In this document: positions 1 to 49,389 of the stretch, one piece after another | How positions within the stretch are numbered: the first letter of the stretch is position 1 | Layout of the letters: every line of letters starts with the position of its first letter | Virus record (IMG/VR): IMGVR_UViG_2851966386_000003 | Coordinates: 1-49,389 of that record | Origin: a virus | Taxonomy: Duplodnaviria > Heunggongvirae > Uroviricota > Caudoviricetes | Strand: one strand, 5' to 3' | DNA: 49,389 nucleotides | The notes under the pieces: generated by a model | What the model saw: the letters and a program-made list of their open reading frames with translations, nothing else | Database searches by the model: none | Told to the model about the DNA's origin: nothing | Made by a program: the position numbers and the translations under genes

Positions 1-1188
1 TTGCTTACCGACACAAAATTAAGAAAAGCTCTTGGCAAAAAGAGAGACCAGATCGAGGTCATATCGGACGCTCATGGTCTGAATGTCCGGTTGTCTACTT
101 CCGGCAGTATAACATTCTTTTACCGCTACAGATGGAACGGGAAAGCCGCTCAGCTAACGATTGGCGATTATCCCACCACCTCCTTATCTCAAGCTCGCGA
201 ACGTAGACAGCAGTTCAGGGCGTGGTTGACAGAAGGACTCGATCCGAGACGGCAAACAGTTCTGGAGAAACAGAAAAAAGTCGAAGCGCTCACCGTTAAA
301 GAGGCTTTCGATTACTGGGAAAAGTATTACTGCATCCCTGAAGGTCTTGTGAAAATCAAGGTTAACCGACGGGACTTCAATAACCATATAGCGCCTGTGC
401 TGGGGAACATGATTGTTGATCAGACCACTAAAGCGCACTGGCTTAACCTTTTTGATGGCATGGGGCGAAGAGTTGTCACTGGTCAGATGCTTGGGCTGAT
501 GCAGCGTACGTTCCGTTTTTGCTCCAATCGAGGGGTAATTAATGTGAACCCAATTGAGAGCCTTAGGCGCTCTGACGTAGGTCTCACAGCATCCGTAAAA
601 GATCGCAGATTGAGTGATGAGGAAATCAAAACAGTTTGGAATATCCTTCCTGAATTGAAGTACAGACAACAGCTGATAATGAAGTTTCTCATCATGACTG
701 GCTGCCGGAGTACAGAGATCAGGACAGCAAGATGGGAGTGGTTCGATTTCCATGAGCAAACGTGGACCATTCCGGCAAGCGATTATAAAACCGGGAAATC
801 GGTCAGAAGGGCACTTCCCGAGGCAGTAGTAAGAATGATGTTAGCAGAGAAGGAAACGTCAGTTTCAAAACACGTTGTGACGCTGTCACGCTACAGAGGG
901 CCAGAAGATGACAGACCGCCACTACAACCAAACGTCGCTCTGTTTTCTGCTCAGATTATAGCTAAAACAGGCATGAAACCTTGGTCTCTCCATGACCTCA
1001 GGCGAACAGTGGCGACACGCCTTTCTGAATTAGGTGCGCCGCCACATGTTGTGGAAAAACTGCTTGGCCATCATATGGCAGGTGTCATGGCACGTTATAA
1101 CCTGCATGATTATCTGGATGATCAGCGTCACTGGCTTGCTGTTTGGCAGGATCACCTTGAGAAGCTGGTTGGTCAGCCTCTGGTTTGA
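1..1188 (+). CDS. int: Tyrosine integrase, P4-like family (start at or just beyond window edge)
   Basis: ORF 1..1188; C-terminal tyrosine-recombinase motifs (HDLRRT...LLGHH...ARYNLHDY) and N-terminal P4-int-like region; ORF opens with TTG at position 1 so true start uncertain. Confidence 0.85.
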   Translation: MLTDTKLRKALGKKRDQIEVISDAHGLNVRLSTSGSITFFYRYRWNGKAAQLTIGDYPTTSLSQARERRQQFRAWLTEGLDPRRQTVLEKQKKVEALTVKEAFDYWEKYYCIPEGLVKIKVNRRDFNNHIAPVLGNMIVDQTTKAHWLNLFDGMGRRVVTGQMLGLMQRTFRFCSNRGVINVNPIESLRRSDVGLTASVKDRRLSDEEIKTVWNILPELKYRQQLIMKFLIMTGCRSTEIRTARWEWFDFHEQTWTIPASDYKTGKSVRRALPEAVVRMMLAEKETSVSKHVVTLSRYRGPEDDRPPLQPNVALFSAQIIAKTGMKPWSLHDLRRTVATRLSELGAPPHVVEKLLGHHMAGVMARYNLHDYLDDQRHWLAVWQDHLEKLVGQPLV

Positions 1189-1399
1189 TCCCCACGTTAT
1201 CTTCCCAGGCCAACAAGTCTGAAAGTCTCCACCTTTTAGGGCTGCCATTTATTTTAGGCTGCGGGAATGGCTGAGCAAAGTACGAGGGCATCCGGGATGG
1301 GGTGCTCCAGAAATAAAGTGTGCTGCGCGATATTTTGTATCTGGACAGAACGTCATCGGTTATCAAAATTTCATCTGATTTATGAGATGTATTAGTCAT
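1085..1399 (-). CDS. AlpA/Xis-like DNA-binding protein (putative excisionase/regulator)
   Basis: 104-aa ORF with AlpA-type signature (ISRSTLYFW...KRWRLSDLLAWE); convergent 3' overlap with int. Confidence 0.6.
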   Translation of the reverse strand: MTNTSHKSDEILITDDVLSRYKISRSTLYFWSTPSRMPSYFAQPFPQPKINGSPKRWRLSDLLAWEDNVGIKPEADQPASQGDPAKQQASDADHPDNHAGYNVP

Positions 1400-1408
1400 A
1401 AAAACCCC

Positions 1409-1648
1409 TTAGTTACATTGTCCAGGCAGATGGTGTAGCCGGCGCGCGCAGCTCATGGCTGTGGCCACATAGCTACTTTTTCTGTTAACAACTTCTACAG
1501 TGATCTTTGAGCCTTGAACCACCACCGTATAAGTTCTCTTCGTTTTCTGTCGCCCGTAAGCTCCATAAAGCTCAATGTGTTTTGCCAGCGCGGCATCGCA
1601 CGCCTGGCGGCCCAGAGGGGAGTGTCTGCTTCGGTTAATCAATCGCAT
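1409..1648 (-). CDS. Hypothetical small protein (79 aa)
   Basis: ORF 1409..1654; second Met at 1648 is preceded by AAGGA at ~6 nt spacing; sits between alpA-like and recT. Confidence 0.35.
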   Translation of the reverse strand: MRLINRSRHSPLGRQACDAALAKHIELYGAYGRQKTKRTYTVVVQGSKITVEVVNRKSSYVATAMSCARRLHHLPGQCN

Positions 1649-1688
1649 ATACATTCCTTTATCGGGAGAGTTTCCTCTCCCGATCTGG

Positions 1689-2804
1689 TTAGCCCACGTA
1701 TTCCGGTTTCATGTCGTCCAGGGTGATGCGGAACTGGTCATAAAGTTCATCACCGAGGTGGCGTTTCGCGCCGTTGAGAATGCCTTCAGCTTTAGCAAAC
1801 AGTTCGACGGCTTCCCGTTCTCCGGGATTAGGTAGAGAGTTGATCGCGGCCTCAACTTTGTTTCTGGCGTCAACCATGAAATAACGCTGCACGGCTTTAC
1901 CTTTCAGCTCGGTGAAGAGAACAGTGCCCAGCACAGCTTTCTCTTTATCCAGATCCGCCCTGATGGCTTTTGCTGCATCGACCGATTCGGCGCGCTCAAT
2001 GCGGTCACGGAAATCATCTGCCAGGGAATCAATATTGAGAGCTGAATCCTGCGCGCTTGTGGTGATGTCTGTTCCGCTGGTGATCTCTGCCACAGACATT
2101 CTTTGCGCCGGCGTCGGGTTTATTTCTCGCTCGGTCCTTTGTTCAACCTCATCCGGGCTGTAAACACCCAGGATGACTTCCGGGCAATACAGCCGCGCCC
2201 AGTATTTGACGCCCAGATAAGCGATTTGCTGTTTCGGGTTAGAAACCCACAAAGGAGAATTACGTGTGACGACTCCAGAGAGATAAAGTGGCTCCCCCCA
2301 GGTGATTTCCGATTCACCGCGCAGAATCGCGCCGACCTGGACGAATAACCCGATTTCGTCCTCATCTGTCCAGCCTCGTACACGCTCGGTGACATTGTAT
2401 TTCCCGTTTTTGCCGTGCTTTTCCCGGGTGACCTCTTGAGTCCTGGTGCAGCGCTCCCAGTCGCCTCCGTAACGATAGTGAAAGCGGCCATGAATGGCGC
2501 TTGAGCTGGCGATTACCGCATTGACCAATTGGGCTTCATACCCAAGCACACCGTTTACCAGATGCGTTTTTTGCGCTACTGCGTAGGGATTCATGCCCCA
2601 TTGCATTGCCTGCATAACGATCGCCATGCAATCGGCTGGTTTACCCGCGAGGTGTGCAGGTACCGTCACCTGAGAATCTGCCATCAGGTTTGCAAATGCC
2701 GTTAGCTGGCCGAGCGCCTGCACGTTGAAGATGGCGTTACTGGCAGAAATGGTATTTGGAGCCTGTTGCTCAGTGGTAACAATATTGGTGTTTTCCATCG
2801 TCAT
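1689..2804 (-). CDS. recT: RecT/Bet-family single-strand annealing protein
   Basis: 371-aa ORF; central region resembles RecT/Bet SSAPs; immediately downstream of recE-like gene; AAGGGG SD upstream, alternative start at 2798. Confidence 0.8.
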   Translation of the reverse strand: MTMENTNIVTTEQQAPNTISASNAIFNVQALGQLTAFANLMADSQVTVPAHLAGKPADCMAIVMQAMQWGMNPYAVAQKTHLVNGVLGYEAQLVNAVIASSSAIHGRFHYRYGGDWERCTRTQEVTREKHGKNGKYNVTERVRGWTDEDEIGLFVQVGAILRGESEITWGEPLYLSGVVTRNSPLWVSNPKQQIAYLGVKYWARLYCPEVILGVYSPDEVEQRTEREINPTPAQRMSVAEITSGTDITTSAQDSALNIDSLADDFRDRIERAESVDAAKAIRADLDKEKAVLGTVLFTELKGKAVQRYFMVDARNKVEAAINSLPNPGEREAVELFAKAEGILNGAKRHLGDELYDQFRITLDDMKPEYVG

Positions 2805-2810
2805 ATCCCC

Positions 2811-5800
2811 TTATGCCTGTACGCGCAGCGCTTCGAGACGGCGCATATCAAAATCGTTAAGTTCTTCGGTGTAGTCTTCGGTAATCGGCGCCGGCCATTC
2901 GCCAGTGTCAAAACCGTTCGCGATGGCACGCATTGCTTTGCGATATTCCAGCATGCCGAGTTCCAGCAGTTCTTCGGATGCCTCGATGATGGCGATCCAG
3001 TGGTAGTTCTCGTCTTTGTTGACGAATATCCAGAAGAACTGGTCAAGGGCTGCGGTTTCGCAGTACATAGCCGCGCTCAGGTGGTAATCGCGCTCGATGA
3101 TTTCCCGGTGCAATTTGGCGCGCAGGCCTTCCTGCTTGATGTTCCACATGCTGATGGTTTTAAGGTCCGCACCGATGCGCAGGCCGCCCATGTCAATCTC
3201 AAGGTCAGGACGCACACGAACTTCCAGCCCGGTTTCCTCATCAATGCCGAAATAGCTCACCTCGACGGCACGGCTCGGGTGCGTCAACAACTTGCCGGCG
3301 GTCGGGTGGTTCAACAGTGCTTTCTGAATGGCAAGTGCCGTAGCCAGCTGCTGGCGGGTTACCAGCACTTTTCCTTCAGGGTTTTCGCGCCATGCATCCA
3401 GCAACTCATCGGCAAACACGGCATCCGGTTTAACCGATTTCACGGCCTGAATCAGATCCGCCTTAGTACCTGATACTTTCAGCGGCTGCGCCTTCTGTGC
3501 ATCCTGCGCAACCATGTCAGGATTAATAAGTGCCAGCTGTTCCAGTAAGGCATCGCGGCTACCGCTGGTTTTCACCTGGGCGGGCATGGTCGCGTTGTAT
3601 TCCTTGATGCATGCCTTCATAGCGGTGGCAGTTTGCTTCTGTCCGTCTTCAATGCGCTGGAACTCAGCAGGTAAAGACATATAACCTTGGCCGGTTTCTT
3701 CAACTGATGTACCCAAAGGAACCTGGGCGGGCAGGGTCGCGTTGTATTCCTCCAGGAATCTCTTGATGTCATCTGCGCTGAGCAAAACCGGAAGCCCGTT
3801 GTTGTACTCGTCGATAAACGCACGGATCGTCGCAGTCGTGGTGAATGCGCCTTCCGGGATTTCGGGCTCGATGCTGAATTCTTTTTCCAGTTGATCAGGT
3901 TGCAGCGCCAGTGCATGCACTAGATTTCCCATATCCAGAACAGGGGAGCGTACCTTCTGGATGGTCTTGGATACGTGGCGCGCCTCGAAATACATCAGCG
4001 ATACCCGGGCATCTTTAACCATCGTGGAGCTGATGCCGTTAGCGGCGTGGTAGACCTCATTTGGCACGCCTTCATATCGACCAGGCTCGAAATACTCCGG
4101 CCATGCTGGCGCTGCATGTTCAGCCTCTTCCTCTACATCGCTATGAGCACTCTCGGAAACCTGGCTTTTCAGCACTTCGGCGGTAAGATCCGGGCAGCGT
4201 TCAGCCAGTATTTTGCTCATGTTCACGGCAGTTGTTTGCGCAGGAGGCTCATCAGCGCCTTTGCCTGCTGATACCGCATTATCATTTTCGTCTTCGACCG
4301 GCTGAGCCGTTTCCATCTGCACATCGCTGGTGGTTTCCCCGGAATTAGCTGGATGTAATTTTTCTTCTGCAGCGCGCTGGCGCGCCTGGTCCACGATAGA
4401 AAGTGCTGGTGCTGGTGCTGGTGCTGGTGCTGGTGCTGGCTGGCTATCCATCAGACCATCAATCGAAAAAACACCATTGCCCATGTTTGAAACTTCAGGC
4501 TGTTTGGGCTTGGTCAGGTCTTCGGTTATCCACTTCGGATCCGTGGGGTCACTGATACCTTCGACATATTCACCACGTTCGGCGGCCAGAACCTGATTAG
4601 CGTCAGGACGTTTCTTTTGAGCTTCTTTCACCAGTTCGGTGCCAATTACCTGAAAGTCAGTTGGGATAGTTTCCAGGTCAGGTACACCTTCATCTCCATC
4701 GATAGCCTTTTTCACAGCGTCCAGAGTGACGGCGGCAGATGAAACATGACCAGCTTTCTCAAGCGTCTCAGCAGAAGGGGCGTCATGCTTATGCTCGGTC
4801 AGGTTCGCATTGATATAGGTCTGCAGACTTACCGGGAAATGATGAATATCGCTGGTGGCGCCACGAATAAGGGCAAAAATGGCGGCGCGGGAATAATCCA
4901 GGATGCCTGCAACCTTGCGCAGCGCTGCAGACCATTCCTTGAACGGACTTTCTTTCTTCTGGACGATCTCTTTGGCCCGGCGGTGAATTGATGCCGGGAA
5001 ATTGTAGATATCGAAATCCATTGGCATTGTGGCCAGGGCTATTTCTACATCGAGCGTATCAAGGGTATGGGTGTAGTCAGGGTTGCGATCGGTTTTATTA
5101 CTGCCGCCAGCATTCGTAACTGCATCGGTTTTCATAACTGAAGAAATGTAGTTACCGGCAGCCCATTCCCTGGTGAGAATGCCGCGGTCGATCGCGTTCG
5201 TGGCGAACCACAACTTTGCAAACTGAATACGTTTGCCGAGCTCATGCCGTTTCCCTTCCGGGAAGACTTTTTTATTGGCGCTGGTGAATTTCCAGAGCGC
5301 CGGCATATCGTATTTTTTGATTTCATGGACATTCTCGGCGGCCAGAATCAGGTCCTGAACGGCTGCGTTATCAGTGTCCATTTCAAGAACTGACAGCTCC
5401 TGCCGGTGAGGCATGCTGATATGATAAACGTGGCGTTCTTCGGCCATATACTGCGCCAGCAGCTGGGTGCGAAAGGGGAGTTCTGCCACGTTAAAAAGCG
5501 CGCTTGAATCGTTCTGGTATTCATCGCTACCGAAAGTTTCCACGGTCTCACCTTGTGCCGCGTCGACAGTGGTATAGGCATCAACCGGCTCGCCAGTAAC
5601 GGCCCCAGAGGTTACTCCGGCATCATCGTGATGAACATCAGCAGGCGCCTGTCCTGGCTTCAAAGTCCAGGTGCGGCCATCGTCGCCGAGCTGGTAGCGT
5701 TCGCACCATGAGTAATCGAGAACACCCTCCGCCGGCAGGTCGTTGAATACCGGGAAATCGGTGCGAATAGGTTTTTGATAGTCTTTGCCGCGGCCTGTTT

Positions 5801-5930
5801 CGATCCCAGCGTCTTCCAGATCGACGTCGAGCTGCAGTAGGGCGCGAGCTTCTGATTTATTAGTGCGCCAGATTACGGCATCAGCTTTACCCGATTTTTG
5901 AGTCGCTTTTATCAGATAAAAATATTCCAT
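2811..5930 (-). CDS. recE: RecE-like exodeoxyribonuclease VIII
   Basis: ORF 2811..5996; N-terminal region aligns by eye with E. coli RecE (FPVFNDLPAEGVLDYSWCERYQL...WTLKPGQAP); start moved to ATG 5930 preceded by AGAGG SD. Confidence 0.8.
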   Translation of the reverse strand: MEYFYLIKATQKSGKADAVIWRTNKSEARALLQLDVDLEDAGIETGRGKDYQKPIRTDFPVFNDLPAEGVLDYSWCERYQLGDDGRTWTLKPGQAPADVHHDDAGVTSGAVTGEPVDAYTTVDAAQGETVETFGSDEYQNDSSALFNVAELPFRTQLLAQYMAEERHVYHISMPHRQELSVLEMDTDNAAVQDLILAAENVHEIKKYDMPALWKFTSANKKVFPEGKRHELGKRIQFAKLWFATNAIDRGILTREWAAGNYISSVMKTDAVTNAGGSNKTDRNPDYTHTLDTLDVEIALATMPMDFDIYNFPASIHRRAKEIVQKKESPFKEWSAALRKVAGILDYSRAAIFALIRGATSDIHHFPVSLQTYINANLTEHKHDAPSAETLEKAGHVSSAAVTLDAVKKAIDGDEGVPDLETIPTDFQVIGTELVKEAQKKRPDANQVLAAERGEYVEGISDPTDPKWITEDLTKPKQPEVSNMGNGVFSIDGLMDSQPAPAPAPAPAPALSIVDQARQRAAEEKLHPANSGETTSDVQMETAQPVEDENDNAVSAGKGADEPPAQTTAVNMSKILAERCPDLTAEVLKSQVSESAHSDVEEEAEHAAPAWPEYFEPGRYEGVPNEVYHAANGISSTMVKDARVSLMYFEARHVSKTIQKVRSPVLDMGNLVHALALQPDQLEKEFSIEPEIPEGAFTTTATIRAFIDEYNNGLPVLLSADDIKRFLEEYNATLPAQVPLGTSVEETGQGYMSLPAEFQRIEDGQKQTATAMKACIKEYNATMPAQVKTSGSRDALLEQLALINPDMVAQDAQKAQPLKVSGTKADLIQAVKSVKPDAVFADELLDAWRENPEGKVLVTRQQLATALAIQKALLNHPTAGKLLTHPSRAVEVSYFGIDEETGLEVRVRPDLEIDMGGLRIGADLKTISMWNIKQEGLRAKLHREIIERDYHLSAAMYCETAALDQFFWIFVNKDENYHWIAIIEASEELLELGMLEYRKAMRAIANGFDTGEWPAPITEDYTEELNDFDMRRLEALRVQA
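4405..4440. repeat. (GCTGGT)x6 tandem hexanucleotide repeat inside recE, encoding (PA)n linker on minus strand
   Basis: gctggtgctggtgctggtgctggtgctggtgctggc read directly; minus-strand translation PAPAPAPAPAPA. Confidence 0.9.
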
Positions 5931-6067
5931 GTGATAGCCTCTATTTTGGATGTAAAATCCCCAGGGCCATTGGTAGCGCCCATTCAGGGTGGTCATTGGT
6001 TTTGGTAATTTCCGGTGTAACTTTGGTCGGTGGCACCGGACGTACAGCCCGCTTCGGCGGGTTTACG

Positions 6068-6223
6068 TTAGCCCTCGTGAGCCATCTGGTCGTGAGAAGC
6101 GCAACGTTCAGAGCAATACTCTTTTTCTTTCCGTGCGAGCTGGTTCCCCTGGAGGTACAACAGGGTGCTTACCACTGGTTTTCCCTCAATTGCTTTGCGG
6201 CAATAACCGCATTTCTTCTGCAT
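6068..6223 (-). CDS. Small Cys4 zinc-ribbon-like protein (51 aa), below ORF-track cutoff
   Basis: Manual minus-strand translation MQKKCGYCRKAIEGKPVVSTLLYLQGNQLARKEKEYCSERCASHDQMAHEG; CxxC...CxxxC pattern; weak SD. Confidence 0.35.
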   Translation of the reverse strand: MQKKCGYCRKAIEGKPVVSTLLYLQGNQLARKEKEYCSERCASHDQMAHEG

Positions 6224-6231
6224 TCTTCCGC

Positions 6232-6444
6232 CTACATTTGCACCGTGAACCCGGCCGGATGCTCGTCAAGTACACCTTTCAGCGGATAACATTCAGCTTT
6301 CACGTGTTGCTCTTCTGCAGCTGCCTTGCAGTCATTCTCAGTGTCGTAAACGCCGAGCAGGACATCCTGATTACCGCCCGTCAGCATGCTGACGGTGAGA
6401 ACCAGGGCGAATAGGCTTCCAGTCATAAAGTACCTGTTAACCAT
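6232..6444 (-). CDS. Small secreted/exported protein (signal-peptide-like N-terminus)
   Basis: 70-aa ORF; hydrophobic N-terminus MTGSLFALVLTVSMLTGG followed by polar region with two Cys; start ambiguous (6444 or 6426). Confidence 0.35.
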   Translation of the reverse strand: MVNRYFMTGSLFALVLTVSMLTGGNQDVLLGVYDTENDCKAAAEEQHVKAECYPLKGVLDEHPAGFTVQM

Positions 6445-6565
6445 TCGTAGGTTGCTGATTCAATGACTACTTCCTGATTGTCAGCGTCACATGGAGTTTC
6501 TTCTCCCTGAACCTCATAAATACAAAGCAGGTCTATGACCTGCACATCCCTATATTTTTTAACCA

Positions 6566-6661
6566 TTAGAGAATCTCCCACAGTGCGCTGAAGAGCGCGA
6601 TCCAGATGAAGAGCCCAATAACTGCCGAAATGACCATGGCTCTGATGCCTTGTTTGCTCAT
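6566..6661 (-). CDS. Small hydrophobic membrane peptide (31 aa)
   Basis: Internal Met of ORF 6566..6748 preceded by AGAGG SD at 6 nt; product MSKQGIRAMVISAVIGLFIWIALFSALWEIL is a single TM helix. Confidence 0.3.
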   Translation of the reverse strand: MSKQGIRAMVISAVIGLFIWIALFSALWEIL

Positions 6662-6849
6662 TTCAACCTCTGCCTTGTCGCCGGCCAGCGGAACGTTTAC
6701 CACCTGACAACAATGCGTTTGTTGTCGATGTGATAAATGATGCAACATAAAGTTTCGGTTGTAAAGGTGAGTATGAAAGTATTTATTTCGCTAACGGGCA
6801 AAAAAAATGGCACCGCAAAGGTGCCATTGGTTGGAGGGGGTTACGTTTT

Positions 6850-7263
6850 CTATTTTTTTTGATTGTTTATGAGGTCGTAGACGTCGTTCTTAAGCAACTC
6901 GATATCGTGCAGGACACCTTTGGTGTGAAGGATAAGACGCAACTTTTCGGACTCAGGAAGTTGGTTAAAGAGCGAGAGTATCATTAGCTCCTTTTCGTCC
7001 AGGTCACGATTTGATGATAACGTCTGATCAGGCTTATCATCAGTTTCATCTGAGGGAAGAAAGAACCAGTGCTCTGGTTTTCCTGTTGCTGCAGCAAGTC
7101 GCTTTAACCTCTCACCACTCGCAACACTTTTCCCTTTAGCCCAATTTTGCACAGCAGTGTGCGAGAGCATGACCTTCTTGGCTAGATCGGATTTATTCCA
7201 GCCATTTTCAGTCATGACTTGTTGAATTCTTTTGGCAAAAACTGGGTAAGTGATCTCATTCAT
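6850..7263 (-). CDS. XRE-family HTH repressor (CI-like, no peptidase domain)
   Basis: 137-aa ORF with HTH (SDLAKKVMLSHTAVQNWAKGK); divergent from Cro-like gene. Confidence 0.7.
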   Translation of the reverse strand: MNEITYPVFAKRIQQVMTENGWNKSDLAKKVMLSHTAVQNWAKGKSVASGERLKRLAAATGKPEHWFFLPSDETDDKPDQTLSSNRDLDEKELMILSLFNQLPESEKLRLILHTKGVLHDIELLKNDVYDLINNQKK

Positions 7264-7374
7264 AAGTGCATTTTACAACCTAAGGTTTCACTCAGCACTA
7301 AAACAATTTCTTTCATTTGTTGAAACATAAACTTTCGTCGTATATGCTTCTCTCCATCAAACCAAGGAGAGCAC
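7264..7374. promoter_or_regulatory. Divergent promoter/operator region of the immunity switch
   Basis: 111-bp intergenic region between divergent repressor and cro-like genes; palindrome TTTCAtttgtTGAAA at 7311-7325; candidate -35 TTGAAA / -10 TATATG; AAGGAGA SD before ATG 7375. Confidence 0.5.
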
Positions 7375-7605
7375 ATGAACAAAGAGACGCAACAAAAAAT
7401 CAGTAAGGCAGCATCTCGTGCCTGTATCGGAAAGCACTTTGGCATCAGCGGTCAGGCTGTTGGTAAGTGGATTTACGAGAATGGAGTGCCTCAAAAACGC
7501 ATCGTCCCACTATGCCGTTTTCTTAACTGGGAAGTAACGCCTCATGAAATTGATCCTGAGGCGTACCCAAACCCAACTGACGGCCTGCCGAAACGGGAAG
7601 GCTGA
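7375..7605 (+). CDS. Cro/YdaS-like HTH regulator
   Basis: 76-aa ORF with HTH (GISGQAVGKWIYENGVPQKR); divergent from repressor. Confidence 0.6.
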   Translation: MNKETQQKISKAASRACIGKHFGISGQAVGKWIYENGVPQKRIVPLCRFLNWEVTPHEIDPEAYPNPTDGLPKREG

Positions 7606-7607
7606 CT

Positions 7608-8144
7608 ATGCAAACACTTTCCTTTCAACAAAATACCGGAATCACCACCGGCGCACTGATAAAGCGAAATCAGCTGAGAGAGTCAGATCACGACGCTATT
7701 CGCTCTGCTGTTCGCGCCTGGGCAGCAGCTGAAGGGCAGGATGTTGTCTCGGCATACATCATCGATGAGTGGCGACAGCAGGGCGGCGAGGAGATCGCGT
7801 TTCCTGATGATATCAGCCGTGCCCGCCAGAAGCTTTTTCGCTACCTGGACAACCCTGCCGACTCTGAGCGCTATCGCGAGTACGTTCGCCTTCTTACCCC
7901 GGCAATCATGGCCGTTCTTCCACTGGAGTTCCGACATCGTCTTATGCCTCAGGACGATATTTTGTCGCGCCTGTCTTCGGCCATGAAGGAATGCGCAGAA
8001 GCAAAGCAAGCGGTGATGCTGAACGCGCCAGAGCACCAGAAACTGAAGGAGGTGAGCGAGGGAATAGCGTCGCTTTTCAGGCTAATGCCTGAGCAGACAG
8101 GAGCGCTGATGACGATCGTGAGCTCAATGCTCGGCGTGATGTAA
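7608..8144 (+). CDS. CII-like/YdaT-like regulatory protein (putative)
   Basis: 178-aa ORF tightly coupled downstream of cro-like gene; assignment by position and loose resemblance only. Confidence 0.4.
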   Translation: MQTLSFQQNTGITTGALIKRNQLRESDHDAIRSAVRAWAAAEGQDVVSAYIIDEWRQQGGEEIAFPDDISRARQKLFRYLDNPADSERYREYVRLLTPAIMAVLPLEFRHRLMPQDDILSRLSSAMKECAEAKQAVMLNAPEHQKLKEVSEGIASLFRLMPEQTGALMTIVSSMLGVM

Positions 8145-8155
8145 GCGGGGTATCC

Positions 8156-8416
8156 ATGAATCACATCGAATTTATTGAGAAGAACGTCCGCGAGGAACTT
8201 CTTCGCCAGGGCTTCACGCAAGCAGTGGCTCAGGGGGGGGCATACCAGGCGGTCGGTATGTACAAGCGGATGTCACAGGCAAGCCGAAAAGGGGGAATGT
8301 TTGACGATGTTATGCGACACGCAAAGTTATGGGCAGAGAAGCAGACCAGCGCAGCTGAACGCCGGGAAGCAAAGCGTAAAGTGCGAAAGGGCGGCGACCA
8401 GGCTGGGTTGTTCTGA
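8156..8416 (+). CDS. Hypothetical phage protein
   Basis: 86-aa ORF between regulatory genes and replication protein O. Confidence 0.4.
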   Translation: MNHIEFIEKNVREELLRQGFTQAVAQGGAYQAVGMYKRMSQASRKGGMFDDVMRHAKLWAEKQTSAAERREAKRKVRKGGDQAGLF

Positions 8417-8490
8417 AAGGGTGAAGACTGTTGTGCGCCAACACAGCCAGTCTTCGGGTGAATTAATTGGGTCAATTCACGGGATGAAGT

Positions 8491-9408
8491 ATGTCAAATA
8501 CCGCTGAAGTTATCAATTTTCCAATCAAAACCGAACTAACGGGAGGTCGCATGGCCGACCTGTCCAACGGCTATACCAGAATCGCCAATGAGATACAGAA
8601 ACTCAAACCGAGGCTGCGCATGTCCGGGCGCGAGTGGCAGTGTCTTGAGGCTGTTATCTGGCTTACCTACGGATGGAACAAAAAACAGGATCGGGTGACG
8701 AATACCGTGATTTCTGAGTTAACCGGCTTGAGTGATTCTCATGTTTCAGATGCGATAAAGCTACTCGCGGCACGGGGAATTATTTTTAGTCACAAGCATG
8801 GTGTGATGAAAACTGTCGGTATAAATACTGAGCTATCCGCCTGGATTTTGGACAAACCGAAAACGGGAAAACTCTTCCCGAAAACGGGAATTTCCTTCCC
8901 GGAATCGGGAAAAACCTTCCCGGAAACGGTAGACACCCAAGACTATAACAAAAACAATATTAAAAGATCTTCGTCTCGGAATTCTGAAGAATCCCGAAAC
9001 AAGGAAACATTGAAGTTTCTCTCTCGTCATCCAGAAGCGGTCGATGGGATTTATACCCCTGCAGGAAAATCCTGGGGAACAGCTGACGACCTCAAAGCCG
9101 CGCGATGGATTTTCGATAAAACCCTCACCGTGAATGCCTCCCTCTCAGAGCCGAACTGGGTTGAATGGGCAAATACCATCCGTCTGATGCGCATGCAGGA
9201 CAAACGCAGCCATTACGAAATTTGCGAATTGTTCAAGTGGGCCAACGAAGACAGCTTCTGGCAGAACAACATTCTGAGCCCCACCAGCCTGCGGAAACAG
9301 TGGGATCAGCTCACGACTAAACGCCTGCGCAACCATGGTCCATCCAGAAGCGCATCAGGCGCCAGTGCGCTGGACAACACAGACTGGATCAACGGGGTAC
9401 TCGAATGA
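8491..9408 (+). CDS. O: Replication initiator protein O (lambda O-like)
   Basis: N-terminus parallels lambda O (NTAEVINF...LTYGWNK...DRVT); iteron array embedded mid-gene. Confidence 0.85.
   Translation: MSNTAEVINFPIKTELTGGRMADLSNGYTRIANEIQKLKPRLRMSGREWQCLEAVIWLTYGWNKKQDRVTNTVISELTGLSDSHVSDAIKLLAARGIIFSHKHGVMKTVGINTELSAWILDKPKTGKLFPKTGISFPESGKTFPETVDTQDYNKNNIKRSSSRNSEESRNKETLKFLSRHPEAVDGIYTPAGKSWGTADDLKAARWIFDKTLTVNASLSEPNWVEWANTIRLMRMQDKRSHYEICELFKWANEDSFWQNNILSPTSLRKQWDQLTTKRLRNHGPSRSASGASALDNTDWINGVLE
8857..8975. repeat. Iteron array plus AT-rich tract inside O gene (putative phage origin)
   Basis: Repeated cccgaaaacgggaa-like units at 8857-8929 followed by AT-rich stretch caagactataacaaaaacaatattaaaag; same layout as lambda ori inside O. 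Confidence 0.6.
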
Positions 9409-10148
9409 AATCTATCGCAGAAAGCATGCACAACTTCGACCGTGAAAACTTCCAGCGAGTGGCTGCCGGGCTTCCGGAAATGCAGGACGAGCAGGCATTA
9501 AAGCGCCAGGCGGCCAAGACTGCGGAGATCTTCAACGAGCTGTTCCGCCAGCTGCTTGCCGTATTCCCGGTGCTGGCCAACAAATCTGTGGAAGACCTCA
9601 ACGAGATGCGTCGCCAGTGGTTGTTGGCGTTCAAAGAGAACGGGATCACCACAGTTGAGCAGGTTAACGCAGGGATGCGGGTTGCGCGCAAACAGGAAAA
9701 ACCATTCATGCCATCACCGGGACAGTTCGTCGCCTGGTGTCGTTCTGAGGAGGCGGTAACTGTAGGCCTGCCAGATGCGAGTGAGCTGGTTGAAATGGTT
9801 TACCAGTATTGCCGGACTCGCGGCCAGTATCCAGACGCTGAGTCGTACCCATGGCCTGAGCACAAAATCGAACCGTTAACGCTGAAACACAAAGCCTGCT
9901 ACTGGATGGTTACTGGCTTGTACGCAGACATGCGCGCAAACGGCCTCAGCGACACTGAGTTGCGACGTAAGGCGCAGGATGAGCTGCTGCGTATGGTTCG
10001 TCGCTTGAATGCCGGGGAAGTGATTCCCGAGCCGGTTAAGCAGATCCCAAAGCTTGGCGGACGTCCGCTTAGTAACGAGCAGGGCTTAAACAGAATCGCT
10101 GAAATCCGCGCGAAATTCGGTTTAGGCAGAGGGCGGAAACATGGCTAG
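9405..10148 (+). CDS. P: Replication protein P (helicase loader, lambda P-like)
   Basis: Long stretches match lambda P by eye (ITTVEQVNAGMRVAR...PSPGQFVAWCR...YPDAESYPW...GEVIPEPVKQ). Confidence 0.85.
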   Translation: MKSIAESMHNFDRENFQRVAAGLPEMQDEQALKRQAAKTAEIFNELFRQLLAVFPVLANKSVEDLNEMRRQWLLAFKENGITTVEQVNAGMRVARKQEKPFMPSPGQFVAWCRSEEAVTVGLPDASELVEMVYQYCRTRGQYPDAESYPWPEHKIEPLTLKHKACYWMVTGLYADMRANGLSDTELRRKAQDELLRMVRRLNAGEVIPEPVKQIPKLGGRPLSNEQGLNRIAEIRAKFGLGRGRKHG

Positions 10149-10476
10149 AGCATTATCAGCAGTTGAGCGCAGAGAGTACGTCCGCGCAGTGATTCGGATC
10201 ACCAGGCATCAGGGGCGCCTTACGACCACCGAGGCAATGAAAAAACTGGGGCTGAGCCGCGCTACTGTCCAGCGGTATTTTTCCGAAGCAGAAGCGACTG
10301 GCGAGGTTGTCCGGCATGGTCGTCTGGGGCTGTTCTGCGATCAGAGGGCCGTCATCGACTTTGACATGAAGCGTTTTGGCCTGGTGCCGAAAGTTGCTGT
10401 TGGGATGAATTACAGCCTGCTTGGCAGTCCTGTTTTTCAGCGAGTTTTAGATGTTCAGGAGGCTATTCATGGCTAA
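10141..10476 (+). CDS. Hypothetical protein (Ren-like position)
   Basis: 111-aa ORF overlapping end of P; position equivalent to lambda ren. Confidence 0.4.
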   Translation: MARALSAVERREYVRAVIRITRHQGRLTTTEAMKKLGLSRATVQRYFSEAEATGEVVRHGRLGLFCDQRAVIDFDMKRFGLVPKVAVGMNYSLLGSPVFQRVLDVQEAIHG

Positions 10477-11254
10477 GAATTCAATCGATGTATACGGTGC
10501 CAGCGGCAAAACAAATGTGCTCAATTTCGAGCCTGAAAACCTGCACCTTGTCACCGATAAGACCCACCCACTTTACGATGAGCGTGTACACCTGCCGATC
10601 GAGGAAGGAATGGTACTGAACATTGCGGAGCTGGGGGTACTGGAGCCAATCATCGTCTGGAAAGACCCTGAAACGGGGCTCACCTGCGTAGTTGTTGGCC
10701 GTCAGCGCGTTAAGCATACCCTGGAGGCAAATAAACTCCGTCTGAAAGAAGGCAAAGACCGACTGCTTGTTCCCGGAGTCGTTAAGCGCGGATCAGCAAA
10801 TCAGATGGCTAAATACATGGTCAGCGAAAACGAAATTCGCAGACCCGATACGCCGCTTGGCCGGGCTAAAAAAATGTCAGATGCCCTCGACCGCGGGCTC
10901 GATGAGGACGACATTGCGGTGTTGTTTGGCTGCAGCGTTCAGACAGTTCGAGCAACGCTCTCCCTCCTCGATGCTACTCAGGCCGTCAGGGAAGCGGTGG
11001 AGGCTGGCACAGTCACCGTTACCCAGGCGCGTCAGCTGGCATCGCTTAAACCCGAAGAGCAGCGGGCAAAAGTGGCAGAAATCAAGCTGGCGACAGCTGG
11101 CGCAACCGGCCATGAAAAAGCCCGGCGTCAGCGTCAGATCCTCGGTGATGCAAAGCCTCGCCTGAAAACCCGCAAAGAAATCACAAAAGCTCTGGAATCT
11201 GCCGAGGGTGAGTATGCGAGCGCACTCCGTTGGGTGCTCGGGGAGGCTGTATGA
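10469..11254 (+). CDS. ParB-like nuclease domain protein
   Basis: ParB N-terminal-domain-like region (IVWKDPETGLTCVVVGRQR) and HTH-like segment; AGGAGG SD 6 nt before ATG 10469. Confidence 0.55.
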   Translation: MAKNSIDVYGASGKTNVLNFEPENLHLVTDKTHPLYDERVHLPIEEGMVLNIAELGVLEPIIVWKDPETGLTCVVVGRQRVKHTLEANKLRLKEGKDRLLVPGVVKRGSANQMAKYMVSENEIRRPDTPLGRAKKMSDALDRGLDEDDIAVLFGCSVQTVRATLSLLDATQAVREAVEAGTVTVTQARQLASLKPEEQRAKVAEIKLATAGATGHEKARRQRQILGDAKPRLKTRKEITKALESAEGEYASALRWVLGEAV

Positions 11255-11454
11255 CAATCGTAAAAACCCATATCGGCACCGTGATCACCAAAGACGGTCC
11301 GAAGGTAAAAAAACTGCACCAGACAGAGCGGATGTGGGTCGTCGGCAAAAACGAGTTTTACAACAAAGAAACCGGGCGCCGTCACTTTGCAGAAAATACG
11401 CGCCGCCGGCTGCTGCTCGACACCATCAAGCCTATTGAGGTGAAGCATGTTTAA
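11251..11454 (+). CDS. Hypothetical phage protein
   Basis: ATGA overlap with upstream stop (translational coupling). Confidence 0.45.
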   Translation: MTIVKTHIGTVITKDGPKVKKLHQTERMWVVGKNEFYNKETGRRHFAENTRRRLLLDTIKPIEVKHV

Positions 11455-11683
11455 ACAGAACGAAAAGGCTATTTCACAGATTGCGGAATATATCCCGCGC
11501 GCCTGCCGGGGTATGCAGCTGCAGGAAGCGAAAGCGCGTCTGGAGAAAAAAATCGCGCTCTATACCGATGACGGCTGTGATGTTGCCGTTCTTAACGCGG
11601 CGTTTGCATCAGCTCTTAACAGTCATACGCGGGAGTCTTTTTTTTCGTGCATTTATGCGCAGCTGCGCGAGGGGGCCAGATGA
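11447..11683 (+). CDS. Hypothetical phage protein
   Basis: 78-aa ORF, start overlaps previous stop. Confidence 0.45.
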   Translation: MFKQNEKAISQIAEYIPRACRGMQLQEAKARLEKKIALYTDDGCDVAVLNAAFASALNSHTRESFFSCIYAQLREGAR

Positions 11684-12347
11684 CAATCACATAACATGCA
11701 CTAAACGAGCTCATTCAGTCGCTTGAGTCGGCTGGTTAGCTGTCGCAATGGGCTGATATGCAGTTCTTGCTGTGGGACGCCCAGCGCCGGGCTGGTATCA
11801 CTGATGATCAAGATTACCCAAGCGATGATCGATGAGCTCGCGGTAAACAAGCAGCACTCATTGCCGGAGCCGAAAGATGGAGAGCCAATACTGCATTTGA
11901 AATAATAGCTACCTTTACTTTTAAAATTACACATTTAATGGTTGTATCTTTTTGCAGCAAGTAGTTAAATCAGTTTATCCCCGCGAGAGATTCGAAAAGG
12001 AGGGCCCAATTTTGTCCGAGTTTTTGTATTCCCCCGCATGCCGCTGCAGAGCACTACATCTGAGCGTCTGACCAGGGGATGAACCAAGATTGGATAGTGA
12101 GAAGAAAGTGGCGCGTAAGGCTGAGCTGAGCGTGCCGGCTGACCCGGATGGGGAGCAGCTTTCGCCGATGTCGTAGTGGACGTCGGTCAATGCATGAAAA
12201 GCTGAGAGGTCAGACAACCAACTTGCCAGAGGAGCATCTCCTGCGTGATGCTTGAGAGCTAACCGAAAGCAATGCGAAAAAGCATAAACTCGGCCTGCCA
12301 ATCGTCCTTATTATCCGCCTGATAGCAGTTTGTGACTGGGAGTGGAT

Positions 12348-12629
12348 ATGTTAGTAGATTATCTTTTGATTGGACTTAAGCGTCATGGAGAGATAAAACA
12401 AGTCAAGCATAAGGCTGGAGATATGCTTGAGTCGTCACTGGCTTTTTATCCTGCAAATAATTACAACCTTGAGCAGCCAAATTGCGTTTATGATGTTAAG
12501 GTAATTCACCACCGAGGGCATCGTTATGCTATTGCTATTGCATGCGATGTAAATGCTTCAGAAATTAATTCCTTGGTTGAATCCACAAAAATGAACCCCA
12601 TCCCCGATGGTGTAATCGGGGAAATCTGA
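12348..12629 (+). CDS. Hypothetical protein, AT-rich cargo gene
   Basis: ORF 12342..12629; ATG 12348 preceded by GGGAGTGG; composition visibly more AT-rich than flanking phage genes. Confidence 0.45.
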   Translation: MLVDYLLIGLKRHGEIKQVKHKAGDMLESSLAFYPANNYNLEQPNCVYDVKVIHHRGHRYAIAIACDVNASEINSLVESTKMNPIPDGVIGEI

Positions 12630-12806
12630 TGTTGGAATCAAAGGAGTTTGTCATAGATTGATGGAATGAATGTGGACGTACTTACATCATCTAGACCTGA
12701 TATAAGAGATGGTTTAGGCTGTGATAAACTCTAATGCGAACAAACGATCTAGTTACCCTGCGTTACATCACTATGGCCTGCCTGATCGAAAAAATAAGGA
12801 GGGGGT

Positions 12807-13295
12807 GTGTCAAATTTTCTTTCTTTTATTGGGGTGCTTGTATCAATAGCTAGCTGTTATTATGCATACAAAGCATTCACATCTGCTAAAGAAATATCCT
12901 TTCCGGAAAAAAAGCCTCGTGAAAATATGTGTGTTATTAGATTTTTCTCGAAAGAAGCTAAGGAATTTGAAGGTTTTATAAACAAAAATAAACATAAAAA
13001 AGTGTATTTGAATATTGAGTTTGAAGGAAGTGAATTTGAAATCAATGAGGATGGTGATTCCCGCTGGTTGGTTGTCTGGACTGATACCTTTCAGGAAGTC
13101 CCTAAAGGTGAAAAGCTTGACACTTCAAACTGTAACGGGTATCAATTGACTATCATTCCTCATGAGGATGGGTTTGGTAATTTTCACTGGTTTCGTGGAG
13201 CTTATCAACTATCGGGGCATTTCTATATTGATGGATATAGTGGGCCTTATCAGGGTCTAATGAGTGCTGTTATCTCTGCTGCCAAAACCATATAA
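12807..13295 (+). CDS. Membrane-anchored hypothetical protein, AT-rich cargo gene
   Basis: 162-aa ORF, GTG start 5 nt after AGGAGG; N-terminal TM helix (FLSFIGVLVSIASCYYAY). Confidence 0.5.
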   Translation: MSNFLSFIGVLVSIASCYYAYKAFTSAKEISFPEKKPRENMCVIRFFSKEAKEFEGFINKNKHKKVYLNIEFEGSEFEINEDGDSRWLVVWTDTFQEVPKGEKLDTSNCNGYQLTIIPHEDGFGNFHWFRGAYQLSGHFYIDGYSGPYQGLMSAVISAAKTI

Positions 13296-13380
13296 GCAGT
13301 TTTGATTTTTTTTCATCATTCATAATCAGTACGTCAGCCTGAACAACTAACATTTTTTATCCAGCGCCAAGTGAGGACAC

Positions 13381-13608
13381 ATGGCGCACAAAGTAAAAAA
13401 ACACTCGGATTATAGATTTGTATGCAATAACCCTTCTGATCGTGATGATTGTTCAGGTTGTTGTAGTGAATGCAGTATTTTCTGCGTGGGGCTTGGGCTT
13501 CTACGGCTATCTGATGAAGTCCTGACGATTTTCGCGGGATGCTCAATGCCTCATATCTGTGGTCTTGTTTACTGCGTTATCCAATCTGTTTTCCTGGCAA
13601 AAAAATAA
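13381..13608 (+). CDS. Small Cys-rich hydrophobic protein
   Basis: 75-aa ORF with GAGGA SD; followed by hairpin terminator. Confidence 0.3.
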   Translation: MAHKVKKHSDYRFVCNNPSDRDDCSGCCSECSIFCVGLGLLRLSDEVLTIFAGCSMPHICGLVYCVIQSVFLAKK

Positions 13609-13637
13609 AAGCCTTCTCTGCGGAGAGGGCTTTTTTA
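13607..13637 (+). terminator. Rho-independent terminator
   Basis: gccttctc tgcg gagagggc stem-loop followed by tttttt. Confidence 0.6.
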
Positions 13638-13696
13638 TAGTTGATTAAAATGAAAATCTACGCGGATCGGGGTTCTCACGGCGGTACATAATTGAC

Positions 13697-13834
13697 ATGT
13701 ATTTCTGCAGTGTGAAGTGCGCTAAAGACAAGCAGGTTGCGCGTTGTGGTAATGCGGTTCCTCCGCCTTTTGCTGAGGCGCTGGTGAGTGCTAATTTTCC
13801 GGAGATGTGCCTGAAAAAAGACATTGCAGCATGA
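13697..13834 (+). CDS. Small Cys-containing ORF (45 aa) between two terminators
   Basis: Manual translation MYFCSVKCAKDKQVARCGNAVPPPFAEALVSANFPEMCLKKDIAA; stop abuts terminator; no clear SD. Confidence 0.25.
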   Translation: MYFCSVKCAKDKQVARCGNAVPPPFAEALVSANFPEMCLKKDIAA

Positions 13835-13835
13835 T

Positions 13836-13862
13836 AAAACCCGCTTCGGCGGGTTTTTTATT
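13836..13862 (+). terminator. Rho-independent terminator
   Basis: aaacccgc ttcg gcgggttt followed by T-run. Confidence 0.65.
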
Positions 13863-13943
13863 ATGGAAAAACATCAATCTAAACATAAGCATGGTGTTGG
13901 CAAAAAGTGCTGCAGAGGGGTTGAACATTTCATGCAACCGGTA

Positions 13944-13963
13944 TACTGTTTATTTATACAGTA
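13944..13963. promoter_or_regulatory. LexA box (SOS operator) upstream of dinI homologue
   Basis: TACTGTTTATTTATACAGTA = CTGT-N8-ACAG palindrome, 20 bp upstream of dinI-like ATG. Confidence 0.65.
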
Positions 13964-13982
13964 TCTGTGTGAGGTGCTAACC

Positions 13983-14216
13983 ATGAAAGTTGAAGTCACA
14001 ATTGATAAACATAAAAAACTCCCTGATGGTGCCATACCTGCGCTTGAGCAAGAATTGTTGCGCCGCTTGTCCCAGTCTTATGATGACTGCAAATTAACCA
14101 TTCGATGCACAAGCAACGATGGCCTTAGCGTTTTGGGCGGCGCTGATGGCGATAAAAAGCGCGTTGAGCAAATTCTGCAAGAGACATGGGAAAGCGCAGA
14201 CGACTGGTTTTATTAG
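13983..14216 (+). CDS. dinI: DinI-family protein
   Basis: 77-aa product matches E. coli DinI along its length (MKVEVTIDK...LPDGAIPALEQELLRR...EQILQETWESADDWF); GAGGTG SD; real start is internal Met of ORF 13824..14216. Confidence 0.8.
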   Translation: MKVEVTIDKHKKLPDGAIPALEQELLRRLSQSYDDCKLTIRCTSNDGLSVLGGADGDKKRVEQILQETWESADDWFY

Positions 14217-14291
14217 TTTAATTGTGATGGTGGCGGCTCTTATCCCAGAGCATCGCATTCGCGTTTCCCTTGATGCTGCTACCCGTTTTTT

Positions 14292-14546
14292 ATGAGTGCG
14301 TCTGTATGTCGCTCAGGGGGTAATGTGACAGATGGTATTGACCCAAATCAGCAGGGGAATGTGTGGGCCACCATTACGGACGGATCCGGACATGTGTTGT
14401 GCTCATTCCGATTAGCTTTGAATGACCGAATCCTTTTATCGAATATTAATAGTGAAGTATCGGTTAGGAAAATTGCTAAAGATGAACACCTCTGGACAAG
14501 AAAATCATTAGTGGAGGTTATTAAGGAAATGAGCTCTAAAAATTGA
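14292..14546 (+). CDS. Hypothetical protein (weak call)
   Basis: 84-aa ORF without convincing SD. Confidence 0.2.
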   Translation: MSASVCRSGGNVTDGIDPNQQGNVWATITDGSGHVLCSFRLALNDRILLSNINSEVSVRKIAKDEHLWTRKSLVEVIKEMSSKN

Positions 14547-14629
14547 CTCATAACAGCTAGCTACATCATACTTGTAGTGCTGGTCTGAACAACCAGCCAC
14601 CTGACAGTAATGCGCCACCGGAGAACGTG

Positions 14630-15226
14630 ATGGCGCAGCTTCACTTAATAAAACAATCTCAAGGTATCCTGATCCCCGCGACGCCGGAGACCAGTGATTT
14701 TCTGCAATCAAAATGCAAGCTCGGATCCGTTCTGGAAGCCGATTATAAGCTTGTCCGCAATCCGGCGTTTCACCGCCGTTACTTTGCTTTACTCAATCTC
14801 GGCTTTGAATATTGGGAACCTACCGGCGGGGCGATTTCGTCTAACGAGCGCAGGCTTATCACAGGTTACGCCAAATACCTTGCTGCATATGGCGGGAGTG
14901 AATCGGCGTTGCTTGATGCCGCCGGGCAATATCTCGACCGGATAGCTGAGAAGCGATCCGGCTATATCAGTATTTGCAAATCCTTCGATGCTTACCGGGC
15001 GTGGGTCATCGTTGAAGCCGGCCACTATGACGCCATACAGCTACCGGACGGCACGCTGAAAAAACACCCTCGCAGCATTTCTTTTGCAAGCATGGACGAA
15101 TGCGAGTTCCAAGAACTGTACAAAGCATCGCTGGATGTTCTCTGGCGGTGGATCCTCTCTCGTTCATTCAACAGCCTGCAGGAAGCTGAGAACGCCGCCA
15201 ACCAGCTTTTAAGCTTCGCGGGGTGA
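14630..15226 (+). CDS. Nin-region phage protein of unknown function
   Basis: ORF 14627..15226; ATG 14630 after GGAGAA SD; nin-region position. Confidence 0.5.
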   Translation: MAQLHLIKQSQGILIPATPETSDFLQSKCKLGSVLEADYKLVRNPAFHRRYFALLNLGFEYWEPTGGAISSNERRLITGYAKYLAAYGGSESALLDAAGQYLDRIAEKRSGYISICKSFDAYRAWVIVEAGHYDAIQLPDGTLKKHPRSISFASMDECEFQELYKASLDVLWRWILSRSFNSLQEAENAANQLLSFAG

Positions 15227-15432
15227 TGCCGATGAAACACTCATGGTTTCACCATCTCGAATGCACAACGCAGCAGGCCGACGAATTGGTAGCGAGATAT
15301 CGTCAGCGGGGCGTAAAGGTCGAACGAAGCTTAAACCCTGACTTTATGACATGGACCGTCAGCGTGCAGCTGGTGGAGGACACAAATCCGCCTCGGCCAG
15401 ATTCTCGCTGGCGTAACAGGATGTGGGAGTGA
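15223..15432 (+). CDS. Hypothetical phage protein
   Basis: 69-aa ORF overlapping previous stop; start ambiguous (15223/15226/15232). Confidence 0.4.
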   Translation: MMPMKHSWFHHLECTTQQADELVARYRQRGVKVERSLNPDFMTWTVSVQLVEDTNPPRPDSRWRNRMWE

Positions 15433-15434
15433 GT

Positions 15435-15731
15435 ATGGCGAATCTTCGCAAAGCGGCCCGAGGCCGCGAATGCACAGTACGTATTCCTGGGTACTGCAAT
15501 GGCAATCCCGAAACCAGTGTGCTGGCGCATTACCGTCTGGCGGGAACGTGCGGCACAGGATGCAAGCCTGACGATACTCAGGGCGCTATTGCCTGCAGTG
15601 CTTGCCACGATCTCATTGATGGCAGAAAGAGAACCACCGATTACACCCGCGACGAACTGCGCCTGATGCATGCCGAAGGCGTGCTCAGAACTTTGGCTAT
15701 ATGGAAACAAGAGGGGTTACTGAAAGCATGA
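15435..15731 (+). CDS. YbcO-like Cys-rich putative nuclease
   Basis: Product resembles, from memory, DLP12 YbcO family (ANLRKAARGRECTVRIPGYCNGNPETSVLAH...ACSACHDLIDG); directly upstream of Q-like gene. Confidence 0.55.
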   Translation: MANLRKAARGRECTVRIPGYCNGNPETSVLAHYRLAGTCGTGCKPDDTQGAIACSACHDLIDGRKRTTDYTRDELRLMHAEGVLRTLAIWKQEGLLKA

Positions 15732-16543
15732 AACTCGAAGCATCCTTAAAACATTTCAGCCCTCAGGGTATGCACATCAGCGACGATGTGAGAAGCACAT
15801 CACCTGATCGCCTCAACGGTACGGATGTTATGGCTGGTATTGGGGTGACAAGCAGCAGGGCAAGGTTCGGACTGGCAGCGTTCTTTGGAAAGACTGGCAT
15901 CAGCAAGACTGATGAGCAGTTGGCCGTCCAGGCGCTAGCACGGTATGCGATTGAAACCGCACCGAAGAACGTACGCAAAACCGCGGGTAAAGAGCTGGGG
16001 CACTGCTGCCTGATTTTGGCGAAGTTTGCTTTTGCGGAGTATTCCCGTTCAGCTGAAACAACGGGAGCCTGCAGGGTATGTAATGGCACCGGACAGATTG
16101 AAACCACTACCACAGAACGCAAAGTTTCTAATCCGTGGGGCAAAGCACCATATTGGGCTAAAAAATCTCGTGCTGTCTGTCCTTCCGACTGGGATAAGTG
16201 GACTGAAGTCACAGCCGCCTTCAGCGCTAAGTGTGAAGCCTGTGACGGTAAGGGGAAAATAAATGCTCGCTGTCGCTGTGGTGGTTCTGGCCGGGTTCTG
16301 GACCGCAAAGCGACAAAAGAGCAGGGAGCACCAGTATATAAAATCTGTGAACGCTGTTCGGGGAATGGCTTTTCAACGATGCCGTCTACTGCTGCTTATA
16401 AAGCGATTCTGACGCTTATCCCAGACCTGCACATCAGAACATGGACACGCAACTGGAAACCTTTCTGCGATGCGCTGGTGGACCTGTGCTGGAAGGAAGA
16501 GGAGAGGGCAGATAAAGAGTTTCAACGAGCAACAGCTGATTGA
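15728..16543 (+). CDS. Putative late antiterminator Q, with four CxxCxGxG zinc-finger repeats
   Basis: Position upstream of pR'/tR'-like elements and lysis genes; repeats CRVCNGTGQ, CEACDGKGK, CRCGGSGR, CERCSGNGF; ATGA-coupled start. Confidence 0.55.
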   Translation: MKLEASLKHFSPQGMHISDDVRSTSPDRLNGTDVMAGIGVTSSRARFGLAAFFGKTGISKTDEQLAVQALARYAIETAPKNVRKTAGKELGHCCLILAKFAFAEYSRSAETTGACRVCNGTGQIETTTTERKVSNPWGKAPYWAKKSRAVCPSDWDKWTEVTAAFSAKCEACDGKGKINARCRCGGSGRVLDRKATKEQGAPVYKICERCSGNGFSTMPSTAAYKAILTLIPDLHIRTWTRNWKPFCDALVDLCWKEEERADKEFQRATAD

Positions 16544-16583
16544 GTAAATGGGCACATTATTTTGCATTTTAAGCGCACAATGC

Positions 16584-16613
16584 TTGATTTTGTCCGAAGT
16601 TGTCGTGTATATT
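16584..16613 (+). promoter_or_regulatory. Candidate late promoter (pR'-like)
   Basis: TTGATT -N18- TATATT just downstream of Q-like gene and ~45 nt upstream of a terminator. Confidence 0.45.
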
Positions 16614-16654
16614 TTAAATCGTGGAATAAAACGCCTGAACGAAAACATTCATAT

Positions 16655-16688
16655 AAACCCTGCTACTGCAGGGTTTTGTGTTTTTGAA
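16655..16688 (+). terminator. Rho-independent terminator (tR'-like)
   Basis: aaaccctgc tact gcagggttt followed by tgtgttttt. Confidence 0.65.
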
Positions 16689-16795
16689 AACAAATGCCTG
16701 AAATCGGTTATAAAGTGTGATCTGAATCAAAATGCCATGCGTCAAACTTAAGGAATATTAAGGAACTGTAAATATTCTTTATAAGTGATGGTCTT

Positions 16796-17422
16796 ATGGC
16801 GTTAAAAGATATTTTTGTGCGAACCGAACCTCACAGACGGCATTATGGTGTTGCATTGTTTATCGGGCTTATTTCTGGGGTGGTTTCAGCATTTGTTAAA
16901 TGGGGTGCAGAAGTACCATTACCACCGCGTAGTCCTGTCGATATGTTTACCAGTGCCTGTGGACCAGAGTCATTAATTCGAGCTGCCGGGCAGATTGATT
17001 GTTCCAGAAACTTCCTTAACCCTCCTTATATTTTTCTGCGTGATTGGTTAGGGCTGGCCGATCCAAATGCGGCTGTCTATACCTTTGCCGGACATGTGTT
17101 TAACTGGGTAGGTGTAACGCATATCATATTCTCCATCGTGTTTGCGGTTGGGTATTGTGTAGTTGCCGAGGTGTTTCCAAAAATCAAGCTGTGGCAGGGT
17201 TTACTTGCAGGTGCACTCGCACAACTGTTTGTCCATATGATTTCGTTTCCGCTTATGGGCCTAACCCCACCGTTGATTGAGCTTCCATGGTATGAAAACG
17301 TTTCTGAAATATTTGGTCACCTGGTGTGGTTCTGGTCAATTGAGATAATTCGCCGGGATCTGAGAAACAGAATTACGCACGAACCGGATGCTGAAGTTTC
17401 TCTGAATTCAGCATTCAGATAA
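16796..17422 (+). CDS. yagU: YagU-family inner membrane protein (DUF1440)
   Basis: 208-aa product near-identical over long stretches to E. coli YagU (from memory). Confidence 0.85.
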
Positions 17423-17440
17423 TCTAAGCTGCGAAGTCTG

Positions 17441-17468
17441 AAACCCGCATAAAATGCGGGTTTTTTAT
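17441..17468 (+). terminator. Rho-independent terminator after yagU
   Basis: aaacccgcat aaa atgcggg followed by ttttttat. Confidence 0.7.
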
Positions 17469-17548
17469 GCCTGTGATTAGTCGCTCTTCGATAGCAATGT
17501 ATGCAGAGTGTATTGACGCTAGCTATGTTTACAGCATAACGTATTGAT

Positions 17549-17657
17549 GTGGTGAATCCCCCTATGCGGAGGGGCGACCAGTCAGTTACAGAAACCTGTA
17601 AATGCAGCGCGGCCATGCCGACTGGGGCATGCTCACCGGGAGGCACCCGGCACCACA
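17549..17657 (+). repeat. Copy 1 of ~108-nt structured repeat element (candidate ncRNA or recombination site)
   Basis: gtggtgaatccccctatgcggaggggcgaccagtc...gactggggca...ccgggaggcacccggcaccaca; shares conserved 5' and 3' arms with copy at 20245..20351. Confidence 0.6.
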
Positions 17658-17816
17658 CTGCCACATAACATATTTAAGATTTATGGAAGGTTTACTTCTG
17701 CGGTTGCCCTTCTATGTTTATAGAACGTAACGGCAAAAGTGAATGCTTCCTGGTAAATCGGTAGCTCGGACTATTAGGAGTGGCTTCGTTTCGTTACTAC
17801 CTAGAATGCCTACTTT

Positions 17817-17844
17817 CTGCCCGCCTTCAGGCGGGCTTTTTTAC
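17817..17844 (+). terminator. Rho-independent terminator
   Basis: gcccgcc ttca ggcgggc followed by tttttt. Confidence 0.7.
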
Positions 17845-18020
17845 GCCATCAATAGGGCGCTTCAAGAGAAAAGGTAAATATCAGTTGAAGGCTGCGCTTT
17901 GCGTGGCCTTTCTTATTTCAGGCTCACAGAAATCATCATCGATACAGCGCGTTGTTAAATCAGCCCGATGGGCCTGACCCCTTTATTCACACAGCACCCC
18001 GTTAACCCGGAGGTGAACCT

Positions 18021-18332
18021 ATGGCAAAGCATATGCAAGACAAAGAGAGCATGGCCGGAATCACCTGGCTGGCTCTGCTGATCATTGCTGGTTGGGGCGG
18101 CCTTGTCCGATTCCTGATGGATGTGAAGCAGGGCAAAGCAAAATGGAGCTGGATAAATGCCTTTGCGCAGATAGTGGTCTCTGCTTTCACTGGCGTCATT
18201 GGTGGGCTAATCAGCATTGAAAGTGGGCTGAGTATTTACATGATACTGGCCACTGCCGGTGTCAGTGGTGCTATGGGATCCGTAGCGCTTACGTATTTCT
18301 GGGAACGAATTACCGGAGTGAAAGCACAATGA
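18021..18332 (+). CDS. Holin
   Basis: 103-aa product with TM segments and charged C-terminus, possible dual start (MAKHM); GGAGGTG SD; directly upstream of endolysin with ATGA overlap. Confidence 0.7.
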   Translation: MAKHMQDKESMAGITWLALLIIAGWGGLVRFLMDVKQGKAKWSWINAFAQIVVSAFTGVIGGLISIESGLSIYMILATAGVSGAMGSVALTYFWERITGVKAQ

Positions 18333-18868
18333 CAGCAGACCAGATTATTGAAGGCATCCTGGGAAAAGAAGGTGGGTATGTCGATCACCCTTCTGACAAA
18401 GGCGGACCAACCCGCTGGGGCATCACGCAGACCACAGCTCGAGCACATGGTTACACCGGTGATATGAGAAACCTGCCCAGGGAAACAGCAAAGCAAATTC
18501 TGCTCAGCGATTACTGGACCGGCCCCCGATTCGATCAGGTGGCAAGTTTATCTACGTTACTGGCAGATGAGCTTTGCGACACTGGTGTGAACATGGGGCC
18601 AAATATTGCCAGTAAGTTTTTCCAGCGCTGGCTCACTGCCCTTAACATGCGCGGGAAGTTGTATCCCGATCTGATCCCGGATGGAGCCATTGGCCCCCGA
18701 ACCATCACCGCGCTTAAGGGATATCTTTCTGCCCGCGGGAAAGAGGGGGAACAGGTTCTGTTGCGTGCGCTGAACTGCAGCCAGGGTGCCAGATACCTCG
18801 AACTGGCGGAGGGCCGCGAAGCCAACGAGGATTTTCTCTACGGCTGGGTTAAGGAGCGTGTCCTGTGA
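18329..18868 (+). CDS. Endolysin, GH108 N-acetylmuramidase with peptidoglycan-binding domain
   Basis: N-terminal GH108 signature (EGGYVDHPSDKGGPTRWGIT). Confidence 0.85.
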   Translation: MTADQIIEGILGKEGGYVDHPSDKGGPTRWGITQTTARAHGYTGDMRNLPRETAKQILLSDYWTGPRFDQVASLSTLLADELCDTGVNMGPNIASKFFQRWLTALNMRGKLYPDLIPDGAIGPRTITALKGYLSARGKEGEQVLLRALNCSQGARYLELAEGREANEDFLYGWVKERVL

Positions 18869-19212
18869 AGATGATCATTTTCGCTTTGCTCGTGCTGGTG
18901 GCTGTGCTCGTTCTGTTACTGCTGCGCAAATATACCCGGCTGGAGTTCGTTGCCCATGCCAGCCTGCTGCTGAAAACGTGGTCTGTAAAGCTGGGGGCTA
19001 TCGGTGCGCTGGTTGGCATGTGGGTGCAGTCGTTCCCGGATGCTGCGCTGCACGCCTGGGCGATGCTGCCGCCGGACATTAAAAACATTTTGCCTTCAAA
19101 CATCGTGGCACTGATTAGCCCTGCGCTGGTGGTGCTGGCGGTGCTTTCGCAATACGTACGCCAGCCAGCATTGAAAGCTAAGGCCGACAAACTGAAGGAG
19201 CCGCAGCAATGA
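18865..19212 (+). CDS. Lysis-associated membrane protein (possible antiholin/LysA-like)
   Basis: 115-aa product with two hydrophobic helices; lies between endolysin and spanins. Confidence 0.45.
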   Translation: MKMIIFALLVLVAVLVLLLLRKYTRLEFVAHASLLLKTWSVKLGAIGALVGMWVQSFPDAALHAWAMLPPDIKNILPSNIVALISPALVVLAVLSQYVRQPALKAKADKLKEPQQ

Positions 19213-19484
19213 GCTTAGAAATTATTGCTGGTCTGGTGGTCGTCATCCTGGGCGCTATCGCTGGCGCGTTCGGCATAGGTCATGCTCGCGGGACCAGTAA
19301 GGCGGAAGCCAAAGCCGAGCAGCAGCGTACCGAAGAGAACGCCACCGCTACCATCGCTGCGGCAGAACGTAAGGCGGAAGTTGTGAAAGGGGCCAGTGAT
19401 GTACAGGAAGACGTTAAGCGTATGGGCGATGACGATGTTGATCGCGAGCTGCGCGAAAAGTTTACCCGCCCCGGTAGTCGTTGA
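19209..19484 (+). CDS. i-spanin (Rz-like)
   Basis: N-terminal TM helix then charged, coiled-coil-like region; contains overlapping out-of-frame lipoprotein ORF. Confidence 0.55.
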   Translation: MSLEIIAGLVVVILGAIAGAFGIGHARGTSKAEAKAEQQRTEENATATIAAAERKAEVVKGASDVQEDVKRMGDDDVDRELREKFTRPGSR

Positions 19485-19620
19485 TATGGCCTGCGGCTGG
19501 GTGAGGGTCATCTACCTGACCGACCACGATATAGACGCGCTGGATATGCAGACCAAGCGTGACATCCTGGCGCACAACAAAGCAGTGCAGGCCAACTGTC
19601 CGAGCATTACCCTTAAATAA
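19396..19620 (+). CDS. o-spanin (Rz1-like lipoprotein)
   Basis: Out-of-frame ORF overlapping 3' end of i-spanin; lipobox LIASC after short signal peptide. Confidence 0.55.
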   Translation: MMYRKTLSVWAMTMLIASCAKSLPAPVVVDMACGWVRVIYLTDHDIDALDMQTKRDILAHNKAVQANCPSITLK

Positions 19621-19824
19621 GGGGAAATGCTCCAGTAAAACAGCGCGAATGCCAAACGTGCAGCGGTTATTAGCGGCGATGATGTGACAGGAACTCAAGG
19701 GCACGGGCGCAGAGCACTGCGAGAGTGTGGTTGTGTAATCAGGTCATGGATCTTGTGTATAGACGTTCTCTGCGACACCAGGGTGACTTAGGCCTTCTTA
19801 CTGGAAGGCGGTAGTTAGAAAGCA

Positions 19825-19853
19825 GGGGTAGTGCCGGTTGACTACCCCTTTTG
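19825..19853 (+). terminator. Rho-independent terminator after lysis cassette
   Basis: ggggtag tgccggttga ctacccc followed by ttttgtg. Confidence 0.65.
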
Positions 19854-19871
19854 TGCAGAATTGGGTAAAAG

Positions 19872-19991
19872 TTAATACCTTTTTTTAAAAGTATTTTTAT
19901 ATTTCTTCGTTTCTCGCAAGTATGAAACCAGTGAACCCACTGCAACTAAAAGAAGAACTACAGCTAACGCTATCATCAGTATGGTTGTCAT
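19872..19991 (-). CDS. Small hydrophobic protein (39 aa), below ORF-track cutoff; type I toxin-like architecture
   Basis: Manual minus-strand translation MTTILMIALAVVLLLVAVGSLVSYLRETKKYKNTFKKRY; AGGAGGG SD 9 nt upstream; one TM helix plus basic tail. Confidence 0.4.
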   Translation of the reverse strand: MTTILMIALAVVLLLVAVGSLVSYLRETKKYKNTFKKRY

Positions 19992-20244
19992 GTGAGTTAA
20001 CCCTCCTAGGGACCATGGATATTATGGTTCGCATGAGGGGTAGTGTGGGATTTAAGTGAGAAAATTCCTAACTGGAATTTTTTCTTAATTTGAAACCTGA
20101 TATGAAACTTTATTGTTGGTTTTGTAATGATTCAATATGAAATGATTAATTATTGTCTGCCAGGATATACAGTTTTCCGAAAGAGGTGTTTTTACTGGTT
20201 ACATCGGATTGACTATGCACTTATCGCATAGCTAATGTAGATGC

Positions 20245-20351
20245 GTGGTGAATCCCCCTGTGCGGTGGGGCGACCAGCCAGGTTTTCTCTTTGAGCACAC
20301 ACGCAGGTCTGTTGGCTGGGGCAGACTTACCGGGAGGCACCCGGCACCACA
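20245..20351 (+). repeat. Copy 2 of ~108-nt structured repeat element
   Basis: gtggtgaatccccctgtgcggtggggcgaccagcc...ggctggggca...ccgggaggcacccggcaccaca; possible hairpin terminator at 20371-20397. Confidence 0.6.
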
Positions 20352-20544
20352 ACATACTGCATAACCCCATAAAGGCCTTCCATTACGGTAGGCCTTTTCT
20401 CTTCTGGTTGTATCTAATACTGTGGGCAGGTCAGCTGGCTTATGCAGGACAGATTATTTTTTCTTATTGAATGCCGCTTCTGGTGTGCTTATATTCTACC
20501 TAAAAATGGGTAGGTGTGTTGTGATTAGAAAATGCTATGCAAGA

Positions 20545-20904
20545 ATGTCTGACCCAGCATCAAATGACAAGCTGACACTGGAAATGCTTGTAACTGACGG
20601 TGGGCGTAAGATTTTTATCTGGGATTTTGATAAAGGGGTGGCAATTTTCTCTGAGGGTATAACAGGTAAGCAGTCTAAATACATAGTGCAAGGTGAAAAG
20701 CATGCAGGGCATATCAATCTTATCAGAGATAATACGATTGAGCGCACTATTTATGGGGTTAAGGAGCTCACCTGTGGAAATGGTGATTCCGGTAAATCCT
20801 CTCCTGTGTTTTGCTCATTGTGCGAGGGGCAGATACTCATAATCGAATGCCAAAAGGCTTTTATAAGAAAACCATTAAGGCTTGATGAACTCACCTTTGA
20901 ATAG
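20545..20904 (+). CDS. Hypothetical protein, AT-rich moron (start uncertain)
   Basis: ORF 20422..20904; weak SD; AT-rich. Confidence 0.3.
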   Translation: MSDPASNDKLTLEMLVTDGGRKIFIWDFDKGVAIFSEGITGKQSKYIVQGEKHAGHINLIRDNTIERTIYGVKELTCGNGDSGKSSPVFCSLCEGQILIIECQKAFIRKPLRLDELTFE

Positions 20905-21500
20905 AACTACTTACGATACATTCCTCATATGTTCGAAGGATATAACATCTCTCAGGTATCCTGCTTCTGGATGCCGGGAATGTGTACCGCTGGTGGGCTG
21001 GATTCTTGGAGCCTTTGCCCAGCAGTTTCAGGTGATAAAAAACCCCGTGGAGTAAATCCGACAAATTGACGGGGCGCTGCAGAGGCAGCCAATGTCGGAG
21101 TTTAGTCAGATTTCGAGGTGTTTTTCTACTGGTTTGAGAAAAAATGGATGGTCTGACACTACAGGAATTGGCTCATCCCTGAGCTCACGGGTAGAACAGT
21201 AGACTTTGTCATGGCAGAGCAAAGTCATAAGTAAGTGTAGAATGTGTTTCTGATTTAACAAGCGTAGCGAGTGTATGCTTCATGGATTGTACGTCTGTAA
21301 CTTTCATAATATTTCTGCCATTTCAAAATTAAGATACTAGGTAAAACCTTAGGGAATTTAGAGGGTAAGAGAAGCTGTGAACAAAAAAATCTCCTCGCGA
21401 AGCAATGTTTTTCACTTTAACGAAATATATTGTTTGCAATGTGGGTTTTTTAGTTCATCATGTATGCTACATTGAGTTCTTATAAAATGAGCTGCTAATT

Positions 21501-21707
21501 ATGACTGAGTGCAAACTTCCACAACTTCCAGAGTATTATCGATATGGTACTGAACAAATTAACAAGTTGCCTGGGAGTGGGGATGTTTTTCCTCCTGCGG
21601 GTAGTATAATAAAGTCAGTAAGTTTAAATGAAGGTGTATTTGTTTGTGTTCCGGTGCAGCGTTATATACACGGGTTGAATATTTGGGTTGTAGTTGAATC
21701 TTCTTGA
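21501..21707 (+). CDS. Hypothetical small protein (weak)
   Basis: 68-aa ORF in AT-rich region; weak SD. Confidence 0.25.
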   Translation: MTECKLPQLPEYYRYGTEQINKLPGSGDVFPPAGSIIKSVSLNEGVFVCVPVQRYIHGLNIWVVVESS

Positions 21708-21829
21708 TAATGATTTTTGTTTGGTAAAAGTGATTTTTCGTTGGTTTGGTGGTTTCTATTTATTATAAATTCGCTGTTGGAATTTAAAATTAGCATCATT
21801 GCAATGCTTTCAAACACCGTAGAAGGATT

Positions 21830-22024
21830 ATGATGCTAGTGCAAAATAATATTTATAATAATTCAGAGTCATATGCTATTCTTTTGTTTAGTATGTGGCC
21901 TGTCCTTATTGTACTTCTTGTCGTGATATCTTGCGCCTTTTACGGTGTATTGATGCATAAAACTGCAATTTGTTGTTTTCTGTCAGCTATGTTCCTTGGT
22001 GTCGCAGGCTGGTTTTATGGATGA
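21830..22024 (+). CDS. Small membrane protein
   Basis: 64-aa ORF with two hydrophobic helices; AAGGA SD. Confidence 0.3.
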   Translation: MMLVQNNIYNNSESYAILLFSMWPVLIVLLVVISCAFYGVLMHKTAICCFLSAMFLGVAGWFYG

Positions 22025-22178
22025 TCACCATTAGCTCTAATATGAGTCACTTTTTAGTATAAAGTCAGGGTGTCATTACTTTACCTGGCTTGTAGCGTTG
22101 GTTCCCTAAAGTTTGACGATAAAAGGCCCTGTTAATACAGGGCCTTTCTGTATGTATTATTTATCAAAGAGGTAAGAC

Positions 22179-22424
22179 ATGTCAGAGATCACCGCATCTG
22201 AGCAAATCCGCCTGGATATTATCAAGAAAGTGAATTACGACACTGCAGCGGCGAAGTTAGCCATTGACTGGGTAGGCGACAGCTATCTGAAGTCTGAGCT
22301 ATTCGCTGACTCTTTCGATCGTGTTTTCACGGAAAGTGAGATTGTCTCGAAGACCCGTAAGGCAATCCAGGAAGCGACCGAAGCGCTGGCGCTGTTTGAT
22401 ACTGCCGCTGAGCAGGTCAGCTAA
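22179..22424 (+). CDS. Hypothetical protein
   Basis: 81-aa ORF with AAGAGG SD ~6 nt upstream. Confidence 0.45.
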   Translation: MSEITASEQIRLDIIKKVNYDTAAAKLAIDWVGDSYLKSELFADSFDRVFTESEIVSKTRKAIQEATEALALFDTAAEQVS

Positions 22425-22749
22425 GGCATTACAGCAGGCGTTCATAGAGTGCCTGTGATAATGACCATCAGACAAATCGTCTGAGCTGACAGTTCAATCA
22501 ATCACCAATTACCAGTTACACGGGGTAACTGACATCATTGTCTGTTTATCCCGGTGAATTTTGAAATACTTACTACTCTCATAACGTCTCTGCCTGCCAA
22601 CACCAGAACGGCAGAGGTCAGTTAGCCGTATAGATGAACCTCTCCCGGGTGGCTCCTGAGAGATTCTTTATACGCTAGCTGGTAGTAACTAAAGGCCGCA
22701 TATTTTTGCGGCCTTTTTCATCATTTGTAAAATGAAAGCCCTCAGGCGA

Positions 22750-22878
22750 TTAACGATGCTCAGGACCATGGAAGTGATCTCCACCATGTCCGCCTCCATG
22801 GGGACCAGGGGGAAGGATACATCCTGAAAGTGACAGCGCACCACAGATCACAAAAACAGCAAGCATAATTCTTTTCAT
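22750..22878 (-). CDS. Small lipoprotein with His/Gly-rich mature region (42 aa), below ORF-track cutoff
   Basis: Manual translation MKRIMLAVFVICGALSLSGCILPPGPHGGGHGGDHFHGPEHR; lipobox LSGC; weak SD. Confidence 0.4.
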   Translation of the reverse strand: MKRIMLAVFVICGALSLSGCILPPGPHGGGHGGDHFHGPEHR

Positions 22879-22982
22879 AATAACTACTGAACTAAAGAGC
22901 CTTAATTCCAAAACATAAAAGTGAATATTTTATGGAGAATCAGTAATTCCTTTTTCTCCCTCACGTTAAAGAGGAATAATCC

Positions 22983-23978
22983 ATGGCAAAACCGGACTGG
23001 GGCGAGCTTCAGCAACGGTTCCTGTCCAATCATGCCGCAACCGGCGTATCACCGAAGGATTGGTGTGAAGCGCAGGGACTGAATTACGCTACTGCCCGCC
23101 GATACATCAAGAAACCCACTGCGCAAAAACCTGCGCAGAAGAAATTGCGCACTGCGCAAAAGGAAAAGTGCGCAGAAGAGCTGGTGGATGATGATGGCCT
23201 CACCGATCAACAACGTTTATTTGTCGCGGAATACCTGAAGGACAACAACGCCACGCAGGCCGCCATTCGAGCCGGGTATAGCAAGAAGACTGCTGAACAA
23301 ATTGGCTATCAGCTGCTTCAGAAAACTTCAGTTGCGCAGGCTATTGCGCAGCAGCAGAAAGCATCCATTGTGCGCACGCTCGGCAGCGCTGATGAAGTGC
23401 TTGAGCAGATGTGGCGCCTGGCCACCTTCGATGCCAACCAGCTATCACAGTATCGCCGCGGGAGTTGTCGTTACTGCTGGGGCTTTGGTCATCAGTATCA
23501 ATGGCGTGACGCTGTTGAGTATGAAGAGAAGCGGCTCGAAGCGCTTGAGCGAAAACGTCGCGAGCCCGTCGATGTTGGCGGCTACGGTTACGACCACACC
23601 AGCGCACCTAACCCGGAATGCCCCCGCTGCAATGGCGATGGCATAGGACAGCCTTTCTTCGCCGATACGCGCAAGCTGGCGCCTGATGCTGCGCTTGCCT
23701 ATTCCGGCGTGAAGCTCGGAAAGAACGGTGTGGAGATAACCGCCATCAGCCGTGAGCGCATGTACGAGGCGGTGATGAAACGTCTCGGCCTGGCTGATAG
23801 TGAGTTCGCCCAGCGACTGCAGCAGATAGAAATTGAGCGCCGGCAGCTGGAGATCGACAAACTTCGCAAAGAACTGGCCACTGACCCGGAGGATGACGAA
23901 CCAACGCCAGTTGCAATCAATATCAACGTAGTCGATGCGCGAGTGAGGGAAGAGGATGGCGATAGCTCCGACGCTTAA
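22983..23978 (+). CDS. Terminase small subunit with Cys-rich C-terminal extension
   Basis: Terminase-small signature (LTDQQRLFVAEYLKDNNATQAAIRAGYS) followed by CxxC motifs; upstream of terminase large subunit. Confidence 0.75.
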   Translation: MAKPDWGELQQRFLSNHAATGVSPKDWCEAQGLNYATARRYIKKPTAQKPAQKKLRTAQKEKCAEELVDDDGLTDQQRLFVAEYLKDNNATQAAIRAGYSKKTAEQIGYQLLQKTSVAQAIAQQQKASIVRTLGSADEVLEQMWRLATFDANQLSQYRRGSCRYCWGFGHQYQWRDAVEYEEKRLEALERKRREPVDVGGYGYDHTSAPNPECPRCNGDGIGQPFFADTRKLAPDAALAYSGVKLGKNGVEITAISRERMYEAVMKRLGLADSEFAQRLQQIEIERRQLEIDKLRKELATDPEDDEPTPVAININVVDARVREEDGDSSDA

Positions 23979-25263
23979 CGTTCCCCAGGCTCGTTTTCTG
24001 GCTATGCAGCAGAAGTTCAAAGCCTATGTAGCTGGTTTTGGATCCGGTAAGACATGGGTTGGCTGCGGTGGAATATGCAAAGGGTTCTGGGAGTTCCCCA
24101 AAATAAACCAGGGCTACTTTGCCCCGACCTATCCTCAGATCCGCGATATTTTCTACCCCACGGTGGACGAAGTTGCTCACGACTGGGGACTGAAAGTCAA
24201 AATCGTCGAGAGCAACAAAGAGGTCCATTTCTATAGCGGCCGCCAGTACCGCGGCACGACAATTTGTCGGTCGATGGAAAAGCCAGACACGATAGTCGGC
24301 TTTAAAATCGGCAATGCGCTGGTGGATGAACTCGACGTTCTGAAAGCGGATAAGGCGCGTCAGGCGTGGCGAAAAATAATCGCGCGTATGCGTTATAAGG
24401 TTGATGGTCTGCGTAATGGCATTGACGTGACTACCACACCTGAAGGATTTAAGTTCGTCTATAACCAGTTTGTTAAGGCTGTGAGGGAAAAGCCTGAACT
24501 GAGGTCGATGTATGGTCTGGTTCAGGCTTCGACATTCGACAACGAAAAGAACCTACCGGATGACTATATTCCTTCGCTCCTGGCGAGTTACCCGCCGGAA
24601 TTGATCAAGGCATATCTGAACGGCCAGTTTACTAACCTGACCAGCGGCACCATTTATCATCAGTTCGACAGAGTGCTGAATAATTCCAGTGAGGAAGAGC
24701 AGCCAGGTGAAGCGCTGTATATCGGGATGGATTTCAACGTCGGGAAGATGGCCGGGATCGTCCATGTATTGCGGCTCGGCTTACCACACGCGGTAACAGA
24801 GATTATCAACGCTTACGATACGCCCGACATGATACGCATCATCAAGGAACGTTTCTGGCTGTATGCCGACGGTGACTACCGCAAGGTCCGCGAGATTTAT
24901 ATTTACCCGGATGCCTCTGGTGATTCCAGGAAGTCAAACAACGCCAGCAAAACAGATATTGAGCAGCTCCGGCAGGCCGGATTTAACGTCATCGTTGATG
25001 ATGCTAACCCGCCGGTAAAGGACCGCATTAACTCCATGAACGCCATGTTCTGCAATGGTAATGGCGATCGCCGGTACAAGGTGAATGTGGCCCGTTGCCC
25101 GGTCTATGCCGACTGCCTGGAACAACAGGTGTGGGATAAAAACGGCGAGCCGGATAAAAAGAGCGATAACGATCACCCCAACGATGGCGCCGGTTACTTC
25201 ATTGTGAAGCAATTCCCAATCGTTCGACCTGCATTCTCTATTTCACTGGACACGACATTCTGA
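23956..25263 (+). CDS. Terminase large subunit
   Basis: Walker A-like GFGSGKTW near N-terminus; position. Confidence 0.85.
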   Translation: MAIAPTLNVPQARFLAMQQKFKAYVAGFGSGKTWVGCGGICKGFWEFPKINQGYFAPTYPQIRDIFYPTVDEVAHDWGLKVKIVESNKEVHFYSGRQYRGTTICRSMEKPDTIVGFKIGNALVDELDVLKADKARQAWRKIIARMRYKVDGLRNGIDVTTTPEGFKFVYNQFVKAVREKPELRSMYGLVQASTFDNEKNLPDDYIPSLLASYPPELIKAYLNGQFTNLTSGTIYHQFDRVLNNSSEEEQPGEALYIGMDFNVGKMAGIVHVLRLGLPHAVTEIINAYDTPDMIRIIKERFWLYADGDYRKVREIYIYPDASGDSRKSNNASKTDIEQLRQAGFNVIVDDANPPVKDRINSMNAMFCNGNGDRRYKVNVARCPVYADCLEQQVWDKNGEPDKKSDNDHPNDGAGYFIVKQFPIVRPAFSISLDTTF

Positions 25264-26663
25264 TGGCCAATAACGATATTACTTACGTTCGCCCTGAGGT
25301 CAGGGCGGCAATGCCCGTGTGGAAAAAAATTCGTGACGTGTGCAAAGGGGCTGATGCTGTAAAGGCCGCCGGGAATGAATACCTCCCTTTTCTGGATCCG
25401 TCCGATAAGTCTGCACGCAATAAAAAGCGCAATGCTGATTACATTCAGCGCGCCGTTTTCTACGCGATAACGGGCAATACAAAGGTGGGTTTATTGGGGC
25501 TGGCATTCAGAAAAGACCCGACCATGACCGCGCCGGATAAACTGAATTATCTTCGTGATAACGCCGATGGTGCTGGTGCCAGCATTTATCAGCAGTCCCA
25601 GCAGGTGACAGAAAATATTCTGGAGGCCGCGCGCGAGGGGCTTTATACGGATTATGCAGCTGAGACCGACGAGGCGATCATCCTTCGTTATCAGGCGGAA
25701 AGCATCATTAACTGGCGCACCAAACGCATCAATGGACGTGATCAACTGGTGCTGGTGGTTTTACGCGAATGGATGGAAAAGGAAGATGGTTTTGCGTACG
25801 AGGATGAAATCCAGTATCGCGAACTGGCCCTGGAGGGCGGCAAGTTTATCTGCAGGGTGTGGCGAAAGTCGGCCGAAGCAGGGTCTTTTTCCGTCGATTC
25901 TGAGTATCATCCTAAGCCAAAAGGTGAGGATTTCTGGGATGAGATCCCCTTTACCTTCGTTGGCGCACAAAATAACGATCCCAGCATCGACGAGTCGCCT
26001 TTAGCCGCCCTTGTTGAAATTAACCTTGGCCATTATCGTAATTCGGCAGATTACGAAGACAGCGTATTTTTCTGCGGTCAGGTGCAGCCGGTGATTTCCG
26101 GACTTGATACTGCATGGCGTGACTGGCTGCAGGATAAGGGAATTCGTGTCGGTTCTCGTTCTCCTTTCCTGCTGCCGAAGGAGGGGAGTTTTACGTATGC
26201 TCAGGCGCAACCAAACACCCTGGCTAAAGAGGCGATGGACAGTAAGCGTGATTATTCTGTTCAGCTTGGCGCCCGGCTTATCGAGCAGAACGGCGCGGTT
26301 AAAACCGCCACGCAATCCAGCGGCGAGCAAACCGCATCAACATCGGTGCTCGGCATTTGCGTTTCCAATGTCTCGGAGGCCTATACGCTGGCGCTCGGCT
26401 GGTGCGCCAGATATCTCGGCATAAAAGGCGAGGAATACCGTTACAGCATCAATCAGGAGTTTATCGCCAAAGTCGCTGAATCCGGCATGGTAACGGCAAT
26501 CGTCAATGCCTGGCAGTCCGGTGCGATCCGCGACACGGATATGGTCAGAGCTCTGCAGAGGCTTGACCTGATAGATCCCGCTGATGACCCTGAAACTGTC
26601 ATTGACGCTATTCGTAACGGCGCGCCTAACCTGATTGGTGGCAATAATGGCAACAGCGAATGA
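25263..26663 (+). CDS. Portal protein (putative)
   Basis: 466-aa ORF directly after terminase large subunit; assigned by position and size. Confidence 0.6.
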   Translation: MANNDITYVRPEVRAAMPVWKKIRDVCKGADAVKAAGNEYLPFLDPSDKSARNKKRNADYIQRAVFYAITGNTKVGLLGLAFRKDPTMTAPDKLNYLRDNADGAGASIYQQSQQVTENILEAAREGLYTDYAAETDEAIILRYQAESIINWRTKRINGRDQLVLVVLREWMEKEDGFAYEDEIQYRELALEGGKFICRVWRKSAEAGSFSVDSEYHPKPKGEDFWDEIPFTFVGAQNNDPSIDESPLAALVEINLGHYRNSADYEDSVFFCGQVQPVISGLDTAWRDWLQDKGIRVGSRSPFLLPKEGSFTYAQAQPNTLAKEAMDSKRDYSVQLGARLIEQNGAVKTATQSSGEQTASTSVLGICVSNVSEAYTLALGWCARYLGIKGEEYRYSINQEFIAKVAESGMVTAIVNAWQSGAIRDTDMVRALQRLDLIDPADDPETVIDAIRNGAPNLIGGNNGNSE

Positions 26664-27759
26664 CAAACTGCAGGATGAATCCGTAGCCCACGCTATATGG
26701 GTGAGTCGCTACAGTACCGGCGTTGCCAACAGGATGATAAAAGTCCTGAATGACAGCGACGCCGAACTTACCGCCAGGCTGCTGGTGGCTATTGATACGC
26801 TGGACGCTGAGAGTTTTACCGTTTCTCGGCTGGAAGCGTTACTGGTAAGCGTCAGGGCGATAAACAAGGATGCGATTCAGTCGATGTATGCAGCTCTTAC
26901 TGCCGAGTTGCAGGAACTGGCGAAGCACGAAGCCACTTTTCAGATGAGCCTCTTCCAGTTTGCTATTCCCGACGATGTTCTTGCTCTTCATCCGCTGGTG
27001 GGCATCTCCCCGGATGCGGTTTATGCCGCGGCGATGGGGCGTCCATTCCAGGGACGTTTGCTGAGTGAATGGGCCAGCAACCTCGAAGCTGATCGGATGG
27101 CGCGGATATCCAATACGGTGCGGCAGGGATTCCTGCTGGGCGATACGCAGGAGCAAATCGCAAAAAAGGTCCGTGGCCATGCTAATCGTGGTTACCAGGA
27201 TGGTGCGCTGCAGATGAGCCGGGCCAATGCGGCCAGCATAGCGAAAACGGCAGTAGGGCATCTTGCATCAACAGCAAGACAAAGCTTTGCGTCGGCGAAC
27301 GACGACATTCTGAAGGGTAAGCAGTGGTTATCCACTTTGGATAACCGGACATCAAAGGATTGTCGGATCCGCGACCGTCTCAAGTACACGCTGGATAATA
27401 AACCGATAGGGCACAAGGTGCCTTATTTGCAGGGGCCTGGGAAAATCCACTTTTGCTGTCGGAGCACTGAAACTTACATCCTGAAATCGTCCGAGGAGTT
27501 GGGTATCAAAGTCGGCGAAATCAAGGATAGCTCGCGCGCCAGCATGGATGGACAGGTTCCGGCTGATACGAATTACCAGGACTGGTTCTCCCGGCAGTCG
27601 TTCACGCGACAAGCTGAGATTGTCGGAGAAACGCGCGCCAGGCTGATTCGTGATGGCGGCATGTCTCCCGATGAGTTCTACAACGACAGGGGCGAGTGGC
27701 TGACGCTGGACCAGTTGCGCTCAAAGGATGAGCAGGCATTCAGAAACGCCAGGCTTTAA
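26647..27759 (+). CDS. Head morphogenesis protein (Mu F / SPP1 gp7-like)
   Basis: Position after portal; ATG 26647 chosen within ORF 26635..27759. Confidence 0.65.
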   Translation: MATANDKLQDESVAHAIWVSRYSTGVANRMIKVLNDSDAELTARLLVAIDTLDAESFTVSRLEALLVSVRAINKDAIQSMYAALTAELQELAKHEATFQMSLFQFAIPDDVLALHPLVGISPDAVYAAAMGRPFQGRLLSEWASNLEADRMARISNTVRQGFLLGDTQEQIAKKVRGHANRGYQDGALQMSRANAASIAKTAVGHLASTARQSFASANDDILKGKQWLSTLDNRTSKDCRIRDRLKYTLDNKPIGHKVPYLQGPGKIHFCCRSTETYILKSSEELGIKVGEIKDSSRASMDGQVPADTNYQDWFSRQSFTRQAEIVGETRARLIRDGGMSPDEFYNDRGEWLTLDQLRSKDEQAFRNARL

Positions 27760-27778
27760 CTAACATATCTTATTCAAT

Positions 27779-27806
27779 CAGGCTGCCTTCGGGCGGCCTT
27801 TTTTAT
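27779..27806 (+). terminator. Rho-independent terminator
   Basis: ggctgcc ttcg ggcggcc followed by ttttttatt. Confidence 0.65.
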
Positions 27807-27843
27807 TGGGCCAGGCCCACAGTAACTATCCCAAGGGGACAAC

Positions 27844-28629
27844 ATGCTTATTCGTAACATGCTCATTAAATATTATTCGGCAGCTGGTGGTGAAGGTGGT
27901 GATGGCGGTGGCTCCGGTAGTGGTGCGCCCGAGATTACGCCGGAAATCCAAAAGCTGATCGATGAGCAGGTCAGTGCTCAGGTTTCAGGCCTGAAAAATA
28001 AAAATAGTGAGTTACTCGGTAAGCTCAAAGAGTCCACTGAGTCGCTTAAGCGTTTTGAAGGTATCGATCCTGACGCGGTGAAAACTATTCTCCAGCGTTT
28101 CTCTGATGATGAAGAGGCGCAACTGATCGCCGCCGGGAAAATTGACGAGGTACTGGATAAACGCACTGAGCGGCTACGTGCTGATGTTGATAAGCAAATC
28201 AAAGCCGCTAATGAACGCGCTGAAAAGGCGGAAGCGTTCTCCAACAAATTCCGTGATCGTGTCCTGGGTGATGCTATCCGCAGCGCAGCGCTTAAGGCTG
28301 GCGCGCTGCCAGAAGCATCCGACGATCTGATTCTTCGTGCTAAAGGCACATTCCAGCTCAACGACGAAGGCGAGGCCGTAGCAGTTGATGCAAATGGCGA
28401 TGTTCTGTTCGGTAAAGACGGCAAAACTCCGCTCACCCCGGTTGAGTGGGCTGAATCCCTGAAAGAGACGGCCCCGCACCTGTTCCCGCGCGCCGAAGGC
28501 TCCGGGGCTGGTGGTCATAAACCCGGTGGTGGTGGCGGTAGTCTGAAACGTTCAGAAATGAGCTCAAGCGACAAAGCGGACTACATCCGCAAACATGGCC
28601 AGCAGGCCTATCTCAAATTGCCTAAGTAA
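27844..28629 (+). CDS. Scaffolding protein (putative)
   Basis: Gly-rich ends, charged coiled-coil-like middle; immediately upstream of major capsid gene. Confidence 0.55.
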   Translation: MLIRNMLIKYYSAAGGEGGDGGGSGSGAPEITPEIQKLIDEQVSAQVSGLKNKNSELLGKLKESTESLKRFEGIDPDAVKTILQRFSDDEEAQLIAAGKIDEVLDKRTERLRADVDKQIKAANERAEKAEAFSNKFRDRVLGDAIRSAALKAGALPEASDDLILRAKGTFQLNDEGEAVAVDANGDVLFGKDGKTPLTPVEWAESLKETAPHLFPRAEGSGAGGHKPGGGGGSLKRSEMSSSDKADYIRKHGQQAYLKLPK

Positions 28630-28639
28630 GGACTAATCA

Positions 28640-29593
28640 ATGTCTACGACCGTAAACAACGACCTGATTATCTATGATGACCTCGCGCAGACTGCGTTTC
28701 TTGAGCGTCGCCAGGATAATCTGGAAGTCTTCAACGCCGCTTCAAACGGCGCAATCATTCTCGACAACGAACTGATCGAGGGTGATTTTCGCAAGCGCAC
28801 CTTTTATAAAGTTGGTGGCTCTATCGAATCGCGCGACGTTAACTCCACCGACACGGTAACGAGTAAAAAAATCGGTGCCGGCGAATCTGTCAGCGTCAAG
28901 GCACCATGGAAATACGGCCCGTATGAAACCACTGAGGAGGCGTTTAAACGTCGGGGTCGCGACGTTAGCGAATTCTCCGAGGTGATCGGCGTCGACGTCG
29001 CTGATGCGACGCTTGAAGGTTATATCAAGTATGCCCTTCAGGGACTGGTTGCAGCCATTGGCGCAAATGCTGACATGACGGTATCCGCGGATATTGCCAC
29101 TGATGGTAAGAAAACGCTGACCCGTGGCCTGCGTAAATACGGCGATAAATTTAACCGTGTTGCGCTGTTCGTTATGCATTCCACGACCTATTTCGACATT
29201 GTTGATCAGGCTATCGACAACAAAATTTACGAAGAAGCTGGCGTGGTGGTTTATGGCGGACAGCCAGGCACGCTGGGTAAACCGGTGCTGGTAACTGACA
29301 CCATGCCGGTTGACGCGATTCTTGGTCTGGTGGCTGGTGCGGTATCCGTAACAGAATCACAGGCTCCGGGCTTCCGTTCCTACGATATCAACAACCAGGA
29401 AAACCTTGCCATTGGTTATCGCGCAGAGGGTACGGTTAACGTTGAACTGCTGGGTTACAGCTGGGATGAAACGAAGGGCGCTAACCCTGACCTGACCAAA
29501 ATCGGCACTGGCGCGAACTGGAAGAAACATTTCACTAGTAACAAATCCACTGCAGGCGTACTGATTAAGCTGGAAGCCCCTGCGGGGGAGTAA
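28640..29593 (+). CDS. Major capsid protein (putative)
   Basis: 317-aa ORF after scaffold-like gene. Confidence 0.65.
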   Translation: MSTTVNNDLIIYDDLAQTAFLERRQDNLEVFNAASNGAIILDNELIEGDFRKRTFYKVGGSIESRDVNSTDTVTSKKIGAGESVSVKAPWKYGPYETTEEAFKRRGRDVSEFSEVIGVDVADATLEGYIKYALQGLVAAIGANADMTVSADIATDGKKTLTRGLRKYGDKFNRVALFVMHSTTYFDIVDQAIDNKIYEEAGVVVYGGQPGTLGKPVLVTDTMPVDAILGLVAGAVSVTESQAPGFRSYDINNQENLAIGYRAEGTVNVELLGYSWDETKGANPDLTKIGTGANWKKHFTSNKSTAGVLIKLEAPAGE

Positions 29594-29601
29594 CCCTGTC
29601 A

Positions 29602-29874
29602 GTGGATAAAACTTCCGCAACTGCTGACAGTACCGACGCGGTGACCGTTTCGCTCAAGTACACCAGAAATGGTGCCGGAGTCTCCGGGGCAGCTGTGGCG
29701 TGGACGTCTACTGGCGGCACGCTAAGTGCTTCGACGTCACAGACAGGGTCTGCTGGTGGCTCGACCGTGAAACTCACCTCTGATACGGCCGGCTCCTTCA
29801 CGGTGACGGCTACCGTTGACGGCGTGGTGAAAACAACTGAAGCGATCGCGTTCACTGCTCCAGCGGATGGTTAA
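29602..29874 (+). CDS. Ig-like domain protein (head decoration, or capsid extension via -1 frame)
   Basis: Thr/Ser-rich beta-strand pattern typical of Ig-like domains; GTG start 11 nt after GGGGGAG; open frame extends upstream to 29569 in -1 frame relative to capsid. Confidence 0.45.
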   Translation: MDKTSATADSTDAVTVSLKYTRNGAGVSGAAVAWTSTGGTLSASTSQTGSAGGSTVKLTSDTAGSFTVTATVDGVVKTTEAIAFTAPADG

Positions 29875-29914
29875 CTGACGGGGCGAAAGCCCCGTTTCTT
29901 TTGGTGAGGATCCG

Positions 29915-30310
29915 ATGACCGTTTATATAACAATCCAGGACGTTGACGGGTTGCTGGGGGATACCTGGGCTGCTGCTGACAAAAAGGGTAAAGCCGTGCT
30001 ACAGGCAAATACCTGGATGACGGCGCTGAACCTTCAGGATATCGAGCAGGAGGATATCCCCGAAGAAGTTAAGCAGGCCGGAGCGTTTATCGCTTCCGTA
30101 GCCGCTGCAGGCAATCTGTATCAGCAAAAAACAGATTCCGGCGTGGTGACGAGCAAAAGCGTTGAGGCCGATGATGTGAAGGTTTCCCGCACTTTTGCCG
30201 AGCTCTCAACCACCAGCACTGAATTACTCGATCCTGATTTGCAGCTGGCGCTGGATATGCTCAAACCGTGGATGATTAACCCTTTCCAGACGTTCTTTGT
30301 GAGGGCGTGA
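29915..30310 (+). CDS. Head-tail connector/adaptor protein (putative)
   Basis: Position between capsid and tail genes. Confidence 0.4.
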   Translation: MTVYITIQDVDGLLGDTWAAADKKGKAVLQANTWMTALNLQDIEQEDIPEEVKQAGAFIASVAAAGNLYQQKTDSGVVTSKSVEADDVKVSRTFAELSTTSTELLDPDLQLALDMLKPWMINPFQTFFVRA

Positions 30311-30311
30311 T

Positions 30312-30695
30312 ATGGGAATTCGTGACGAGCTACAAACCGAAGTTGCCGCGGCGTTCGATACCGACCTGCAGGATGCCGTTAAGGATTTCACTGGGTCATA
30401 CACCGTTCGGGGTGCCTGGGATCCGGTGACGGAAACCGGCACTGAAACGCAGGTGACTTACTCGGGGCGTGGAGTGCTGGCGCGCTATAAACTGCGCCGT
30501 ATCGATGGCGTTAACATTCTGCATGGTGATGTGAAGCTAACCGCCCTGGTTAACGAGGTGACTGATAAGCCGGCCGTCGGGCATATCATCACCGCACCGG
30601 ATCCGATTACGGGTGAGCTTCAGCGCTACGAGGTCATCACTGCCGCTGCTGATTCTGCCGGTGCTGCGTACTCCATCCAGTTACGGAGGGCATGA
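30312..30695 (+). CDS. Head closure / neck protein (putative)
   Basis: Position; coupled to flanking genes. Confidence 0.4.
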   Translation: MGIRDELQTEVAAAFDTDLQDAVKDFTGSYTVRGAWDPVTETGTETQVTYSGRGVLARYKLRRIDGVNILHGDVKLTALVNEVTDKPAVGHIITAPDPITGELQRYEVITAAADSAGAAYSIQLRRA

Positions 30696-30696
30696 T

Positions 30697-31248
30697 ATGG
30701 CAAAGGGTTGGAATATTGATCCGTCAGCATTCGCCGGGCTGGTGGCCGACGATGTGAGGTTAAGTCAACGAACGATCGCCACAGAGCTGCTGAATGAAAT
30801 TGTTCAACGGTCGCCGGTAGGAAACCCGGAGCTGTGGGCCATCAACGCGACCGCGGTTCAATACAACAAAGCTGTTGGGGAATGGAACGAATCTCTTTAT
30901 GCCGATCCTGCTAACCTGACCAAAACCGGAAGGCTCAGGAAGAAAGTCCGTGTTAATGACAGCATGGATATCAGGCAGCCGGCTGAGTATCGCGCAGGAA
31001 CCTTCAGGGCATCGCATTTTGTTAGCATCGGCGAACCCGATCACTCCGTCCCGACCGAACCGGATCCCCGCGGGACAATGACGTTTCTTAATGGCAAAAA
31101 TATCATTGACCAGGCGCCAGCCTACTCGGTGATTTACATCCAGTCGAATCTGCCTTACTCCGTGCCCCTGGAGAATGGTCACTCAACGCAGGCGCCGACA
31201 GGCGTCTATGCCGTCTCGTTTAATGGTGTGATTCAGGCCTACAAATGA
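30697..31248 (+). CDS. Neck / tail completion protein (putative)
   Basis: Internal ATG 30697 six nt after GGAGGG, coupled to previous stop. Confidence 0.45.
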   Translation: MAKGWNIDPSAFAGLVADDVRLSQRTIATELLNEIVQRSPVGNPELWAINATAVQYNKAVGEWNESLYADPANLTKTGRLRKKVRVNDSMDIRQPAEYRAGTFRASHFVSIGEPDHSVPTEPDPRGTMTFLNGKNIIDQAPAYSVIYIQSNLPYSVPLENGHSTQAPTGVYAVSFNGVIQAYK

Positions 31249-31637
31249 CCTTCACAGAAATCAGAAACGCTGTCATTTCCCGAATGGCGGCACAGACCGC
31301 TATTGCCTCTGATGCGGTGGATTATCCCAATGGTCCGGTATTTGATCCCAGTAACCGCGATATCTGGGCCCGCCTCACCAACATTGCAGGACAGGCTGGC
31401 GCAACCGAGATCGGGGACGGGCCGGTCGTCCACAGGACGGGCTTACTCATCATTCAGCTGTTTGTACCGGTCGGTTCCGGGACGTTGCTTATCTCCCGAA
31501 CGGCCGATCAGCTAACGGAGCTATTCGAGTTTAAGGACGACGGGAAGCTGAGTTATTTCGCCGTTTCTGCTGTGCCGGCAGGTGAGACCGATGGCTGGTT
31601 ACAGCTCAATCTTCAAATTCCTTATCGCGCTCTGTAG
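31245..31637 (+). CDS. Tail terminator / tail completion protein (putative)
   Basis: Position directly upstream of major tail gene; ATGA overlap. Confidence 0.45.
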   Translation: MTFTEIRNAVISRMAAQTAIASDAVDYPNGPVFDPSNRDIWARLTNIAGQAGATEIGDGPVVHRTGLLIIQLFVPVGSGTLLISRTADQLTELFEFKDDGKLSYFAVSAVPAGETDGWLQLNLQIPYRAL

Positions 31638-31660
31638 CGCACAAAAAACAGGAGGCTCCT

Positions 31661-32833
31661 GTGAGCTCAGGTGCAAAAGTAGTAGCCGCGTTTATTCGTG
31701 AGACAACGCCAGGTATCACGCCAACAGCAGGGGCGTGGAACCTGCTGCGGCGTTCTTCATTTGGTCTGAAACCAACGCAGAACACCAACGACAATGACGA
31801 AATCGCGGGTGACCGCATGGCGCAGGGTGTTTCACGCGGCACAGTGGATGTCGGGGGTGATGTCGGCACGCGGTTTCGCTGGAATCAGCATGACGATTTT
31901 CTTGCCAGCTGTTTCGGCGCCGAATGGGTAAATAACGTGCTGACGATGGGTAATGGTCGTATTACGTTCTCCGTGGCGACCTTTGCCAGTGATGTGGGGA
32001 TCGCCCAGATTGCCCGCGGTTGCCAGGTTGGTACCTTCCAGATGGAAATCCCGGCCGATGGTGATATCACTGCAACCATTACGTTTGCAGGGCTGGACTG
32101 GGAGACGAAGGGGGACGATACCAGCTATTTCACCACGCCGGTTGATTTGGCGGGGGAGCTGCGTTACTCCTTCAAGGAGGTCACGAATATCCGGCTGAAT
32201 GGTGTTGATGGCGGGACAGGTTTCTGCGTCGACACTTTTAACATCCAGTTCAACAACAATATGCAGACTCAGCGCTGCATCGGTACCGGTTCGGCGTTCG
32301 CCGGCGCAAACATTCCGACAACCTTTACCCCGTCAGGTCAAATCACGCTGTCATGGTCAAAGGCTGCATGGGAGGTTTACAAAAAAACGTTCACCGGCGA
32401 AACGGTGCCGTTTAGCTTCACCCTGGAGAATGCTGAAGGCGCCTATACCTTCGATTTCCCGGAAGTGCAGATCTCCGGCGACTGGCCGGATGCGGGGAGC
32501 ACTGACATTGTTCAGGTTCAGCTGGATATCACCGCGGCCAATACTCCGCCAACTATCACCCGCGTCCCCAAAGTGCCGGCGACGGCAATCAGTGTTGCGC
32601 CAGCCACTTCAACTGGAGCAGTGGGATCTACTGTGACGTTAACCGCCACGCTTACGCCAGCTGATTCAACTGATACCGTCCAGTGGACGTCATCGGATCC
32701 GACTATCGCCAGCGTGGTTTCTACCGGGCAGAAAACAGCGAAAGCCACACGTAACGCAGCCGGCACTGCAACAATCACCGGTAAGGCCCGCACCTTTACG
32801 GCAACGTCTGAAATCACCGTTACCGCGCCTTAA
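31661..32833 (+). CDS. Major tail (tube) protein with C-terminal Ig-like domain
   Basis: 390-aa product; C-terminal ~90 aa Thr/Ala/Ser-rich Ig-like region; followed by chaperone G/GT. Confidence 0.7.
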   Translation: MSSGAKVVAAFIRETTPGITPTAGAWNLLRRSSFGLKPTQNTNDNDEIAGDRMAQGVSRGTVDVGGDVGTRFRWNQHDDFLASCFGAEWVNNVLTMGNGRITFSVATFASDVGIAQIARGCQVGTFQMEIPADGDITATITFAGLDWETKGDDTSYFTTPVDLAGELRYSFKEVTNIRLNGVDGGTGFCVDTFNIQFNNNMQTQRCIGTGSAFAGANIPTTFTPSGQITLSWSKAAWEVYKKTFTGETVPFSFTLENAEGAYTFDFPEVQISGDWPDAGSTDIVQVQLDITAANTPPTITRVPKVPATAISVAPATSTGAVGSTVTLTATLTPADSTDTVQWTSSDPTIASVVSTGQKTAKATRNAAGTATITGKARTFTATSEITVTAP

Positions 32834-32886
32834 TTTACCTGGCCCGTTCTGCAGTCATCGCGGATCGGGCTTTTTTGGGAGTCTTT

Positions 32887-33369
32887 ATGCTGATTATTTC
32901 TTCTCAAATTGATTTGAACGGAGAACGCTGGTTTTTCCCTTACAAAAAGCCGGCAGGCAGTAAAAAGAAATTCACGCCGGAAGACGAGGCGCTATTTAAA
33001 CTCCGTCTGCTGGTGGCCAGTAGCGAGAATCCGCAATACCGCTCACGCAATGCGCTGGTGCGGCGCCATATCGACAAAATGGACGCGAGCTACCAGGTCG
33101 GTACGGATGCTTTCGATCTCGCCAGTGTGGGAGAGATTGACTCGGTTGATGATCTTCTCATCGACAATTGCGCGCGCTTTCTTCTGAGAGACTGGGAAGG
33201 CGTGGGGGAGCTGGTGGATGGTACGGAGACGGCGGTAACTTACACGCCGGAGCGTGGTGTTGCGTTACTGAAGCAAAACCCCTCTCTGTACTGGCTTATT
33301 CTGGCTGAGGCGGCGGACATTGCTCAGGGTAAGGAGCAGCAGACTCAGGAAACCGTAAAAAAGCCATAG
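32887..33369 (+). CDS. Tail assembly chaperone (gpG-like)
   Basis: Position between major tail and tape measure; ends at slippery AAAAAAG; GGGAG SD. Confidence 0.65.
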   Translation: MLIISSQIDLNGERWFFPYKKPAGSKKKFTPEDEALFKLRLLVASSENPQYRSRNALVRRHIDKMDASYQVGTDAFDLASVGEIDSVDDLLIDNCARFLLRDWEGVGELVDGTETAVTYTPERGVALLKQNPSLYWLILAEAADIAQGKEQQTQETVKKP

Positions 33370-33704
33370 AGGCCCAAAAGTGGCTAAAGGAATTCGCCGG
33401 CGAGCAGGGCGAGAAAGCAAAGTGGCGCAGGGAGAAACTAAATCTCTCGCCCATTCCGGAGCCTGAAATCGATGCAGTCACTGGGGAGATCCTCAACGCT
33501 TACGCCATGATATCGCGCGGCAGGAAATATGCTGGCATGGCCGGAGTGCCGCTCCCTCTATCCCTGAACGATATCGAGCTTTACCTGGCATCGCGCACCA
33601 TCCTGATCGACCGCATTGAGTTTGACGCAGCGATACTGGCCCTCGATGATGCCTGGAGGGATGAGTGGGCCGAAGAGCAGAAAAGACAGGCGAAAGTGAA
33701 GTAG
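33363..33704 (+). CDS. -1 frame extension of tail assembly chaperone (T portion of G-T fusion)
   Basis: Slippery heptamer A-AAA-AAG at 33357-33363; -1 frame open without stop from 33363 to 33704. Confidence 0.6.
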   Translation, partial: AIEAQKWLKEFAGEQGEKAKWRREKLNLSPIPEPEIDAVTGEILNAYAMISRGRKYAGMAGVPLPLSLNDIELYLASRTILIDRIEFDAAILALDDAWRDEWAEEQKRQAKVK

Positions 33705-33771
33705 TCATATCATTGTCTCCATCTATTCCTGTGCTAACCTGTGTGCAAATGTTAATGATGGGGATGGGGAT

Positions 33772-34134
33772 GTGGAACCGCTTTTAGGTTTTATGCTTTT
33801 TGGGCTAGCAGTTATTGTTGTAGCAGTTATTGCTGCAAAACGAAATGGGATAGGTATTGCGTTCCTTTACCTTATTGGTATGTGCGCTATAGGCTTCGGC
33901 TTGGTCGTTTTAGCATCAAATATCACAAATGGAAACGGCGTTATCGCTGGTTTTACTGCATTTATTGCGCCGATTCTTGGTCTTCTTATTGTCTTATCAT
34001 CGTCTACATCTGAACGCCGAGCAGTGCTTAATGGTGAGTCTGGTGAGTATAAAAAATGTCCTTTCTGCGCCGAGCCTATCCGCAAAGAGGCCATTAAATG
34101 TAAACACTGTGGAAGTGATATTGAACAGACCTGA
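33772..34134 (+). CDS. Membrane protein with C-terminal zinc-ribbon (moron)
   Basis: Three hydrophobic helices then CPFCAEPI...CKHCGSD; own terminator; start uncertain (GTG 33772 or ATG 33793). Confidence 0.5.
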   Translation: MEPLLGFMLFGLAVIVVAVIAAKRNGIGIAFLYLIGMCAIGFGLVVLASNITNGNGVIAGFTAFIAPILGLLIVLSSSTSERRAVLNGESGEYKKCPFCAEPIRKEAIKCKHCGSDIEQT

Positions 34135-34189
34135 GTATTACCAGTGAACCCGTTTCGATAATATAACTTTCAAGATATTGTATTCGTAA

Positions 34190-34217
34190 AAAAACCTCGC
34201 TACGGCGGGGTTTTTTA
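34190..34217 (+). terminator. Rho-independent terminator
   Basis: cctcgc tacg gcgggg followed by ttttttatt. Confidence 0.6.
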
Positions 34218-34235
34218 TTGCCCGGAGATAGCTAA

Positions 34236-37115
34236 ATGACAGAACAAACCTCCCGCCTGGCCATTGTGATTGATAGCTCCGGGGCAGAAAAGCAGGCTGA
34301 CAATCTCGCAACTGCACTGGTAAAAATGACGCAGGCAGGCGAACGTGCTGTTACCAGTGCAGGGAAAGTGACAAAAGCTACTGATGAAGAAAAACAGTCT
34401 CTTTCTGAACTCTTAGATCGAATTGACCCGGTAAACGCAGCTCTGAATAAACTGGATAAACAACAGCAAGATCTTGCGAAATTCAAATCAAAGGGGATGG
34501 TAGATATCGATACATTCGATCTTTATTCAAAGAAAATCGAGGAAACACGAAACAGGCTAACTGGATTTCGCGACGACCTTGGCAAAACCGGACAATCTGC
34601 CGCACAGACTGCCTTTGCCATGCGCATGATCCCAGCGCAGATGACTGACATTATTGTCGGCTTATCTACGGGGCAGTCGCCGTTTATGGTGCTTATGCAG
34701 CAGGGCGGGCAGTTGAAAGATATGTTCGGCGGTATTGGCCCCGCGATTAAAGGTGTTGGCGGGTATGTGCTGGGGTTGATTAATCCTGTCACTCTGGCTG
34801 CCGCGGCTGTCGGTGTTCTTGGGCTGGCCTATTACAAAGGCTCTCAGGAGCAAGGCGAGTTCTATAAGTCATTGACCCTTAACGGTAATCTGGTTGGTAA
34901 AACCACCGGGCAACTAGCAGATATGGCCGCTCGGGTTTCAGTAGTTGCCAACTCAACTACTGGCGTGACCGCAGCCACACTTAACCAGATAGTTTCATCC
35001 GGGAAAGTGGCTGCAGAGTCATTGGAACGAGTAACAACTGCCGTGGTTGAAATCAGTGAAGCCACAGGCATCGCCACTGAAAAGCTGGTGGGTGATTTCA
35101 ACGACATTGCTGCTGACCCGGTTGCGGCCATTACAAAACTTAACGACCAGTACCACTTTCTGACACTGGCAACCTACAACCAGATTAAAGCACTGCAGGA
35201 TGAAGGTAATCAGCAGGATGCTGCACGGGTGGCTACTGATGCTTACGCCAATGCCATGCAGCAGCGTGCGAACGATATTCATCAGAATTTGGGGATTCTT
35301 GAACGTGCTTGGGACTCGCTTGCTAAAACGGCTAAAGGAGCATGGGATGCCATGCTTGATATAGGTCGCGAGCAAACCGGCACCGAGCGGATCTCTCAAA
35401 TTCGTAAGGAATTAGATTGGATAGATAAGGCTGCAGGCGGGAAGCTATTTTTTGGTGGAAGAAAGGCTGAGCTCGAAGATGAGCTAAATAATCTGCAATC
35501 TCAAATCACAACAGAAGGCGTTTTAACTGAAATAATCAGTAGTCATGACAAAGCTGAACAGCAAAGAATTAAAACGCAGCAGGAAGCAGATCGCGTTAAC
35601 CAGCAATATCTGAGCAATGCGGATAAGCGCAATAAAGCCATTAAGCAGCAAAGCGAGTTCCTGAAGGCAGGCGCAATTACTGCAGAGCAATATTCAAAAA
35701 ATGTTTCTCGTATTAACGAGATGTACAAAGATCCGAAACCACCCAAGACGCCAAAGAGTAAAGCATATACCGAGGACGCAGCAACCCGGCTGCTTGATCA
35801 GATAAACCAGCAGACTGCTGCTATGCAGTCCCAGCTGGATGCCAGTGACAAGCTTAACAGCTCGACACAGGCGCGGATTAAGTTCGAACAGCAAATTGCT
35901 GACCTCAAGTCTAAAACGCAGCTCACCGCTGACCAGAAGTCGATCCTTTCCCGTTCAGATGAAATCCTCCAGGCATATAAGCAGCAGGAGGCACTGCAAA
36001 ATTCCGTAAAAACCCTGGACGATTACCGCAAGATGCAGGAACAGGTAAAGACGAAAGATAAGCGGACCAACGATCTGCTTAAAACCCGTCTTGAACTGCT
36101 GGAGAAGGCCAAAGCAACCGGGCAACTTAAACCCGGTGAATATGCAAAAACGCGGGCAGATATTTATCAAAACACCGATATGCAACTGCCCTCGACGGTT
36201 CGTAATGTTGTAGGAAACCTGACACCCACAGGAGGGCGACTCTCTGGAACTTTTGAGGGGATGCAGGGGCAAATCAACGAATATGATCAGGCTCAGCAAG
36301 AGCTCCAGCGCTGGCTGGCAGCTCAGGAGGAAGCTTATGCGAAGGCCGGTGAAATAACTGCCGAGGGTGAGGCCAGAATGACCTCTATTCGTCAACGTGC
36401 GGCGGATGCAAATCAGGTCATAGAGGCTCAGAAAAACACCATCATATCTGCGGCCACGCAGTCCTTGTTTGATAGCACCGCCGAAATCATGCGAACGGGG
36501 TTTGGTGAGCAATCGGCAATCTACAAGGTCGCTTTTGCTGCGAGCAAGGCATTCGCTATCGCGGACTCGATGGTGAAAATCCAGCAGGCTATAGCAAGCG
36601 GTGCAGTAAGCGCGCCTTATCCGGCCAACATCATCGCTATGGCCTCAATCGCTGCGCAGACTGCCAGTATCGTCTCAAATATCCAGGCTGTTTCAGGAGT
36701 TGGCTTCGCCTCCGGCGGTTACACCGGCCCCGGTGGTAAGTATCAGCCCGCGGGTATTGTTCACAAAGGTGAGTACGTCTTCGACCAGGCTTCAACGAAC
36801 CGGATCGGCGTGTCTCAGCTTGAGGCACTTCGAAATGGCCAACCGCTTGATGCAACTCTGGGGCGTACAGGGTTTGGTACTGGTGTTCAGAACGTTAACA
36901 GCGATAACCGTAGGCAAACAACTGTACACGCGCCGATTAATCAGGAGTTTCATCTCCAGGGTATTACTCCGGAGCAGTTGAGCGCTACACTCAATCAGAA
37001 TAATCGACTGCTTTCCAGGCAGTTAAAAGGTGAACTCACAAAGGAGGTTACCATGCCACAAGGGGCTTTTGGTAACGCTCTAAAAGGAAACTATACACGA
37101 CACGGTCCTAGGTAA
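34236..37115 (+). CDS. Tail tape measure protein
   Basis: 959-aa coiled-coil-rich product in canonical position after G/GT. Confidence 0.85.
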   Translation: MTEQTSRLAIVIDSSGAEKQADNLATALVKMTQAGERAVTSAGKVTKATDEEKQSLSELLDRIDPVNAALNKLDKQQQDLAKFKSKGMVDIDTFDLYSKKIEETRNRLTGFRDDLGKTGQSAAQTAFAMRMIPAQMTDIIVGLSTGQSPFMVLMQQGGQLKDMFGGIGPAIKGVGGYVLGLINPVTLAAAAVGVLGLAYYKGSQEQGEFYKSLTLNGNLVGKTTGQLADMAARVSVVANSTTGVTAATLNQIVSSGKVAAESLERVTTAVVEISEATGIATEKLVGDFNDIAADPVAAITKLNDQYHFLTLATYNQIKALQDEGNQQDAARVATDAYANAMQQRANDIHQNLGILERAWDSLAKTAKGAWDAMLDIGREQTGTERISQIRKELDWIDKAAGGKLFFGGRKAELEDELNNLQSQITTEGVLTEIISSHDKAEQQRIKTQQEADRVNQQYLSNADKRNKAIKQQSEFLKAGAITAEQYSKNVSRINEMYKDPKPPKTPKSKAYTEDAATRLLDQINQQTAAMQSQLDASDKLNSSTQARIKFEQQIADLKSKTQLTADQKSILSRSDEILQAYKQQEALQNSVKTLDDYRKMQEQVKTKDKRTNDLLKTRLELLEKAKATGQLKPGEYAKTRADIYQNTDMQLPSTVRNVVGNLTPTGGRLSGTFEGMQGQINEYDQAQQELQRWLAAQEEAYAKAGEITAEGEARMTSIRQRAADANQVIEAQKNTIISAATQSLFDSTAEIMRTGFGEQSAIYKVAFAASKAFAIADSMVKIQQAIASGAVSAPYPANIIAMASIAAQTASIVSNIQAVSGVGFASGGYTGPGGKYQPAGIVHKGEYVFDQASTNRIGVSQLEALRNGQPLDATLGRTGFGTGVQNVNSDNRRQTTVHAPINQEFHLQGITPEQLSATLNQNNRLLSRQLKGELTKEVTMPQGAFGNALKGNYTRHGPR

Positions 37116-37198
37116 GCTAAACTGCATTAGCTGAGACTTGATTAGGTAGGTAAGTCTAACAATCTGAGTAGGTGCAAGAAAACACAAGGATCTTATTA

Positions 37199-37534
37199 AT
37201 GGAAGCGTTGTTAACATTTACATTTAAAGACTTTATAGCTTTTATGATTCCTCTTTTTATTGGCGGACTTATCTTCAATAGGAGACGTAAACGTAAGGAG
37301 GTCCGAGTGAAGTTTTCATTTCTTTGGCTTGTTTTGATAGTCGGTGGAATTCTTGAAATATGCGATGATATCTACACAACTTATTCCTATAGGCATAATC
37401 ACTTATATAATAATGATACGCTTACAACCGTGTTTAACTATGATTTTGCAAAAATTGTTTTTTGTGGGGTTTTGATTTTTGTTTCTATTGCGCTTCTTCT
37501 TCAGGAGTTGCTTTTAAATAAGCAGTCACATTGA
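37199..37534 (+). CDS. AT-rich small membrane protein (moron)
   Basis: ATG 37199 eight nt after AAGGA; three hydrophobic helices; followed by ~310-bp AT-rich non-coding tract. Confidence 0.45.
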   Translation: MEALLTFTFKDFIAFMIPLFIGGLIFNRRRKRKEVRVKFSFLWLVLIVGGILEICDDIYTTYSYRHNHLYNNDTLTTVFNYDFAKIVFCGVLIFVSIALLLQELLLNKQSH

Positions 37535-37848
37535 CGAATATTGCCTGTCGGCACATTGCCCTTTTTTATTTTGATATGGGGCTGTGCCGAAACAATGTAA
37601 GCTCAAATTAAAGTCAATAAAATTAGTGTATTGATAATGCTGTGTTTTTGATTTCTTTTAGCTCTTGAGATGAGTTGATAAATATATCGCCTTGTGTGTT
37701 TGTGTCGGTTTAAAAAGATTTTTATCTTCGTTAATCTGAACCAAAAAAATCAGAGTTTTCTTCGATTCCATAGTGCTTTATTCTGAAATGAATACCCTCC
37801 TGAGGTTAATGGTGAAATTTTATTCGAGATACTTTACCGGGAGACTGC

Positions 37849-38322
37849 ATGACTGATATCTACTACCCACATGACAGCCTCCCTATGCCATTACAGGAAG
37901 GATACGGATTTCAGCCTGTAAGCCCGTTAAAACGAACCCAGTTAACCACCGGTCGCGCGAGGCAAAGGCGAGCTTTTACGTCCACGCCGACGCAGGCCAG
38001 CATCACCTGGTTTATGGAAACCGATGCGCAGGGCCTGGCGTTTGAGTCCTGGTTCCGTGATGCGTTATCTGACGGGGCTGCATGGTTCATGATGAAGTTG
38101 CAGACGCCGTCAGGCATTAAGTTTTACAAATGCCGCTTCACAGATATTTATCAGGGACCGGTGCTAGTGCCCCCGATTTACTGGAAGTACACGGCGACGC
38201 TTGAATTATGGGAACGCCCCCTTGCTCCTGCCCCATGGGGTAATTACCCGGAATGGATCGTCGGCAGCTCACTGCTGGATATTGCGCTGAATAAGGAGTG
38301 GCCAAAGCATGACGCAGATTAA
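37849..38322 (+). CDS. Minor tail protein (gpM-like)
   Basis: Position after tape measure; loose motif resemblance to lambda M. Confidence 0.5.
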   Translation: MTDIYYPHDSLPMPLQEGYGFQPVSPLKRTQLTTGRARQRRAFTSTPTQASITWFMETDAQGLAFESWFRDALSDGAAWFMMKLQTPSGIKFYKCRFTDIYQGPVLVPPIYWKYTATLELWERPLAPAPWGNYPEWIVGSSLLDIALNKEWPKHDAD

Positions 38323-38791
38323 ACGCCTCTACGCCAGCAGCGGGCCGGAGGTGATCATTGAGACGCTGCAGATCACCATTGGCTCTGATGTTCACTACCT
38401 TTGCCAGGGTTACGACAACATCACGGCGACGACGGAGAACGGCGATACCGTAACGTTTTCAGCCTGTGCGATAGACATTGCGCTGCCGGCACGCAATGCG
38501 GACGGCACGCAGGACCTCAAATTTGCCTTGTGCAATATCGATGGTGTTGTGTCCACGGCGATCCGCAATGCGCTGGCTAACCGTCTGTCTGCATTTCTGA
38601 CGTACCGGCGTTATATCTCCACGGATTTAGCGGCCCCTGCGGAAGTGCCGTATACGCTGAAAATCAAGTCGGGCTCCTGGACGGCGACAGAGGTGCAGAT
38701 CACTGCGGGCTACATGCATATCCTCGATACCGCCTGGCCGCGATACCGCTACACGCTCCCTGTATTCCCCGGACTGCGTTATATCAGCTAA
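38309..38791 (+). CDS. Minor tail protein (gpL-like)
   Basis: Position. Confidence 0.5.
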   Translation: MTQIKRLYASSGPEVIIETLQITIGSDVHYLCQGYDNITATTENGDTVTFSACAIDIALPARNADGTQDLKFALCNIDGVVSTAIRNALANRLSAFLTYRRYISTDLAAPAEVPYTLKIKSGSWTATEVQITAGYMHILDTAWPRYRYTLPVFPGLRYIS

Positions 38792-38800
38792 GGAATCCCA

Positions 38801-39181
38801 ATGTTTAACCCTGATAAATACCGTTCAGTCACCTGGCTGAAGGGCGGGCGCGTATACCCGCAACTCGACTGTTTCGGCATTGTGAACGAGATACGCCGCG
38901 ATCTGAATTTACCCGTCTGGCCCGATTTTGCAGGGGTAACCAAAGACGACGGCGGCCTCGACCGGGAAGCACGCCGGATGATGCTTACCCTTGAGCGCTG
39001 CGAACCCTGCGAAGGGGCCGGGGTGGCCTGTTATTCCGGGTCGACTGTCACCCACGTAGGGATCGTGGTCAGTATCGATGGTCTGTTGCATGTGGCGGAA
39101 TGCAACCCAGGCACGAACGTCACCTTTCTGCCGTTGCCGCGATTTAAGCGGCGCTTTGTTCGCGTGGAGTTCTGGCAATGA
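38801..39181 (+). CDS. NlpC/P60-like tail-associated peptidase (gpK-like)
   Basis: Conserved Cys (LDCFGIV) and His (VTHVGIV) spaced as in NlpC/P60 peptidases; position before tip gene. Confidence 0.5.
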   Translation: MFNPDKYRSVTWLKGGRVYPQLDCFGIVNEIRRDLNLPVWPDFAGVTKDDGGLDREARRMMLTLERCEPCEGAGVACYSGSTVTHVGIVVSIDGLLHVAECNPGTNVTFLPLPRFKRRFVRVEFWQ

Positions 39182-42100
39182 CCATTCGTTTTTATCCTTC
39201 CCGGCTTCCCGGAGAACCACTTGAAACGCATGAGCATGGTGTTACGAGCATTCGCAGCTGGCTGGTTACCAATGTCGAAAACTATACCGACCGGGATGTC
39301 CCACCGCTGACCGTTGAGGTTGAGGGTAAGTCAATTCCGCCAGGTGAGTGGGCCACCTGCGTGATTCGCCCTGATAGTGATGTCAGGCTTTATCCGGTTC
39401 CATTCGGGCTGGAGGCCGCCACAATCGCGTGGATCGGTATCGGTATCTCCGTTGCCGCTGCAGCCTATTCGCTTGTTTTGATGAGCACCATTGATACGGG
39501 CGGCTATACCTCATCCACAGGGCGGAGTCTCGACCTGAACCCGGCGCGGGCCAACACCGCAAAACTCGGTGATGCCATTCGTGAGGTGTTTGGCCGGGTG
39601 CGTATCTACCCAGATTATGTGGTGCAGCCGGTTACCCGGTTTGATGCCGCCGATCCTACGAAAATGCGCGTCCAGATGCTGCTATGCCTAGGTGTCGGTG
39701 ATCTGATTTATACCAATGGCGATATCCGGGTAGGCAGCACTCCTGCATCGACGCTGCCGGGTTTCAGCAGCATCCATTACCCGCCAGGAGCGGACGTTTC
39801 CGGTGATGAGCGCAGTGAAAACTGGGTCAACAGTACGGAGGTCGGAGGGACATCATCCGGTACCGGACTGGATATGGCCCAGACGTCGCCGGACGCAGAC
39901 GACATTATCGCAGACAGCATGACCGTCTCCGGATCGAGCGTGACGTTTACCGGGCTGGATACGGATGATGATGACGATAATGACGAGAACGATAACGCGC
40001 TGCCGCCCAGCTGGGTCGCTGGCGCCGTGGTCGAACTGAAAGCCCCGGCGAACTACCAGATCACCACGGCGGCCGGATACAGTGTTATCGCCAGCCCGCT
40101 GCTGACGGAGATCGCGCCGGTAGTAGGTATGCCGGTAACGCTGGGGTTTAACTCAGTCGATTACGATCTGTTTATCGCGTCATATACTCCTGGTCAGGCT
40201 GCAGTGCCCGGCGCCGGGGGGAGTGCGGCAAAACTCCAGGCCAGTGCGGCCCCGACCACCTACGATTTTTCGACCAACTCCAGCTCGTTCACGATCACCT
40301 GGCAGGGGATTACCTACCCGGTGTCGCTGGTGGCTAACTATGTCTCGATGTCGGGACTGCTGGCGGCCATCACCGAGGGACTCACCGGCTCCGGCCTGGT
40401 TGCGCAGGACAACGGCGGCACCGTACTGATAACCGAGGCGGCCAGTCCGTTCGTTGGTGGGGCGATCACGTCCTCTTCACTGCCTGCAGCTGTTTTCGGT
40501 GATGCCCCGGTTTACACCTCCGGCACGGCATCAACCGGCGGCAGCCCGGCGGTAACGGCGAATGTGACACTCGCCTATAACTCTGCCACGGGAACGGCCT
40601 TTTCCGGCATGCCGGAGGGGGTGCAACGGCTTTCACTTGCTCACCGCGGGAATGAGTACCGGATTGTGTCAGCTGACGGTACAACGGCGACGGTGGCGCG
40701 CCTGGTTTCCGGTGCCGTTGATGAGACATGGCCGGGATTCACAGCCAGGACGATGATCGACTATGAGGCTACTGGTCTTAACGACACGCTGAGCTGGCTG
40801 GGGCCGTTCCTGGTTTGCCCTGAAAATGAGACCGTGGATATGTTCGAGGTGAATTTCTCCTTCCCGAACGGCATCTGTGGCTTTGACAGCAAGGGGAAAA
40901 AGCGGCTTCGGCATGTTGAGTGGGAGATTCAGTATCGCGTCTACGGTTCCGGATCGGGGTGGGTGAGTCACCAGGGAGAGTATGCGCTTAAAAACGTCAA
41001 CGGGCTGGGATTCACTGAGCGGATCACCCTCAGCTCTCCGGGACTGGTAGAGGTTCGCTGTCGCCGGCGCAATGAGCAGGGCTCAAACAACGCCAGGGAT
41101 TCGATGTACTGGCAGGCACTGCGCGGGCGACTGCTGACACGACCTTCATCCTATCCCGGCGTGTCGCTGATGGCGGTGACCGTCGAGACGGGCGGGAAGC
41201 TGGCGGCGCAGTCGGACCGTCGCGTTAACGTTGTGGCCACGCGCGCCTATGACTCAGGAGCGGCCAGAACCATTTCGGGGGCGCTGCTGCATGTCGGGAA
41301 CTCGCTGGGGCTGGAGATGGATGTCGACACCATCAACGCGCTGGAGTCTGCGTACTGGACGCCACGGGGAGAGTATTTCGACTTTGCTACCGGCGACAGT
41401 ATCTCAGCGCTGGAAATGCTGCAGAAGATAGCCAATGCCGGCAAGTCCCGCTTCCTGTTAAGTGATGGCCTGGCGACGGTCAACCGTGAGGGGATTAAGC
41501 CCTGGACTGGCGTGATTACTCCGCATGAGATGGTGGAGGAGCTGCAGAGCGGATTTACCGTACCGTCCGACGATGATTTTGATGGTGTCGACGTGACGTA
41601 CATCAACGGCGTCACCTGGGCAGAGGAGACCGTCAAATGCCGGACGCCTGATAATCCCACGCCGGTGAAAAGCGAGAACTACAGACTCGATGGGGTACTG
41701 AATCAGGATCACGCCTACCAGATCGGCATGCGTCGCCTGATGAAATACCTGCAGCAGCGGGTGACGTTCCAGACCACTACCGAGCTGGACGCGCTGTGCT
41801 ACAACACGGGCGATCGCATCGTGCTCACGGATGATATCCCGGGCAACAACACGATTTCCTGTCTGGTGGAGGCGATGACAACGGCTGGTGGCGTGACAAC
41901 GTTCACCGTTACGGAGCCGCTGGACTGGTCTTTCGAAAATCCCCGAGCGCTGATCCGCTATCAGGATGGCTCGGCATCCGGGCTGATGGTGGCGAGCAGG
42001 GTGGGTGATTTTCAGCTGTCAGTCCCGCACCTGAGCGAGTTTGATGACCCGATGAAGGTTGACCTGTCGTCGGCAACCATCGAGCCGATCCGCCTGGTGT

Positions 42101-42246
42101 TCTGCGGCTCAACGCGCCACGTCTACGACGCCATTGTAGAGGAGATCGCTCCGCAGTCAGACGGAACCTGTCAGGTCACCGCTAAAGAATACCTCGAATC
42201 GTTCTACCAGTACGACGACGCCACATACCCCGGCGACGTCGCGTAA
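39178..42246 (+). CDS. Tail tip / host-specificity protein (gpJ-like) with gpI-like N-terminal region
   Basis: 1022-aa product; N-terminal ~150 aa has a TM-like segment (AATIAWIGIGISVAAAAYSLVLM); last gene before fibre segment. Confidence 0.65.
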   Translation: MTIRFYPSRLPGEPLETHEHGVTSIRSWLVTNVENYTDRDVPPLTVEVEGKSIPPGEWATCVIRPDSDVRLYPVPFGLEAATIAWIGIGISVAAAAYSLVLMSTIDTGGYTSSTGRSLDLNPARANTAKLGDAIREVFGRVRIYPDYVVQPVTRFDAADPTKMRVQMLLCLGVGDLIYTNGDIRVGSTPASTLPGFSSIHYPPGADVSGDERSENWVNSTEVGGTSSGTGLDMAQTSPDADDIIADSMTVSGSSVTFTGLDTDDDDDNDENDNALPPSWVAGAVVELKAPANYQITTAAGYSVIASPLLTEIAPVVGMPVTLGFNSVDYDLFIASYTPGQAAVPGAGGSAAKLQASAAPTTYDFSTNSSSFTITWQGITYPVSLVANYVSMSGLLAAITEGLTGSGLVAQDNGGTVLITEAASPFVGGAITSSSLPAAVFGDAPVYTSGTASTGGSPAVTANVTLAYNSATGTAFSGMPEGVQRLSLAHRGNEYRIVSADGTTATVARLVSGAVDETWPGFTARTMIDYEATGLNDTLSWLGPFLVCPENETVDMFEVNFSFPNGICGFDSKGKKRLRHVEWEIQYRVYGSGSGWVSHQGEYALKNVNGLGFTERITLSSPGLVEVRCRRRNEQGSNNARDSMYWQALRGRLLTRPSSYPGVSLMAVTVETGGKLAAQSDRRVNVVATRAYDSGAARTISGALLHVGNSLGLEMDVDTINALESAYWTPRGEYFDFATGDSISALEMLQKIANAGKSRFLLSDGLATVNREGIKPWTGVITPHEMVEELQSGFTVPSDDDFDGVDVTYINGVTWAEETVKCRTPDNPTPVKSENYRLDGVLNQDHAYQIGMRRLMKYLQQRVTFQTTTELDALCYNTGDRIVLTDDIPGNNTISCLVEAMTTAGGVTTFTVTEPLDWSFENPRALIRYQDGSASGLMVASRVGDFQLSVPHLSEFDDPMKVDLSSATIEPIRLVFCGSTRHVYDAIVEEIAPQSDGTCQVTAKEYLESFYQYDDATYPGDVA

Positions 42247-42275
42247 TACCCCATAACAACCCCTAATTAACTCTT

Positions 42276-42301
42276 TTCGCTCAAACCCTCGTTTGGGCGA
42301 A
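42276..42301. promoter_or_regulatory. Candidate invertase recombination site (left), 26-bp imperfect palindrome
   Basis: TTCGCTCAAACC-CT-CGTTTGGGCGAA; inverted copy at 47771-47796; within ~58-bp inverted repeat 42271-42329. Confidence 0.6.
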
Positions 42302-42323
42302 GCCTCTTTTTGGAGCAAAAAAC

Positions 42324-44075
42324 ATGGCCTTTAACCCGGAGCTGGGGAGCACGTCTCCCGCTGTGTTGCTCGATAACGCCGAGCGTCTGGATAAGCTGGT
42401 CAATGGGCCCGAGCTGACTGAGCCGGATCGCGCTGGCGTTGAGCTGGATACCTGGCGCGGAATGATGGCGAAAAATGATCAGGTTACTGAAGACGCCCGC
42501 AAAAGTATTACTGCGCTGGGATTACCCTATTCGACATTATCGGAAGCACAGGCAGCCGTGAACAACGGTCAGATACCGGTGGACTCAGTTTGCTATGTCC
42601 GCAGCACTGACGACGCAGTAGCAATTGAGTATTTAAACGAAGCCGGAACACTGGTACCCACCGGGAATGTGTTGCCCTCAGAAGAAACCATCGACAAAAA
42701 ACTCAATCAGCGACTCGTCCCGGGTCAATACCTGTCGACATGGTTTCCTGTTTTTTTCGATCGAAACAGAAATGTTTACGCGTGGTTTGATGGTGGACGT
42801 TGGGACGTTGCTGATTTTGGCGCTAATGCACGAACAATCATTGAATCAGTACCTAACGCCTGGGCACAAAAATTTCTCCCCCAGGGAGACTACTCTCCAA
42901 ATTACTTTCCGTTTGTTCACGACAGAAATGGAAATGTTTATGCATGGTTCCATAACGGTATGTATGACGGTTATGGATTTGGGCCAAATATTGAAAAATA
43001 TATCTTAAATCTTGTCGGTGGGGCTTCTGCACAATCAGACAGTTCATTTATTGAAGGAGACCAGTATAAGTTCAACTTTAAAAAAGGTCGTGTTTTCAGT
43101 GGGCAGGCAGCGAGTGTTAACACTGCATTTTTTGGTGACTCATGGAACGAAAAAAACACGATCCCACAATCATTAATTAATGTTCTGGGAGGAATGTTTA
43201 AAGACCCGGCCTGGATAAGTTGCTCTAACCGCGCTGATGGTGTCATGGCTGGCATATCGCCTGTCGTTGCAACAAACTTTACGAAATATGATGGAGGGAG
43301 TAATAACACGAACCCGCCACCGTATGGATGCGGACCTGATGGGAATGGGTATTACAATAACAATACTGTTGGGTCTCTGGCCTGGACCGGTATTACAGCA
43401 ACCGACCTTTCAGTTTTCTATTATGATGGTTCCGGTTCGTTTACCATCACAATTGATGGCGGCACACCTGTAACAGTCAATGGTGCGAACACCGGAGCAG
43501 CTAAAAAGCACGATATCAGTGGGCTATCCGCAACAGCCCATAGCGTAACGATTCAGAGCCTGGGAAGTGGGGTTGTATCCATTTTGGGGATGTATGGAAA
43601 GAACAGCGCTGTGCGTTCCGGCGTAACGGTTTCAAGGATGGGGAATGGCGGGGCTATAGGAAGTGATTTCTTTAATTTTTCTGAGTGGATCAAACCTGTT
43701 GCACAGTATCTCGATATTGATTTGTTGTTCGTCATCCTTGGTACAAACGATTTCAGGTTAAGCAAGGGGACGACGCAATATAGAAATGGACTGGTGGAAA
43801 TAATTACAAAGTTTCGGGAAGCTACGCCCGGCATCTGTATTTGCCTGGTGTCACCGGGTCACTGTAATGCAACTGGTACTCCAGCTCTGTCAGAGTACGA
43901 TGCTGTCATGCGTGAACTGGCTGTTGAGTATAACGTCAACTTCATTAGTGGATATCAGCTATTCCCGAAAACGTACGATAACAGCAATGGGGCCTGGGAG
44001 GATGGTTTGCACCTGAGCTCTCTTGGCGCATATATATTGACAAATAAAATCAAAAAAGAATTTTTTCAGGAGTAA
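42324..44075 (+). CDS. Tail fibre/spike protein 1 with C-terminal SGNH/GDSL hydrolase domain
   Basis: N-terminal ~110 aa paralogous to fibre 2; SGNH blocks FFGDSW, ILGTNDF, DGLHLS. Confidence 0.7.
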   Translation: MAFNPELGSTSPAVLLDNAERLDKLVNGPELTEPDRAGVELDTWRGMMAKNDQVTEDARKSITALGLPYSTLSEAQAAVNNGQIPVDSVCYVRSTDDAVAIEYLNEAGTLVPTGNVLPSEETIDKKLNQRLVPGQYLSTWFPVFFDRNRNVYAWFDGGRWDVADFGANARTIIESVPNAWAQKFLPQGDYSPNYFPFVHDRNGNVYAWFHNGMYDGYGFGPNIEKYILNLVGGASAQSDSSFIEGDQYKFNFKKGRVFSGQAASVNTAFFGDSWNEKNTIPQSLINVLGGMFKDPAWISCSNRADGVMAGISPVVATNFTKYDGGSNNTNPPPYGCGPDGNGYYNNNTVGSLAWTGITATDLSVFYYDGSGSFTITIDGGTPVTVNGANTGAAKKHDISGLSATAHSVTIQSLGSGVVSILGMYGKNSAVRSGVTVSRMGNGGAIGSDFFNFSEWIKPVAQYLDIDLLFVILGTNDFRLSKGTTQYRNGLVEIITKFREATPGICICLVSPGHCNATGTPALSEYDAVMRELAVEYNVNFISGYQLFPKTYDNSNGAWEDGLHLSSLGAYILTNKIKKEFFQE

Positions 44076-44077
44076 TT

Positions 44078-44836
44078 ATGCCTATTACAGCCATTTTACT
44101 TGATATGAACGGTCCCGTCATACCGGGGATGAAAACCCTTGATGACTTTACTATTTCAAACTGGTTCATCGGGCTCCCGGATGTCAGTGCAACACCGTTC
44201 GCTGGTTATTATTTTGGAGAGCCAGCGCCTGATATCACTTATAACTCCTATAACAAAAACGCTCCGGCCGTCATCAATGGTTCTCTGAATAATGCTGACG
44301 GTTATATCTCTGTTAACAATACTGACTTTCTGGATACAAGTCAGAAAGCACCTCTGACGCTGACAATCTGTGGTGTGGCTAAACGGAATGCCGGCGGGGC
44401 CTCGCTGAATGCCCATATGATCGCAGATTTTTCAGGAAGCGGTTCAGCAGCGAGTGGCTTCTCAATTGGCTTCACGAACGGGACCGGGAATCTCTTTTGT
44501 GTAGGCCAGAATAACGGTCAGTCCTCCGCAGGGTATGCCTATGCAGCATTCCCGGCATCAATTGCCGTAGGTGATCTGTTCGCGTTTGCTGCCTCGATAA
44601 CCCAGGGGACAGTAACCATTGATATTTACAACCCGCAGACCGGGGCACTGATATCATCATCAGCCGCTTTCCCTGGTACCCGAGTGGCCGGGACAAATAA
44701 CGTCCTGCTGGGGAGGAAAACTGATAATAACAACGAAACAACGACCAAGTATATCAAGTCGGTTTTGTTGATGGAGGGCGTGCTTACTTCAGCAGAGAAG
44801 GTTTCTGTTTCGCAGTTCTTATTGTCGATGGAATAA
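44078..44836 (+). CDS. Fibre-associated protein co-transcribed with fibre 1
   Basis: 252-aa ORF 2 nt after fibre 1 stop; AGGAG SD. Confidence 0.45.
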   Translation: MPITAILLDMNGPVIPGMKTLDDFTISNWFIGLPDVSATPFAGYYFGEPAPDITYNSYNKNAPAVINGSLNNADGYISVNNTDFLDTSQKAPLTLTICGVAKRNAGGASLNAHMIADFSGSGSAASGFSIGFTNGTGNLFCVGQNNGQSSAGYAYAAFPASIAVGDLFAFAASITQGTVTIDIYNPQTGALISSSAAFPGTRVAGTNNVLLGRKTDNNNETTTKYIKSVLLMEGVLTSAEKVSVSQFLLSME

Positions 44837-44875
44837 AAAATCCCCTGAGATAAAACACTCAGGGGATTTATTTCA
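44837..44875. terminator. Bidirectional terminator between convergent fibre operons
   Basis: tcccctgag ataaaaca ctcagggga flanked by A-run upstream and T-run downstream. Confidence 0.65.
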
Positions 44876-44880
44876 TGACA

Positions 44881-45201
44881 TCATTGAAGTATACATTTTT
44901 CTCGTACAGAGCTCTTTATGGTGATTTGTTGAGAAAATTCTGGCATTTCCATAATCTGTATTTCAGCCTGCTCTGCCCATGATTTTGATGATGAGGTATC
45001 CAGCGAAATAGGGTAATCACCTACGATGACCTTTGCATTGTCATCATAACGCACTGACAATGTTGCTTTTACCTGACCAGTGTCATCCTGACGGACGCTT
45101 TCAACTGCATAAATTAAATCTATTTCAACATCCTTGTCGCAGAGATATCCACCGAGATAATGAATCTGGACTGTTTTTAATACTGACAATTTAAATGACA
45201 T
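44881..45201 (-). CDS. Fibre-associated protein co-transcribed with fibre 2
   Basis: 106-aa ORF starting 10 nt after fibre 2 stop; AAGGAA SD. Confidence 0.45.
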   Translation of the reverse strand: MSFKLSVLKTVQIHYLGGYLCDKDVEIDLIYAVESVRQDDTGQVKATLSVRYDDNAKVIVGDYPISLDTSSSKSWAEQAEIQIMEMPEFSQQITIKSSVREKCILQ

Positions 45202-45210
45202 AATGATTCC

Positions 45211-47748
45211 TTACGCAGGTAAGTAGTATTTTTCGCCGTAAATAAGCTTGCACAGACTGAATGCCGCTGCATCTGCGCCAGCCTTGTAACTGACGGTATA
45301 GCCGAGGTCATTCGGGTGGTTGAAATTAGGTGAGTTGAAAAGGGCTGACCATCCGTGTACCTCCACTCCCTGTTTGAACCAGGGGATTTCAGCTTCCAGT
45401 ACAAATGCGGATTTCTTCCGTGCTGTGGCTCGCGCCATGCTGTTATAGAGGCCAAACCGCACATCACCAACAACTTCAATACCACTCCCTGACCAGTCGG
45501 ACTCCACAAATGACCGTGACGGCGGCGGATCGAGTACTTCCTCAATAATGCTGTCCAGATTAATTTGCTGAATAGTGGTATTGATCAGGTCAGAGACCGG
45601 AATATTTTCTGCCACAGTAATAGTGTTACGATCAGCAGAAATGCCGGTAATTGTGTAGTCGCCTGCATTGCTGCCACCGACCCGAAGGATATGGCCTGGA
45701 CGGAGAATCTGGCCGCCCCAGCTGGTCGCTGCATTTCCTGTATCATATGAGAAAGCAGTACTAGAGATAGTATTACTGGCTGAATCAAACGTGAAGTTGC
45801 CCGTAACATTGAAAGTCCTCACAGGCCAGACAACGTTAAGGTTTCCCAGGGTAATGTTTTTGACGGTATTATGTTCAACATTGTTATGCGGCGTGGTACA
45901 AACAATCACGATCGCACCTTTTGCCGTGCACATATCAATAATGTTCTCAAGCTCTGCCTGCTGACGAGGGAAGGTCCTTCCACGATTAAAGTTCCCCACC
46001 GGAGCATCATTCATCCCCCCTACAATCAGAACGAAATCAGGCCAGTCGTCAGGGTTTTCACTGGTGAAATACGGTGAGTTTTGTAGCTGTGCTGGAAACT
46101 GCTGTAATGCCTGGCCAATTACGCACTGATTGTCGTCGATAAACTCAAATTCCCCATACGGTGATAAATATTTTTTCATCGCCTCAATAAATAGCGTATT
46201 CGGCGCAAAAGGCGCCCCCGGAACCCCGCCACCTGTTGAGCCTGCAGCTAATCCTACCGACGAACCCGTTGAAGTAAAAATAAGCCGTTTTTTTGTGACT
46301 GTTCTTACGCCATTACTAAACGAAATTTTACCAAATGGCGAAGTGTCGGCCGCTGTACCATCACCAATGAGTTTTTTGCGCAATTTAATATAGGGGTCAG
46401 TGACAGCACCCTGCAGAGTGGTGACATCGCTTTTGAGGTTCAGAATGTCTGTGGTCGGATCGCCTGAGAGCAAAAGTTTGAAATTGTTAACGGGAGAACC
46501 ACGATACTGAACCGTAACAGGTTTCGCTGCCTGCAGTTCGCCGCCCGTAAGCGCTGTGTTCGCCCCCTTCAGCAGATTGCGCGTTACCGAATTTCCGTAC
46601 AGGTCAGTTATAACAAGCGTCGTTGCGCCGGTATTAGCCACCACGGGTTCAAATGTTATCTGAGTACCGTCACCAAGCAGCCCGGGTATGGTTACGGACA
46701 CAGCGTTAGGGCTTGAGGAGTCACTTGTTACCGTCCCTTTGGTATACGCATTGAGAACCCGTGCCCTGTCACCTGGGTAGGTCAGCAAACGAAAATCACT
46801 GGCGGCCGCATTATACATGAGCAGATACGGGTATCCTGAGACAAGGTCTCCGACAGCCAGAGCAGTACCGCCAGCCTGTTTAATCGTACGTGCCGTCCAA
46901 CCGTTCAGCGACAGCGTCGGTGTTCTCGTGGTATTGGTTGCGCTGGGTGTAAAAACAAACGCGCGACCAGTGACCAGAACCTGTGATGATGTGGTGTTGG
47001 CAGTGTTTCCTGTATACGCGTCCGATGTCATTGTTACTGCCGAAACAATCGCAACGGAGTTCAACTCAACATTCAGCAGGCGTGCATTCAGCTCTGCCGC
47101 CACTGGGCCGGATGCGACAAGGACGAAATTGTTGGCGGTTCCTGTGCGGAACTCCATCAGTACCGGTTGATTCAGCAAAAGCTCATTACCAGCGAGCGCT
47201 GCGAAATTTTGTTTCTGGATTGCGCGAGTAACGGTATTCCCCTTCGCGTCTGTCACGGTCACACTGACCGCGCCGGTATTCAGGATGGGGGAAAGGAAAT
47301 AAATAAGACTGCTATCAACCAGCAGACCGGGAATAGTGATAGCGATAGTATTTGCCGCATTGCTGCTGACTGCCGTTGCAGCCTGATAGCCAGTTGGTAA
47401 CGCAGACAGCATTTTTCTCCCAGTGGCAACCAGCATACCGCCAACATTCATATACTCAATAGCCAGATATGCGTCATCAGGGCTACGCACATAGGTGCTG
47501 CTGCCTTCTGGAATATTCGCGATATCCGCCTGCGCCGCCGCCAGCGTCTGATACTGCTTACTGAGCGGGATCAGGTTCTGCCTGACCTCATCGTTTTTCG
47601 CCATCATCTGGCGCCAGGTATCGAGCGGTTCACCGCCGCGGTCGTTAACCGTACCTGCCGGACCGTTAACCAGCTCGTCAGCGCGCTTGACGTTATCCAG
47701 GAAAATTTCAGGCGTCGTCGTTCCCAAAGGCGGGTTAAGTTCGGCCAT
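45211..47748 (-). CDS. Tail fibre/spike protein 2 (alternative fibre)
   Basis: N-terminal ~110 aa paralogous to fibre 1 (MAELNPPLGTTTPEIFLDNVKRADELVNGP... vs MAFNPELGSTSPAVLLDNAERLDKLVNGP...); unrelated C-terminus; 5' UTR is inverted copy of fibre 1 5' UTR. Confidence 0.65.
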   Translation of the reverse strand: MAELNPPLGTTTPEIFLDNVKRADELVNGPAGTVNDRGGEPLDTWRQMMAKNDEVRQNLIPLSKQYQTLAAAQADIANIPEGSSTYVRSPDDAYLAIEYMNVGGMLVATGRKMLSALPTGYQAATAVSSNAANTIAITIPGLLVDSSLIYFLSPILNTGAVSVTVTDAKGNTVTRAIQKQNFAALAGNELLLNQPVLMEFRTGTANNFVLVASGPVAAELNARLLNVELNSVAIVSAVTMTSDAYTGNTANTTSSQVLVTGRAFVFTPSATNTTRTPTLSLNGWTARTIKQAGGTALAVGDLVSGYPYLLMYNAAASDFRLLTYPGDRARVLNAYTKGTVTSDSSSPNAVSVTIPGLLGDGTQITFEPVVANTGATTLVITDLYGNSVTRNLLKGANTALTGGELQAAKPVTVQYRGSPVNNFKLLLSGDPTTDILNLKSDVTTLQGAVTDPYIKLRKKLIGDGTAADTSPFGKISFSNGVRTVTKKRLIFTSTGSSVGLAAGSTGGGVPGAPFAPNTLFIEAMKKYLSPYGEFEFIDDNQCVIGQALQQFPAQLQNSPYFTSENPDDWPDFVLIVGGMNDAPVGNFNRGRTFPRQQAELENIIDMCTAKGAIVIVCTTPHNNVEHNTVKNITLGNLNVVWPVRTFNVTGNFTFDSASNTISSTAFSYDTGNAATSWGGQILRPGHILRVGGSNAGDYTITGISADRNTITVAENIPVSDLINTTIQQINLDSIIEEVLDPPPSRSFVESDWSGSGIEVVGDVRFGLYNSMARATARKKSAFVLEAEIPWFKQGVEVHGWSALFNSPNFNHPNDLGYTVSYKAGADAAAFSLCKLIYGEKYYLPA

Positions 47749-47770
47749 GTTTTTTGCTCCAAAAAGAGGC

Positions 47771-47796
47771 TTCGCGCAAACGAGGGTTTGAGCGAA
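47771..47796. promoter_or_regulatory. Candidate invertase recombination site (right), inverted copy
   Basis: ttcgcgcaaacg-ag-ggtttgagcgaa, reverse complement of left site with one substitution. Confidence 0.6.
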
Positions 47797-47839
47797 AGAG
47801 CGGAGCTTTTTACAATCAGTTATTTCAAGGAGTTAGATA

Positions 47840-48409
47840 GTGCTGATTGGCTATGCGAGGGTATCAACCGGGGATCAAAACCTCGACTTACAGAAAAATG
47901 CGCTGATCCGCGCAGAATGTGAGCTGGTTTTTGAGGATATGGCCAGCGGGAAAAATGCCCAGCGGCCAGGGTTAAAGCGCGCCTTACGCAGGCTTAAGCC
48001 CGGCGATGTGCTGGTGGTCTGGAAACTTGACCGACTGGGCCGAAGCGTGCGTGACCTGATTACACTCGTGTCGGAGCTGCAGGCGCGCGGGGTGAATTTC
48101 CGCAGCCTGACTGACAGCATCGACACCTCGACGCCTGCGGGACGTTTCTTCTTCCACGTCATGAGCGCCCTGGCGGAAATGGAAAGAGAGCTGATTGTCG
48201 AGCGTACACGAGCGGGTTTAGCCGCAGCGAGGGAGCAGGGGAGAGTCGGCGGCCGCCGCCGGGTAATGACTGAAGTAGTGGTGGAGCGGTGCCGCAGAAT
48301 GCTGGAGAACGGCGCTACCCGGCACCAGATCGCAGATGTGATAGGGGTGGGAGTGAAGACGATTTACAAATATTTGCCAGTACAATACAGCGATAAAAAA
48401 TCCCCTTGA
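47840..48409 (+). CDS. Serine DNA invertase (Gin/Hin/Pin/Cin family)
   Basis: Product aligns with Gin from memory (MLIGYARVSTGDQN...LVVWKLDRLGRS...FRSLTDSIDTSTPAGRFFFHVMSALAEMERELIVERT); C-terminal HTH. Confidence 0.85.
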   Translation: MLIGYARVSTGDQNLDLQKNALIRAECELVFEDMASGKNAQRPGLKRALRRLKPGDVLVVWKLDRLGRSVRDLITLVSELQARGVNFRSLTDSIDTSTPAGRFFFHVMSALAEMERELIVERTRAGLAAAREQGRVGGRRRVMTEVVVERCRRMLENGATRHQIADVIGVGVKTIYKYLPVQYSDKKSP

Positions 48410-48427
48410 GCAGGCACACTCAAGGGG
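48402..48427. terminator. Hairpin terminator-like element; T-run is on minus-strand side
   Basis: ccccttgag caggcaca ctcaagggg with aaaaaa upstream on plus strand. Confidence 0.45.
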
Positions 48428-48633
48428 AAAATACTACATAACATCATTGCTGTGTGCGTCTTCGCACACGCCTATCTTCTAAGAAGGCGCCCAAAGCTTC
48501 CAGATATTTCTGGTCTGAGTTGTTACATCATGGAGGAGGTGCCGATGTGATAGGTTAAGAGCGAAGACGGTCTGTAAGTACCTTCCGAAGTAGAGGAACA
48601 AGGATCATGAATTTGAGTCTATACCATCCCAAT

Positions 48634-48843
48634 TCATACATTCTTTGTAATTCTATGAAATATTGAGCAGAGTATTCTGTTCGAAATGAACCATATGGAA
48701 TAGCCAAAGGCTAAAATGCCCAGCGTAAAAACAACAATCAGCAAGTCCGTCTGTGACATCTTATATCCATTTGCAGTAGCAGGTTTTGAGAAAAGATAGT
48801 TCAAAGCTGGCACATAGACAACATAATCACTAAGTGAAACCAA
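48634..48843 (-). CDS. Small membrane protein (weak call)
   Basis: 69-aa ORF in AT-rich region between prophage end and umuD; hydrophobic core. Confidence 0.25.
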   Translation of the reverse strand: MVSLSDYVVYVPALNYLFSKPATANGYKMSQTDLLIVVFTLGILAFGYSIWFISNRILCSIFHRITKNV

Positions 48844-48930
48844 TATAAGGGGCTCAAAGGTGACTGGTTCCCCCCTCTGTGTTCCTGATTGATAGTTAAA
48901 ACCTCTATTGATCAGATTAGCGAATAAAAC

Positions 48931-48950
48931 TACTGTATATAAAAACAGTA
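48931..48950. promoter_or_regulatory. LexA box of umuD
   Basis: TACTGTATATAAAAACAGTA (CTGT-N8-ACAG), identical as I recall to the E. coli umuDC operator, 20 bp before umuD ATG. Confidence 0.8.
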
Positions 48951-48969
48951 TTTTGTGAGCGAGTTTATT

Positions 48970-49389
48970 ATGCAGTTCTACACGCCCGTTGAGTTACGCC
49001 AGATCATGCTGCTCCCGTTGTACAGTGACCTTGTGCAGTGCGGCTTTCCTAGTCCAGCGCAGGATTATGTTGAGCAACGTATTGATCTGAACGAGTTGCT
49101 CGTTAACCACCCAAGTGCGACGTATTTTGTCAAAGCCGCCGGCGACAGCATGAAAGACGCAGGCATAGGGGAAGGTGATCTTCTGGTCGTGGATAGCTCA
49201 AGAACAGCAGTTCATGGCGATATCGTTATTGCTGCTGTGGATGGGGAATTCACCGTTAAGAAGCTGCAGCTGCATCCGCGGGTTCAGCTTAACCCAATGA
49301 ACCCTGCATATTCGCCAATAGTCGTCGGTAGTGAGGACACTCTCGACGTGTTCGGGGTGGTTACGTACATCATTAAATCAGCTGGCTAA
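48970..49389 (+). CDS. umuD: UmuD (error-prone polymerase V subunit, LexA-like S24 peptidase)
   Basis: Product matches E. coli UmuD ([27 protein letters not shown]...[13 protein letters not shown]...[19 protein letters not shown]); start is internal ATG of ORF 48955..49389. Confidence 0.85.

Follow-up and report, generated by a model that had tools for sequence, protein, structure and literature searches.

A likely Gifsy-like immunity switch with a candidate LexA-controlled antirepressor in a probable Klebsiella prophage

The window analyzed here is a stretch of 49,389 nucleotides of Caudoviricetes DNA (IMG/VR record IMGVR_UViG_2851966386_000003) in which a helix-turn-helix (HTH) repressor gene and a Cro-like gene diverge from a short intergenic gap. 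The locus raises two questions: which sequences in the gap would the repressor bind, and how would a repressor that lacks a self-cleavage domain be switched off upon induction? We consider it quite likely that the window represents a Gifsy-like prophage in which positions 7264-7374 act as OR and repression is relieved via a LexA-controlled antirepressor. The present analysis covers homology, synteny, motif architecture and conservation; the binding and regulatory steps are taken from experiments on Gifsy-1 and Gifsy-2 and from lambda.

The window carries, in order, int, xis, recT, a 1061-aa recE-like gene, small ORFs and the repressor gene, followed on the other side of the gap by the cro-like and cII-like genes, O and P. 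Further right are dinI and Q, then lysis genes, structural genes, a tail fibre gene and an invertase gene. Source names of proteins with 98-99% identity point to Klebsiella pneumoniae, and the window is most likely a Gifsy-like lambdoid prophage of this species. Using megablast, positions 6800-7650 gave no match among E. coli complete genomes and only short matches, at the cII end, among deposited phage genomes, so the immunity region is absent from both searched collections at 85% identity or more. It was found in several IMG/VR contigs, and the repressor family is spread among Enterobacter, Citrobacter, Salmonella, Leclercia, Kluyvera and E. coli.

Promoters and operator-like sites of the immunity region

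The genes and promoters at the center of the switch are as follows.

6850 to 7263, minus strand: repressor gene, 137 aa, of the predicted non-cleavable GtgR/GfoR-family type (HTH_3 domain, flexible linker, two-helix C-terminal domain)
7264 to 7374, no strand: 111-bp divergent control region (OR), with PR, a presumed PRM and three operator-like sites inside
7270 to 7275, minus strand: putative -10 element TAAAAT of the repressor maintenance promoter, 6 nt ahead of the repressor ATG (7263)
7320 to 7348, plus strand: PR-like promoter of the cro-like/cII-like operon (-35 TTGAAA at 7320-7325, 17 nt, -10 TATGCT at 7343-7348)
7375 to 7605, plus strand: Cro-like gene, 76 aa (phrog_35, E 5e-15)
7608 to 8144, plus strand: cII-like regulator of the YdaT family, 178 aa (PF06254 YdaT, 94 bits with a cut-off of 21; phrog_163 'CII-like', E 1e-56)

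The gap between the repressor and Cro-like ORFs is exactly 111 bp long, with a GC content of 36%. A first-pass annotation of this DNA had placed 111 bp between a divergent HTH repressor and a Cro-like gene, and the ORF ends agree with it exactly; its description of a compact divergent immunity switch is likewise borne out, as a switch of the cI/cro type. A consensus scan of the plus strand returned TTGAAA-17 nt-TATGCT as the sole sigma-70-like promoter in the gap, and its position is kept in relatives (TTGNAA, 17 nt, TATNCT or TAATCT). The Cro-like start is preceded by a strong Shine-Dalgarno sequence (AAGGAG, 7364-7369). The repressor start has no Shine-Dalgarno sequence, and the promoter upstream of it has no recognizable -35 element. 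All specificity groups have ATTTTACAAC, and nearly all relatives keep the 6-nt spacing to the repressor ATG. This short distance between -10 element and ATG, together with the missing Shine-Dalgarno sequence, suggests that the repressor mRNA is probably leaderless and transcribed from a weak maintenance promoter, as lambda cI is from PRM. On the opposite side, the Cro-like protein matches the YdaS family with 28.5 bits, just below the Pfam cut-off of 30, and weakly matches a solved Cro structure (3bd1), and the cII-like protein matches the solved YdaT structure of CP-933P (8bt1, E 4e-4).

The sequences discussed as possible operators within the gap are listed below.

7275 to 7289, no strand: O3, putative operator ACAAC-CTAAG-GTTTC, overlapping the presumed -10 element of the repressor promoter
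7300 to 7314, no strand: O2, putative operator AAAAC-AATTT-CTTTC, a unit with invariant spacing in relatives
7311 to 7325, no strand: the palindrome of the first-pass annotation, TTTCAtttgtTGAAA, composed of the O2 right arm, the O2-O1 spacer and the O1 left arm (which is the PR -35 element)
7322 to 7336, no strand: O1, putative operator GAAAC-ATAAA-CTTTC, between the -35 and -10 elements of PR; the top match to the position weight matrix (PWM) described below

The palindrome, of the form TTTCA-N5-TGAAA, had been proposed as the operator, overlapping candidate -35 and -10 elements. Its right arm does lie on the PR -35 element, but the -10 element is 18 bp beyond it. As a single dyad operator it would bind the repressor and block PR by covering the -35 element, and there is some appeal to this reading: TTTCATTTGTTGAAA at 7311-7325 is the sole exact TTTCA-N5-TGAAA in the 49-kb window, the centers of its half-sites are 10 bp apart, which is normal geometry for an HTH dimer, and all close relatives keep a TTTC...GAAA core. 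The size of the palindrome argues against it, since perfect inverted repeats with 5-bp arms and a 0-10 bp spacer were present in 67% of mononucleotide shuffles of the gap. The same class of repeat occurs in 63% of 111-bp tiles of the window, and the actual gap contains four of them; a palindrome with 5-bp arms in an AT-rich gap is not beyond chance. An inverted-repeat search with 6-nt seeds reported none in the gap, as the arms are just 5 bp long.

Variation among relatives is also at odds with a single operator at this position. Positions 7315-7319 are variable among phages whose repressors are 98.5-100% identical: the A at 7315, the fifth base pair, is a G in most of them, and the interior reads TTTCGtttgt, TTTCGttcgt or TTTCGttagt. 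Similarly, the distance from TTTC to GAAA is 7, 8, 9 or 10 bp among relatives that share the recognition helix SHTAVQNWAKG. Near the leftward promoter there is no TTTC-N7-GAAA, and the form GAAA-N7-TTTC or AAC-N5-GTT is found there instead. With neither its inner spacing nor its inner bases conserved and its occurrence at chance level in shuffles, the palindrome is a distinctly improbable operator, and TTTCAtttgtTGAAA probably reflects an operator call that was out of register.

A different unit emerged from the comparison of related control regions. Scanning of IMG/VR with an alignment yielded 80 loci and scanning of genome contigs with a single protein yielded 5; control regions from 87 related loci were reduced to 51 non-redundant ones, of which 50 were registered on landmarks and one (L007) was not registrable. 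The unit with invariant internal spacing is 15 bp long (nAAAC-N5-STTTC, where S is C or G) and is present in three copies in the gap, O1 to O3, each with its internal N5 spacing kept in the 50 non-redundant relatives. The position of O1 relative to the PR -35 element is fixed in 50/50 relatives, and the O1 sequence changes from one recognition-helix group to the next. Measured from center to center, O3 and O2 are 25 bp apart in the window and in 49/50 relatives; O2 and O1 are 22 bp apart in the window and 20-25 bp apart among relatives. Every indel of the region sits in the O2-O1 spacer, that is, in the interior of the palindrome at 7311-7325. As adjacent palindromic sites generate an 'inside-out' repeat of this type automatically, the palindrome is probably a by-product of the neighboring arms of O2 and O1.

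The arms of the 15-bp unit differ by recognition-helix group, with GAAAC/CTTTC, GCAAC/GTTTC and GGAAC/GTTTT combinations. The last of these (GGAAC...GTTTT) belongs to the RK..ASG group that includes Gifsy-2, and the QQ group has GAAAA...TTTTC. Operator positions 2/14 are A/T in QN..AKG phages, C/T in QN..SKG phages and G/T in RK..ASG and RK..ANG phages. The clearest three-site pattern is found in the SHTAVQNWSKG group (ACAACCTTTGGTTTC, CCAACTATTTGTTTC and GCAACTTAAAGTTTC), and in L006, the most distant of the loci, the two O3 arms shift jointly, from AAC..GTT to AAG..CTT. With moderate confidence, we take O1/O2/O3 to be the right operator register, and the predicted layout of the three sites is lambda-like, in the order OR3/OR2/OR1.

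Several properties of these sites should be noted. O1 and O2 are imperfect palindromes in the window (GAAAC versus CTTTC), and their symmetric part is GAAA-N7-TTTC alone. Promoter elements, namely the PR -35 element and the flank of the PRM -10 element, share their positions with the left arms of O1 and O3, so part of the conservation of these arms could be promoter conservation. The operator model was both derived from and tested on one family of sequences, and since close relatives share ancestry, conservation alone is weak evidence for it.

Further candidate sites are located on the other side of the repressor gene.

6737 to 6765, minus strand: PL-like leftward promoter, function presumed (-35 TTTACA at 6765-6760, 17 nt, -10 CATCAT at 6742-6737; consensus scan)
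6742 to 6756, no strand: OL1, putative operator GCAACATAAAGTTTC, within the spacer of the PL-like promoter
6775 to 6789, no strand: OL2, putative weaker operator GAAAGTATTTATTTC, PWM rank 6 in the window
6806 to 6828, minus strand: intrinsic terminator directly after the repressor stop codon

The PL-like promoter lies just past the repressor terminator and points to the recE/recT/xis/int side. A PWM trained on the three OR sites alone was scanned over the 49-kb window, and OL1 was the best match outside the training sites, with 18.3 bits compared with 17.8-19.7 bits for the training sites themselves. A score this high was reached anywhere in 7/200 random 49-kb sequences. OL1 agrees with O1 at 13/15 positions and is located approximately 100 bp past the repressor stop, where PL and OL would be expected. 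Most relatives have an operator-like 15-mer approximately 90 nt after the repressor stop, in the form GAAAC...GTTGC or GAAAC...GTTGT in the groups with a QN helix. More distant relatives (identity of about 75% or lower) have a second site, of group-specific sequence, approximately 60 nt past the repressor stop; the permissive pattern used on relatives missed the window's own site at 6775-6789.

The spacing between OL1 and OL2 is 33 bp, as opposed to 22-25 bp at OR, and this counts against the operator model. A further sequence at 6707-6721 (ACAACAATGCGTTTG) is a doubtful candidate for a third OL site: it is identical in heteroimmune relatives such as L058 and is hence not immunity-specific.

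The repressor and its candidate antirepressor

The repressor had been described as lacking an S24 peptidase domain, and this description holds. Pfam reports HTH_3 alone (residues 13-67), with no match to Peptidase_S24 at E <= 0.01. An AlphaFold2 model (mean pLDDT 76) is all-helical and has no beta strand: a disordered linker (74-84) connects a five-helix HTH domain (7-68) to a C-terminal pair of long helices (90-135), and as modeled the repressor is without an S24 fold. The C-terminal helices carry a conserved LFNQLPE-EKLR sequence. The HTH domain superposes on the N-terminal domains of the P22 c2 and 434 repressors with approximately 1 A rmsd over 60 residues. A fold search with the model returned no match at E <= 0.001, pointing to a generic HTH fold and a weak likeness to SinR; comparison of the repressor sequence with the PDB gave weak HTH matches (HipB, 434 repressor) and no solved homolog of the whole protein. 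The closest relatives among phage genomes in a tblastn search were Gifsy-2 and the Gifsy-1 of LT2, with 62% identity over the full length, and alignment with GtgR of Gifsy-2 gave 62% identity and 83% similarity over 137/136 aa (E 5e-64).

Classical lambda-type induction, in which RecA stimulates self-cleavage of the repressor, is favored by nothing in the sequence and appears scarcely credible. In addition to the missing S24 domain, the repressor is free of Ala-Gly and Cys-Gly bonds, its C-terminal part is only 70 residues long and helical in the AlphaFold2 model, and the homologs GtgR/GftR, GfoR and GfhR stay uncleaved during mitomycin C induction (Lemire, Figueroa-Bossi and Bossi 2011, PMC3121763). 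The sole S24 peptidase found in the window is a UmuD-like ORF (48955-49389). The idea that this ORF is a hidden, cleavable repressor was rejected, as it has the S24 domain only, no HTH, and lies past the tail fibre and invertase genes, outside the phage regulatory region. The UmuD-like ORF has a LexA box, CTGTATATAAAAACAG, which is identical to the box of E. coli umuDC.

A different type of induction has been described for the Gifsy phages. It is abolished by lexA3 and needs a LexA-controlled locus approximately 1.3 kb past the replication genes, with a terminator before it and a dinI homolog as its first gene (PMC3121763). The antirepressors GftA and GfoA are encoded by a small GUG-initiated ORF between dinI and irsA, and they bind the repressor tightly and release it from operator DNA (PMC3121763). 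The window contains a corresponding set of features.

13836 to 13857, plus strand: intrinsic terminator, predicted to shield the SOS operon from upstream transcription; same arrangement in Gifsy-2 DNA
13921 to 13963, plus strand: predicted SOS promoter (-35 TTGAAC at 13921-13926, -10 TATACT/TACTGT)
13944 to 13963: LexA box TACTGTTTATTTATACAGTA, overlapping the -10 element of the SOS promoter
13983 to 14216, plus strand: dinI homolog, 77 aa, first gene of the predicted LexA-controlled operon (Pfam DinI, 91.5 bits; 64% identical to Gifsy-2 DinI)
14325 to 14546, plus strand: candidate antirepressor, GftA homolog, 73 aa, GUG start (Shine-Dalgarno AGGGGG at 14315-14320; phrog_4847)
14627 to 15226, plus strand: irsA homolog (DUF1367, PF07105), third gene of the operon, 77% identical to Gifsy-2 STM1020

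This module lies 6.7 kb (approximately 7 kb) to the right of the repressor gene. The LexA box is perfect and located 21 nt ahead of the dinI start codon; its CTGT-N8-ACAG core (13946-13961) is one of just two in the window, and the Gifsy-2 counterpart of the promoter, TTGAAT...TATACTGTgtttatatACAG, has the same layout. A terminator ahead of the SOS operon has been described for Gifsy-1, -2 and -3 (PMC3121763). The candidate antirepressor has no Pfam family. It aligns with GftA of Gifsy-2 (STM1020.1n) without gaps over 73/73 aa, with 41% identity and 64% similarity (E 2e-20), and the two share length, start codon and position. No antirepressor of the Ant (P22), KilAC/Bro-N or Rha types was detected among 40 ORFs scanned against PHROGs, all located outside the structural block (22983-44836). 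The first-pass annotation had inferred that induction may depend on an antirepressor or some other route rather than autocleavage and had suggested searching the prophage for such a gene; the search identified the GftA homolog at 14325-14546, and homology and synteny with Gifsy-2 support the antirepressor option. Judging from these similarities, the repressor is probably switched off by this small DNA-damage-induced protein.

Among related loci, 59 extend for 8.5 kb or more on the cro side; a GftA-like ORF is present in 45 of them, and in 41 of these 45 a LexA-type box is found within 700 nt upstream (approximately 365 nt away with dinI in between and approximately 180-200 nt without it). The combination with a given repressor is variable. 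In three loci (L008, L012 and L017), a repressor with 95-100% identity is accompanied by a GftA-like gene with 89-99% identity. Four others (L009, L010, L015 and L018) have a repressor that is 98.5-100% identical but a GftA-like gene that is 55-58% identical, located behind a 700-bp AT-rich region without a LexA box; repressor type thus does not dictate the induction module. Conversely, L059 has a GftA-like gene that is 89% identical and a repressor that is just 66% identical. Together with the variants without a LexA box, it indicates that repressor and induction modules reassort.

These observations bear on a further explanation, in which the local GftA-like protein is inactive on the repressor and induction occurs via an antirepressor supplied in trans by a co-resident prophage or via a non-SOS signal. 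The mixed pairings just described are compatible with it, and precedents for action across prophages exist, FsoA of Fels-1 being active on GtgR and GfoA on GfhR (PMC3121763). Pairing can also be specific, GfoA being inactive on GtgR (PMC3121763), so that with 41% identity to GftA the cognate pairing of the 14325-14546 product with the repressor is assumed. We nevertheless judge such a route decidedly unlikely for this phage, in which the LexA box/dinI/gftA/irsA operon is intact and in canonical position, and in view of L008, L012 and L017, where close homologs of both partners occur together. Induction by the product of the local gftA-like gene is the reading that we retain.

Predicted course of the switch and its implications

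In the model that we propose, dimers of the 137-aa repressor would occupy O1 (7322-7336), O2 (7300-7314) and O3 (7275-7289) in the lysogen. Binding to O1, between the -35 and -10 elements of PR, would shut off the operon of cro-like, cII-like and replication genes. O2, centered approximately 44 bp upstream of the repressor start, could stimulate the weak repressor promoter, and occupation of O3, on the -10 element of this promoter, would result in negative autoregulation. The repressor would also shut off the PL-like promoter through OL1 (6742-6756) and OL2 (6775-6789). Upon DNA damage the repressor, having no peptidase domain, would stay uncleaved, and RecA-stimulated cleavage of host LexA would open the promoter at 13921-13963. 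The dinI/gftA-like/irsA operon would then be transcribed, and the 73-aa antirepressor is expected to bind the repressor and remove it from DNA, after which Cro may hold the switch in the lytic state.

The significance of these findings is modest. They place a common immunity type of Klebsiella and Enterobacter prophages under the Gifsy antirepressor paradigm, provide a predicted operator map of three OR and two OL sites and point to 14325-14546 as the gene whose loss is expected to abolish induction of the prophage by DNA-damaging antibiotics. They also illustrate that a visually attractive palindrome can be a by-product of two neighboring real sites. In the literature that we found, operators of this repressor family are defined for DicA alone and mapped for RacR. 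Only the operator map and the differing antirepressor cassettes, some without a LexA box, next to 98.5-100% identical repressors are mildly new. A more speculative and somewhat doubtful extension is that the GtgR family has a readable 'immunity code', in which operator positions 2/14 track residues of the recognition helix and those that directly follow it, and that the induction input is a swappable cassette. If the cassette were swappable, the same repressor could be wired to a non-SOS signal.

Relation to known systems

Some parallels come without detectable sequence homology and with a different gene order. In coliphage 186 (Tum) and in N15 (AntC), a non-cleavable repressor is inactivated by a small protein under SOS control, as proposed here, and Tum of 186 is a fusion with a DinI-like half (PMC3121763). 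Of the whole-chain structural matches to the AlphaFold2 model, the closest is SinR of B. subtilis in the SinR/SinI complex (1b0n), with weak TM scores of 0.41/0.53. SinR combines an HTH with a helical C-terminal domain, the domain that SinI binds, and its likeness to the window repressor is a low-confidence analogy.

Other parallels are found in cryptic prophages of E. coli. DicA/DicC/Rem of Qin, RacR/YdaS/YdaT of Rac and PaaR2/YdaS/YdaT of CP-933P all comprise a short non-cleavable HTH repressor and a divergent Cro-like gene, and the window cII-like gene shares the YdaT family with Rac and CP-933P (PMC11879457). Lemire et al. put these repressors, DicA included, in the same family (PMC3121763). 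The operators of DicA form lambda-like sets at the equivalents of both PR and PL, and DicA activates its own weak, consensus-less promoter from the operator Oc and is acted upon by Rem, a small GfoA-like antirepressor (PMC10448788, PMC3441716). In contrast to the prediction for the window operon, Rem has no reported LexA control. The sequence of Oc (TTGTTAGTCATAACTAACAA) is unlike the window operators, and the Rac/CP-933P-type YdaT box (TTGATT-N6-AATCAA) is absent near the window cro/cII junction (7608), its best matches lying elsewhere and at chance level.

With lambda, the window shares the divergent repressor and cro genes and, as predicted here, three operators, a second set at the leftward early promoter and a weak repressor promoter next to the middle operator, here probably producing a leaderless mRNA. 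The predicted operators are 22-25 bp apart, and spacings in lambda OR are 23-24 bp. Unlike in lambda, the putative O1 covers the PR -35 element and spacer and not the -10 element. The window repressor has no sequence similarity to that of lambda beyond the HTH fold and has neither the S24 domain with its Ser-Lys dyad nor the Ala-Gly or Cys-Gly site of the lambda cI/LexA type. Induction through LexA and an antirepressor would in principle be reversible.

The closest parallels are Gifsy-2 and the Gifsy-1 of LT2, which have the same int-xis-recT-recE-small ORFs-repressor // cro-cII-O-P order and the same terminator-LexA box-dinI-antirepressor-irsA order. Identities to Gifsy-2 are 62% for the repressor, 58% for Cro, 64% for DinI, 41% for the antirepressor and 77% for IrsA, and the control regions are collinear (ATTTTACAACC..., -35 TTGNAA, 17 nt, -10). 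Differences concern the recognition helix (SHTSVRKWASG in Gifsy-2 and SHTAVQNWAKG here) and the operator arms (GGAAC/GTTTT and GAAAC/CTTTC, respectively), which presumably make the two phages heteroimmune. Furthermore, the cII analogs are unrelated, that of the window being of the YdaT type, the helicase loader is lambda P-like in the window and DnaC-like in Gifsy-2, and the host is most likely Klebsiella here and Salmonella for Gifsy-2. The window nevertheless has a short GtgR/GfoR-like HTH repressor (within about 135-150 aa) without an autocleavage domain, a terminator and LexA-box promoter upstream of dinI and outside the immunity region, and a small non-AUG GftA/GfoA homolog between dinI and irsA. 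By all testable sequence-level features, the switch belongs to the Gifsy-type antirepressor-induced immunity systems, a type already known from Salmonella and of which it is an ordinary member.

Repressor start and conserved C-terminal helices

The ATG of the GtgR-family repressor gene lacks a Shine-Dalgarno sequence (window 7263-7275, minus strand) and lies 6 nt downstream of a conserved TAAAAT, at a distance that is maintained in relatives. Together, the missing Shine-Dalgarno sequence and this short spacing suggest that the repressor mRNA is leaderless, like that of lambda cI transcribed from PRM. In a comparison of 22 members of the family, with identities as low as 47%, invariant residues are concentrated in the following region (LD..E...L.LFNQ.PE.EKL), which is more conserved than the recognition helix:

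about 6886-7002 (repressor residues 88-125), conserved C-terminal helices in the 22-member comparison

These helices may form a surface for dimerisation or for antirepressor contact, and their conservation could explain antirepressor cross-reactivity.

Antirepressor cassettes linked to the same repressor

Four IMG/VR phages (L018, positions 3600-4700, as well as L009, L010 and L015) encode repressors 98.5-100% identical to that of the window. Past the same terminator as in the window, all four harbor an AT-rich stretch of approximately 700 bp in which no LexA box was found. This stretch is followed by a GftA-like open reading frame that is longer than its counterpart in the window and only 55-58% identical to it. 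A different induction signal may be wired to the same repressor in these phages.

Putative sites flanking the immunity region

On the leftward side, ACAACAATGCGTTTG (6707-6721) matches the operator pattern inferred for the repressor. Heteroimmune relatives, L058 among them, carry an identical copy, so this site is probably not an immunity-specific operator. The 60-aa open reading frame automatically listed at 6566-6748 (minus strand) starts within the PL promoter predicted there; a 31-aa hydrophobic peptide, translated from an internal ATG near 6661 that is preceded by a GAGG Shine-Dalgarno sequence, is more likely to be the true product. Further along, the 1061-aa product of the recE-like gene (2811-5996, minus strand) contains a (Pro-Ala)n linker (about 4395-4440), encoded by a short tandem repeat of the GCTGGT type.

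An inverted repeat (7537-7564) is located in the 3' portion of the cro-like gene; its 11-nt arms, ACGCCTCATGA and TCCTGAGGCGT, are separated by 6 nt. No T run follows it; a regulator site and an RNA structure are both possibilities.

Right end and genes beyond the replication block

A DNA invertase gene adjoins a tail-fibre gene and a small ORF, both on the minus strand and thus oriented opposite to the remaining structural genes:

44881-45201, small ORF
45211-47748, tail-fibre gene
47840-48409, DNA invertase gene (phrog_125)

By gene content and orientation, 44881-48409 resembles an invertible host-range segment of the Gin/Cin type. The second perfect LexA box of the window, CTGTATATAAAAACAG (48933-48948), lies 7 nt upstream of an open reading frame cut by the window end (48955-49389). 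The gene looks like umuD, and its product, an S24 peptidase, lacks an HTH domain. Rather than coding for a phage repressor, it probably belongs to the umuDC locus of the host or is cargo at the edge of the prophage.

Two genes are located downstream of the replication genes:

10141-10476, Ren-like/DNA-binding ORF
10451-11254, ParB-like protein

Lemire et al. (PMC3121763) described partition genes (parA homologues) for Gifsy-1 and Gifsy-3 and speculated on a plasmid-like latency phase.

Follow-up and report, generated by a model that had tools for sequence, protein, structure and literature searches.

A predicted phi80-class replication origin within the O gene of a lambdoid Klebsiella phage or prophage

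RESULTS

Organization of the O gene region

The window, the whole stretch of 49,389 nucleotides analyzed here, carries genes in the order cI-like/cro-like/cII-like/orf/O/P, all of them rightward except the cI-like gene. The main features of this region are as follows.

6850 to 7263, leftward: cI-like helix-turn-helix (HTH) repressor gene
7320 to 7348, plus strand: candidate pR-like promoter (TTGAAA-17-TATGCT) upstream of the cro-like gene, from a consensus scan only
8491 to 9408, plus strand: O-family replication initiator gene, 305 amino acids (aa), assigned by PF04492, TIGR01610, and homology to phi80 gp15 and lambda O
9405 to 10148, plus strand: lambda P-type helicase-loader gene, overlapping the O stop codon (PF06992; E value of 3.7e-60)

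The O product matched the Pfam family PF04492 (Phage_rep_O) over residues 20 to 118 (E value of 1.5e-24) and the NCBIfam model TIGR01610 (phage_O_Nterm; E value of 4.8e-35). The protein consists of an N-terminal DNA-binding domain (residues ~1 to 120), a linker that bears the origin region (~121 to 182), and a C-terminal domain (~183 to 305). A weak HTH_24 match in the N-terminal domain was consistent with a winged helix; a PDB sequence search with O returned no solved O-family structure and had 5zr4, a weak winged-helix hit, as its only match (E value of 0.0036). The product of the next gene belongs to the Phage_lambda_P family (PF06992) and is 62% identical to lambda P and 39% identical to phi80 gp14. 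As in lambda, O is followed by a P-type loader in a rightward early (pR) operon, the promoter of which is represented by a consensus match only; this candidate matches the sigma-70 consensus at 9 of 12 positions, and transcription from it would cross the origin rightward. Identity over the region was 97.7% with the deposited Klebsiella phage Kpn_R1 and 80 to 88% with three further phages of Klebsiella or E. coli.

Several other elements were observed around O and P. Between 7375 and 8416, the cro position is occupied by a YdaS-family protein (76 aa, below the Pfam cutoff) and the cII position by a YdaT-family protein (178 aa; E value of 8e-27), and an 86-aa open reading frame (ORF) without a Pfam match (8156 to 8416) lies directly upstream of O. 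The position after P is held in lambda by ren and the nin genes; in the window, positions 10141 to 11254, directly after P, contain two overlapping genes, one for a 111-aa winged-helix protein of the DUF977 family and one for a protein of 267 aa that has a ParB-type HTH domain. On the minus strand, a sigma-70-like promoter (TTGATA-17-CATACT with TG; 8516 to 8488) is located at the start of the O gene and is conserved with the lambda pO/oop promoter and the phi80 M3 RNA promoter region. Downstream of it, minus-strand positions 8481 to 8400 contain two hairpins (z score of -4.2) with only a weak U-run, and the segment from 8516 to 8400 probably specifies an oop-like RNA, antisense to the end of the operon that lies upstream. 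An Rfam scan of the whole window gave no match in the origin region; it identified two plus-strand copies of the gammaproteobacterial small RNA STnc100 (17518 to 17721 and 20217 to 20405; 71.9 and 81.5 bits, respectively; gathering score, 47), separated by ~2.7 kb within the late/nin-like region.

Four dyad iterons lie within O

Positions 8854 to 8932 contain four 16-bp dyad repeats with the consensus TTCCCGRAAWCGGGAA and an exact 21-bp period. The unit dyad is TTCCCG-N4-CGGGAA, and the in-register copies begin at 8855, 8876, 8897, and 8918 (spacing of 21/21/21 bp).

8854 to 8869, plus strand: iteron 1, AAACCGAAAACGGGAA, aligned with phi80 gp15 site 1
8875 to 8890, plus strand: iteron 2, TTCCCGAAAACGGGAA, a perfect 6+4+6 dyad, aligned with phi80 gp15 site 2
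8896 to 8911, plus strand: iteron 3, TTCCCGGAATCGGGAA, aligned with phi80 gp15 site 3
8917 to 8932, plus strand: iteron 4, TTCCCGGAAACGGTAG, aligned with phi80 gp15 site 4

The pattern TCCCGRAANCGGGAA was searched for throughout the 49-kb window with up to 2 mismatches allowed and with 100 shuffles as a control. Six matches were found, all between 8855 and 9006, compared with a mean of 0.53 in the shuffles, none of which reached 6. The window therefore has the dyad array of the lambda origin architecture, in four copies with a 21-bp period. The initial annotation had reported at least four repeats at 8857 to 8929; these are real, and we count exactly four iterons. A candidate fifth iteron at 8992 to 9006 was rejected; this segment is the right arm of a 28-bp palindrome homologous to that of lambda.

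Each iteron is a dyad, and dimer binding is therefore implied. The outermost half-sites depart from the consensus: the left arm of iteron 1 (8854 to 8859) reads AAACCG and the right arm of iteron 4 (8927 to 8932) reads CGGTAG, and both are near-invariant in relatives, including phi80. Because these half-sites are degenerate, occupancy of the array by four O dimers is uncertain.

The array lies in the linker that follows the N-terminal DNA-binding domain of O, at the same position as in lambda, where the iterons span nucleotides 349 to 433 of O. In the O frame the iterons encode residues 122 to 148 and specify the heptad (F)P-K/E-T/S-G-x-x in the interdomain linker, a tolerant part of O.

An AT-rich tract and a palindrome adjoin the array

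Two further features follow immediately to the right of iteron 4.

8933 to 8972, plus strand: AT-rich tract, presumed DNA-unwinding element, identified by GC content, stability, and homology to the lambda and phi80 tracts
8973 to 9000, plus strand: 28-bp palindrome, GTCTCGGAATTC-TGAA-GAATCCCGAAAC, with 12+4+12 symmetry

GC content falls to 25 to 30% at about 8930 to 8989, and A is in excess on the top strand (AT skew of up to +0.67). The 40-bp segment starting at 8930 is the least stable in the O gene, with a nearest-neighbor dG of -45.7 (O-gene mean per 40 bp, -56.5; standard deviation, 4.0), and is among the least stable 1% of the whole 49-kb window. As in lambda, a strand-asymmetric AT tract of ~40 bp directly follows the last iteron, and it shows DNA-level homology with the tracts of both lambda and phi80. 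The AT-rich stretch noted after the repeats in the initial annotation was borne out, as was the placement of array and tract within an O-like reading frame, since the ORF at 8491 to 9408 matches both O-family models. The element had been placed at 8857 to 8975; its location was correct, but it starts 3 nucleotides earlier, at 8854, and ends ~25 nucleotides further on, at 9000, because the palindrome adjoins the AT tract.

The palindrome is homologous to GTCAGAGAATTC-TGGC-GAATCCTCTGAC on the right side of the lambda origin, and it occupies the same place to the right of the AT tract. After the tract, TTCGTC...GAATTCTG..GAATCC is conserved as DNA sequence in the window, phi80, and lambda. Across 14 sequence variants, the 11-pair dyad was complementary in 92% of cells, compared with 17 to 52% paired in slid controls; 4 pairs were changed on both sides among these variants, although the two-sided changes derive from few independent events. 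The energy of the hairpin is not special: a stable hairpin or cruciform was considered and rejected, the single-strand fold being no better than shuffles (z score of 0.16), and the palindrome is treated here as a conserved dyad. In a Klebsiella/Enterobacter subgroup, both arms are altered to GAAT(T/C)CCGA(G/A)AC and resemble the subgroup's own iteron half-site, TTCCCGAAAAC. Covariation of the arms with iteron type did not hold as a rule, in that phi80 and several other genomes combine arms of the lambda type with phi80-type iterons.

The N-terminal domain and iterons are of the phi80 type

In a translated search of phage genomes, the closest classical relative of O was the product of phi80 gene 15, with ~65% (65.5%) identity; identity to lambda O was 36% overall. 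The similarity is unevenly distributed along the protein. Residues 1 to 120 are 82% identical to phi80 gp15 (99/120) and 33% identical to lambda O, the linker (~121 to 182) is 69% and 29% identical, respectively, and residues 183 to 305 are 46% and 44% identical. Both the iteron sequence and spacing and the N-terminal domain of O are of the phi80 gp15 kind. The phi80 type does not extend to the whole module: P is lambda-like and the C-terminal domain is about equidistant from phi80 and lambda, and for this reason we describe the part that sets origin specificity (N-terminal domain plus iterons) as phi80 type and the rest as mosaic. Alignment to the lambda and phi80 origins, the check proposed in the initial annotation, was positive, with iterons that match those of phi80 and an AT tract and palindrome homologous to those of lambda. 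The suggestion of a lambda-like origin within O is thus supported, and the comparison sharpens it to a predicted phi80-type rather than lambda-type specificity.

Synonymous variation is suppressed over the predicted origin

A scan of viral contigs yielded 80 relatives with 80 to 100% protein identity, which together with the window represent 72 distinct O genes. Synonymous variation was taken as third-codon-position entropy in a codon alignment of these 72 genes.

8839 to 9000, no strand assigned: zone of suppressed synonymous variation, the minimum of third-position entropy for the whole gene

Third-position entropy was 0.17 in codons 123 to 170 (8857 to 9000), 0.67 in codons 1 to 122, and 0.77 in codons 171 to 305, and the 48-codon stretch of lowest entropy in the whole gene begins at codon 123 or 124. 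A minimum of synonymous variation over 8839 to 9000 argues for selection on the DNA itself. Inside the array, entropy was 0.03 for the four core codons of each iteron unit and 0.40 for the spacer codons (gene mean, 0.64). Such a contrast is to be expected where protein-binding cores alternate with unconstrained spacers; a peptide repeat would not give rise to it. Low synonymous variation could in part reflect recent recombinational spread of the module instead of purifying selection, a reading that is disfavored because cores and spacers contrast inside the array.

Three relatives (L009, L010, and L031) lack precisely one 21-bp unit through an in-frame deletion (O nucleotides ~366 to 430) and retain three iterons; their O ORFs are otherwise intact, at 298 aa.

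Iterons travel with the O N-terminal domain

Bacterial genomes, one per species, were scanned for two adjacent phi80-type iterons. Such a pair was found in 23 enterobacterial species, including members of Klebsiella, Enterobacter, Kluyvera, Citrobacter, Pantoea, and Izhakiella. The array was inside an O-like ORF in all 23, and the N-terminal domain was 79 to 100% identical to that of the window. Across the same species, the C-terminal domain of O was 44 to 89% identical, and the neighboring P was 31 to 91% identical or not found. What moves as a unit is the iteron array together with the O N-terminal domain; the C-terminal domain and P are exchanged around it. In a Buttiauxella metagenome-assembled genome (L090) with a phi80-type O and origin, no P homologue was found in a search that extended 900 bp beyond the O ORF, and this genome may use a different helicase loader. 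The iteron-bearing ORF of Kluyvera genomosp. 3 (L111) is only 115 aa long, which suggests that its O gene is disrupted.

The origin segment was also present in 122 of 5,426 complete E. coli genomes. These include DH5alpha (84.8% identity), the genotype of which includes a phi80 derivative (PMC7466680) that may hold the match.

The other O-type genes examined all carry a dyad array of their own at this location, with a ACAAAAGA-type AT tract after it. The iterons are as follows.

lambda: ATCCCTCAAAACGAGGGA, 4 copies, spacing of 20/24/23
4A7: TTACCCGAATCAGGTAA, 5 copies
PhiR12_2: TGTCACCAAAACGGTGACA, spacing of 20/24/23
P22 gene 18: TTTACCAGATCGGTAAA, spacing of 20/24/23
phi80, PHB10, and the window: TTCCCGAAAACGGGAA, spacing of 21/21/21

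DISCUSSION

The segment from 8854 to 9000 very likely serves a lambdoid Klebsiella phage or prophage as its origin of vegetative replication, and its sequence places it in the phi80 specificity class. From homology to lambda, we infer that this origin is bound by O, unwound at the AT tract, and loaded with helicase in O- and P-dependent replication. According to the general mechanism of lambda initiation (PMC5043065, PMC7466680), O dimers would bind the four dyad iterons (8854 to 8932) through the winged-helix N-terminal domain. A spacing of 21 bp, or about two helical turns, would align all four dimers along a single face of the helix and allow wrapping of the DNA into an O-some. The strain of wrapping, together with negative supercoiling from rightward pR-type transcription, would be expected to melt the A-rich tract at 8933 to 8972. 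The C-terminal domain of O would then recruit a complex of DnaB with P (encoded at 9405 to 10148), from which host chaperones would subsequently free DnaB.

Other explanations of the repeats were weighed against an origin. The repeats might serve the protein, as a tandem seven-residue FPKTGxx motif that arose by slippage in a flexible O linker and has no role as DNA. The 21-nucleotide period does correspond to whole codons, the array encodes a regular heptad, and single 21-bp units have been lost in frame in nature (L009, L010, and L031). Yet every unit has dyad symmetry in its DNA, a property for which a peptide repeat has no need, and third positions are near-invariant in the cores (0.03 versus the gene mean of 0.64) while the spacers vary. 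Moreover, other O types with quite different linker peptides always have dyad arrays at this place, and the phi80 record annotates these sites as gp15 binding sites; we consider a purely peptide-level role very improbable. Binding by another protein, such as the neighboring DUF977 winged-helix protein, or the ParB-like protein at a regulatory site or one of the parS type, is improbable to the same degree. Dyad repeats are generic protein-binding sites and two more HTH proteins are encoded just downstream, at 10141 to 11254, but throughout the 23 species the array is accompanied by the same O N-terminal domain (79 to 100% identity) while the downstream genes differ. The same array is found in phi80, where the gene after gp14 is annotated as N15 gp45-like (a comparison by annotation only), and the position of the array is homologous to that of the lambda iterons, which are bound by O (PMC5043065).

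The segment might instead be the decayed, nonfunctional origin of a defective prophage, its features retained through recent common descent. The window begins with a possible integrase-type ORF and could be an integrated prophage, and some relatives are broken, as in the 115-aa O ORF of L111. Against this, O and P are intact and overlap as they do in lambda, the region is 97.7% identical to that of the deposited phage Kpn_R1, and selection at the DNA level is visible in relatives down to 80% protein identity; a dead origin is accordingly highly unlikely. Even taken jointly, a protein heptad, a site for another HTH protein, and a dead origin are an unlikely set of alternatives to a phi80-class replication origin.

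The 16-bp dyads, the exact 21/21/21 phasing, and the invariantly degenerate outermost half-sites raise the idea that the phi80-class initiation complex differs in geometry from that of lambda and that the remodeled palindrome arms form an extra O site. We regard this as unlikely; if it were true, the remodeled arms would constitute a fifth, inverted O site, and O sites would bracket the unwinding element.

The value of these results lies chiefly in annotation, as they fix the origin, its extent (8854 to 9000), and its phi80-type class for a family of Klebsiella and Enterobacter prophages. They also provide a clean natural illustration of iterons and the O N-terminal domain moving as a single module. 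The assignment could be used to predict replication incompatibility or cross-activation between coresident prophages and to build Klebsiella vectors based on the origin, O, and P. The finding opens no new biological question.

Comparison with known origins

Plasmids F, R6K, RK2, and pSC101 likewise have a helically phased array of initiator sites beside an AT-rich unwinding element (PMC5043065). Plasmid iterons, however, are direct repeats, situated outside the rep gene and recognized by Rep monomers, whereas those of the window are dyads inside the initiator gene, and the window initiator is of the O family (PF04492), unlike the Rep_3/RepA-type plasmid initiators. The window thus has neither direct, nonpalindromic iterons outside a rep gene nor an initiator of the Rep_3/RepA type.

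Among phages, the Stx phages 933W and P27 show the same layout, with iterons and an AT tract inside the initiator gene (PMC7466680), but unlike the window, Stx phage origins have six lambda-type iterons. P22 gene 18 also contains iterons and an AT tract; its iterons are TTTACCAGATCGGTAAA, and a DnaB-type helicase gene stands in place of P, unlike in the window.

The lambda origin (NC_001416) consists of iterons at 39034 to 39118 followed by an AT tract and then a palindrome. It shares with the window a location inside O between the two domains, four dyad iterons, an A-rich tract of ~40 bp, and a 28-bp palindrome that contains GAATTCTG..GAATCC; in both, the P gene is next and the origin lies within the pR operon. 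The iterons differ: those of lambda (ATCCCTCAAAACGAGGGA) are 18 to 19 bp long and spaced 20/24/23, while those of the window are 16 bp long and spaced 21/21/21, and the gap between the TCCC and GGGA blocks is 9 nucleotides in lambda and 6 in the window.

The closest counterpart is the phi80 origin in gene 15 (NC_021190, 36663 to 36739), where the record annotates four gp15 protein_bind sites. These align column for column with the window iterons, which they match in consensus, in the 21-bp period, and in the degenerate outer half-sites. The two origins also agree in the AT tract (ACACCCAA.AC.A.AACAA.AACA.TATTAAAAGATCTTCGTC) and in their position within the initiator gene. They differ in the palindrome arms (GTCTCGG/CCGAAAC in the window and GTCCGAG/CTCTGAC in phi80) and in host, which is Klebsiella for the window and E. 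coli for phi80. The architecture and iteron class described here are already known from phi80; what the window adds is a Klebsiella member of the class, in which the C-terminal domain of O and the P partner are mosaic.

Follow-up and report, generated by a model that had tools for sequence, protein, structure and literature searches.

The interval that separates the replication-associated genes from an AT-rich cassette in a lambda-like Klebsiella prophage (a stretch of 49,389 nt, hereafter called the window) is made up of three distinct parts: gene debris at 11681-11905, a spacer at 11906-11976 and, at 11977-12307, a block whose + strand folds into a large RNA. We have little doubt that the structured RNA is real. 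The overall reading that we favour, with a confidence somewhat above even, is that the left part is pseudogene debris and the right part an autonomous prophage RNA gene, belonging to an uncatalogued family of structured RNAs of about 330 nt.

According to the ORF list, the preceding ORF ends at 11683 and the cassette starts at ATG 12348 (or GTG 12342). As the original prediction held, there is no credible gene within 11684-12341, where the intervening ORFs are short or unconserved; the longest, of 108 aa, lies on the minus strand at 11975-12301, and neither it nor three other ORFs of the interval has a match in Pfam or PHROGs. A tRNA/tmRNA scan and a repeat scan of the interval for tandem repeats both came back empty. 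The sequence had also been described as GC-balanced with several inverted repeats. Four short inverted repeats were indeed found in the interval, one of which (11973-11982 with 12075-12084) is a helix of the conserved RNA; the balance in GC applies at about 0.53-0.56, but not at 11800-12099, where the content dips to 0.40-0.42. The three explanations first offered for the interval (a structured non-coding RNA, a long regulated leader of the cassette, or a decayed gene) each fit a different part of it, as supported by the evidence below.

The decayed gene is found on the left. At 11681-11745, on the + strand, lies an N-terminal gene fragment broken by two in-frame stops (MTIT, stop, HALNELIQSLESAG, stop, LS). 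The gene is intact in a homologous locus (L064), whose protein matches the window at 82% identity over 22 residues with the two stops in between (tblastn, E=7e-8); 22 codons of it are left, and its first ATG overlaps the stop of the preceding gene. Directly abutting it, at 11741-11905 of the same strand, is what remains of a dATP/dGTP pyrophosphohydrolase gene (PF04447): its C-terminal third, shifted by a +1 frameshift near 11810. An intact homologue of 169 aa occupies the same place in Klebsiella phage Kp4856-1 (3656-4165 of that locus, L002; PF04447 at 1.5e-39), and by tblastn the window matches this protein in two different frames; the two also align as DNA. The stretch therefore has homology to intact genes and is broken by stops and a frameshift, as a pseudogene should be. 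A deletion has thus fused two genes, which later acquired mutations; 11681-11905 is non-functional debris, two fragments joined by deletion and then damaged by two stops and a frameshift. Some distance away, after the cassette, a 75-aa ORF (13381-13608; 13418-13525) appears to be the gene of a small membrane protein disrupted by a frameshift; the protein (MAHK...DLYAITLLIL...) is intact in two other loci (L071 and L149), and in the window its hydrophobic part lies in a second frame. This frameshift would be a further sign of decay in the region; the strong terminator at 13607-13634 comes next after the ORF.

The block to the right is about 330 nt long, and it was recovered from some 90 prophage, phage and metagenome loci at 76-100% identity to the window. 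By megablast, four phage records match: Klebsiella phages Kp4856-1 and Kp4862-1 (86%) and Escherichia phages IdasGreatGrand and Turner (83%). In E. coli, 158-164 of 5426 complete genomes (about 3%) carry it; it is found there in a DLP12-like prophage, flanked on one side by a truncated antirepressor gene and on the other by an ORF of 118 aa. Except in the Klebsiella relatives, only window positions 11977-12296 are matched. Further loci from IMG/VR and 26 metagenome contigs were added by motif scans, all of them confirmed by nhmmer, and the 87 copies that were extracted reduce to 34 distinct cores and to 14 clusters at 97% identity. Wider scans added nothing: a two-motif scan of one genome per species gave chance matches only (two in Photorhabdus fall in an unrelated coding region), a scan of viral contigs with a motif from the 5′ domain of the RNA found no new clade, its extra matches being unrelated coding sequence, and no match to the block was found on plasmids. 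The family thus looks narrow, and would be a property of lambda-like prophages of Enterobacteriaceae.

The block is non-coding. The 108-aa minus-strand ORF is interrupted in the homologues from E. coli and Kp4856-1, and the longest stretch left open in any one of the distinct sequences measures between 70 and 111 aa (70-78 aa in the clades with an interruption, against 110-111 aa elsewhere). Variable columns are distributed over the three codon phases as 50, 46 and 56 (p=0.61), that is, with no periodicity. With a frame that is unconserved, no Pfam or PHROGs match and no codon periodicity, this ORF was rejected as a gene. Comparison of homologues, proposed at the outset as a check that an intact conserved ORF would turn into a refutation, found no such ORF across the block; what is conserved instead is a folded structure, so that the decayed-gene option, correct for the left part, does not extend to this one. 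In phage IdasGreatGrand, two short coding sequences annotated as 'hypothetical protein' (3956-4087 and 4137-4256 of locus L001) lie over the block; they are probably spurious, because the ORFs are not conserved. In the E. coli rows listed there is no annotated feature under the match, RefSeq being blank over the block in those examined, so the family has consequences for annotation as well. One might still suppose that the entire interval, the block included, is decaying junk or hides an unrecognised protein gene, the left third being truly decayed and the 108-aa ORF spanning the block in the window's own clade. Yet that ORF is interrupted in other clades and has no family match, and the block is retained, with variation that preserves its structure, by plaque-forming phages as well as by about 3% of E. 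coli genomes. We consider this supposition extremely improbable: broken ORFs, the lack of periodicity and the fold largely refute it.

A smaller product was weighed too. On the + strand a 19-codon ORF runs from TTG 12012 to TGA 12071 (MSEFLYSPACRCRALHLSV), preceded 8 nt upstream by a strong Shine-Dalgarno-like AAGGAGG, and the remainder of the block could be its mRNA. The frame is open in most clades, where it shows synonymous changes (TAT/TAC, TGC/TGT, AGC/AGT). However, three distinct E. coli-type sequences have a stop after codon 12 (TGC TGA), one locus (L096) has a frameshift and has lost the GGAGG, and two single nucleotides are deleted in another (L156). None of the three codon positions varies in this region, and substitutions are not periodic; the Shine-Dalgarno-like motif and start lie within the arm of the predicted P2 hairpin, the start partly in the stem; and such a peptide would leave the covariation of a 240-nt second domain unexplained. 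A small protein as the product of the block is therefore very unlikely.

The + strand of 11977-12307 is the strand that folds, into two domains and 16 helices that are maintained by compensatory and wobble changes. Domain 1 (11977-12080) consists of a closing helix UCCCC/GGGGA, a three-way junction, a long A/U-rich hairpin and a hairpin CGCUGCAGAG/UCUGAGCG. It is recovered both by RNAalifold and by single-sequence minimum free energy folding, and its helices 1-4 are 98-100% paired, with variation that is mostly G-U wobble; because the domain is almost invariant, these helices say little on pairing. Domain 2 (12088-12303) is closed by a helix GAUUGG/CCAAUC around a multi-branch core and contains helices 5-16, with most of the compensatory changes in peripheral hairpins and with long invariant unpaired stretches such as GAGAGGUCAGACAACCAA and GAAAGCAAUGCGAAAAAGCAUAAACUCGG. 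For five sequences RNAalifold gave -88.2 kcal/mol with a covariation term of -3.3 on the + strand, against -67.0 and +2.9 on the minus strand; for 36 sequences it gave 82 pairs, 12 of them compensatory. After the variable hairpin region had been refined by hand, the resulting structure of 92 pairs in 16 helices was tested: 95.5% of its cells are paired, compared with 36-46% in controls whose 3′ partners had been shifted by 1-3 columns; 15 of the pairs change on both sides, and the covariation of 0.193 (as against 0.04-0.06) was reached by none of 500 shuffles. As the family is shallow (at least 76% identity, about 8 lineages), part of these covariation counts is inherited. Stability of the single-sequence fold is unremarkable (z = -1.07).

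The strongest helices are 134-139/189-194, 143-145/161-163 and 195-203/210-218. Pair 202/211 occurs as five pair types, pairs 136/192 and 137/191 switch between AU and GC, and at the long-range closing pair 120/333 the window has U-A, its close relatives U-G and E. coli C-G. Single-base variants of the E. coli clade still pair by wobble (19/60, 34/45, 35/44 and 143/163), which suggests that selection is still acting in a defective prophage. There are 380 G-U cells to 5 A-C cells, and 95.5% of cells are canonical on the + strand as against 83.5% on the minus strand; from the excess of G-U over A-C it follows that the + strand is the RNA. The same figures bear on the possibility that the block works as DNA, either as a homology arm for the exchange of lambdoid modules or as an array of protein-binding sites, with any transcript irrelevant. 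The block does mark a recombination junction, with variable DNA on both sides, and chimeric copies exist (L055 and L045). Nevertheless the helices are maintained by compensatory changes, a ratio of 380 to 5 is expected for RNA and not for duplex DNA or a cruciform, and wobble-preserving variants persist in the E. coli clade, so that a purely DNA-level role is highly improbable. As to the chimeras themselves, L055 (14168-14502) has domain 2 only, behind unrelated sequence, and in L045 (3050-3421) the last ~30 nt are replaced; recombination breakpoints therefore fall inside the RNA.

The signals that would make this structured RNA a transcription unit of its own are probably real, in our judgement, and its promoter, 5′ end and stability are all inferred. 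The AT-rich spacer (11906-11976, + strand) carries a conserved promoter-like TTGnnn-17-T(T/A)AAT, which in the window is a putative sigma-70-type promoter at 11942-11970: TTGTAT (11942-11947), a 17-nt spacer and TTAAAT (11965-11970). The predicted start lies close to A11977, with which helix 1 begins. In other clades the elements read TTGAAA-17-TTTAAT or TTGAAA-17-TATTAA, with equal spacing despite different spacer sequence, and a TTGA-type -35 with a T(T/A)AAT -10 at a spacing of 17-18 nt is kept in three otherwise different upstream versions. In no clade does the -10 element agree fully with the consensus, the deviation being at position 2 or 6, and two of the three versions, that of the window included, are without the usual A at position 2; since the -10 lacks a consensus base, a promoter scan never called the element in the window or in the homologous loci scanned.

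At the other end, conservation stops sharply past the closing helix (CAGUCGCC). A homologous CCGCC-N4-GGCGG hairpin followed by 7-8 U residues, with a predicted energy of -12.7 to -15.1 kcal/mol, stands about 10-15 nt after the RNA in 22 of the 87 loci, which include several RNA clades and both membrane-protein and Rx4H types of downstream gene. At 63 of the 87, including all E. coli copies and the window, there is none; besides the E. coli type, two other types are without the hairpin. The window retains a decayed remnant at 12315-12334 (CCGCC-UGAU-AGCAG-UUUGUG, -2.1 kcal/mol) that aligns with the terminator of the homologues; the terminator scan did not call it but did call the intact copy in one of these (L060), and by scan and hairpin energy alike there is no terminator between the RNA and the first cassette ORF in the window. 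The gene that follows starts some 20-40 nt past the terminator, where there is no room for a promoter. In the window the AT-rich cargo occupies 12348-13295 on the + strand, with ORFs of 95 aa (GTG 12342 or ATG 12348 to 12629) and 162 aa (12807-13295) that are expected, on this layout, to share a transcript with the RNA ahead of them; no strong + strand terminator is met until after the cassette, where there is an intrinsic one at 13607-13634 (a 12-bp stem with a T run, from the terminator scan), which probably ends the unit of RNA plus cargo. With its terminator hairpin decayed, the RNA is therefore expected here as the 5′ leader of the cassette.

That expectation is in part what the original prediction had proposed as a long regulated leader: the role of leader is likely to apply in the window, but no conserved terminator/antiterminator alternative accompanies it. 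Taken as the function of the whole family, the proposal would be a cis-acting 5′ untranslated module that acts on its own transcript, whether by put- or EAR-like processive antitermination that makes RNA polymerase resistant to terminators, by setting read-through or by stabilising or insulating the mRNA. The next gene is always co-directional, and the 12-90 nt that separate it from the RNA or its terminator leave no space for a promoter; at the 63 loci without a terminator the RNA is fused to the cargo mRNA as a 5′ UTR; and the window has a single unit that runs from the promoter-like element through RNA and cargo to the strong terminator. Lambdoid early operons, moreover, carry terminators where this RNA sits (in lambda, the nin region), and a mechanism indifferent to the sequence downstream would explain how one RNA goes with many unrelated cargos. 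However, the terminators differ (CCGCC/GGCGG or CCACC/GGTGG) and have no conserved alternative pairing to the RNA, from which it follows that there is no riboswitch-type expression platform; the ribosome-binding sites of the cargo genes differ too and are unpaired to the RNA; and in one locus (L054) the RNA has no cargo at all and is followed by a terminator and ninB. The put RNAs, two-hairpin elements of about 70 nt next to early promoters, are also unlike a 330-nt RNA. On balance we regard a cis-acting leader as rather unlikely, though it is the main rival of the reading that we favour. A riboswitch or attenuator leader in the strict sense was rejected, as the terminators differ or are absent, no alternative pairing is conserved and at least six unrelated ORF families lie downstream.

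Returning to the autonomous RNA gene that we favour, its setting is that of an autonomous module. The block is kept while both flanks vary: upstream genes differ between loci, and downstream are at least six unrelated ORF families (encoding proteins of 118 aa, a membrane protein of 178 aa, an Rx4H protein of 183 aa, proteins of 177 aa, the 95-aa protein of the window, and one other) or, in L054, ninB directly after an RNA with a CCACC/GGUGG terminator and no cargo. The RNA is located where the replication-associated genes give way to the nin region, at the entrance to a slot for interchangeable accessory genes that, to judge from its contents, behaves as a hot spot. In a related phage, Klebsiella phage ST13-OXA48phi12.4, the same slot (8795-11161 of locus L181) is filled by an XRE / ImmA-IrrE pair and an SppA-like gene, the latter on the opposite strand, and the RNA is absent. 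The cargo proteins have no Pfam or PADLOC match and find only PHROGs without assigned function (phrog_23640 in the window). In Kp4856-1 the 183-aa cargo protein (4622-5173 of L002), encoded behind the terminator of the RNA, contains RHNLLH, a HEPN-type Rx4H motif; it too has no Pfam or PADLOC match, phrog_27260 being its only hit. In L096, an isrJ sRNA (1075-1148 in stored coordinates, 66.9 bits) and a tRNA gene (620-691) lie some 3 kb away from the RNA.

A second conserved non-coding element, of about 170 nt, was observed directly after the cargo and before a ybcN/ninB-like gene, so that the cargo has the RNA to its left and this element to its right. Copies occur in L003 (6719-6910), L155 (6241-6420) and L057 (2219-2418, stored on the minus strand), and L096 has two, at 4479-4678 and 3239-3438, one on each side of RNA and cargo; of this element the window has a 76-nt piece only (13317-13392). 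It opens with a promoter-like TTGATT-17-CATAAT, followed by conserved hairpins, and is not an Rfam family.

The RNA of 11977-12307 resembles no catalogued family. With Rfam 15 at the gathering score, the whole window gave only STnc100 (RF02076), outside the RNA: two + strand copies, at 17518-17721 and 20217-20405, scoring 71.9 and 81.5 bits where the gathering score is 47. A search of 11400-12700 at E<=10 gave three chance-level matches only, nine homologous loci searched at E<=1 had nothing at the RNA, and a literature search with fragments of its sequence found nothing relevant. svsR, the Pas sRNAs with STnc100, HnrS and DinR were each considered and are different RNAs.

We file it as a new family within prophage-borne non-coding RNA, with a complexity closer to that of large ornate RNAs than to that of typical enterobacterial sRNAs. 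Like the prophage sRNAs (DicF, IpeX, STnc100/PasD, StxS, AgvB/AsxR, HnrS and svsR), many of which end at an intrinsic terminator and are produced in the lysogen, it is non-coding and borne on lambda-like prophages, and the absence of a conserved reading frame is what one expects of a moron-type sRNA. It differs in being three to five times longer than svsR (77 nt) and HnrS (66 nt); in lying at the replication/nin boundary, whereas svsR is at the 3′ end of cI and Pas/STnc100 are near Q, lysis or structural genes; and in having a 16-helix fold kept by covariation, no Rfam match and no seed or target found in a scan of the phage. GOLLD, ROOL, OLE, raiA and HEARO are likewise long, multi-helix and conserved, with many invariant unpaired bases. 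GOLLD and ROOL are phage-associated and measure roughly 500-800 nt, so that the RNA described here, at about 330 nt, is smaller than those two; it differs from the ornate RNAs in general by a narrow host range (Enterobacteriaceae) and by the lack of similarity to their Rfam models.

Other likenesses are of arrangement. Type III toxin-antitoxin systems of the ToxIN kind also have a promoter, an RNA, an intrinsic terminator and an ORF without an intervening promoter, an order that 22 of the 87 loci here share, with a putative promoter at its head. However, this RNA has no tandem repeats, the ORFs downstream are mutually unrelated and have no defence or Pfam match, and many loci have no terminator; a type III antitoxin was rejected for want of repeats and of a ToxN-like Pfam or PADLOC match in the cargo. 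A CsrA-type sponge was rejected as well, there being about six GGA motifs in some 330 nt, roughly the number due to chance. The put RNA of phage HK022 and the Bacillus EAR are also structured RNAs that can serve in principle any gene downstream, put doing so in a lambdoid early-region transcript, and the position of our RNA directly upstream of a terminator in some loci is a point in common; this resemblance is one of arrangement alone, and size, architecture and position are all different. Finally, lambda 6S RNA and StxS are short transcripts that stop at a terminator before genes reached by read-through, and StxS is reported to show that such a pR'-tR' by-product can act as a regulatory RNA (PMC7547250). 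The RNA of the window, by comparison, is not at a late promoter and has no link to Q, and its fold is under selection, which would not be expected of a mere by-product.

How would an autonomous RNA of this kind work? Given a promoter of its own, it could be transcribed in the lysogen, as prophage 'moron' genes typically are, and the ancestral form, ending at the CCGCC/GGCGG intrinsic terminator, would have been a discrete and stable RNA; that the module is autonomous, that its terminator is common to several types of cargo and that L054 is free of cargo all point to an ancestral stand-alone RNA gene. In the window, where the terminator has decayed, the same RNA would have become the 5′ leader of the cassette for 95 and 162 aa, in a unit ending at 13607-13634. 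The RNA may act in trans, by binding protein or forming an RNP rather than as a simple base-pairing sRNA. Its size, its ornate fold and its invariant loops would suit such an action better, and so would the outcome of a search for sites complementary to it. A scan of the phage alone for base-pairing seeds gave 39 complementary 10-mers, against 12-38 in 20 shuffles, none of them convincing. An invariant loop, CAGACAACCAAC (12211-12222), has a perfect 12-nt complement at 13067-13078, inside the 162-aa cargo ORF; this is probably due to chance, because the cargo is specific to the window, the loop is universal and the count is close to the range of the shuffles.

It is conceivable, if quite unlikely, that the RNA represents a new class of large functional phage RNAs, working as a sensor, as a scaffold for an RNP or by modifying the polymerase, and that it serves lambda-like prophages as the common 'gatekeeper' of an accessory or defence-gene slot, deciding on the expression of a cargo that is interchangeable and may be toxic; were the RNA to gate such a slot, its interest would clearly be greater. 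Large conserved multi-helix RNAs of unassigned role are rare, and this one occurs in prophages of E. coli and Klebsiella as well as in plaque-forming coliphages; with genetics, RNA probing and phage assays being routine there, its role is directly testable. Sitting at the entrance of an accessory-gene hot spot, the RNA could show how the cargo of such a site is expressed or restrained.

Follow-up and report, generated by a model that had tools for sequence, protein, structure and literature searches.

Lambdoid prophages carry morons and nin accessory genes, for example the gp15 moron of HK97 and stx, which lies downstream of Q. Membrane-bound superinfection-exclusion proteins include P22 SieA/SieB, T4 Imm and HK97 gp15, and the effectors of CBASS, Pycsar and Thoeris systems combine a killing domain (TM, TIR or HNH) with a ligand sensor (SAVED, cNMP-binding, STING or SLOG). 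Enterobacterial prophages also encode small RNAs (IsrK and DicF), and ToxI is the RNA of a type III toxin-antitoxin system. The stretch of viral DNA analysed here ('the window', 49,389 nt, the whole of IMG/VR record IMGVR_UViG_2851966386_000003) comes from a Klebsiella-type lambdoid prophage, in which an insertion hot spot of the nin region, extending from the replication module to dinI/ninB, holds two small genes (ORF1 and ORF2) and, upstream of them, a candidate structured RNA gene.

Like the lambdoid morons, ORF1 and ORF2 are small low-GC genes located between conserved modules, variable in presence, parallel to the operon and followed by terminators; unlike them, ORF2 comes without a detectable promoter, and the putative promoter of the region is that of the sRNA gene upstream of ORF1. 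Neither product showed sequence similarity to characterised moron products (Pfam, PADLOC and PHROGs), and a general literature search on Klebsiella prophage morons found nothing specific. With the superinfection-exclusion proteins, ORF2 shares its small size, prophage origin, predicted inner-membrane anchor and position outside the core modules, without detectable homology to them (Pfam and PHROGs); the known exclusion proteins are mostly membrane-embedded, whereas ORF2 would consist of a single anchor and a 110-aa globular domain that is also found on soluble TIR and HNH proteins. ORF2 has the architecture of a CBASS/Pycsar-type TM effector (a predicted N-terminal TM helix at about residues 4-24 and a soluble domain, with TIR and nuclease paralogues), and as in CBASS, Pycsar and Thoeris a conserved C-terminal domain is combined with an interchangeable N-terminal TM helix, TIR or HNH part. 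In contrast to those systems, no adjacent cyclase or other signal-producing gene was present in the window or in the relatives' loci examined (no CD-NTase or pyrimidine cyclase within the ORF1-ORF2 region, in its flanks or beside homologues), no recognised nucleotide sensor (SAVED, cNMP-binding, STING, S-2TMbeta or others) was found with Pfam or PADLOC in the domain of any of 62 family members or with its profile in the PDB, and lipoprotein-anchored, presumably periplasmic, versions of the domain exist. The RNA resembles prophage sRNAs and ToxI in being prophage-borne, with a putative promoter, mostly an intrinsic terminator and often a small gene after it, but is far larger (~330 nt, 17 helices) than typical Hfq-type sRNAs and differs from ToxI in having no tandem repeats and in being able to stand alone (locus L124).

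Gene content and base composition of the region

Both ORFs described in the first-pass annotation were confirmed on the plus strand, ORF1 (93 aa, ATG start) at 12348-12629 and ORF2 (162 aa, GTG start) at 12807-13295, as were the Shine-Dalgarno sequence and hydrophobic N terminus of the latter. The AT-richness noted there was also borne out: the interval 12348-13295 had a GC content of 0.381, relative to 0.505 for the whole window and 0.546 for the replication module, which placed it in the lowest 1.6% among 948-bp windows. Flanking genes were P, DUF977, a ParB-like gene, dinI and ninB, and two copies of STnc100 (an enterobacterial sRNA encoded by prophages) were present in the window. Downstream of ORF2, a Cys-rich ORF of 75 aa from the ORF list (13381-13608, plus strand), common to other Klebsiella phages, was without Pfam match at E<=1 and without PHROGs or PADLOC match; its counterpart in phage ST846-OXA48phi9.2 is annotated as a hypothetical protein. 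Identity between this phage and the window (93.6%) starts at window position 13332, so that the phage shares the downstream DNA, yet lacks ORF1 and ORF2. The terminator scan placed an intrinsic terminator with a 12-bp stem and T run at the end of the Cys-rich ORF (13607-13634, plus strand) and a second terminator at 13836-13857 (plus strand). Together with a LexA box (TACTGTTTATTTATACAGTA, 13943-13962, plus strand), read from the sequence as a CTGT-N8-ACAG palindrome, these two terminators stand between the ORF1-ORF2 region and dinI (13983-14216; Pfam DinI, 4.5e-26).

A probable structured RNA gene upstream of ORF1

About 650 bp upstream of ORF1 had been described as being without convincing ORFs. 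This held in so far as no ORF in 11684-12347 was kept between lineages, and substitutions were distributed over the codon positions as 28/30/34, with no three-base periodicity; the stretch is nevertheless not empty, as it contains the remains of a pyrophosphohydrolase gene, a site resembling a promoter and a structured RNA of ~330 nt. A coding alternative, a 19-codon TTG ORF after a conserved AAGGAGG, was rejected on account of the aperiodic substitutions and of changes that keep base pairs. The decayed gene (11700-11905, plus strand) is a frameshifted 3'-end remnant of a dATP/dGTP pyrophosphohydrolase gene, recognised by alignment to the 3' end of an intact 169-aa ORF of phage Kp4856-1 (positions 2156-2665 of locus L020), which matches Pfam PF04447 (1.5e-39) and the corresponding frame of which is broken in the window.

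The candidate RNA gene extends over 11977-12307 and is unannotated in the window, as in all genome annotations inspected. Its alignment, from at least seven lineages, showed long invariant blocks interspersed with variable helices. RNAalifold predicted 90 pairs in 17 helices, with 98.2% of the cells in the alignment paired; compensatory (double) changes occurred in 17 of the 90 pairs, against 2-5 in slid controls, and the covariation score was equalled by none of 500 shuffles, on an evidence base of about seven related lineages. The single-sequence MFE z-score was only -1.6. The RNA was assigned to the plus strand because conserved G-U pairs fix its orientation, and both codon periodicity and a conserved ORF were sought and not found. 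Taken together, 11977-12307 is with high probability a genuine structured RNA. Rfam 15 gave no match, whether gathering thresholds or E<=5 were applied, and no literature was found on the RNA sequence or on nin-region sRNAs. Searches located the RNA in 47-64 prophage contigs of IMG/VR and in many prophages of Klebsiella and Raoultella; of 5,426 E. coli genomes, 158 (~3% of complete genomes) carried it, a count that refers to the RNA alone (654 for the whole 2.9-kb query); an exact 20-mer of it had no occurrence in GTDB species-representative genomes or plasmids.

Upstream of the RNA, a putative sigma-70 promoter (TTGTAT, 17-nt spacer, TTAAAT; 11942-11970, plus strand) was read by eye in a spacer with a GC content of 0.273. 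A consensus promoter scan missed this site because its -35 element agrees with the consensus at only three of six positions. A -35/-10 pair with 17-nt spacing is present at the equivalent position in the Klebsiella and Raoultella (TTGATT/TTAAAT) and E. coli (TTGAAA/TATTAA) lineages, and we infer that the site is the promoter driving the RNA gene. At the 3' end of the RNA, a clean terminator is found elsewhere (AACCGCCTACCGGCGGTTTTTTTT in the Kp4856-1 locus, with similar ones in L123, L124 and L130); comparison with these lineages identified its decayed counterpart in the window (CCGCCTGATAGCAGTTTGT, 12315-12333, plus strand), and the 3' arm and T-tract were degenerate both here and in every other ORF1-linked copy of the RNA. 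This decay is the reason for supposing read-through from the RNA gene into ORF1.

At least seven prophage lineages carry the RNA as a gene in its own right. It is followed by four unrelated genes across lineages or, in L124, directly by ninB after a clean terminator. A type III toxin-antitoxin interpretation of the RNA-terminator-gene arrangement was discarded in view of this solitary copy and of the missing RNA repeats (tandem and direct repeats in 11600-13700 did not go beyond chance 12-18-mers). The RNA may represent a new RNA family, large, structured and carried by prophages, that in some lineages would drive the expression of variable small cargo genes, ORF1 among them.

Conservation and expression of ORF1 and ORF2

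ORF1, for which an in-frame GTG at 12342 offers an alternative start (95 aa), has homologues in eight clusters from Klebsiella and Raoultella, with identities of 81-98% and a dN/dS of 0.135, while the close homologues of ORF2 form 14 clusters with a dN/dS of 0.10-0.20. Both are real genes under purifying selection. The view that neither product resembles a core phage protein was upheld, with no informative Pfam or PHROGs match for either: the sole family match of ORF1 was a weak one to PHROG 23640 (1.8e-8), a family annotated as being without known function, and ORF1 had no match in Pfam, PADLOC (E<=1) or the PDB. All close ORF1 homologues examined lie 32-48 nt downstream of the RNA; in phage ST974-OXA48phi18.2, no RNA precedes a homologue with 34% identity. 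ORF1 probably owes its expression to read-through from the RNA promoter.

The Shine-Dalgarno sequence of ORF2 (AAGGAGG, 12796-12802) ends 4 nt ahead of the GTG. Neither a promoter-like site nor, according to the scan, a terminator was present in the spacer between ORF1 and ORF2, and no promoter-like site was seen directly 5' of ORF2, the only conserved one being that of the RNA gene; terminators of the ORF1-ORF2 unit were found only at the two downstream positions given above. These features point to co-transcription of ORF1 and ORF2 with the RNA gene. A GTG or TTG start of ORF2 was kept in four lineages, which predicts a protein of low expression; such conserved weak starts suggest that the product may be dose-sensitive and possibly toxic. 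In RothC, homology to the window begins 18 nt 5' of the ORF2 start codon. The RothC homologue itself has a TTG start, and the GenBank record shows three spurious small ORFs in its place.

The N terminus of ORF2 is hydrophobic at residues 4-20 (Kyte-Doolittle 1.84-2.05), and the AF2 model places a helix at residues 2-25. Six K/R residues follow this helix and none precede it, and by the positive-inside rule the helix would be oriented N-out/C-in, the domain of ~110 aa therefore being cytoplasmic. The predicted topology is thus a single N-terminal TM helix, N-out and C-in, with a cytoplasmic C-terminal domain. The PADLOC check suggested in the first-pass annotation for a superinfection-exclusion or anti-phage role gave no match at E<=1 for ORF2, ORF1 or their neighbours. 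The AF2 models, built from shallow family alignments (pLDDT 39 for ORF2's and 55), were too poor for use, and PDB searches gave no match for ORF1 or the ORF2 domain.

The C-terminal domain of ORF2 across bacteria

The conserved domain of ORF2 covers residues ~49-156 (~110 aa), and a profile HMM of it, searched against 1.84 billion representatives, found 72 clusters. Residues F57, G111, G137, F139, G146, Q149 and G150 of ORF2 and an RG motif at 130-131 are conserved. No match to the domain was obtained in Pfam or PADLOC from any of 62 members, the only PADLOC matches among them being to the N-terminal TIR or HNH parts of three, and the best E-value of the profile against PDB sequences was 0.13, which is not a match. 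Most of the 72 clusters consist of plain TM- or lipoprotein-anchored proteins, and the phage forms have no enzymatic effector domain. Effector-fused forms are a minority (about 9 of 74 domain-family clusters) and include two TIR domains followed by an ORF2-type domain (P0069; TIR_2, 3e-42), a CBASS/Pycsar-type TIR joined to it (P0090; PF10137, 1.8e-30; PADLOC TIR effector, 4.5e-46) and two HNH fusions (P0094 and P0087; PADLOC CBASS endonuclease effector, about 1e-17). The GGPDGGRD N-terminal domain had no PDB match by profile or sequence; its reading by eye as Mrr/REase-like, for which PADLOC gave only an E-value of 0.049, is not claimed here. The TIR- and HNH-fused relatives come from distant taxa (20-30% identity), and none of the fused relatives obtained in these searches was from Enterobacteriaceae.

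Related loci of this diverse family were located by means of a degenerate DNA pattern constructed by hand. Around the fused forms, the neighbouring genes were defence- or MGE-like (PDC-S31; patatin with TPR-S; Mrr_cat with AAA_13; DISARM-like MZB/DUF1998, PLDc_2 and Mrr_cat; a PDDEXK nuclease with ParM-like genes), and some anchored members adjoin housekeeping genes (hydrogenase, tricorn-like protease, oxidoreductases). No neighbour family recurred among 12 GTDB loci or in the other contexts, and the distribution is therefore compatible with a stand-alone gene. The lipoprotein forms, in which the domain would lie outside the cytoplasm, and the housekeeping neighbours imply that the domain is not exclusive to immunity and make a cytoplasmic second-messenger sensor unlikely; a sensor working with an adjacent cyclase was rejected given the lipoprotein forms and the lack of a recurrent neighbour. 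On the evidence of these profile searches, the C-terminal domain of ORF2 is a mobile, previously undescribed domain.

Independent distribution of the three modules

The proposal of a two-gene cassette did not survive comparison with other loci. ORF1 is missing from nine of the ten IMG/VR phage loci that carry ORF2, and also beside the ORF2 copies of RothC, K. oxytoca and E. coli; only one of the ten has the RNA and ORF1 as well. Conversely, ORF1 is found without ORF2 in Raoultella and K. spallanzanii. One lineage of K. pneumoniae prophages (L011-L014, L049, L072 and L142) has both genes, separated by 177 nt. ORF2 stands alone after holE-theta in RothC, K. oxytoca and L143 and after a Lar-like gene in E. 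coli; in the Klebsiella and E. coli loci its place is in the nin region, with varied upstream neighbours. A Cronobacter homologue (43% identity), also on its own, is situated between Q and the lysis genes (holin, lysozyme). Its orientation is that of the early operon in all loci. ORF2 is rare: 2 of 50,697 phage records contain it, and a DNA search of 5,426 E. coli genomes found no copy.

At ten other phage loci ORF2 was likewise AT-rich (GC 0.36-0.42, relative to 0.45-0.56 in the flanks). Deviant base composition and presence or absence among related phages at module boundaries, both marks of morons, were found, and the suggestion of horizontal acquisition is supported for both genes by AT-richness wherever they were found, rarity, patchiness and location in a nin-region hot spot. 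The RNA, ORF1 and ORF2 are very probably three separately mobile accessory modules that have been stacked at this hot spot.

Possible function of ORF2

As a whole, the locus is best explained, if tentatively, as three modules of which ORF2 would be a stand-alone conflict protein, tethered to the membrane, with a role in exclusion or abortive infection. Since the domain is in other bacteria either joined to a TIR or HNH killing domain or tethered to the membrane, it may serve conflict systems as a module for recognition or regulation. The RNA gene would be transcribed from its own promoter, with terminator decay in this lineage letting ORF1 be read, and ORF2 would be a promoterless single-gene moron with one TM helix and a cytoplasmic domain of ~110 aa. 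The membrane anchor would be its only candidate effector: in the likeliest mechanism, the domain would recognise a cue from the phage or from infection at the inner membrane, oligomerise, and thereby either stop entry of superinfecting phage DNA or disturb the membrane in abortive infection. A defence or exclusion function for ORF2 is a guarded proposal with indirect support from distant relatives, in which its C-terminal domain is fused to TIR and HNH effectors and which have defence-island-like surroundings. Against it, neither ORF1 nor ORF2 matches a known family of defence, exclusion or toxin proteins, most clusters of the domain family are plain anchored proteins, and effector fusions are few. 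The fuller version, in which the domain would be a new recognition or regulatory module of immune effectors (TM, TIR, HNH), ORF2 the founding member, carried by a prophage, of a new single-gene system for exclusion or abortive infection that acts at the membrane, and the RNA, independently, a new family, is speculative and rather unlikely to hold.

As a promoterless gene in the early-right operon, ORF2 may be expressed mainly in lytic growth, which counts against defence. It could be a lytic-cycle accessory with no role in immunity (for instance a membrane-associated modulator of host physiology, an anchor of the replication complex or a factor in lysis timing), expressed from pR (early right) or pR' (late), with ORF1 as an ordinary nin accessory gene. 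That ORF2 appears to bring only its Shine-Dalgarno and coding sequence with it (judging from the limit of the RothC homology and the promoterless spacer) and always runs parallel to the early operon would fit such a role, as would the Cronobacter homologue next to the holin and lysozyme genes, the many plain anchored family members beside housekeeping genes, and the distant ORF1 homologue, which is an ordinary nin-region gene. However, rarity and patchiness among similar phages are atypical of a benefit to lytic growth, fusions to TIR and HNH effectors place the domain in defence-island contexts, and the conserved weak starts suggest a dose-sensitive, possibly toxic product; we consider this explanation somewhat unlikely.

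That phages encode sponges for immune signals is well established (Tad1/Tad2, Acb2), and ORF2 could in the same manner be an anti-defence decoy, a phage copy of the regulatory or sensor domain of host TIR and HNH effectors that sequesters their activating ligand, or these effectors, at the membrane and so protects the lytic phage. TIR and HNH proteins that end in an ORF2-type domain, phage versions devoid of an enzymatic effector domain and the location in the early operon agree with this, but the known sponges are soluble, which leaves the membrane anchor unaccounted for, the fused relatives are divergent and taxonomically distant (none having been found in Enterobacteriaceae in these searches), and no conserved signal-producing partner gene lies beside the fused forms, so a decoy is improbable. 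Least probable is a single functional unit of ORF1 and ORF2, with or without the RNA, as a toxin-antitoxin pair or two-component defence cassette: the genes are adjacent and parallel with no terminator between them, they co-occur in the K. pneumoniae lineage, and the succession of RNA, decayed terminator and genes bears a superficial likeness to type III toxin-antitoxin loci, yet the idea is largely refuted by the occurrence of each gene alone in several lineages, and the intergenic distance, an RNA lacking tandem repeats and its solitary copy before ninB in L124 also argue against it.

Conclusions

The region illustrates that functional elements may be hidden in ORF-free prophage DNA, here a strongly covarying RNA of ~330 nt that is present in ~3% of complete E. 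coli genomes and absent from Rfam. If ORF2 protects lysogens, it would be a very small, single-gene, membrane-tethered addition to the defence repertoire of prophages, and its C-terminal part would be a new domain connecting TM, TIR and HNH effectors, usable for mining genomes for more such systems.

Two separately distributed genes in an AT-rich region

The region at window positions 12348-13295 contains two ORFs, as described in the first-pass annotation: ORF1 (12348-12629; 93 amino acids (aa), ATG start) and ORF2 (12807-13295; 162 aa, GTG start, with AAGGAGG at 12796-12802). Both are genuine genes, with homologues in 8 (81-98% identity) and 14 (59-96% identity) clusters and pairwise dN/dS of 0.135 and 0.10-0.20, respectively. 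The AT-richness originally noted was borne out by a GC content of 0.381, where the whole window has 0.505 and the replication genes have 0.546; this value lies within the lowest 1.6% of equal-sized windows. The N-terminal transmembrane (TM) helix attributed to ORF2 was likewise recovered, as a hydrophobic helix at residues 4-24 (Kyte-Doolittle at most 2.05; AF2 helix 2-25). Lysine and arginine residues flank this helix on the C-terminal side only, which by the positive-inside rule suggests that the anchor is oriented N-out, C-in. Neither ORF1 nor ORF2 matched Pfam or PDB sequences, and the PADLOC scan proposed earlier gave no defence-family match to either; ORF1, not ORF2, matched one PHROG, labelled unknown function. 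The start codon was GTG or TTG in all four close ORF2 lineages examined, which probably explains why an intact 162-aa homologue with a TTG start in phage RothC (PP934563.1; locus L001, 3019-3507) is absent from the GenBank annotation, where three short spurious ORFs (39, 34 and 32 aa) in other frames lie over it.

The two genes had been taken for a cassette, but each occurs without the other in several lineages. ORF2 alone was found directly behind a holE-theta-like gene (K. oxytoca prophages and RothC), behind a Lar-like gene (E. coli) and, at 43% identity, between Q and the holin/lysozyme genes in Cronobacter, and ORF1 alone in Raoultella (where dinI and a SIR2_2 gene come next) and K. spallanzanii. 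In all ten IMG/VR phage loci having an ORF2 homologue, the gene was located in the nin region with differing upstream neighbours and had a GC content of 0.36-0.42, against 0.45-0.56 in the flanks; ORF1 and the RNA upstream of it were present in one of the ten, the window's own lineage. ORF2 was rare (2 of 50,697 phage records), and none of the 5,426 complete E. coli genomes contained it in a DNA search. The proposal of a moron is thus supported by AT-richness relative to the flanks, rarity and variable neighbours, while a two-gene TA or cassette arrangement is essentially excluded by the distribution of both genes.

Prophage setting

The window represents a Klebsiella-type lambdoid prophage. 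The region is preceded by a lambda-P-like replication gene (9405-10148; PF06992, 3.7e-60), a DUF977 gene, a ParB-HTH gene and two small PHROG families, and has, in this order, dinI (13983-14216; DinI, 4.5e-26), a small PHROG gene and ninB/DUF1367 (14627-15226) on its 3' side. In nucleotide searches, Klebsiella prophages matched piecewise and never in a single block (11740-12304 to phage Kp4856-1, 12789-13388 to phages RothC and RothD, and 13332-14278 to ST846-OXA48phi9.2), and the region is therefore a patchwork whose parts were inherited separately. A perfect LexA-box palindrome (TACTGTTTATTTATACAGTA, 13943-13962) was located 21 nt 5' of dinI and is preceded by an intrinsic terminator (13836-13857), making the prophage dinI an insulated unit under SOS control. 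In the early-left region, a large ORF (1689-5996, minus strand) encodes 1061 aa, one segment of which resembles RecE (exodeoxyribonuclease VIII; PDB 3h4r, 9e-5); it is followed by a 371-aa ORF, and the two presumably form the recombination module.

Two copies of the Rfam sRNA STnc100 (RF02076) were identified on the plus strand, near the Q/late-promoter region (17518-17721) and after the lysis genes (20217-20405), with 71.9 and 81.5 bits, respectively (gathering score 47). A second AT-rich island of ~2 kb (~20900-22950; GC ~0.36, the window minimum) between the lysis module and terminase had no ORF of at least 100 aa and small ORFs only (among them 64 aa and TM-rich, 21830-22024; 81 aa, 22179-22424; 53 aa and lipoprotein-like, 22750-22911, minus strand). 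Directly after the tape-measure gene (34236-37115) lies an AT-rich 120-aa ORF (37172-37534, plus strand) in which hydrophobic segments are abundant by eye. This slot is that of the HK97 gp15 superinfection-exclusion moron, and by analogy of position the ORF may well be a stronger candidate for exclusion than ORF1 or ORF2.

A structured RNA upstream of ORF1

The stretch 5' of ORF1 had been recorded as ~650 bp without convincing ORFs. No ORF in it is conserved across lineages, but the stretch is not empty: aligned across loci, it fell into three parts, all on the plus strand. A frameshifted 3' remnant of a dATP/dGTP pyrophosphohydrolase gene (11700-11905; intact in phage Kp4856-1, L020 2156-2665; PF04447, 1.5e-39) is followed by a spacer of 27% GC, whose promoter-like -35/-10 pair (11942-11970, 17-nt spacing), read by eye, is conserved in position in all lineages, and by a structured RNA of ~330 nt (11977-12307), in which long invariant blocks alternate with variable segments.

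From 14 distinct sequences, RNAalifold predicted 90 base pairs in 17 helices, with 98.2% of cells paired. Compensatory double changes were found in 17 pairs, compared with 2-5 when partners were slid by 1-3 columns, and the covariation score was reached by none of 500 column shuffles; a smaller sequence set gave the same picture. Conserved G-U pairs placed the RNA on the plus strand, and substitutions lacked codon periodicity (28/30/34). The single-sequence folding z-score was modest (-1.6), so that the case for a structured RNA rests on covariation among related lineages. Rfam 15 gave no match, even at E<=5. Scans with two different invariant blocks detected the RNA in 47 and 64 IMG/VR prophage contigs, and at least seven sequence lineages were distinguished. 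It was also present in 158 of 5,426 complete E. coli genomes, in single copy and never annotated, whereas neither plasmids nor GTDB species-representative genomes contained it.

A clean intrinsic terminator ends the RNA in several lineages, and in one locus (L124) the next gene is ninB, which identifies the RNA as an autonomous gene. In other lineages, one of four unrelated small genes lies 17-57 nt behind it, encoding ORF1, an E. coli protein of 118 aa (often truncated), a 183-aa protein or a 178-aa protein for which two TM helices are predicted. The terminator 3' arm and T-tract are degenerate in every ORF1-linked copy (12315-12333, plus strand, in the window), from which we infer that ORF1 is expressed by read-through from the putative RNA promoter. 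As neither promoter nor terminator was found between ORF1 and ORF2, ORF2 probably lies within the same unit, which would stop at the terminator at 13607-13634. A distant ORF1 homologue (34% identity) in phage ST974-OXA48phi18.2 lacks the RNA on its 5' side, and the association is thus lineage-specific rather than an obligate pairing. Alternative cargo was located in Kp4856-1 (L020 3122-3673) and at three IMG/VR loci (L129, L134 and L140). The 183-aa protein contains, by eye, an RHNLLH (Rx4H, HEPN-like) motif and had no match in Pfam or PADLOC; the 178-aa protein has its TM helices at the N- and C-terminal ends, and tblastn found no counterpart of it in 50,697 phage records.

The ORF2 domain family and its possible role

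An ORF2-family profile HMM, searched against 1.84 billion representatives, yielded 72 clusters. Their common part, ORF2 residues ~49-156 (consensus ...RGxYxLxGYFxVxGxxGPxQGLM...), had no match to PADLOC, Pfam or PDB profiles. The N-termini vary: most consist of a single TM helix followed by positive charges, as in ORF2, and some carry a lipoprotein-type signal, with which the domain would end up outside the cytoplasm. In a minority of the family the domain is fused to effector domains, namely two TIR domains in P0069 (TIR_2, 3e-42) and a CBASS/Pycsar-type TIR in P0090 (PF10137, 1.8e-30; PADLOC TIR effector, 4.5e-46). P0087, P0093 and P0094 share a fused architecture of ~370-390 aa; the N-terminus of P0094 matched the HNH nuclease of CBASS endonuclease effectors (PADLOC, about 1e-17), and P0087 had a similar PADLOC match in an alignment-wide scan and an HNH-like motif by eye. 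P0038, P0077 and P0083 have an unassigned GGPDGGRD domain at the N-terminus.

The fused forms lie in surroundings reminiscent of defence islands or mobile elements: a PDC-S31 candidate gene stands beside P0090, patatin and a TPR-S protein beside P0069, and PD-(D/E)XK nuclease and ParM-like genes beside P0087, while P0077 is preceded by a DISARM-like MZB/DUF1998 together with PLDc_2 and Mrr_cat; a Pseudomonas neuropathica homologue is flanked by Mrr_cat and AAA_13. In Pseudomonas chlororaphis (CP045221.1, L073 6313-10852), a gap of 353 bp separates P0038 from an upstream four-gene cluster (AAA_18; AAA_18 with an adenylosuccinate-synthetase-like domain; DUF7002; NUDIX, with a weak PADLOC PDC-S07 match of 1.4e-8) that could be a nucleotide-modifying conflict operon. 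No neighbour family recurred among 12 confirmed GTDB loci, and acidobacterial lipoprotein forms adjoin housekeeping genes. Given these fusions and contexts, the domain acts like an independent module that conflict systems employ but that also occurs outside them.

A defence role of ORF2 is plausible. We tentatively suggest, with limited confidence, that ORF2 is a stand-alone, low-abundance, inner-membrane-tethered protein that senses an infection cue and acts via its anchor. The cytoplasmic domain would recognise the infection-associated cue, and the anchor, the sole candidate output, would perturb the membrane (abortive infection) or block DNA entry (exclusion). A CBASS-like sensor of a locally made nucleotide messenger is argued against by the lack of a dedicated signal-producing partner. 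In the main rival explanation, which is only slightly less likely, ORF2 would serve an accessory purpose in the lytic cycle and have no part in immunity; this reading is favoured by the lack of a dedicated ORF2 promoter, by the place of the gene in the operon and by its housekeeping-like relatives. That ORF2 serves as a decoy or sponge is improbable. The region exceeds ordinary hypothetical phage genes in interest for two reasons, an unannotated structured RNA and an undescribed effector-associated domain.

Follow-up and report, generated by a model that had tools for sequence, protein, structure and literature searches.

The LexA box and the dinI gene examined in this DNA (49,389 nucleotides, the whole of which is referred to here as the window) very likely stand at the start of a Gifsy-type operon for SOS-controlled induction, located in a lambdoid prophage of Klebsiella (Table 1). 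An earlier note on the same DNA had recognized the DinI gene and its box, both of which stand, but had read the unit as dinI alone and missed the GftA-like antirepressor gene downstream. By analogy with the Gifsy prophages of Salmonella, this small antirepressor is most likely the functionally decisive part of the LexA-controlled unit. The binding of LexA, the co-transcription of the genes and the interaction between antirepressor and repressor are predicted from homology to Gifsy (40-77% identity). The mechanism itself was already established in Salmonella in 2011, and its extension to Klebsiella was anticipated at that time; in the literature searched we found no later paper on the Klebsiella module. 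The survey of allele pairing and the intron insertion described below are small additions to this known system.

Table 1. Features of the putative induction operon and of the immunity region, with positions in the window.
Feature	Position	Strand	Basis
Intrinsic terminator AAAACCCGCTTCGGCGGGTTTT followed by a T run, predicted to insulate the operon from upstream transcription	13836-13865	+	Terminator scan; conservation
Candidate -35 TTGAAC	13921-13926	+	Read from sequence; conservation; predicted function
Candidate -10 TATACT, 15-nt spacer, overlapping the LexA box	13942-13947	+	Read from sequence; predicted function
LexA operator TACTGTTTATTTATACAGTA	13944-13963	.	Consensus match; matrix score; conserved register
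Alternative -10 TACTGT, 17-nt spacer	13944-13949	+	Read from sequence
dinI homologue, 77 aa, first gene of the operon	13983-14216	+	Pfam; PHROG; PDB; Gifsy-2 homology
GftA-like antirepressor, 73 aa, probable GTG start	14325-14546	+	tblastn; BLASTP; PHROG; leader conservation
irsA homologue (DUF1367), third gene of the unit	14630-15226	+	Pfam DUF1367 (295 bits); start ATG 14630 from alignment
Prophage repressor, 137 aa, HTH only, putative antirepressor target	6850-7263	-	Pfam HTH_3 only; Gifsy-2 homology
Cro/YdaS-like gene, divergent from the repressor	7375-7605	+	ORF list; collinear with Gifsy-2
YdaT/CII-like gene, following the Cro/YdaS-like gene	7608-8144		Pfam YdaT_toxin

The palindrome that the earlier note placed 20 bp upstream of dinI is real, with its CTGT-N8-ACAG core at positions 13946-13961 within TACTGTTTATTTATACAGTA, but the gap between the box and the dinI ATG (13983) is 19 nt and not 20. 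A GAGG Shine-Dalgarno sequence (13971-13974) lies in this gap. Compared to the consensus 20-mer TACTGTATATATATACAGTA, the operator is identical at 18 of 20 positions and both mismatches fall in the spacer. Two sites within three mismatches of the LexA consensus were present in the 49 kb and none in 100 shuffles. Using a heterology-index matrix derived from 30 E. coli operators, which gives approximate values, we estimated an index of 1.4-1.9 for the dinI box. This score beats 27 of the 30 training sites, the next-best index inside the prophage being 11.8 and the best among 30 shuffles 7.2, and the same scan found no other credible LexA site inside the prophage. The match of the dinI box is far beyond chance, and the matrix scoring upholds the earlier identification of the palindrome as a LexA box.

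The operator also overlaps the -10 element of a candidate promoter, which a consensus promoter scan missed because of its 15-nt spacer. A predicted high-affinity LexA operator in such a position assigns dinI, by its sequence, to the SOS regulon. Just 5' of the terminator that precedes this promoter, the similarity of a 45-aa ORF (13697-13834) to phage DNA methyltransferases is confined to their C-terminus (phrog_23072, positions 360-399 of the 400 in the profile). This gene remnant marks a mosaic joint beside the dinI module.

The product of the first gene matches DinI along its length, as the earlier note had stated. It covers all 63 positions of the Pfam DinI profile (PF06183; 91.5 bits against a cutoff of 24.2), matches PHROG 189, annotated as 'RecA filament binding protein DinI' (E 2.9e-30), and aligns with the solved E. 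coli DinI (1GHH/7YWA; E 1.9e-18), residues 1-76 of the phage protein falling on residues 1-78. The protein is 64% identical to the DinI of Gifsy-2. It belongs to the same family and length class as the chromosomal DinI of E. coli, with which it aligns end to end, and both genes carry the signature of LexA control. Further, the C-terminal ILQETWESADDWF is identical in the two proteins, and the acidic C-terminal helix is the RecA contact. The phage protein differs from the 81-aa E. coli DinI in having 77 aa, a 2-residue deletion and no VSE tail, and its gene is phage-borne and heads an operon with an antirepressor. The operator of E. coli dinI, ACCTGTATAAATAACCAGTA, is further from the consensus. 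Klebsiella phage records already label the phage gene as 'DNA damage inducible protein I'. Phage DinI is presumably co-expressed with the antirepressor and would bind RecA filaments; by analogy with Gifsy, it would be an accessory protein not required for induction.

We identified the antirepressor by a tblastn search with the ORF located 3' of dinI against Gifsy-1 and Gifsy-2 (E 1e-12). The match falls exactly on STM1020.1n, which occupies the position of gftA in Gifsy-2 between dinI and the irsA homologue, and BLASTP aligned the two proteins over all 73 residues with 40% identity (E 2e-19). The ORF finder had placed the start of the gene at an in-frame ATG (14292) that would extend the protein to 84 aa. 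The start is, however, probably the GTG at 14325, which gives a protein of 73 aa like GftA, because the leader GCGTCyGTrTGTCGCTCAGGGGG-TAnyGTG is kept, GTG included, when the DNA of the window is aligned with Gifsy-2 and two Klebsiella phages. An AGGGGG Shine-Dalgarno sequence (14315-14320) precedes this codon, and the alignment with phrog_4847 begins at residue 12 of the 84-aa ORF, which is the residue of the GTG start. The antirepressor family is small or poorly called, with 8 clusters retrieved by a word-indexed search and 15 by an exhaustive HMM search. In a PDB sequence search, the only matches of the protein were spurious ones, to designed alphaRep repeat proteins, and AlphaFold2, limited by the small family to an alignment of 5 sequences, produced an unusable model (pLDDT 48.7).

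Terminator and promoter scans detected no terminator-like or promoter-like site in the 108-nt spacer between dinI and the antirepressor gene. In the predicted RNA fold of this region, UUUCCCUUGA (14264-14273) pairs with UCAGGGGG (14313-14327), which contains the Shine-Dalgarno sequence and GUG of the antirepressor. Such a pairing could limit leaky translation of the antirepressor. Gifsy-2 retains both pairing segments. However, phage ST974-OXA48phi18.2 lacks 11 nt at this place, and the fold of the spacer was no better than that of shuffled sequences (z = -0.56). Third in the unit comes a gene whose product shares 77% identity with STM1020, the irsA homologue of Gifsy-2. A promoter-like sequence, TTGACT-18-CATACT (14543-14572), overlaps the stop codon of the antirepressor gene and has a counterpart in Gifsy-2 (TTGACT-18-CATAAT). 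It could be an internal irsA promoter or could arise from the conserved ...SKN/SNN stop context. As the site could drive irsA separately, the third gene is only a probable part of the LexA-controlled transcript.

The repressor that the antirepressor is predicted to target is encoded in the immunity region near 7 kb. The Pfam search found only an HTH domain in this 137-aa protein and no Peptidase_S24 self-cleavage domain; the umuD gene product of the window scored 102.8 bits on Peptidase_S24 in the same search. Over its full length, the repressor shares 62% identity with STM1012, the repressor of Gifsy-2, which is not cleaved during induction (PMC3121763). Because the protein has no S24 domain, DinI cannot tune the cleavage of the phage's own repressor, and this proposal of the earlier note fails. 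The immunity region is marked by the Cro/YdaS-like and YdaT/CII-like genes, and we found no operator repeats in the intergenic region between the repressor and cro. The rest of the genome has a lambdoid layout, with an integrase gene (1-1188), RecT and exonuclease VIII genes on the minus strand, O/P replication genes after the immunity region, a nin-like region with YbcO and Q, and tail genes up to ~47.7 kb. Two plus-strand copies of the STnc100 sRNA (Rfam RF02076; 17518-17721 and 20217-20405, with 71.9 and 81.5 bits, respectively) flank the lysis region downstream of Q. The DNA of the window is 90-93% identical, in mosaic blocks, to phages of Klebsiella pneumoniae, and the locus had no megablast match in 5,426 complete E. 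coli genomes. At the DNA level, the element is Klebsiella-specific.

At the far end of the window lies a second near-consensus LexA operator, TACTGTATATAAAAACAGTA (48931-48950). It precedes a umuD-like gene (Peptidase_S24; ATG 48970) whose stop codon is the end of the window (49389), and a resolvase/Hin-type invertase gene (47840-48409) lies just upstream. The record of Klebsiella phage ST846-OXA48phi9.2 contains a similar 'error-prone repair protein' beside a Hin recombinase. Because these two genes also occur together inside that phage, the umuD-like gene may be prophage cargo.

The Gifsy prophages provide the experimental reference for this arrangement. Their short repressors stay uncleaved during induction (Lemire, Figueroa-Bossi & Bossi, PLoS Genet 2011; PMC3121763). 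The Gifsy induction operon consists of a Rho-independent terminator, a LexA box, a dinI homologue, a small antirepressor gene with a non-canonical start (gfoA, gftA and gfhA in Gifsy-1, -2 and -3, respectively) and an irsA homologue (PMC3121763). When the LexA-box region of Gifsy-2 was replaced with PBAD, induction became arabinose-dependent, and gftA was sufficient for induction by itself (PMC3121763). Non-polar deletions of dinI in Gifsy-1 and Gifsy-3 left the levels and rates of induction without significant change (PMC3121763 Discussion), and non-polar deletions of irsA were likewise without significant effect on induction (PMC3121763). The same study described crosstalk, with heteroimmune repressors responding to one antirepressor, and noted the dinI-irsA region and gfoR/gtgR-type repressors in Klebsiella (PMC3121763). 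The dinI genes of Gifsy-1, -2 and -3 each have one SOS box located 19 bp from the ATG, with heterology indices of 4.55, 3.92 and 5.26, and are induced 23-, 14- and 4.6-fold, respectively, by nalidixic acid (PMC8072944 Table 1). The central observation of the earlier note, a prophage dinI directly behind a LexA box, holds for the window, where the operator is of predicted high affinity, and the orthologous Gifsy dinI genes are SOS-induced (PMC3121763; PMC8072944 Table 1).

Using NC_010393 as the Gifsy-2 reference, we compared the window piece by piece and found the immunity and recombination region to be collinear. The four-way DNA alignment of the window, Gifsy-2 and the two Klebsiella phages keeps the terminator hairpin, a GCAAAAAGTGC block and a -35 TTGAAY (TTGAAT in Gifsy-2). 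Also conserved is GGTATACTGT, which corresponds to the TATACT -10 that overlaps the operator and is identical in Gifsy-2 and the window. The likeness to Gifsy extends through the terminator, the promoter and LexA box 19 bp from the ATG, dinI, the GUG-started antirepressor and the irsA homologue to a short, HTH-only repressor ~7 kb upstream and a collinear early region. The window differs from Gifsy in its Klebsiella host and in proteins that are only 40-77% identical. Further, its operator is nearer to the consensus than that of Gifsy-2, and the downstream nin region has YbcO where Gifsy-2 has NinG. By every sequence-testable criterion, the unit belongs to the Gifsy-type LexA/antirepressor induction systems.

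The arrangement is conserved among related prophages. We surveyed 80 IMG/VR loci with a DinI 96-100% identical to that of the window, which together with the window and two Klebsiella phage records made a set of 83. The LexA box was located 19 nt before the ATG in 77 of the 83 loci and varied only at spacer positions or at the last base. We considered loss of the box in the 6 exceptional loci and rejected it: the insert that separates box and gene is a group II intron. In locus L014, the intron (8072-~9981) starts with GTGCGCC, scores 186.6 bits against Rfam RF02005 and carries a 495-aa RVT_1 ORF; the same intron junction precedes dinI in L012, L027, L036, L065 and L079. The intron is in sense orientation, directly after the ...TATACAGT of the LexA box, at a point equivalent to that between positions 13962 and 13963 of the window. 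Its removal from L014 in silico restored the window's leader exactly, and the box is intact upstream of the intron in this locus, the only one of the six with upstream sequence. The box is in register in every surveyed locus that could be scored. Promoter and terminator were surveyed in the 64 loci with enough upstream sequence. The -35 was TTGAAC in 58 of them, TTGACC in 5 and GTGAAC in 1; the -10 TATACT was present in 63/64 and so was the terminator in 63/64. One variant class diverged in its spacer sequence while keeping the terminator, the -35, the -10 and their spacing.

The slot between dinI and irsA is occupied in these prophages by three divergent small-protein alleles of 73 aa (as in the window), 82 aa and ~63 aa. 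The 82-aa allele is weakly homologous to that of the window and the ~63-aa allele has no significant similarity to the others. When the short HTH repressors were sorted by their C-terminal segment into types A, B and C, the 73-aa allele was found with type A in 10/10 loci and the 82-aa allele with type B in 39/39. The ~63-aa allele accompanied type C in 8/16 loci, the other 8 having no detected type A, B or C C-terminus, and there were no cross-pairings between allele and repressor type. The nominal Fisher p for the pairing (1.2e-10) overstates the support, because loci with DinI proteins that are 96-100% identical are not independent. The third allele has the sequence M[D/E]LDIAEVVDII..., and its partner repressor is short, with no Pfam hit; the pairing was noted at L007 2629-3021 on the minus strand and in 8 other third-allele loci.

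Within type A, four repressor variants (48-100% identical to that of the window) share a near-identical antirepressor, and the association of one antirepressor allele with several repressor variants is again Gifsy-like. Unlike Gifsy, the Klebsiella relatives have antirepressors of at least three alleles, and each allele goes with a repressor C-terminal type of its own. In type B, an identical C-terminus follows two different HTH domains, which hints that the antirepressor recognizes the C-terminal part of the repressor. We dropped a firm claim to that effect, as the two halves of type A repressors show about the same conservation and the support comes solely from type B. Among phage records, the closest relative of the window's antirepressor (54% identity) is in Klebsiella phage ST16-OXA48phi5.1 (L004 1780-2760). 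In this phage, the segment from the terminator to dinI is replaced by an AT-rich insert of ~650 bp, there is no dinI, and no LexA box was found within 5 kb of the antirepressor gene. LexA control of the antirepressor family is, therefore, not universal.

The alternative that fares best treats dinI as a self-contained, LexA-controlled accessory gene, with a box that serves mainly DinI and a product that tunes the RecA co-protease toward repressor cleavage or toward UmuD and mutagenesis. We regard it as unlikely. It draws on an intact DinI whose RecA-contacting C-terminal motif is identical to that of E. coli DinI, on the upstream terminator and predicted promoter that dinI has of its own, and on the LexA-boxed umuD in the same window, which is a conceivable local target. 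DinI is also linked to LexA-controlled antirepressors in unrelated phages, as in the Tum fusion of 186 (PMC3121763). Yet a prophage repressor with no cleavage domain leaves DinI without a cleavage reaction to tune, dinI and the antirepressor gene have no terminator between them, and the non-polar dinI deletions left the induction of Gifsy-1 and Gifsy-3 unchanged (PMC3121763). DinI may still modulate RecA filaments, LexA or UmuD; the Gifsy deletions do not support a role in induction.

Still less probable, and in our view a poor fit, is a scheme in which LexA controls dinI only and the small ORF is read through from the early right operon, either not being an antirepressor or having no link to the SOS response, with some other trigger for induction. 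A relative of the small ORF does exist with no LexA box in ST16-OXA48phi5.1, and the fold of the protein could not be modeled with confidence. The ORF is nonetheless homologous to the experimentally defined GftA and occupies the same slot, its alleles co-vary with the repressor type without a single mismatch, and the prophage has no other credible LexA site. Further, swapping the promoter upstream of dinI in Gifsy-2 placed induction under the control of arabinose (PMC3121763). The notion that the palindrome is a chance match with no regulatory role is effectively refuted: chance alone would place 0.46 copies of the CTGT-N8-ACAG core in a window, and 6/100 shuffles had at least two, but the 20-mer is within two mismatches of a consensus that no shuffle approached within three, its heterology index is far below that of any shuffle, and its register is the same in Gifsy-2 and 77/83 loci.

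The LexA-controlled antirepressor operon that we favor can also be distinguished from other known systems. Like Tum of phage 186, the split Tum of PSP3 and Fels-2 and AntC of N15, it has a LexA-controlled antirepressor directed against a non-cleavable repressor. The Tum antirepressor is joined physically to a sequence resembling DinI (PMC3121763 Discussion). Tum of 186 is, however, a single 146-aa fusion with the antirepressor part first, whereas the window has two ORFs located 108 nt apart, with dinI first. No sequence relationship was detected between the window's antirepressor and the Tum or AntC antirepressors, and the unit is not a 186 Tum-type fusion. The prophage shares with lambda and P22 a lambdoid genome layout and an SOS trigger. 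In contrast to their CI proteins, its repressor lacks the S24 domain and the Ala-Gly/Ser-Lys self-cleavage machinery, and the sensor of the SOS signal would be LexA, acting at a distant operon, in place of the repressor. Because the search for Peptidase_S24 in the repressor was negative, its sequence excludes a lambda CI-type system.

In the mechanism proposed by homology to Gifsy, LexA bound to the operator over the -10 would silence the operon in the lysogen. DNA damage would activate RecA and lead to the self-cleavage of LexA, allowing the transcription of dinI, the antirepressor gene and probably irsA. The antirepressor would then bind the short, non-cleavable 137-aa repressor and strip it from its operators, and the lytic program would start once these are free. 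A more tentative suggestion, which we consider doubtful, is that DinI is a functional partner of the antirepressor: through a stabilizing effect on RecA filaments, DinI could extend the period of LexA cleavage or hold back UmuD processing and, in this way, sharpen or lock the commitment to lysis. Such a partnership would account for the repeated association of DinI-like sequences with LexA-controlled antirepressors in unrelated phages, which include 186 with its Tum fusion, PSP3 and Fels-2 with split genes, Gifsy and these Klebsiella prophages. It also fits a prophage region that has its own LexA-boxed umuD.

The general picture of the SOS response and of prophage induction is unchanged by these results, which bear on the annotation of many related prophages in Klebsiella pneumoniae. 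Their induction gene would be a GUG-started ORF of 73-82 aa that is unannotated or labeled 'hypothetical', and their repressor is likewise not CI-like. Recognition of the module implies, by homology, that these prophages read DNA damage via the host LexA and an antirepressor. On this view, quinolones and other SOS-inducing drugs should induce the prophages, and a lexA(Ind-) background should prevent induction. Co-induction of co-resident prophages is also predicted, because one antirepressor allele pairs with several repressor variants (48-100% identical). More doubtfully, the three allele-repressor pairings could constitute a predictable cross-induction code among co-resident Klebsiella prophages.

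Follow-up and report, generated by a model that had tools for sequence, protein, structure and literature searches.

Among the late antiterminators of lambdoid phages, the Q-lambda family corresponds to Pfam PF03589, while Q21 and Q82 correspond to PF06530 and PF06323, respectively (PMC9388147, PMC7171158). Q21 and Q82 have the same regulatory role and genome position in lambdoid phages as the Q-lambda proteins (PMC9388147) and are analogues rather than homologues of them. In lambda Q, the N-terminal segment refolds together with NusA to form a nozzle at the RNA-exit channel of RNA polymerase (PMC9388147). Its arm is a single zinc ribbon (residues 114-152) formed from CxxCxGxG knuckles, with C118, C121, C144, and C147 as ligands, and lambda Q residues 110-112, 117, and 122-126, near the first knuckle, contact the zinc-binding domain of the RNA polymerase beta' subunit (PMC9388147). 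The helix-turn-helix (HTH) of the C-terminal body reads positions 1-4 of the Q-binding element (QBE), while the arm reads positions 11-13 and also contacts sigma region 4 (PMC9388147). A second described system is phage phi80, whose Q is the product of gene 17 (gp17, 269 amino acids) and carries a late-antiterminator annotation. The gp17 (Q) site of the phi80 late promoter is annotated directly after the -35 element, and a terminator is annotated about 50 nt downstream of that promoter.

The gene described here occupies positions 15728..16543 on the plus strand of the window, which is the whole 49,389-nucleotide stretch of viral DNA that was analyzed. The favored reading, with a probability of roughly 0.9, is that its product is Q, the late-gene antiterminator of a lambdoid prophage of Klebsiella type, a protein that would act by a lambda-Q-like mechanism and carries an extra two-knuckle module. 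The open reading frame is real and comprises 271 codons plus a stop, so that its product has 271 residues and not the 272 given in the preliminary description. Its ATG at 15728 shares the tetranucleotide ATGA with the TGA stop of the upstream YbcO-family frame, and the start methionine at this position is common to homologues including lambda Q (MKLE, MNLE, or MRLE). An in-frame ATG at 15701 would give a longer reading of 280 residues, which was discarded since homologues begin at the 15728 methionine. Three further open reading frames, two antisense (15763-16308 and 16373-16648) and one on the plus strand (16548-16751) that covers the promoter and terminator described below, are taken as non-genes.

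The product is a homologue of Q-lambda along its entire length. The Pfam model PF03589, "Antitermination protein Q", matches with 165.6 bits against a cut-off of 26.7 (E=2.8e-49), and PHROG 127, "anti-termination protein Q-like", matches over the full length at 7.7e-95. At E <= 1, Pfam returns no match to the Q21 (PF06530) or Q82 (PF06323) families. Among solved structures, the only real matches are to phage lambda Q, led by PDB 7UBM chain Q (E=4e-43), with 4MO1 and 7UBJ as further matches. The alignment to 7UBM_Q falls into two blocks, residues 1-124 with lambda residues 1-127 (88 bits) and residues 180-265 with lambda residues 116-202 (71 bits). Sub-cut-off Pfam matches to DUF7895, TMEM106_N, RNase_E_G_Thio, and Anti-TRAP (E 0.02-0.3) are noise from the Cys/Gly motifs.

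The fold leads to the same family. An AlphaFold2 model built from a 76-sequence alignment has a pLDDT of 89.9 and a pTM of 0.75, and a Foldseek search of the PDB with this model returns lambda Q in each of the top eight places. Ranked first is 7UBN_Q, from the NusA-containing engaged loading complex (E=1.7e-14, target-normalized TM 0.83), and 7UBM_Q superposes with a target-normalized TM of 0.87 and an rmsd of 2.2. Identity to lambda Q in the structural alignment is about 34%. Common to the two proteins are the conserved first 60 residues, a four-helix body that includes a C-terminal HTH, a zinc ribbon of two CxxCxGxG-type knuckles 25-26 residues apart, and the position of the gene, with a promoter, a terminator, and the late genes coming next. 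Profile, full-length homology, zinc-ribbon cysteines, fold, and gene cassette are thus all those of the Q-lambda family, and the proposal in the preliminary description of a Q-like antiterminator with a zinc-finger module is supported by the homology and the fold match. Residues 1-60 (15728..15907) form the best-conserved part across the lambda, phi80, and SfV Q proteins, including TDVMA and G39, and the invariant alignment columns are M1, L3, E4, T32-A36, and G39. By analogy with lambda Q, this segment may serve as a NusA-dependent nozzle on the RNA-exit channel. The C-terminal body with its HTH spans residues 216-271 (16373..16540), with HTH helices predicted at 220-228 and 236-269.

The protein differs from lambda Q mainly in its zinc-knuckle region. 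Lambda Q has 207 amino acids and a single zinc ribbon, whereas the present protein has 271 amino acids and two pairs of knuckles. Four CxxCxGxG repeats had been claimed; three are canonical, and the third proves to be a CxCxGxG variant. The four-motif observation itself is confirmed and lies beyond chance, as none of 200,000 composition-preserving shuffles contained three or more motifs and only 32 contained two. Knuckle 1 (C115-RVC-NGTG, 16070..16093) and knuckle 2 (C169-EAC-DGKG, 16232..16255) have no counterpart in lambda Q. Knuckle 3 (C182-R-C184-GGSG, 16271..16291) aligns with lambda C118/C121, and knuckle 4 (C207-ERC-SGNG, 16346..16369) aligns with lambda C144/C147. The first ribbon pair is CxxC in lambda Q but CxC in knuckle 3 here; among relatives, both CxC and CxxC occur in this place. 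Between knuckles 3 and 4, residues 189-206 (16292..16345) form a strand-helix-strand element equivalent to the lambda Q arm. All eight cysteines are conserved in every long-form homologue aligned, and C182, C184, C207, and C210, which align with lambda C118, C121, C144, and C147, are at least 90% conserved in the 76 sequences.

Knuckle 1, a hairpin, and knuckle 2 together make up about 55 residues that are additional relative to lambda Q and are inserted at its first knuckle. The AlphaFold2 model predicts that residues 123-168 (16094..16231) form a long beta-hairpin, the extra arm, with two 12-residue strands (123-134 and 157-168) and a 22-residue tip (135-156), and that the insert is bracketed by short strands at 112-114 and 177-179. 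This arm is the most variable segment among relatives, with identities of 24-83%. A BLASTP comparison of residues 105-180 with residues 176-226 aligns the knuckles alone (E=0.03), and no internal duplication of the lambda-like arm is detectable.

Long-form proteins of this kind are widespread. In the best 120 clusters at 90% identity, homologues have 237-280 residues, nearly all of them 255-280, and 116 of these clusters contain four motifs. Members of the best clusters are named "antitermination protein" at NCBI and come from Klebsiella, Salmonella, Enterobacter, Citrobacter, and E. coli. At 50% identity, the majority of full-length representatives retain all eight cysteines, while about one quarter are short and lambda-like, with knuckles 1 and 2 jointly absent. 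The gap between knuckles 2 and 3 is fixed at 13 residues across long forms, that between knuckles 3 and 4 is 25-26 residues in most of them (23-27 overall), and knuckles 1 and 2 lie between 14 and 60 residues apart. Judged from these alignments, the two-pair architecture is nothing unusual and represents the long form that is common among Q-lambda proteins.

The same architecture is already known from phi80. On the basis of its GenBank annotation and alignment, phi80 Q has the same four knuckles and insert in the same places, as well as an insert signature also found here, KVSxPWGKxPYWxKxSRAVxPSDW. It is nevertheless just 37% identical to the present protein, its Q-site reads TCGCGGA versus the candidate TCCGAA here, and the promoter sequences differ. 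SfV Q, a 250-residue protein of a Shigella phage, and other mid-length PF03589 members likewise have four knuckles, spaced as here from 2 to 3 and from 3 to 4, but with a shorter hairpin between knuckles 1 and 2. The protein is therefore of an already known kind, with the four-knuckle architecture of phi80 Q.

The extra module most likely binds a second zinc ion, which would give two tandem ribbons formed by knuckles 1+2 and 3+4. This pairing is favored because knuckles 1 and 2 are lost jointly, because lambda Q provides a precedent for the pairing of knuckles 3 and 4, and because the model contains a hairpin. Both this pairing and its alternative were judged from predicted secondary structure, conservation, and spacing. 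In the Cys-rich domain of DnaJ, the zinc sites are nested, with knuckles 1+4 and 2+3 paired. A corresponding arrangement here, with Zn-I held by knuckles 1+4 and Zn-II by knuckles 2+3, has the DnaJ topology and the fixed 13-residue gap between knuckles 2 and 3 in its favor, the latter being suited to a compact site. It is unlikely, however, given that the lambda Q site is built from the counterparts of knuckles 3 and 4 at the identical 25-26 residue spacing, that knuckles 1 and 2 are missing as a pair from short forms, and that the model places these two knuckles at the ends of a single long beta-hairpin bracketed by strands 112-114 and 177-179.

The gene neighborhood is that of a late antiterminator, in agreement with the position proposed in the preliminary description. 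Upstream lie the nin-region genes DinI (13824-14216), DUF1367 (14627-15226), and YbcO (15423-15731); downstream are a promoter, a terminator, a holin, and a GH108 endolysin. This gene order matches the Q-dependent cassette of lambdoid phages (PMC9388147). The late promoter is PR'-like and of the sigma-70 type (16584..16613, plus strand), with a -35 element TTGATT at 16584-16589, an 18-nt spacer, and a -10 element TATATT at 16608-16613, and it is conserved in relatives, in which the -10 element takes the form TAnnnT. Its spacer sequence is distinct from that of lambda. A terminator had previously been cited at 16655-16688, and a terminator scan recovers it as a tR'-like intrinsic terminator at 16655..16686, with a 9-bp stem, a 4-nt loop, and a T-rich tail; the stem-loop spans 16655-16676, with nine pairs, and is followed by TGTGTTTTTG. 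Folding of the leader yields -22.4 kcal/mol (z = -4.7).

Beyond this terminator, the late transcription unit includes a moron gene for a DUF1440 membrane protein (16796..17422; PF07274, 9.4e-48). A second strong terminator (17819..17845) precedes the lysis genes, and late transcription must pass this terminator as well. The lysis genes (18021..18868) are the first late genes needing read-through and, by profile matches, encode a LydA-type holin (PF16083, 18021-18332) and an endolysin with GH108 and PG_binding_3 domains (18329-18868). The nearest deposited phages are the Klebsiella prophages ST13-OXA48phi12.4, with 96.6% DNA identity, and ST405-OXA48phi1.3.

A comparison of the 200 nt beyond the Q stop codon, taken from 80 viral contigs and three phages and comprising 59 distinct sequences, shows diverging flanks and a single near-invariant promoter block. 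The near-invariant elements are the TTG of the -35 element and the TTTG that follows, AA at 16597-16598, TGTC at 16601-16604, GTGTA, TAnnnT, and AATC(G/A)TGG at 16617-16624. In these 59 sequences, a hairpin with a T-tract always lies 45-60 nt further downstream, and the stems differ with compensatory changes.

Two elements of the promoter spacer, TCCGAA at 16593-16598 and TGTC at 16601-16604, form a candidate QBE (16593..16604, plus strand), on the grounds of covariation with the protein and of a placement that resembles the annotated gp17 site of phi80, directly after the -35 element. In relatives, the spacer hexamer is either TCCGAA or CATAAA. Ten protein positions separate the two groups perfectly, and all ten fall within residues 221-266. 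They cover the helix at 220-228 and the beginning of that at 236-269, as in H(I/V)RTWT versus HQSSWS. Over residues 216-271, identity between the window protein and relatives of the CATAAA type is just 45-46%, and nine of these ten relatives are 77-94% identical to it over residues 1-215. In the tenth (L006), the extra-arm segment alone drops, to 24%. This covariation, taken together with the QBE contacts of lambda Q, suggests that the HTH reads TCCGAA and that a lambda-like arm reaches TGTC, so that TCCGAA plus TGTC is the likely QBE. Simple physical linkage may account for part of this joint variation of HTH and hexamer, since the 3' end of the Q gene lies about 50 bp from the promoter and one recombination block could carry both.

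The extra arm itself probably does not set promoter specificity, because ENT39118 and ST512phi13.5 keep the promoter block despite divergent arms. In ENT39118 the arm is 27% identical and the TCCGAA hexamer is retained, and in ST512phi13.5 the arm is 24% identical and the remaining promoter block is kept, with CATAAA as the hexamer and a different HTH module. A reasonable guess, drawn from the contacts of lambda Q, is that the extra arm touches RNA polymerase, because the insert sits at the site where lambda Q contacts the beta' zinc-binding domain.

A tentative sigma-dependent pause element is provided by the near-invariant AATC(G/A)TGG (16617..16624, plus strand), which resembles the corresponding elements of lambda and phi80. 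The candidate reads AATCGT-GG, compared with AACGAT-GGG in lambda and AACGCT-GGG in phi80. Its spacing differs, with the near-invariant AATCGTGG located 3 nt past the -10 element here versus 6-7 nt in lambda and phi80.

From its homology to lambda Q, the protein may be expected to act as follows. RNA polymerase starting at the promoter at 16584-16613 (TTGATT-18-TATATT) would pause near the start site, and Q would bind the promoter spacer, with its C-terminal HTH reading TCCGAA (16593-16598) and its zinc-ribbon arm (knuckles 3+4) reaching TGTC about one turn downstream. Q would then contact the paused polymerase, and its conserved first 60 residues would refold together with NusA to form a nozzle at the RNA-exit channel. 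The polymerase modified in this way would pass the terminators at 16655-16686 and 17819-17845 and go on to transcribe the DUF1440 moron and the genes for lysis and for the virion.

A Q homologue could also persist without acting as a late antiterminator, either as a relic of a defective prophage or as a DNA-binding regulator that lacks antitermination activity. The pause element, which has no confident placement, speaks for this reading. It is nonetheless highly improbable, because the open reading frame is intact, all zinc ligands are conserved along with the N-terminal nozzle segment, 540 viral contigs and many prophages keep the gene, promoter, and terminator together as one conserved unit, and complete sets of lysis and virion genes lie downstream in the window.

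The DnaJ-type module of the preliminary description proves to be a resemblance of motifs. Like the Cys-rich domain of DnaJ/Hsp40, which binds two zinc ions, the protein has four CxxCxGxG-type knuckles, and PF00684 matches are precomputed for many close homologues. In contrast to DnaJ/Hsp40, it contains no J domain, G/F region, or C-terminal domains, and the spacing and probable topology of its knuckles differ. The DnaJ Cys-rich model PF00684 scores 24.9 bits, below its cut-off of 32.7, a likeness that by its score is borderline motif similarity only. A function as a DnaJ-like chaperone or holdase with zinc fingers, which the four motifs, the weak PF00684 (E=2.5e-5) and TIGR02349 matches, and the "molecular chaperone" annotation of an orthologue in Klebsiella phage ST13-OXA48phi12.4 might suggest, can be dismissed, as no PF00226 J domain is matched at E <= 1, the HPD tripeptide and the DnaJ C-terminal domain are absent, DnaJA2 structures are matched only at E=5.3 (probability 0.2, TM 0.12) versus 1e-14 for lambda Q, and the remainder of the protein aligns with lambda Q end to end. 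The protein is a homologue of Q-lambda and no relative of DnaJ.

The main value of these results lies in correct annotation, with the gene identified as what is most probably the late-gene switch of the prophage. The "molecular chaperone" label on the orthologue in at least one deposited phage genome, which stems from the DnaJ-like motif, needs correcting. The natural exchange of HTH and promoter hexamer among relatives offers a ready specificity pair for studying the recognition of the binding element by long-form Q proteins.

The one point of further interest, a modest one, is the extra zinc arm and its possible role. The majority of the Q-lambda family has a second predicted zinc ribbon that is absent from the solved lambda Q structures, so that the structural model of how Q loads represents just the short form, a minority. 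The PDB contains no long-form Q, and no description of a four-knuckle Q or of a second zinc ribbon was found in the literature searched. A speculative extension, to which we give somewhat less than even odds, is that the two-ribbon form is not only the majority but possibly the ancestral Q-lambda architecture, with lambda Q as a reduced exception. The extra hairpin could then add or alter a contact with RNA polymerase, NusA, or upstream DNA, resulting in a loading geometry unlike that of the lambda Q structures and probably without a role in promoter specificity.

For the protein of the window itself, relatives with 94-95% identity are already annotated as antitermination protein, and an IMG/VR contig encoding an identical Q protein was found.

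Among relatives, the C-terminal body carrying the HTH (residues 216–271) and the promoter-spacer hexamer are exchanged jointly in the related DNAs L065–L076 and L006, with CATAAA replacing TCCGAA. The exchanged HTH module shows 46% identity in these relatives, and the remainder of Q is 77–94% identical, excepting L006, in which the extra-arm segment reaches just 24%. The joint change of HTH and hexamer is a mosaic exchange and provides a natural specificity-swap pair.

Orthologues of Q are labeled in different ways in related phages. Klebsiella phage ST13-OXA48phi12.4 carries an orthologue with 96% identity (MK422450.1 26789–27604, corresponding to 3001–3816 of locus L007) under the annotation ‘molecular chaperone’, evidently a misannotation caused by the DnaJ-like cysteine motifs of Q. 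The orthologue in ST405-OXA48phi1.3 is labeled antitermination protein Q, and many close homologues, including the proteins P0012 and P0017, have a precomputed match to the Pfam family PF27659.

A small plus-strand ORF (16548–16751) overlaps the late promoter, the leader, and the terminator. Its counterpart in ST13-OXA48phi12.4 (L007 3863–4024) is annotated as a hypothetical protein, and the ORF is probably not a real gene. Between the predicted Q-controlled terminator and the holin lies a plus-strand gene for a DUF1440 inner-membrane protein (16796–17422; PF07274, 9.4e-48), with a strong terminator of its own on the 3′ side (17819–17845). This placement is a typical moron position, and ST13-OXA48phi12.4 also carries the gene.

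Two diverged copies of the STnc100 sRNA (Rfam RF02076), both on the plus strand, flank the lysis cassette on either side. The first (17518–17721) follows the DUF1440 gene and precedes the terminator at 17819, and the second spans 20217–20405; they score 71.9 and 81.5 bits, respectively, against a gathering score of 47. Both copies share a core of ~110 nt that contains long identical runs, such as GTGGTGAATCCCCCT and CCGGGAGGCACCCGGCACCACA.

Upstream of Q, the nin region contains a plus-strand gene for a DinI-family protein (13824–14216; PF06183, 1.7e-25). As listed, this ORF begins at a TTG start and has a long N-terminal extension, which may be an ORF-calling artefact.
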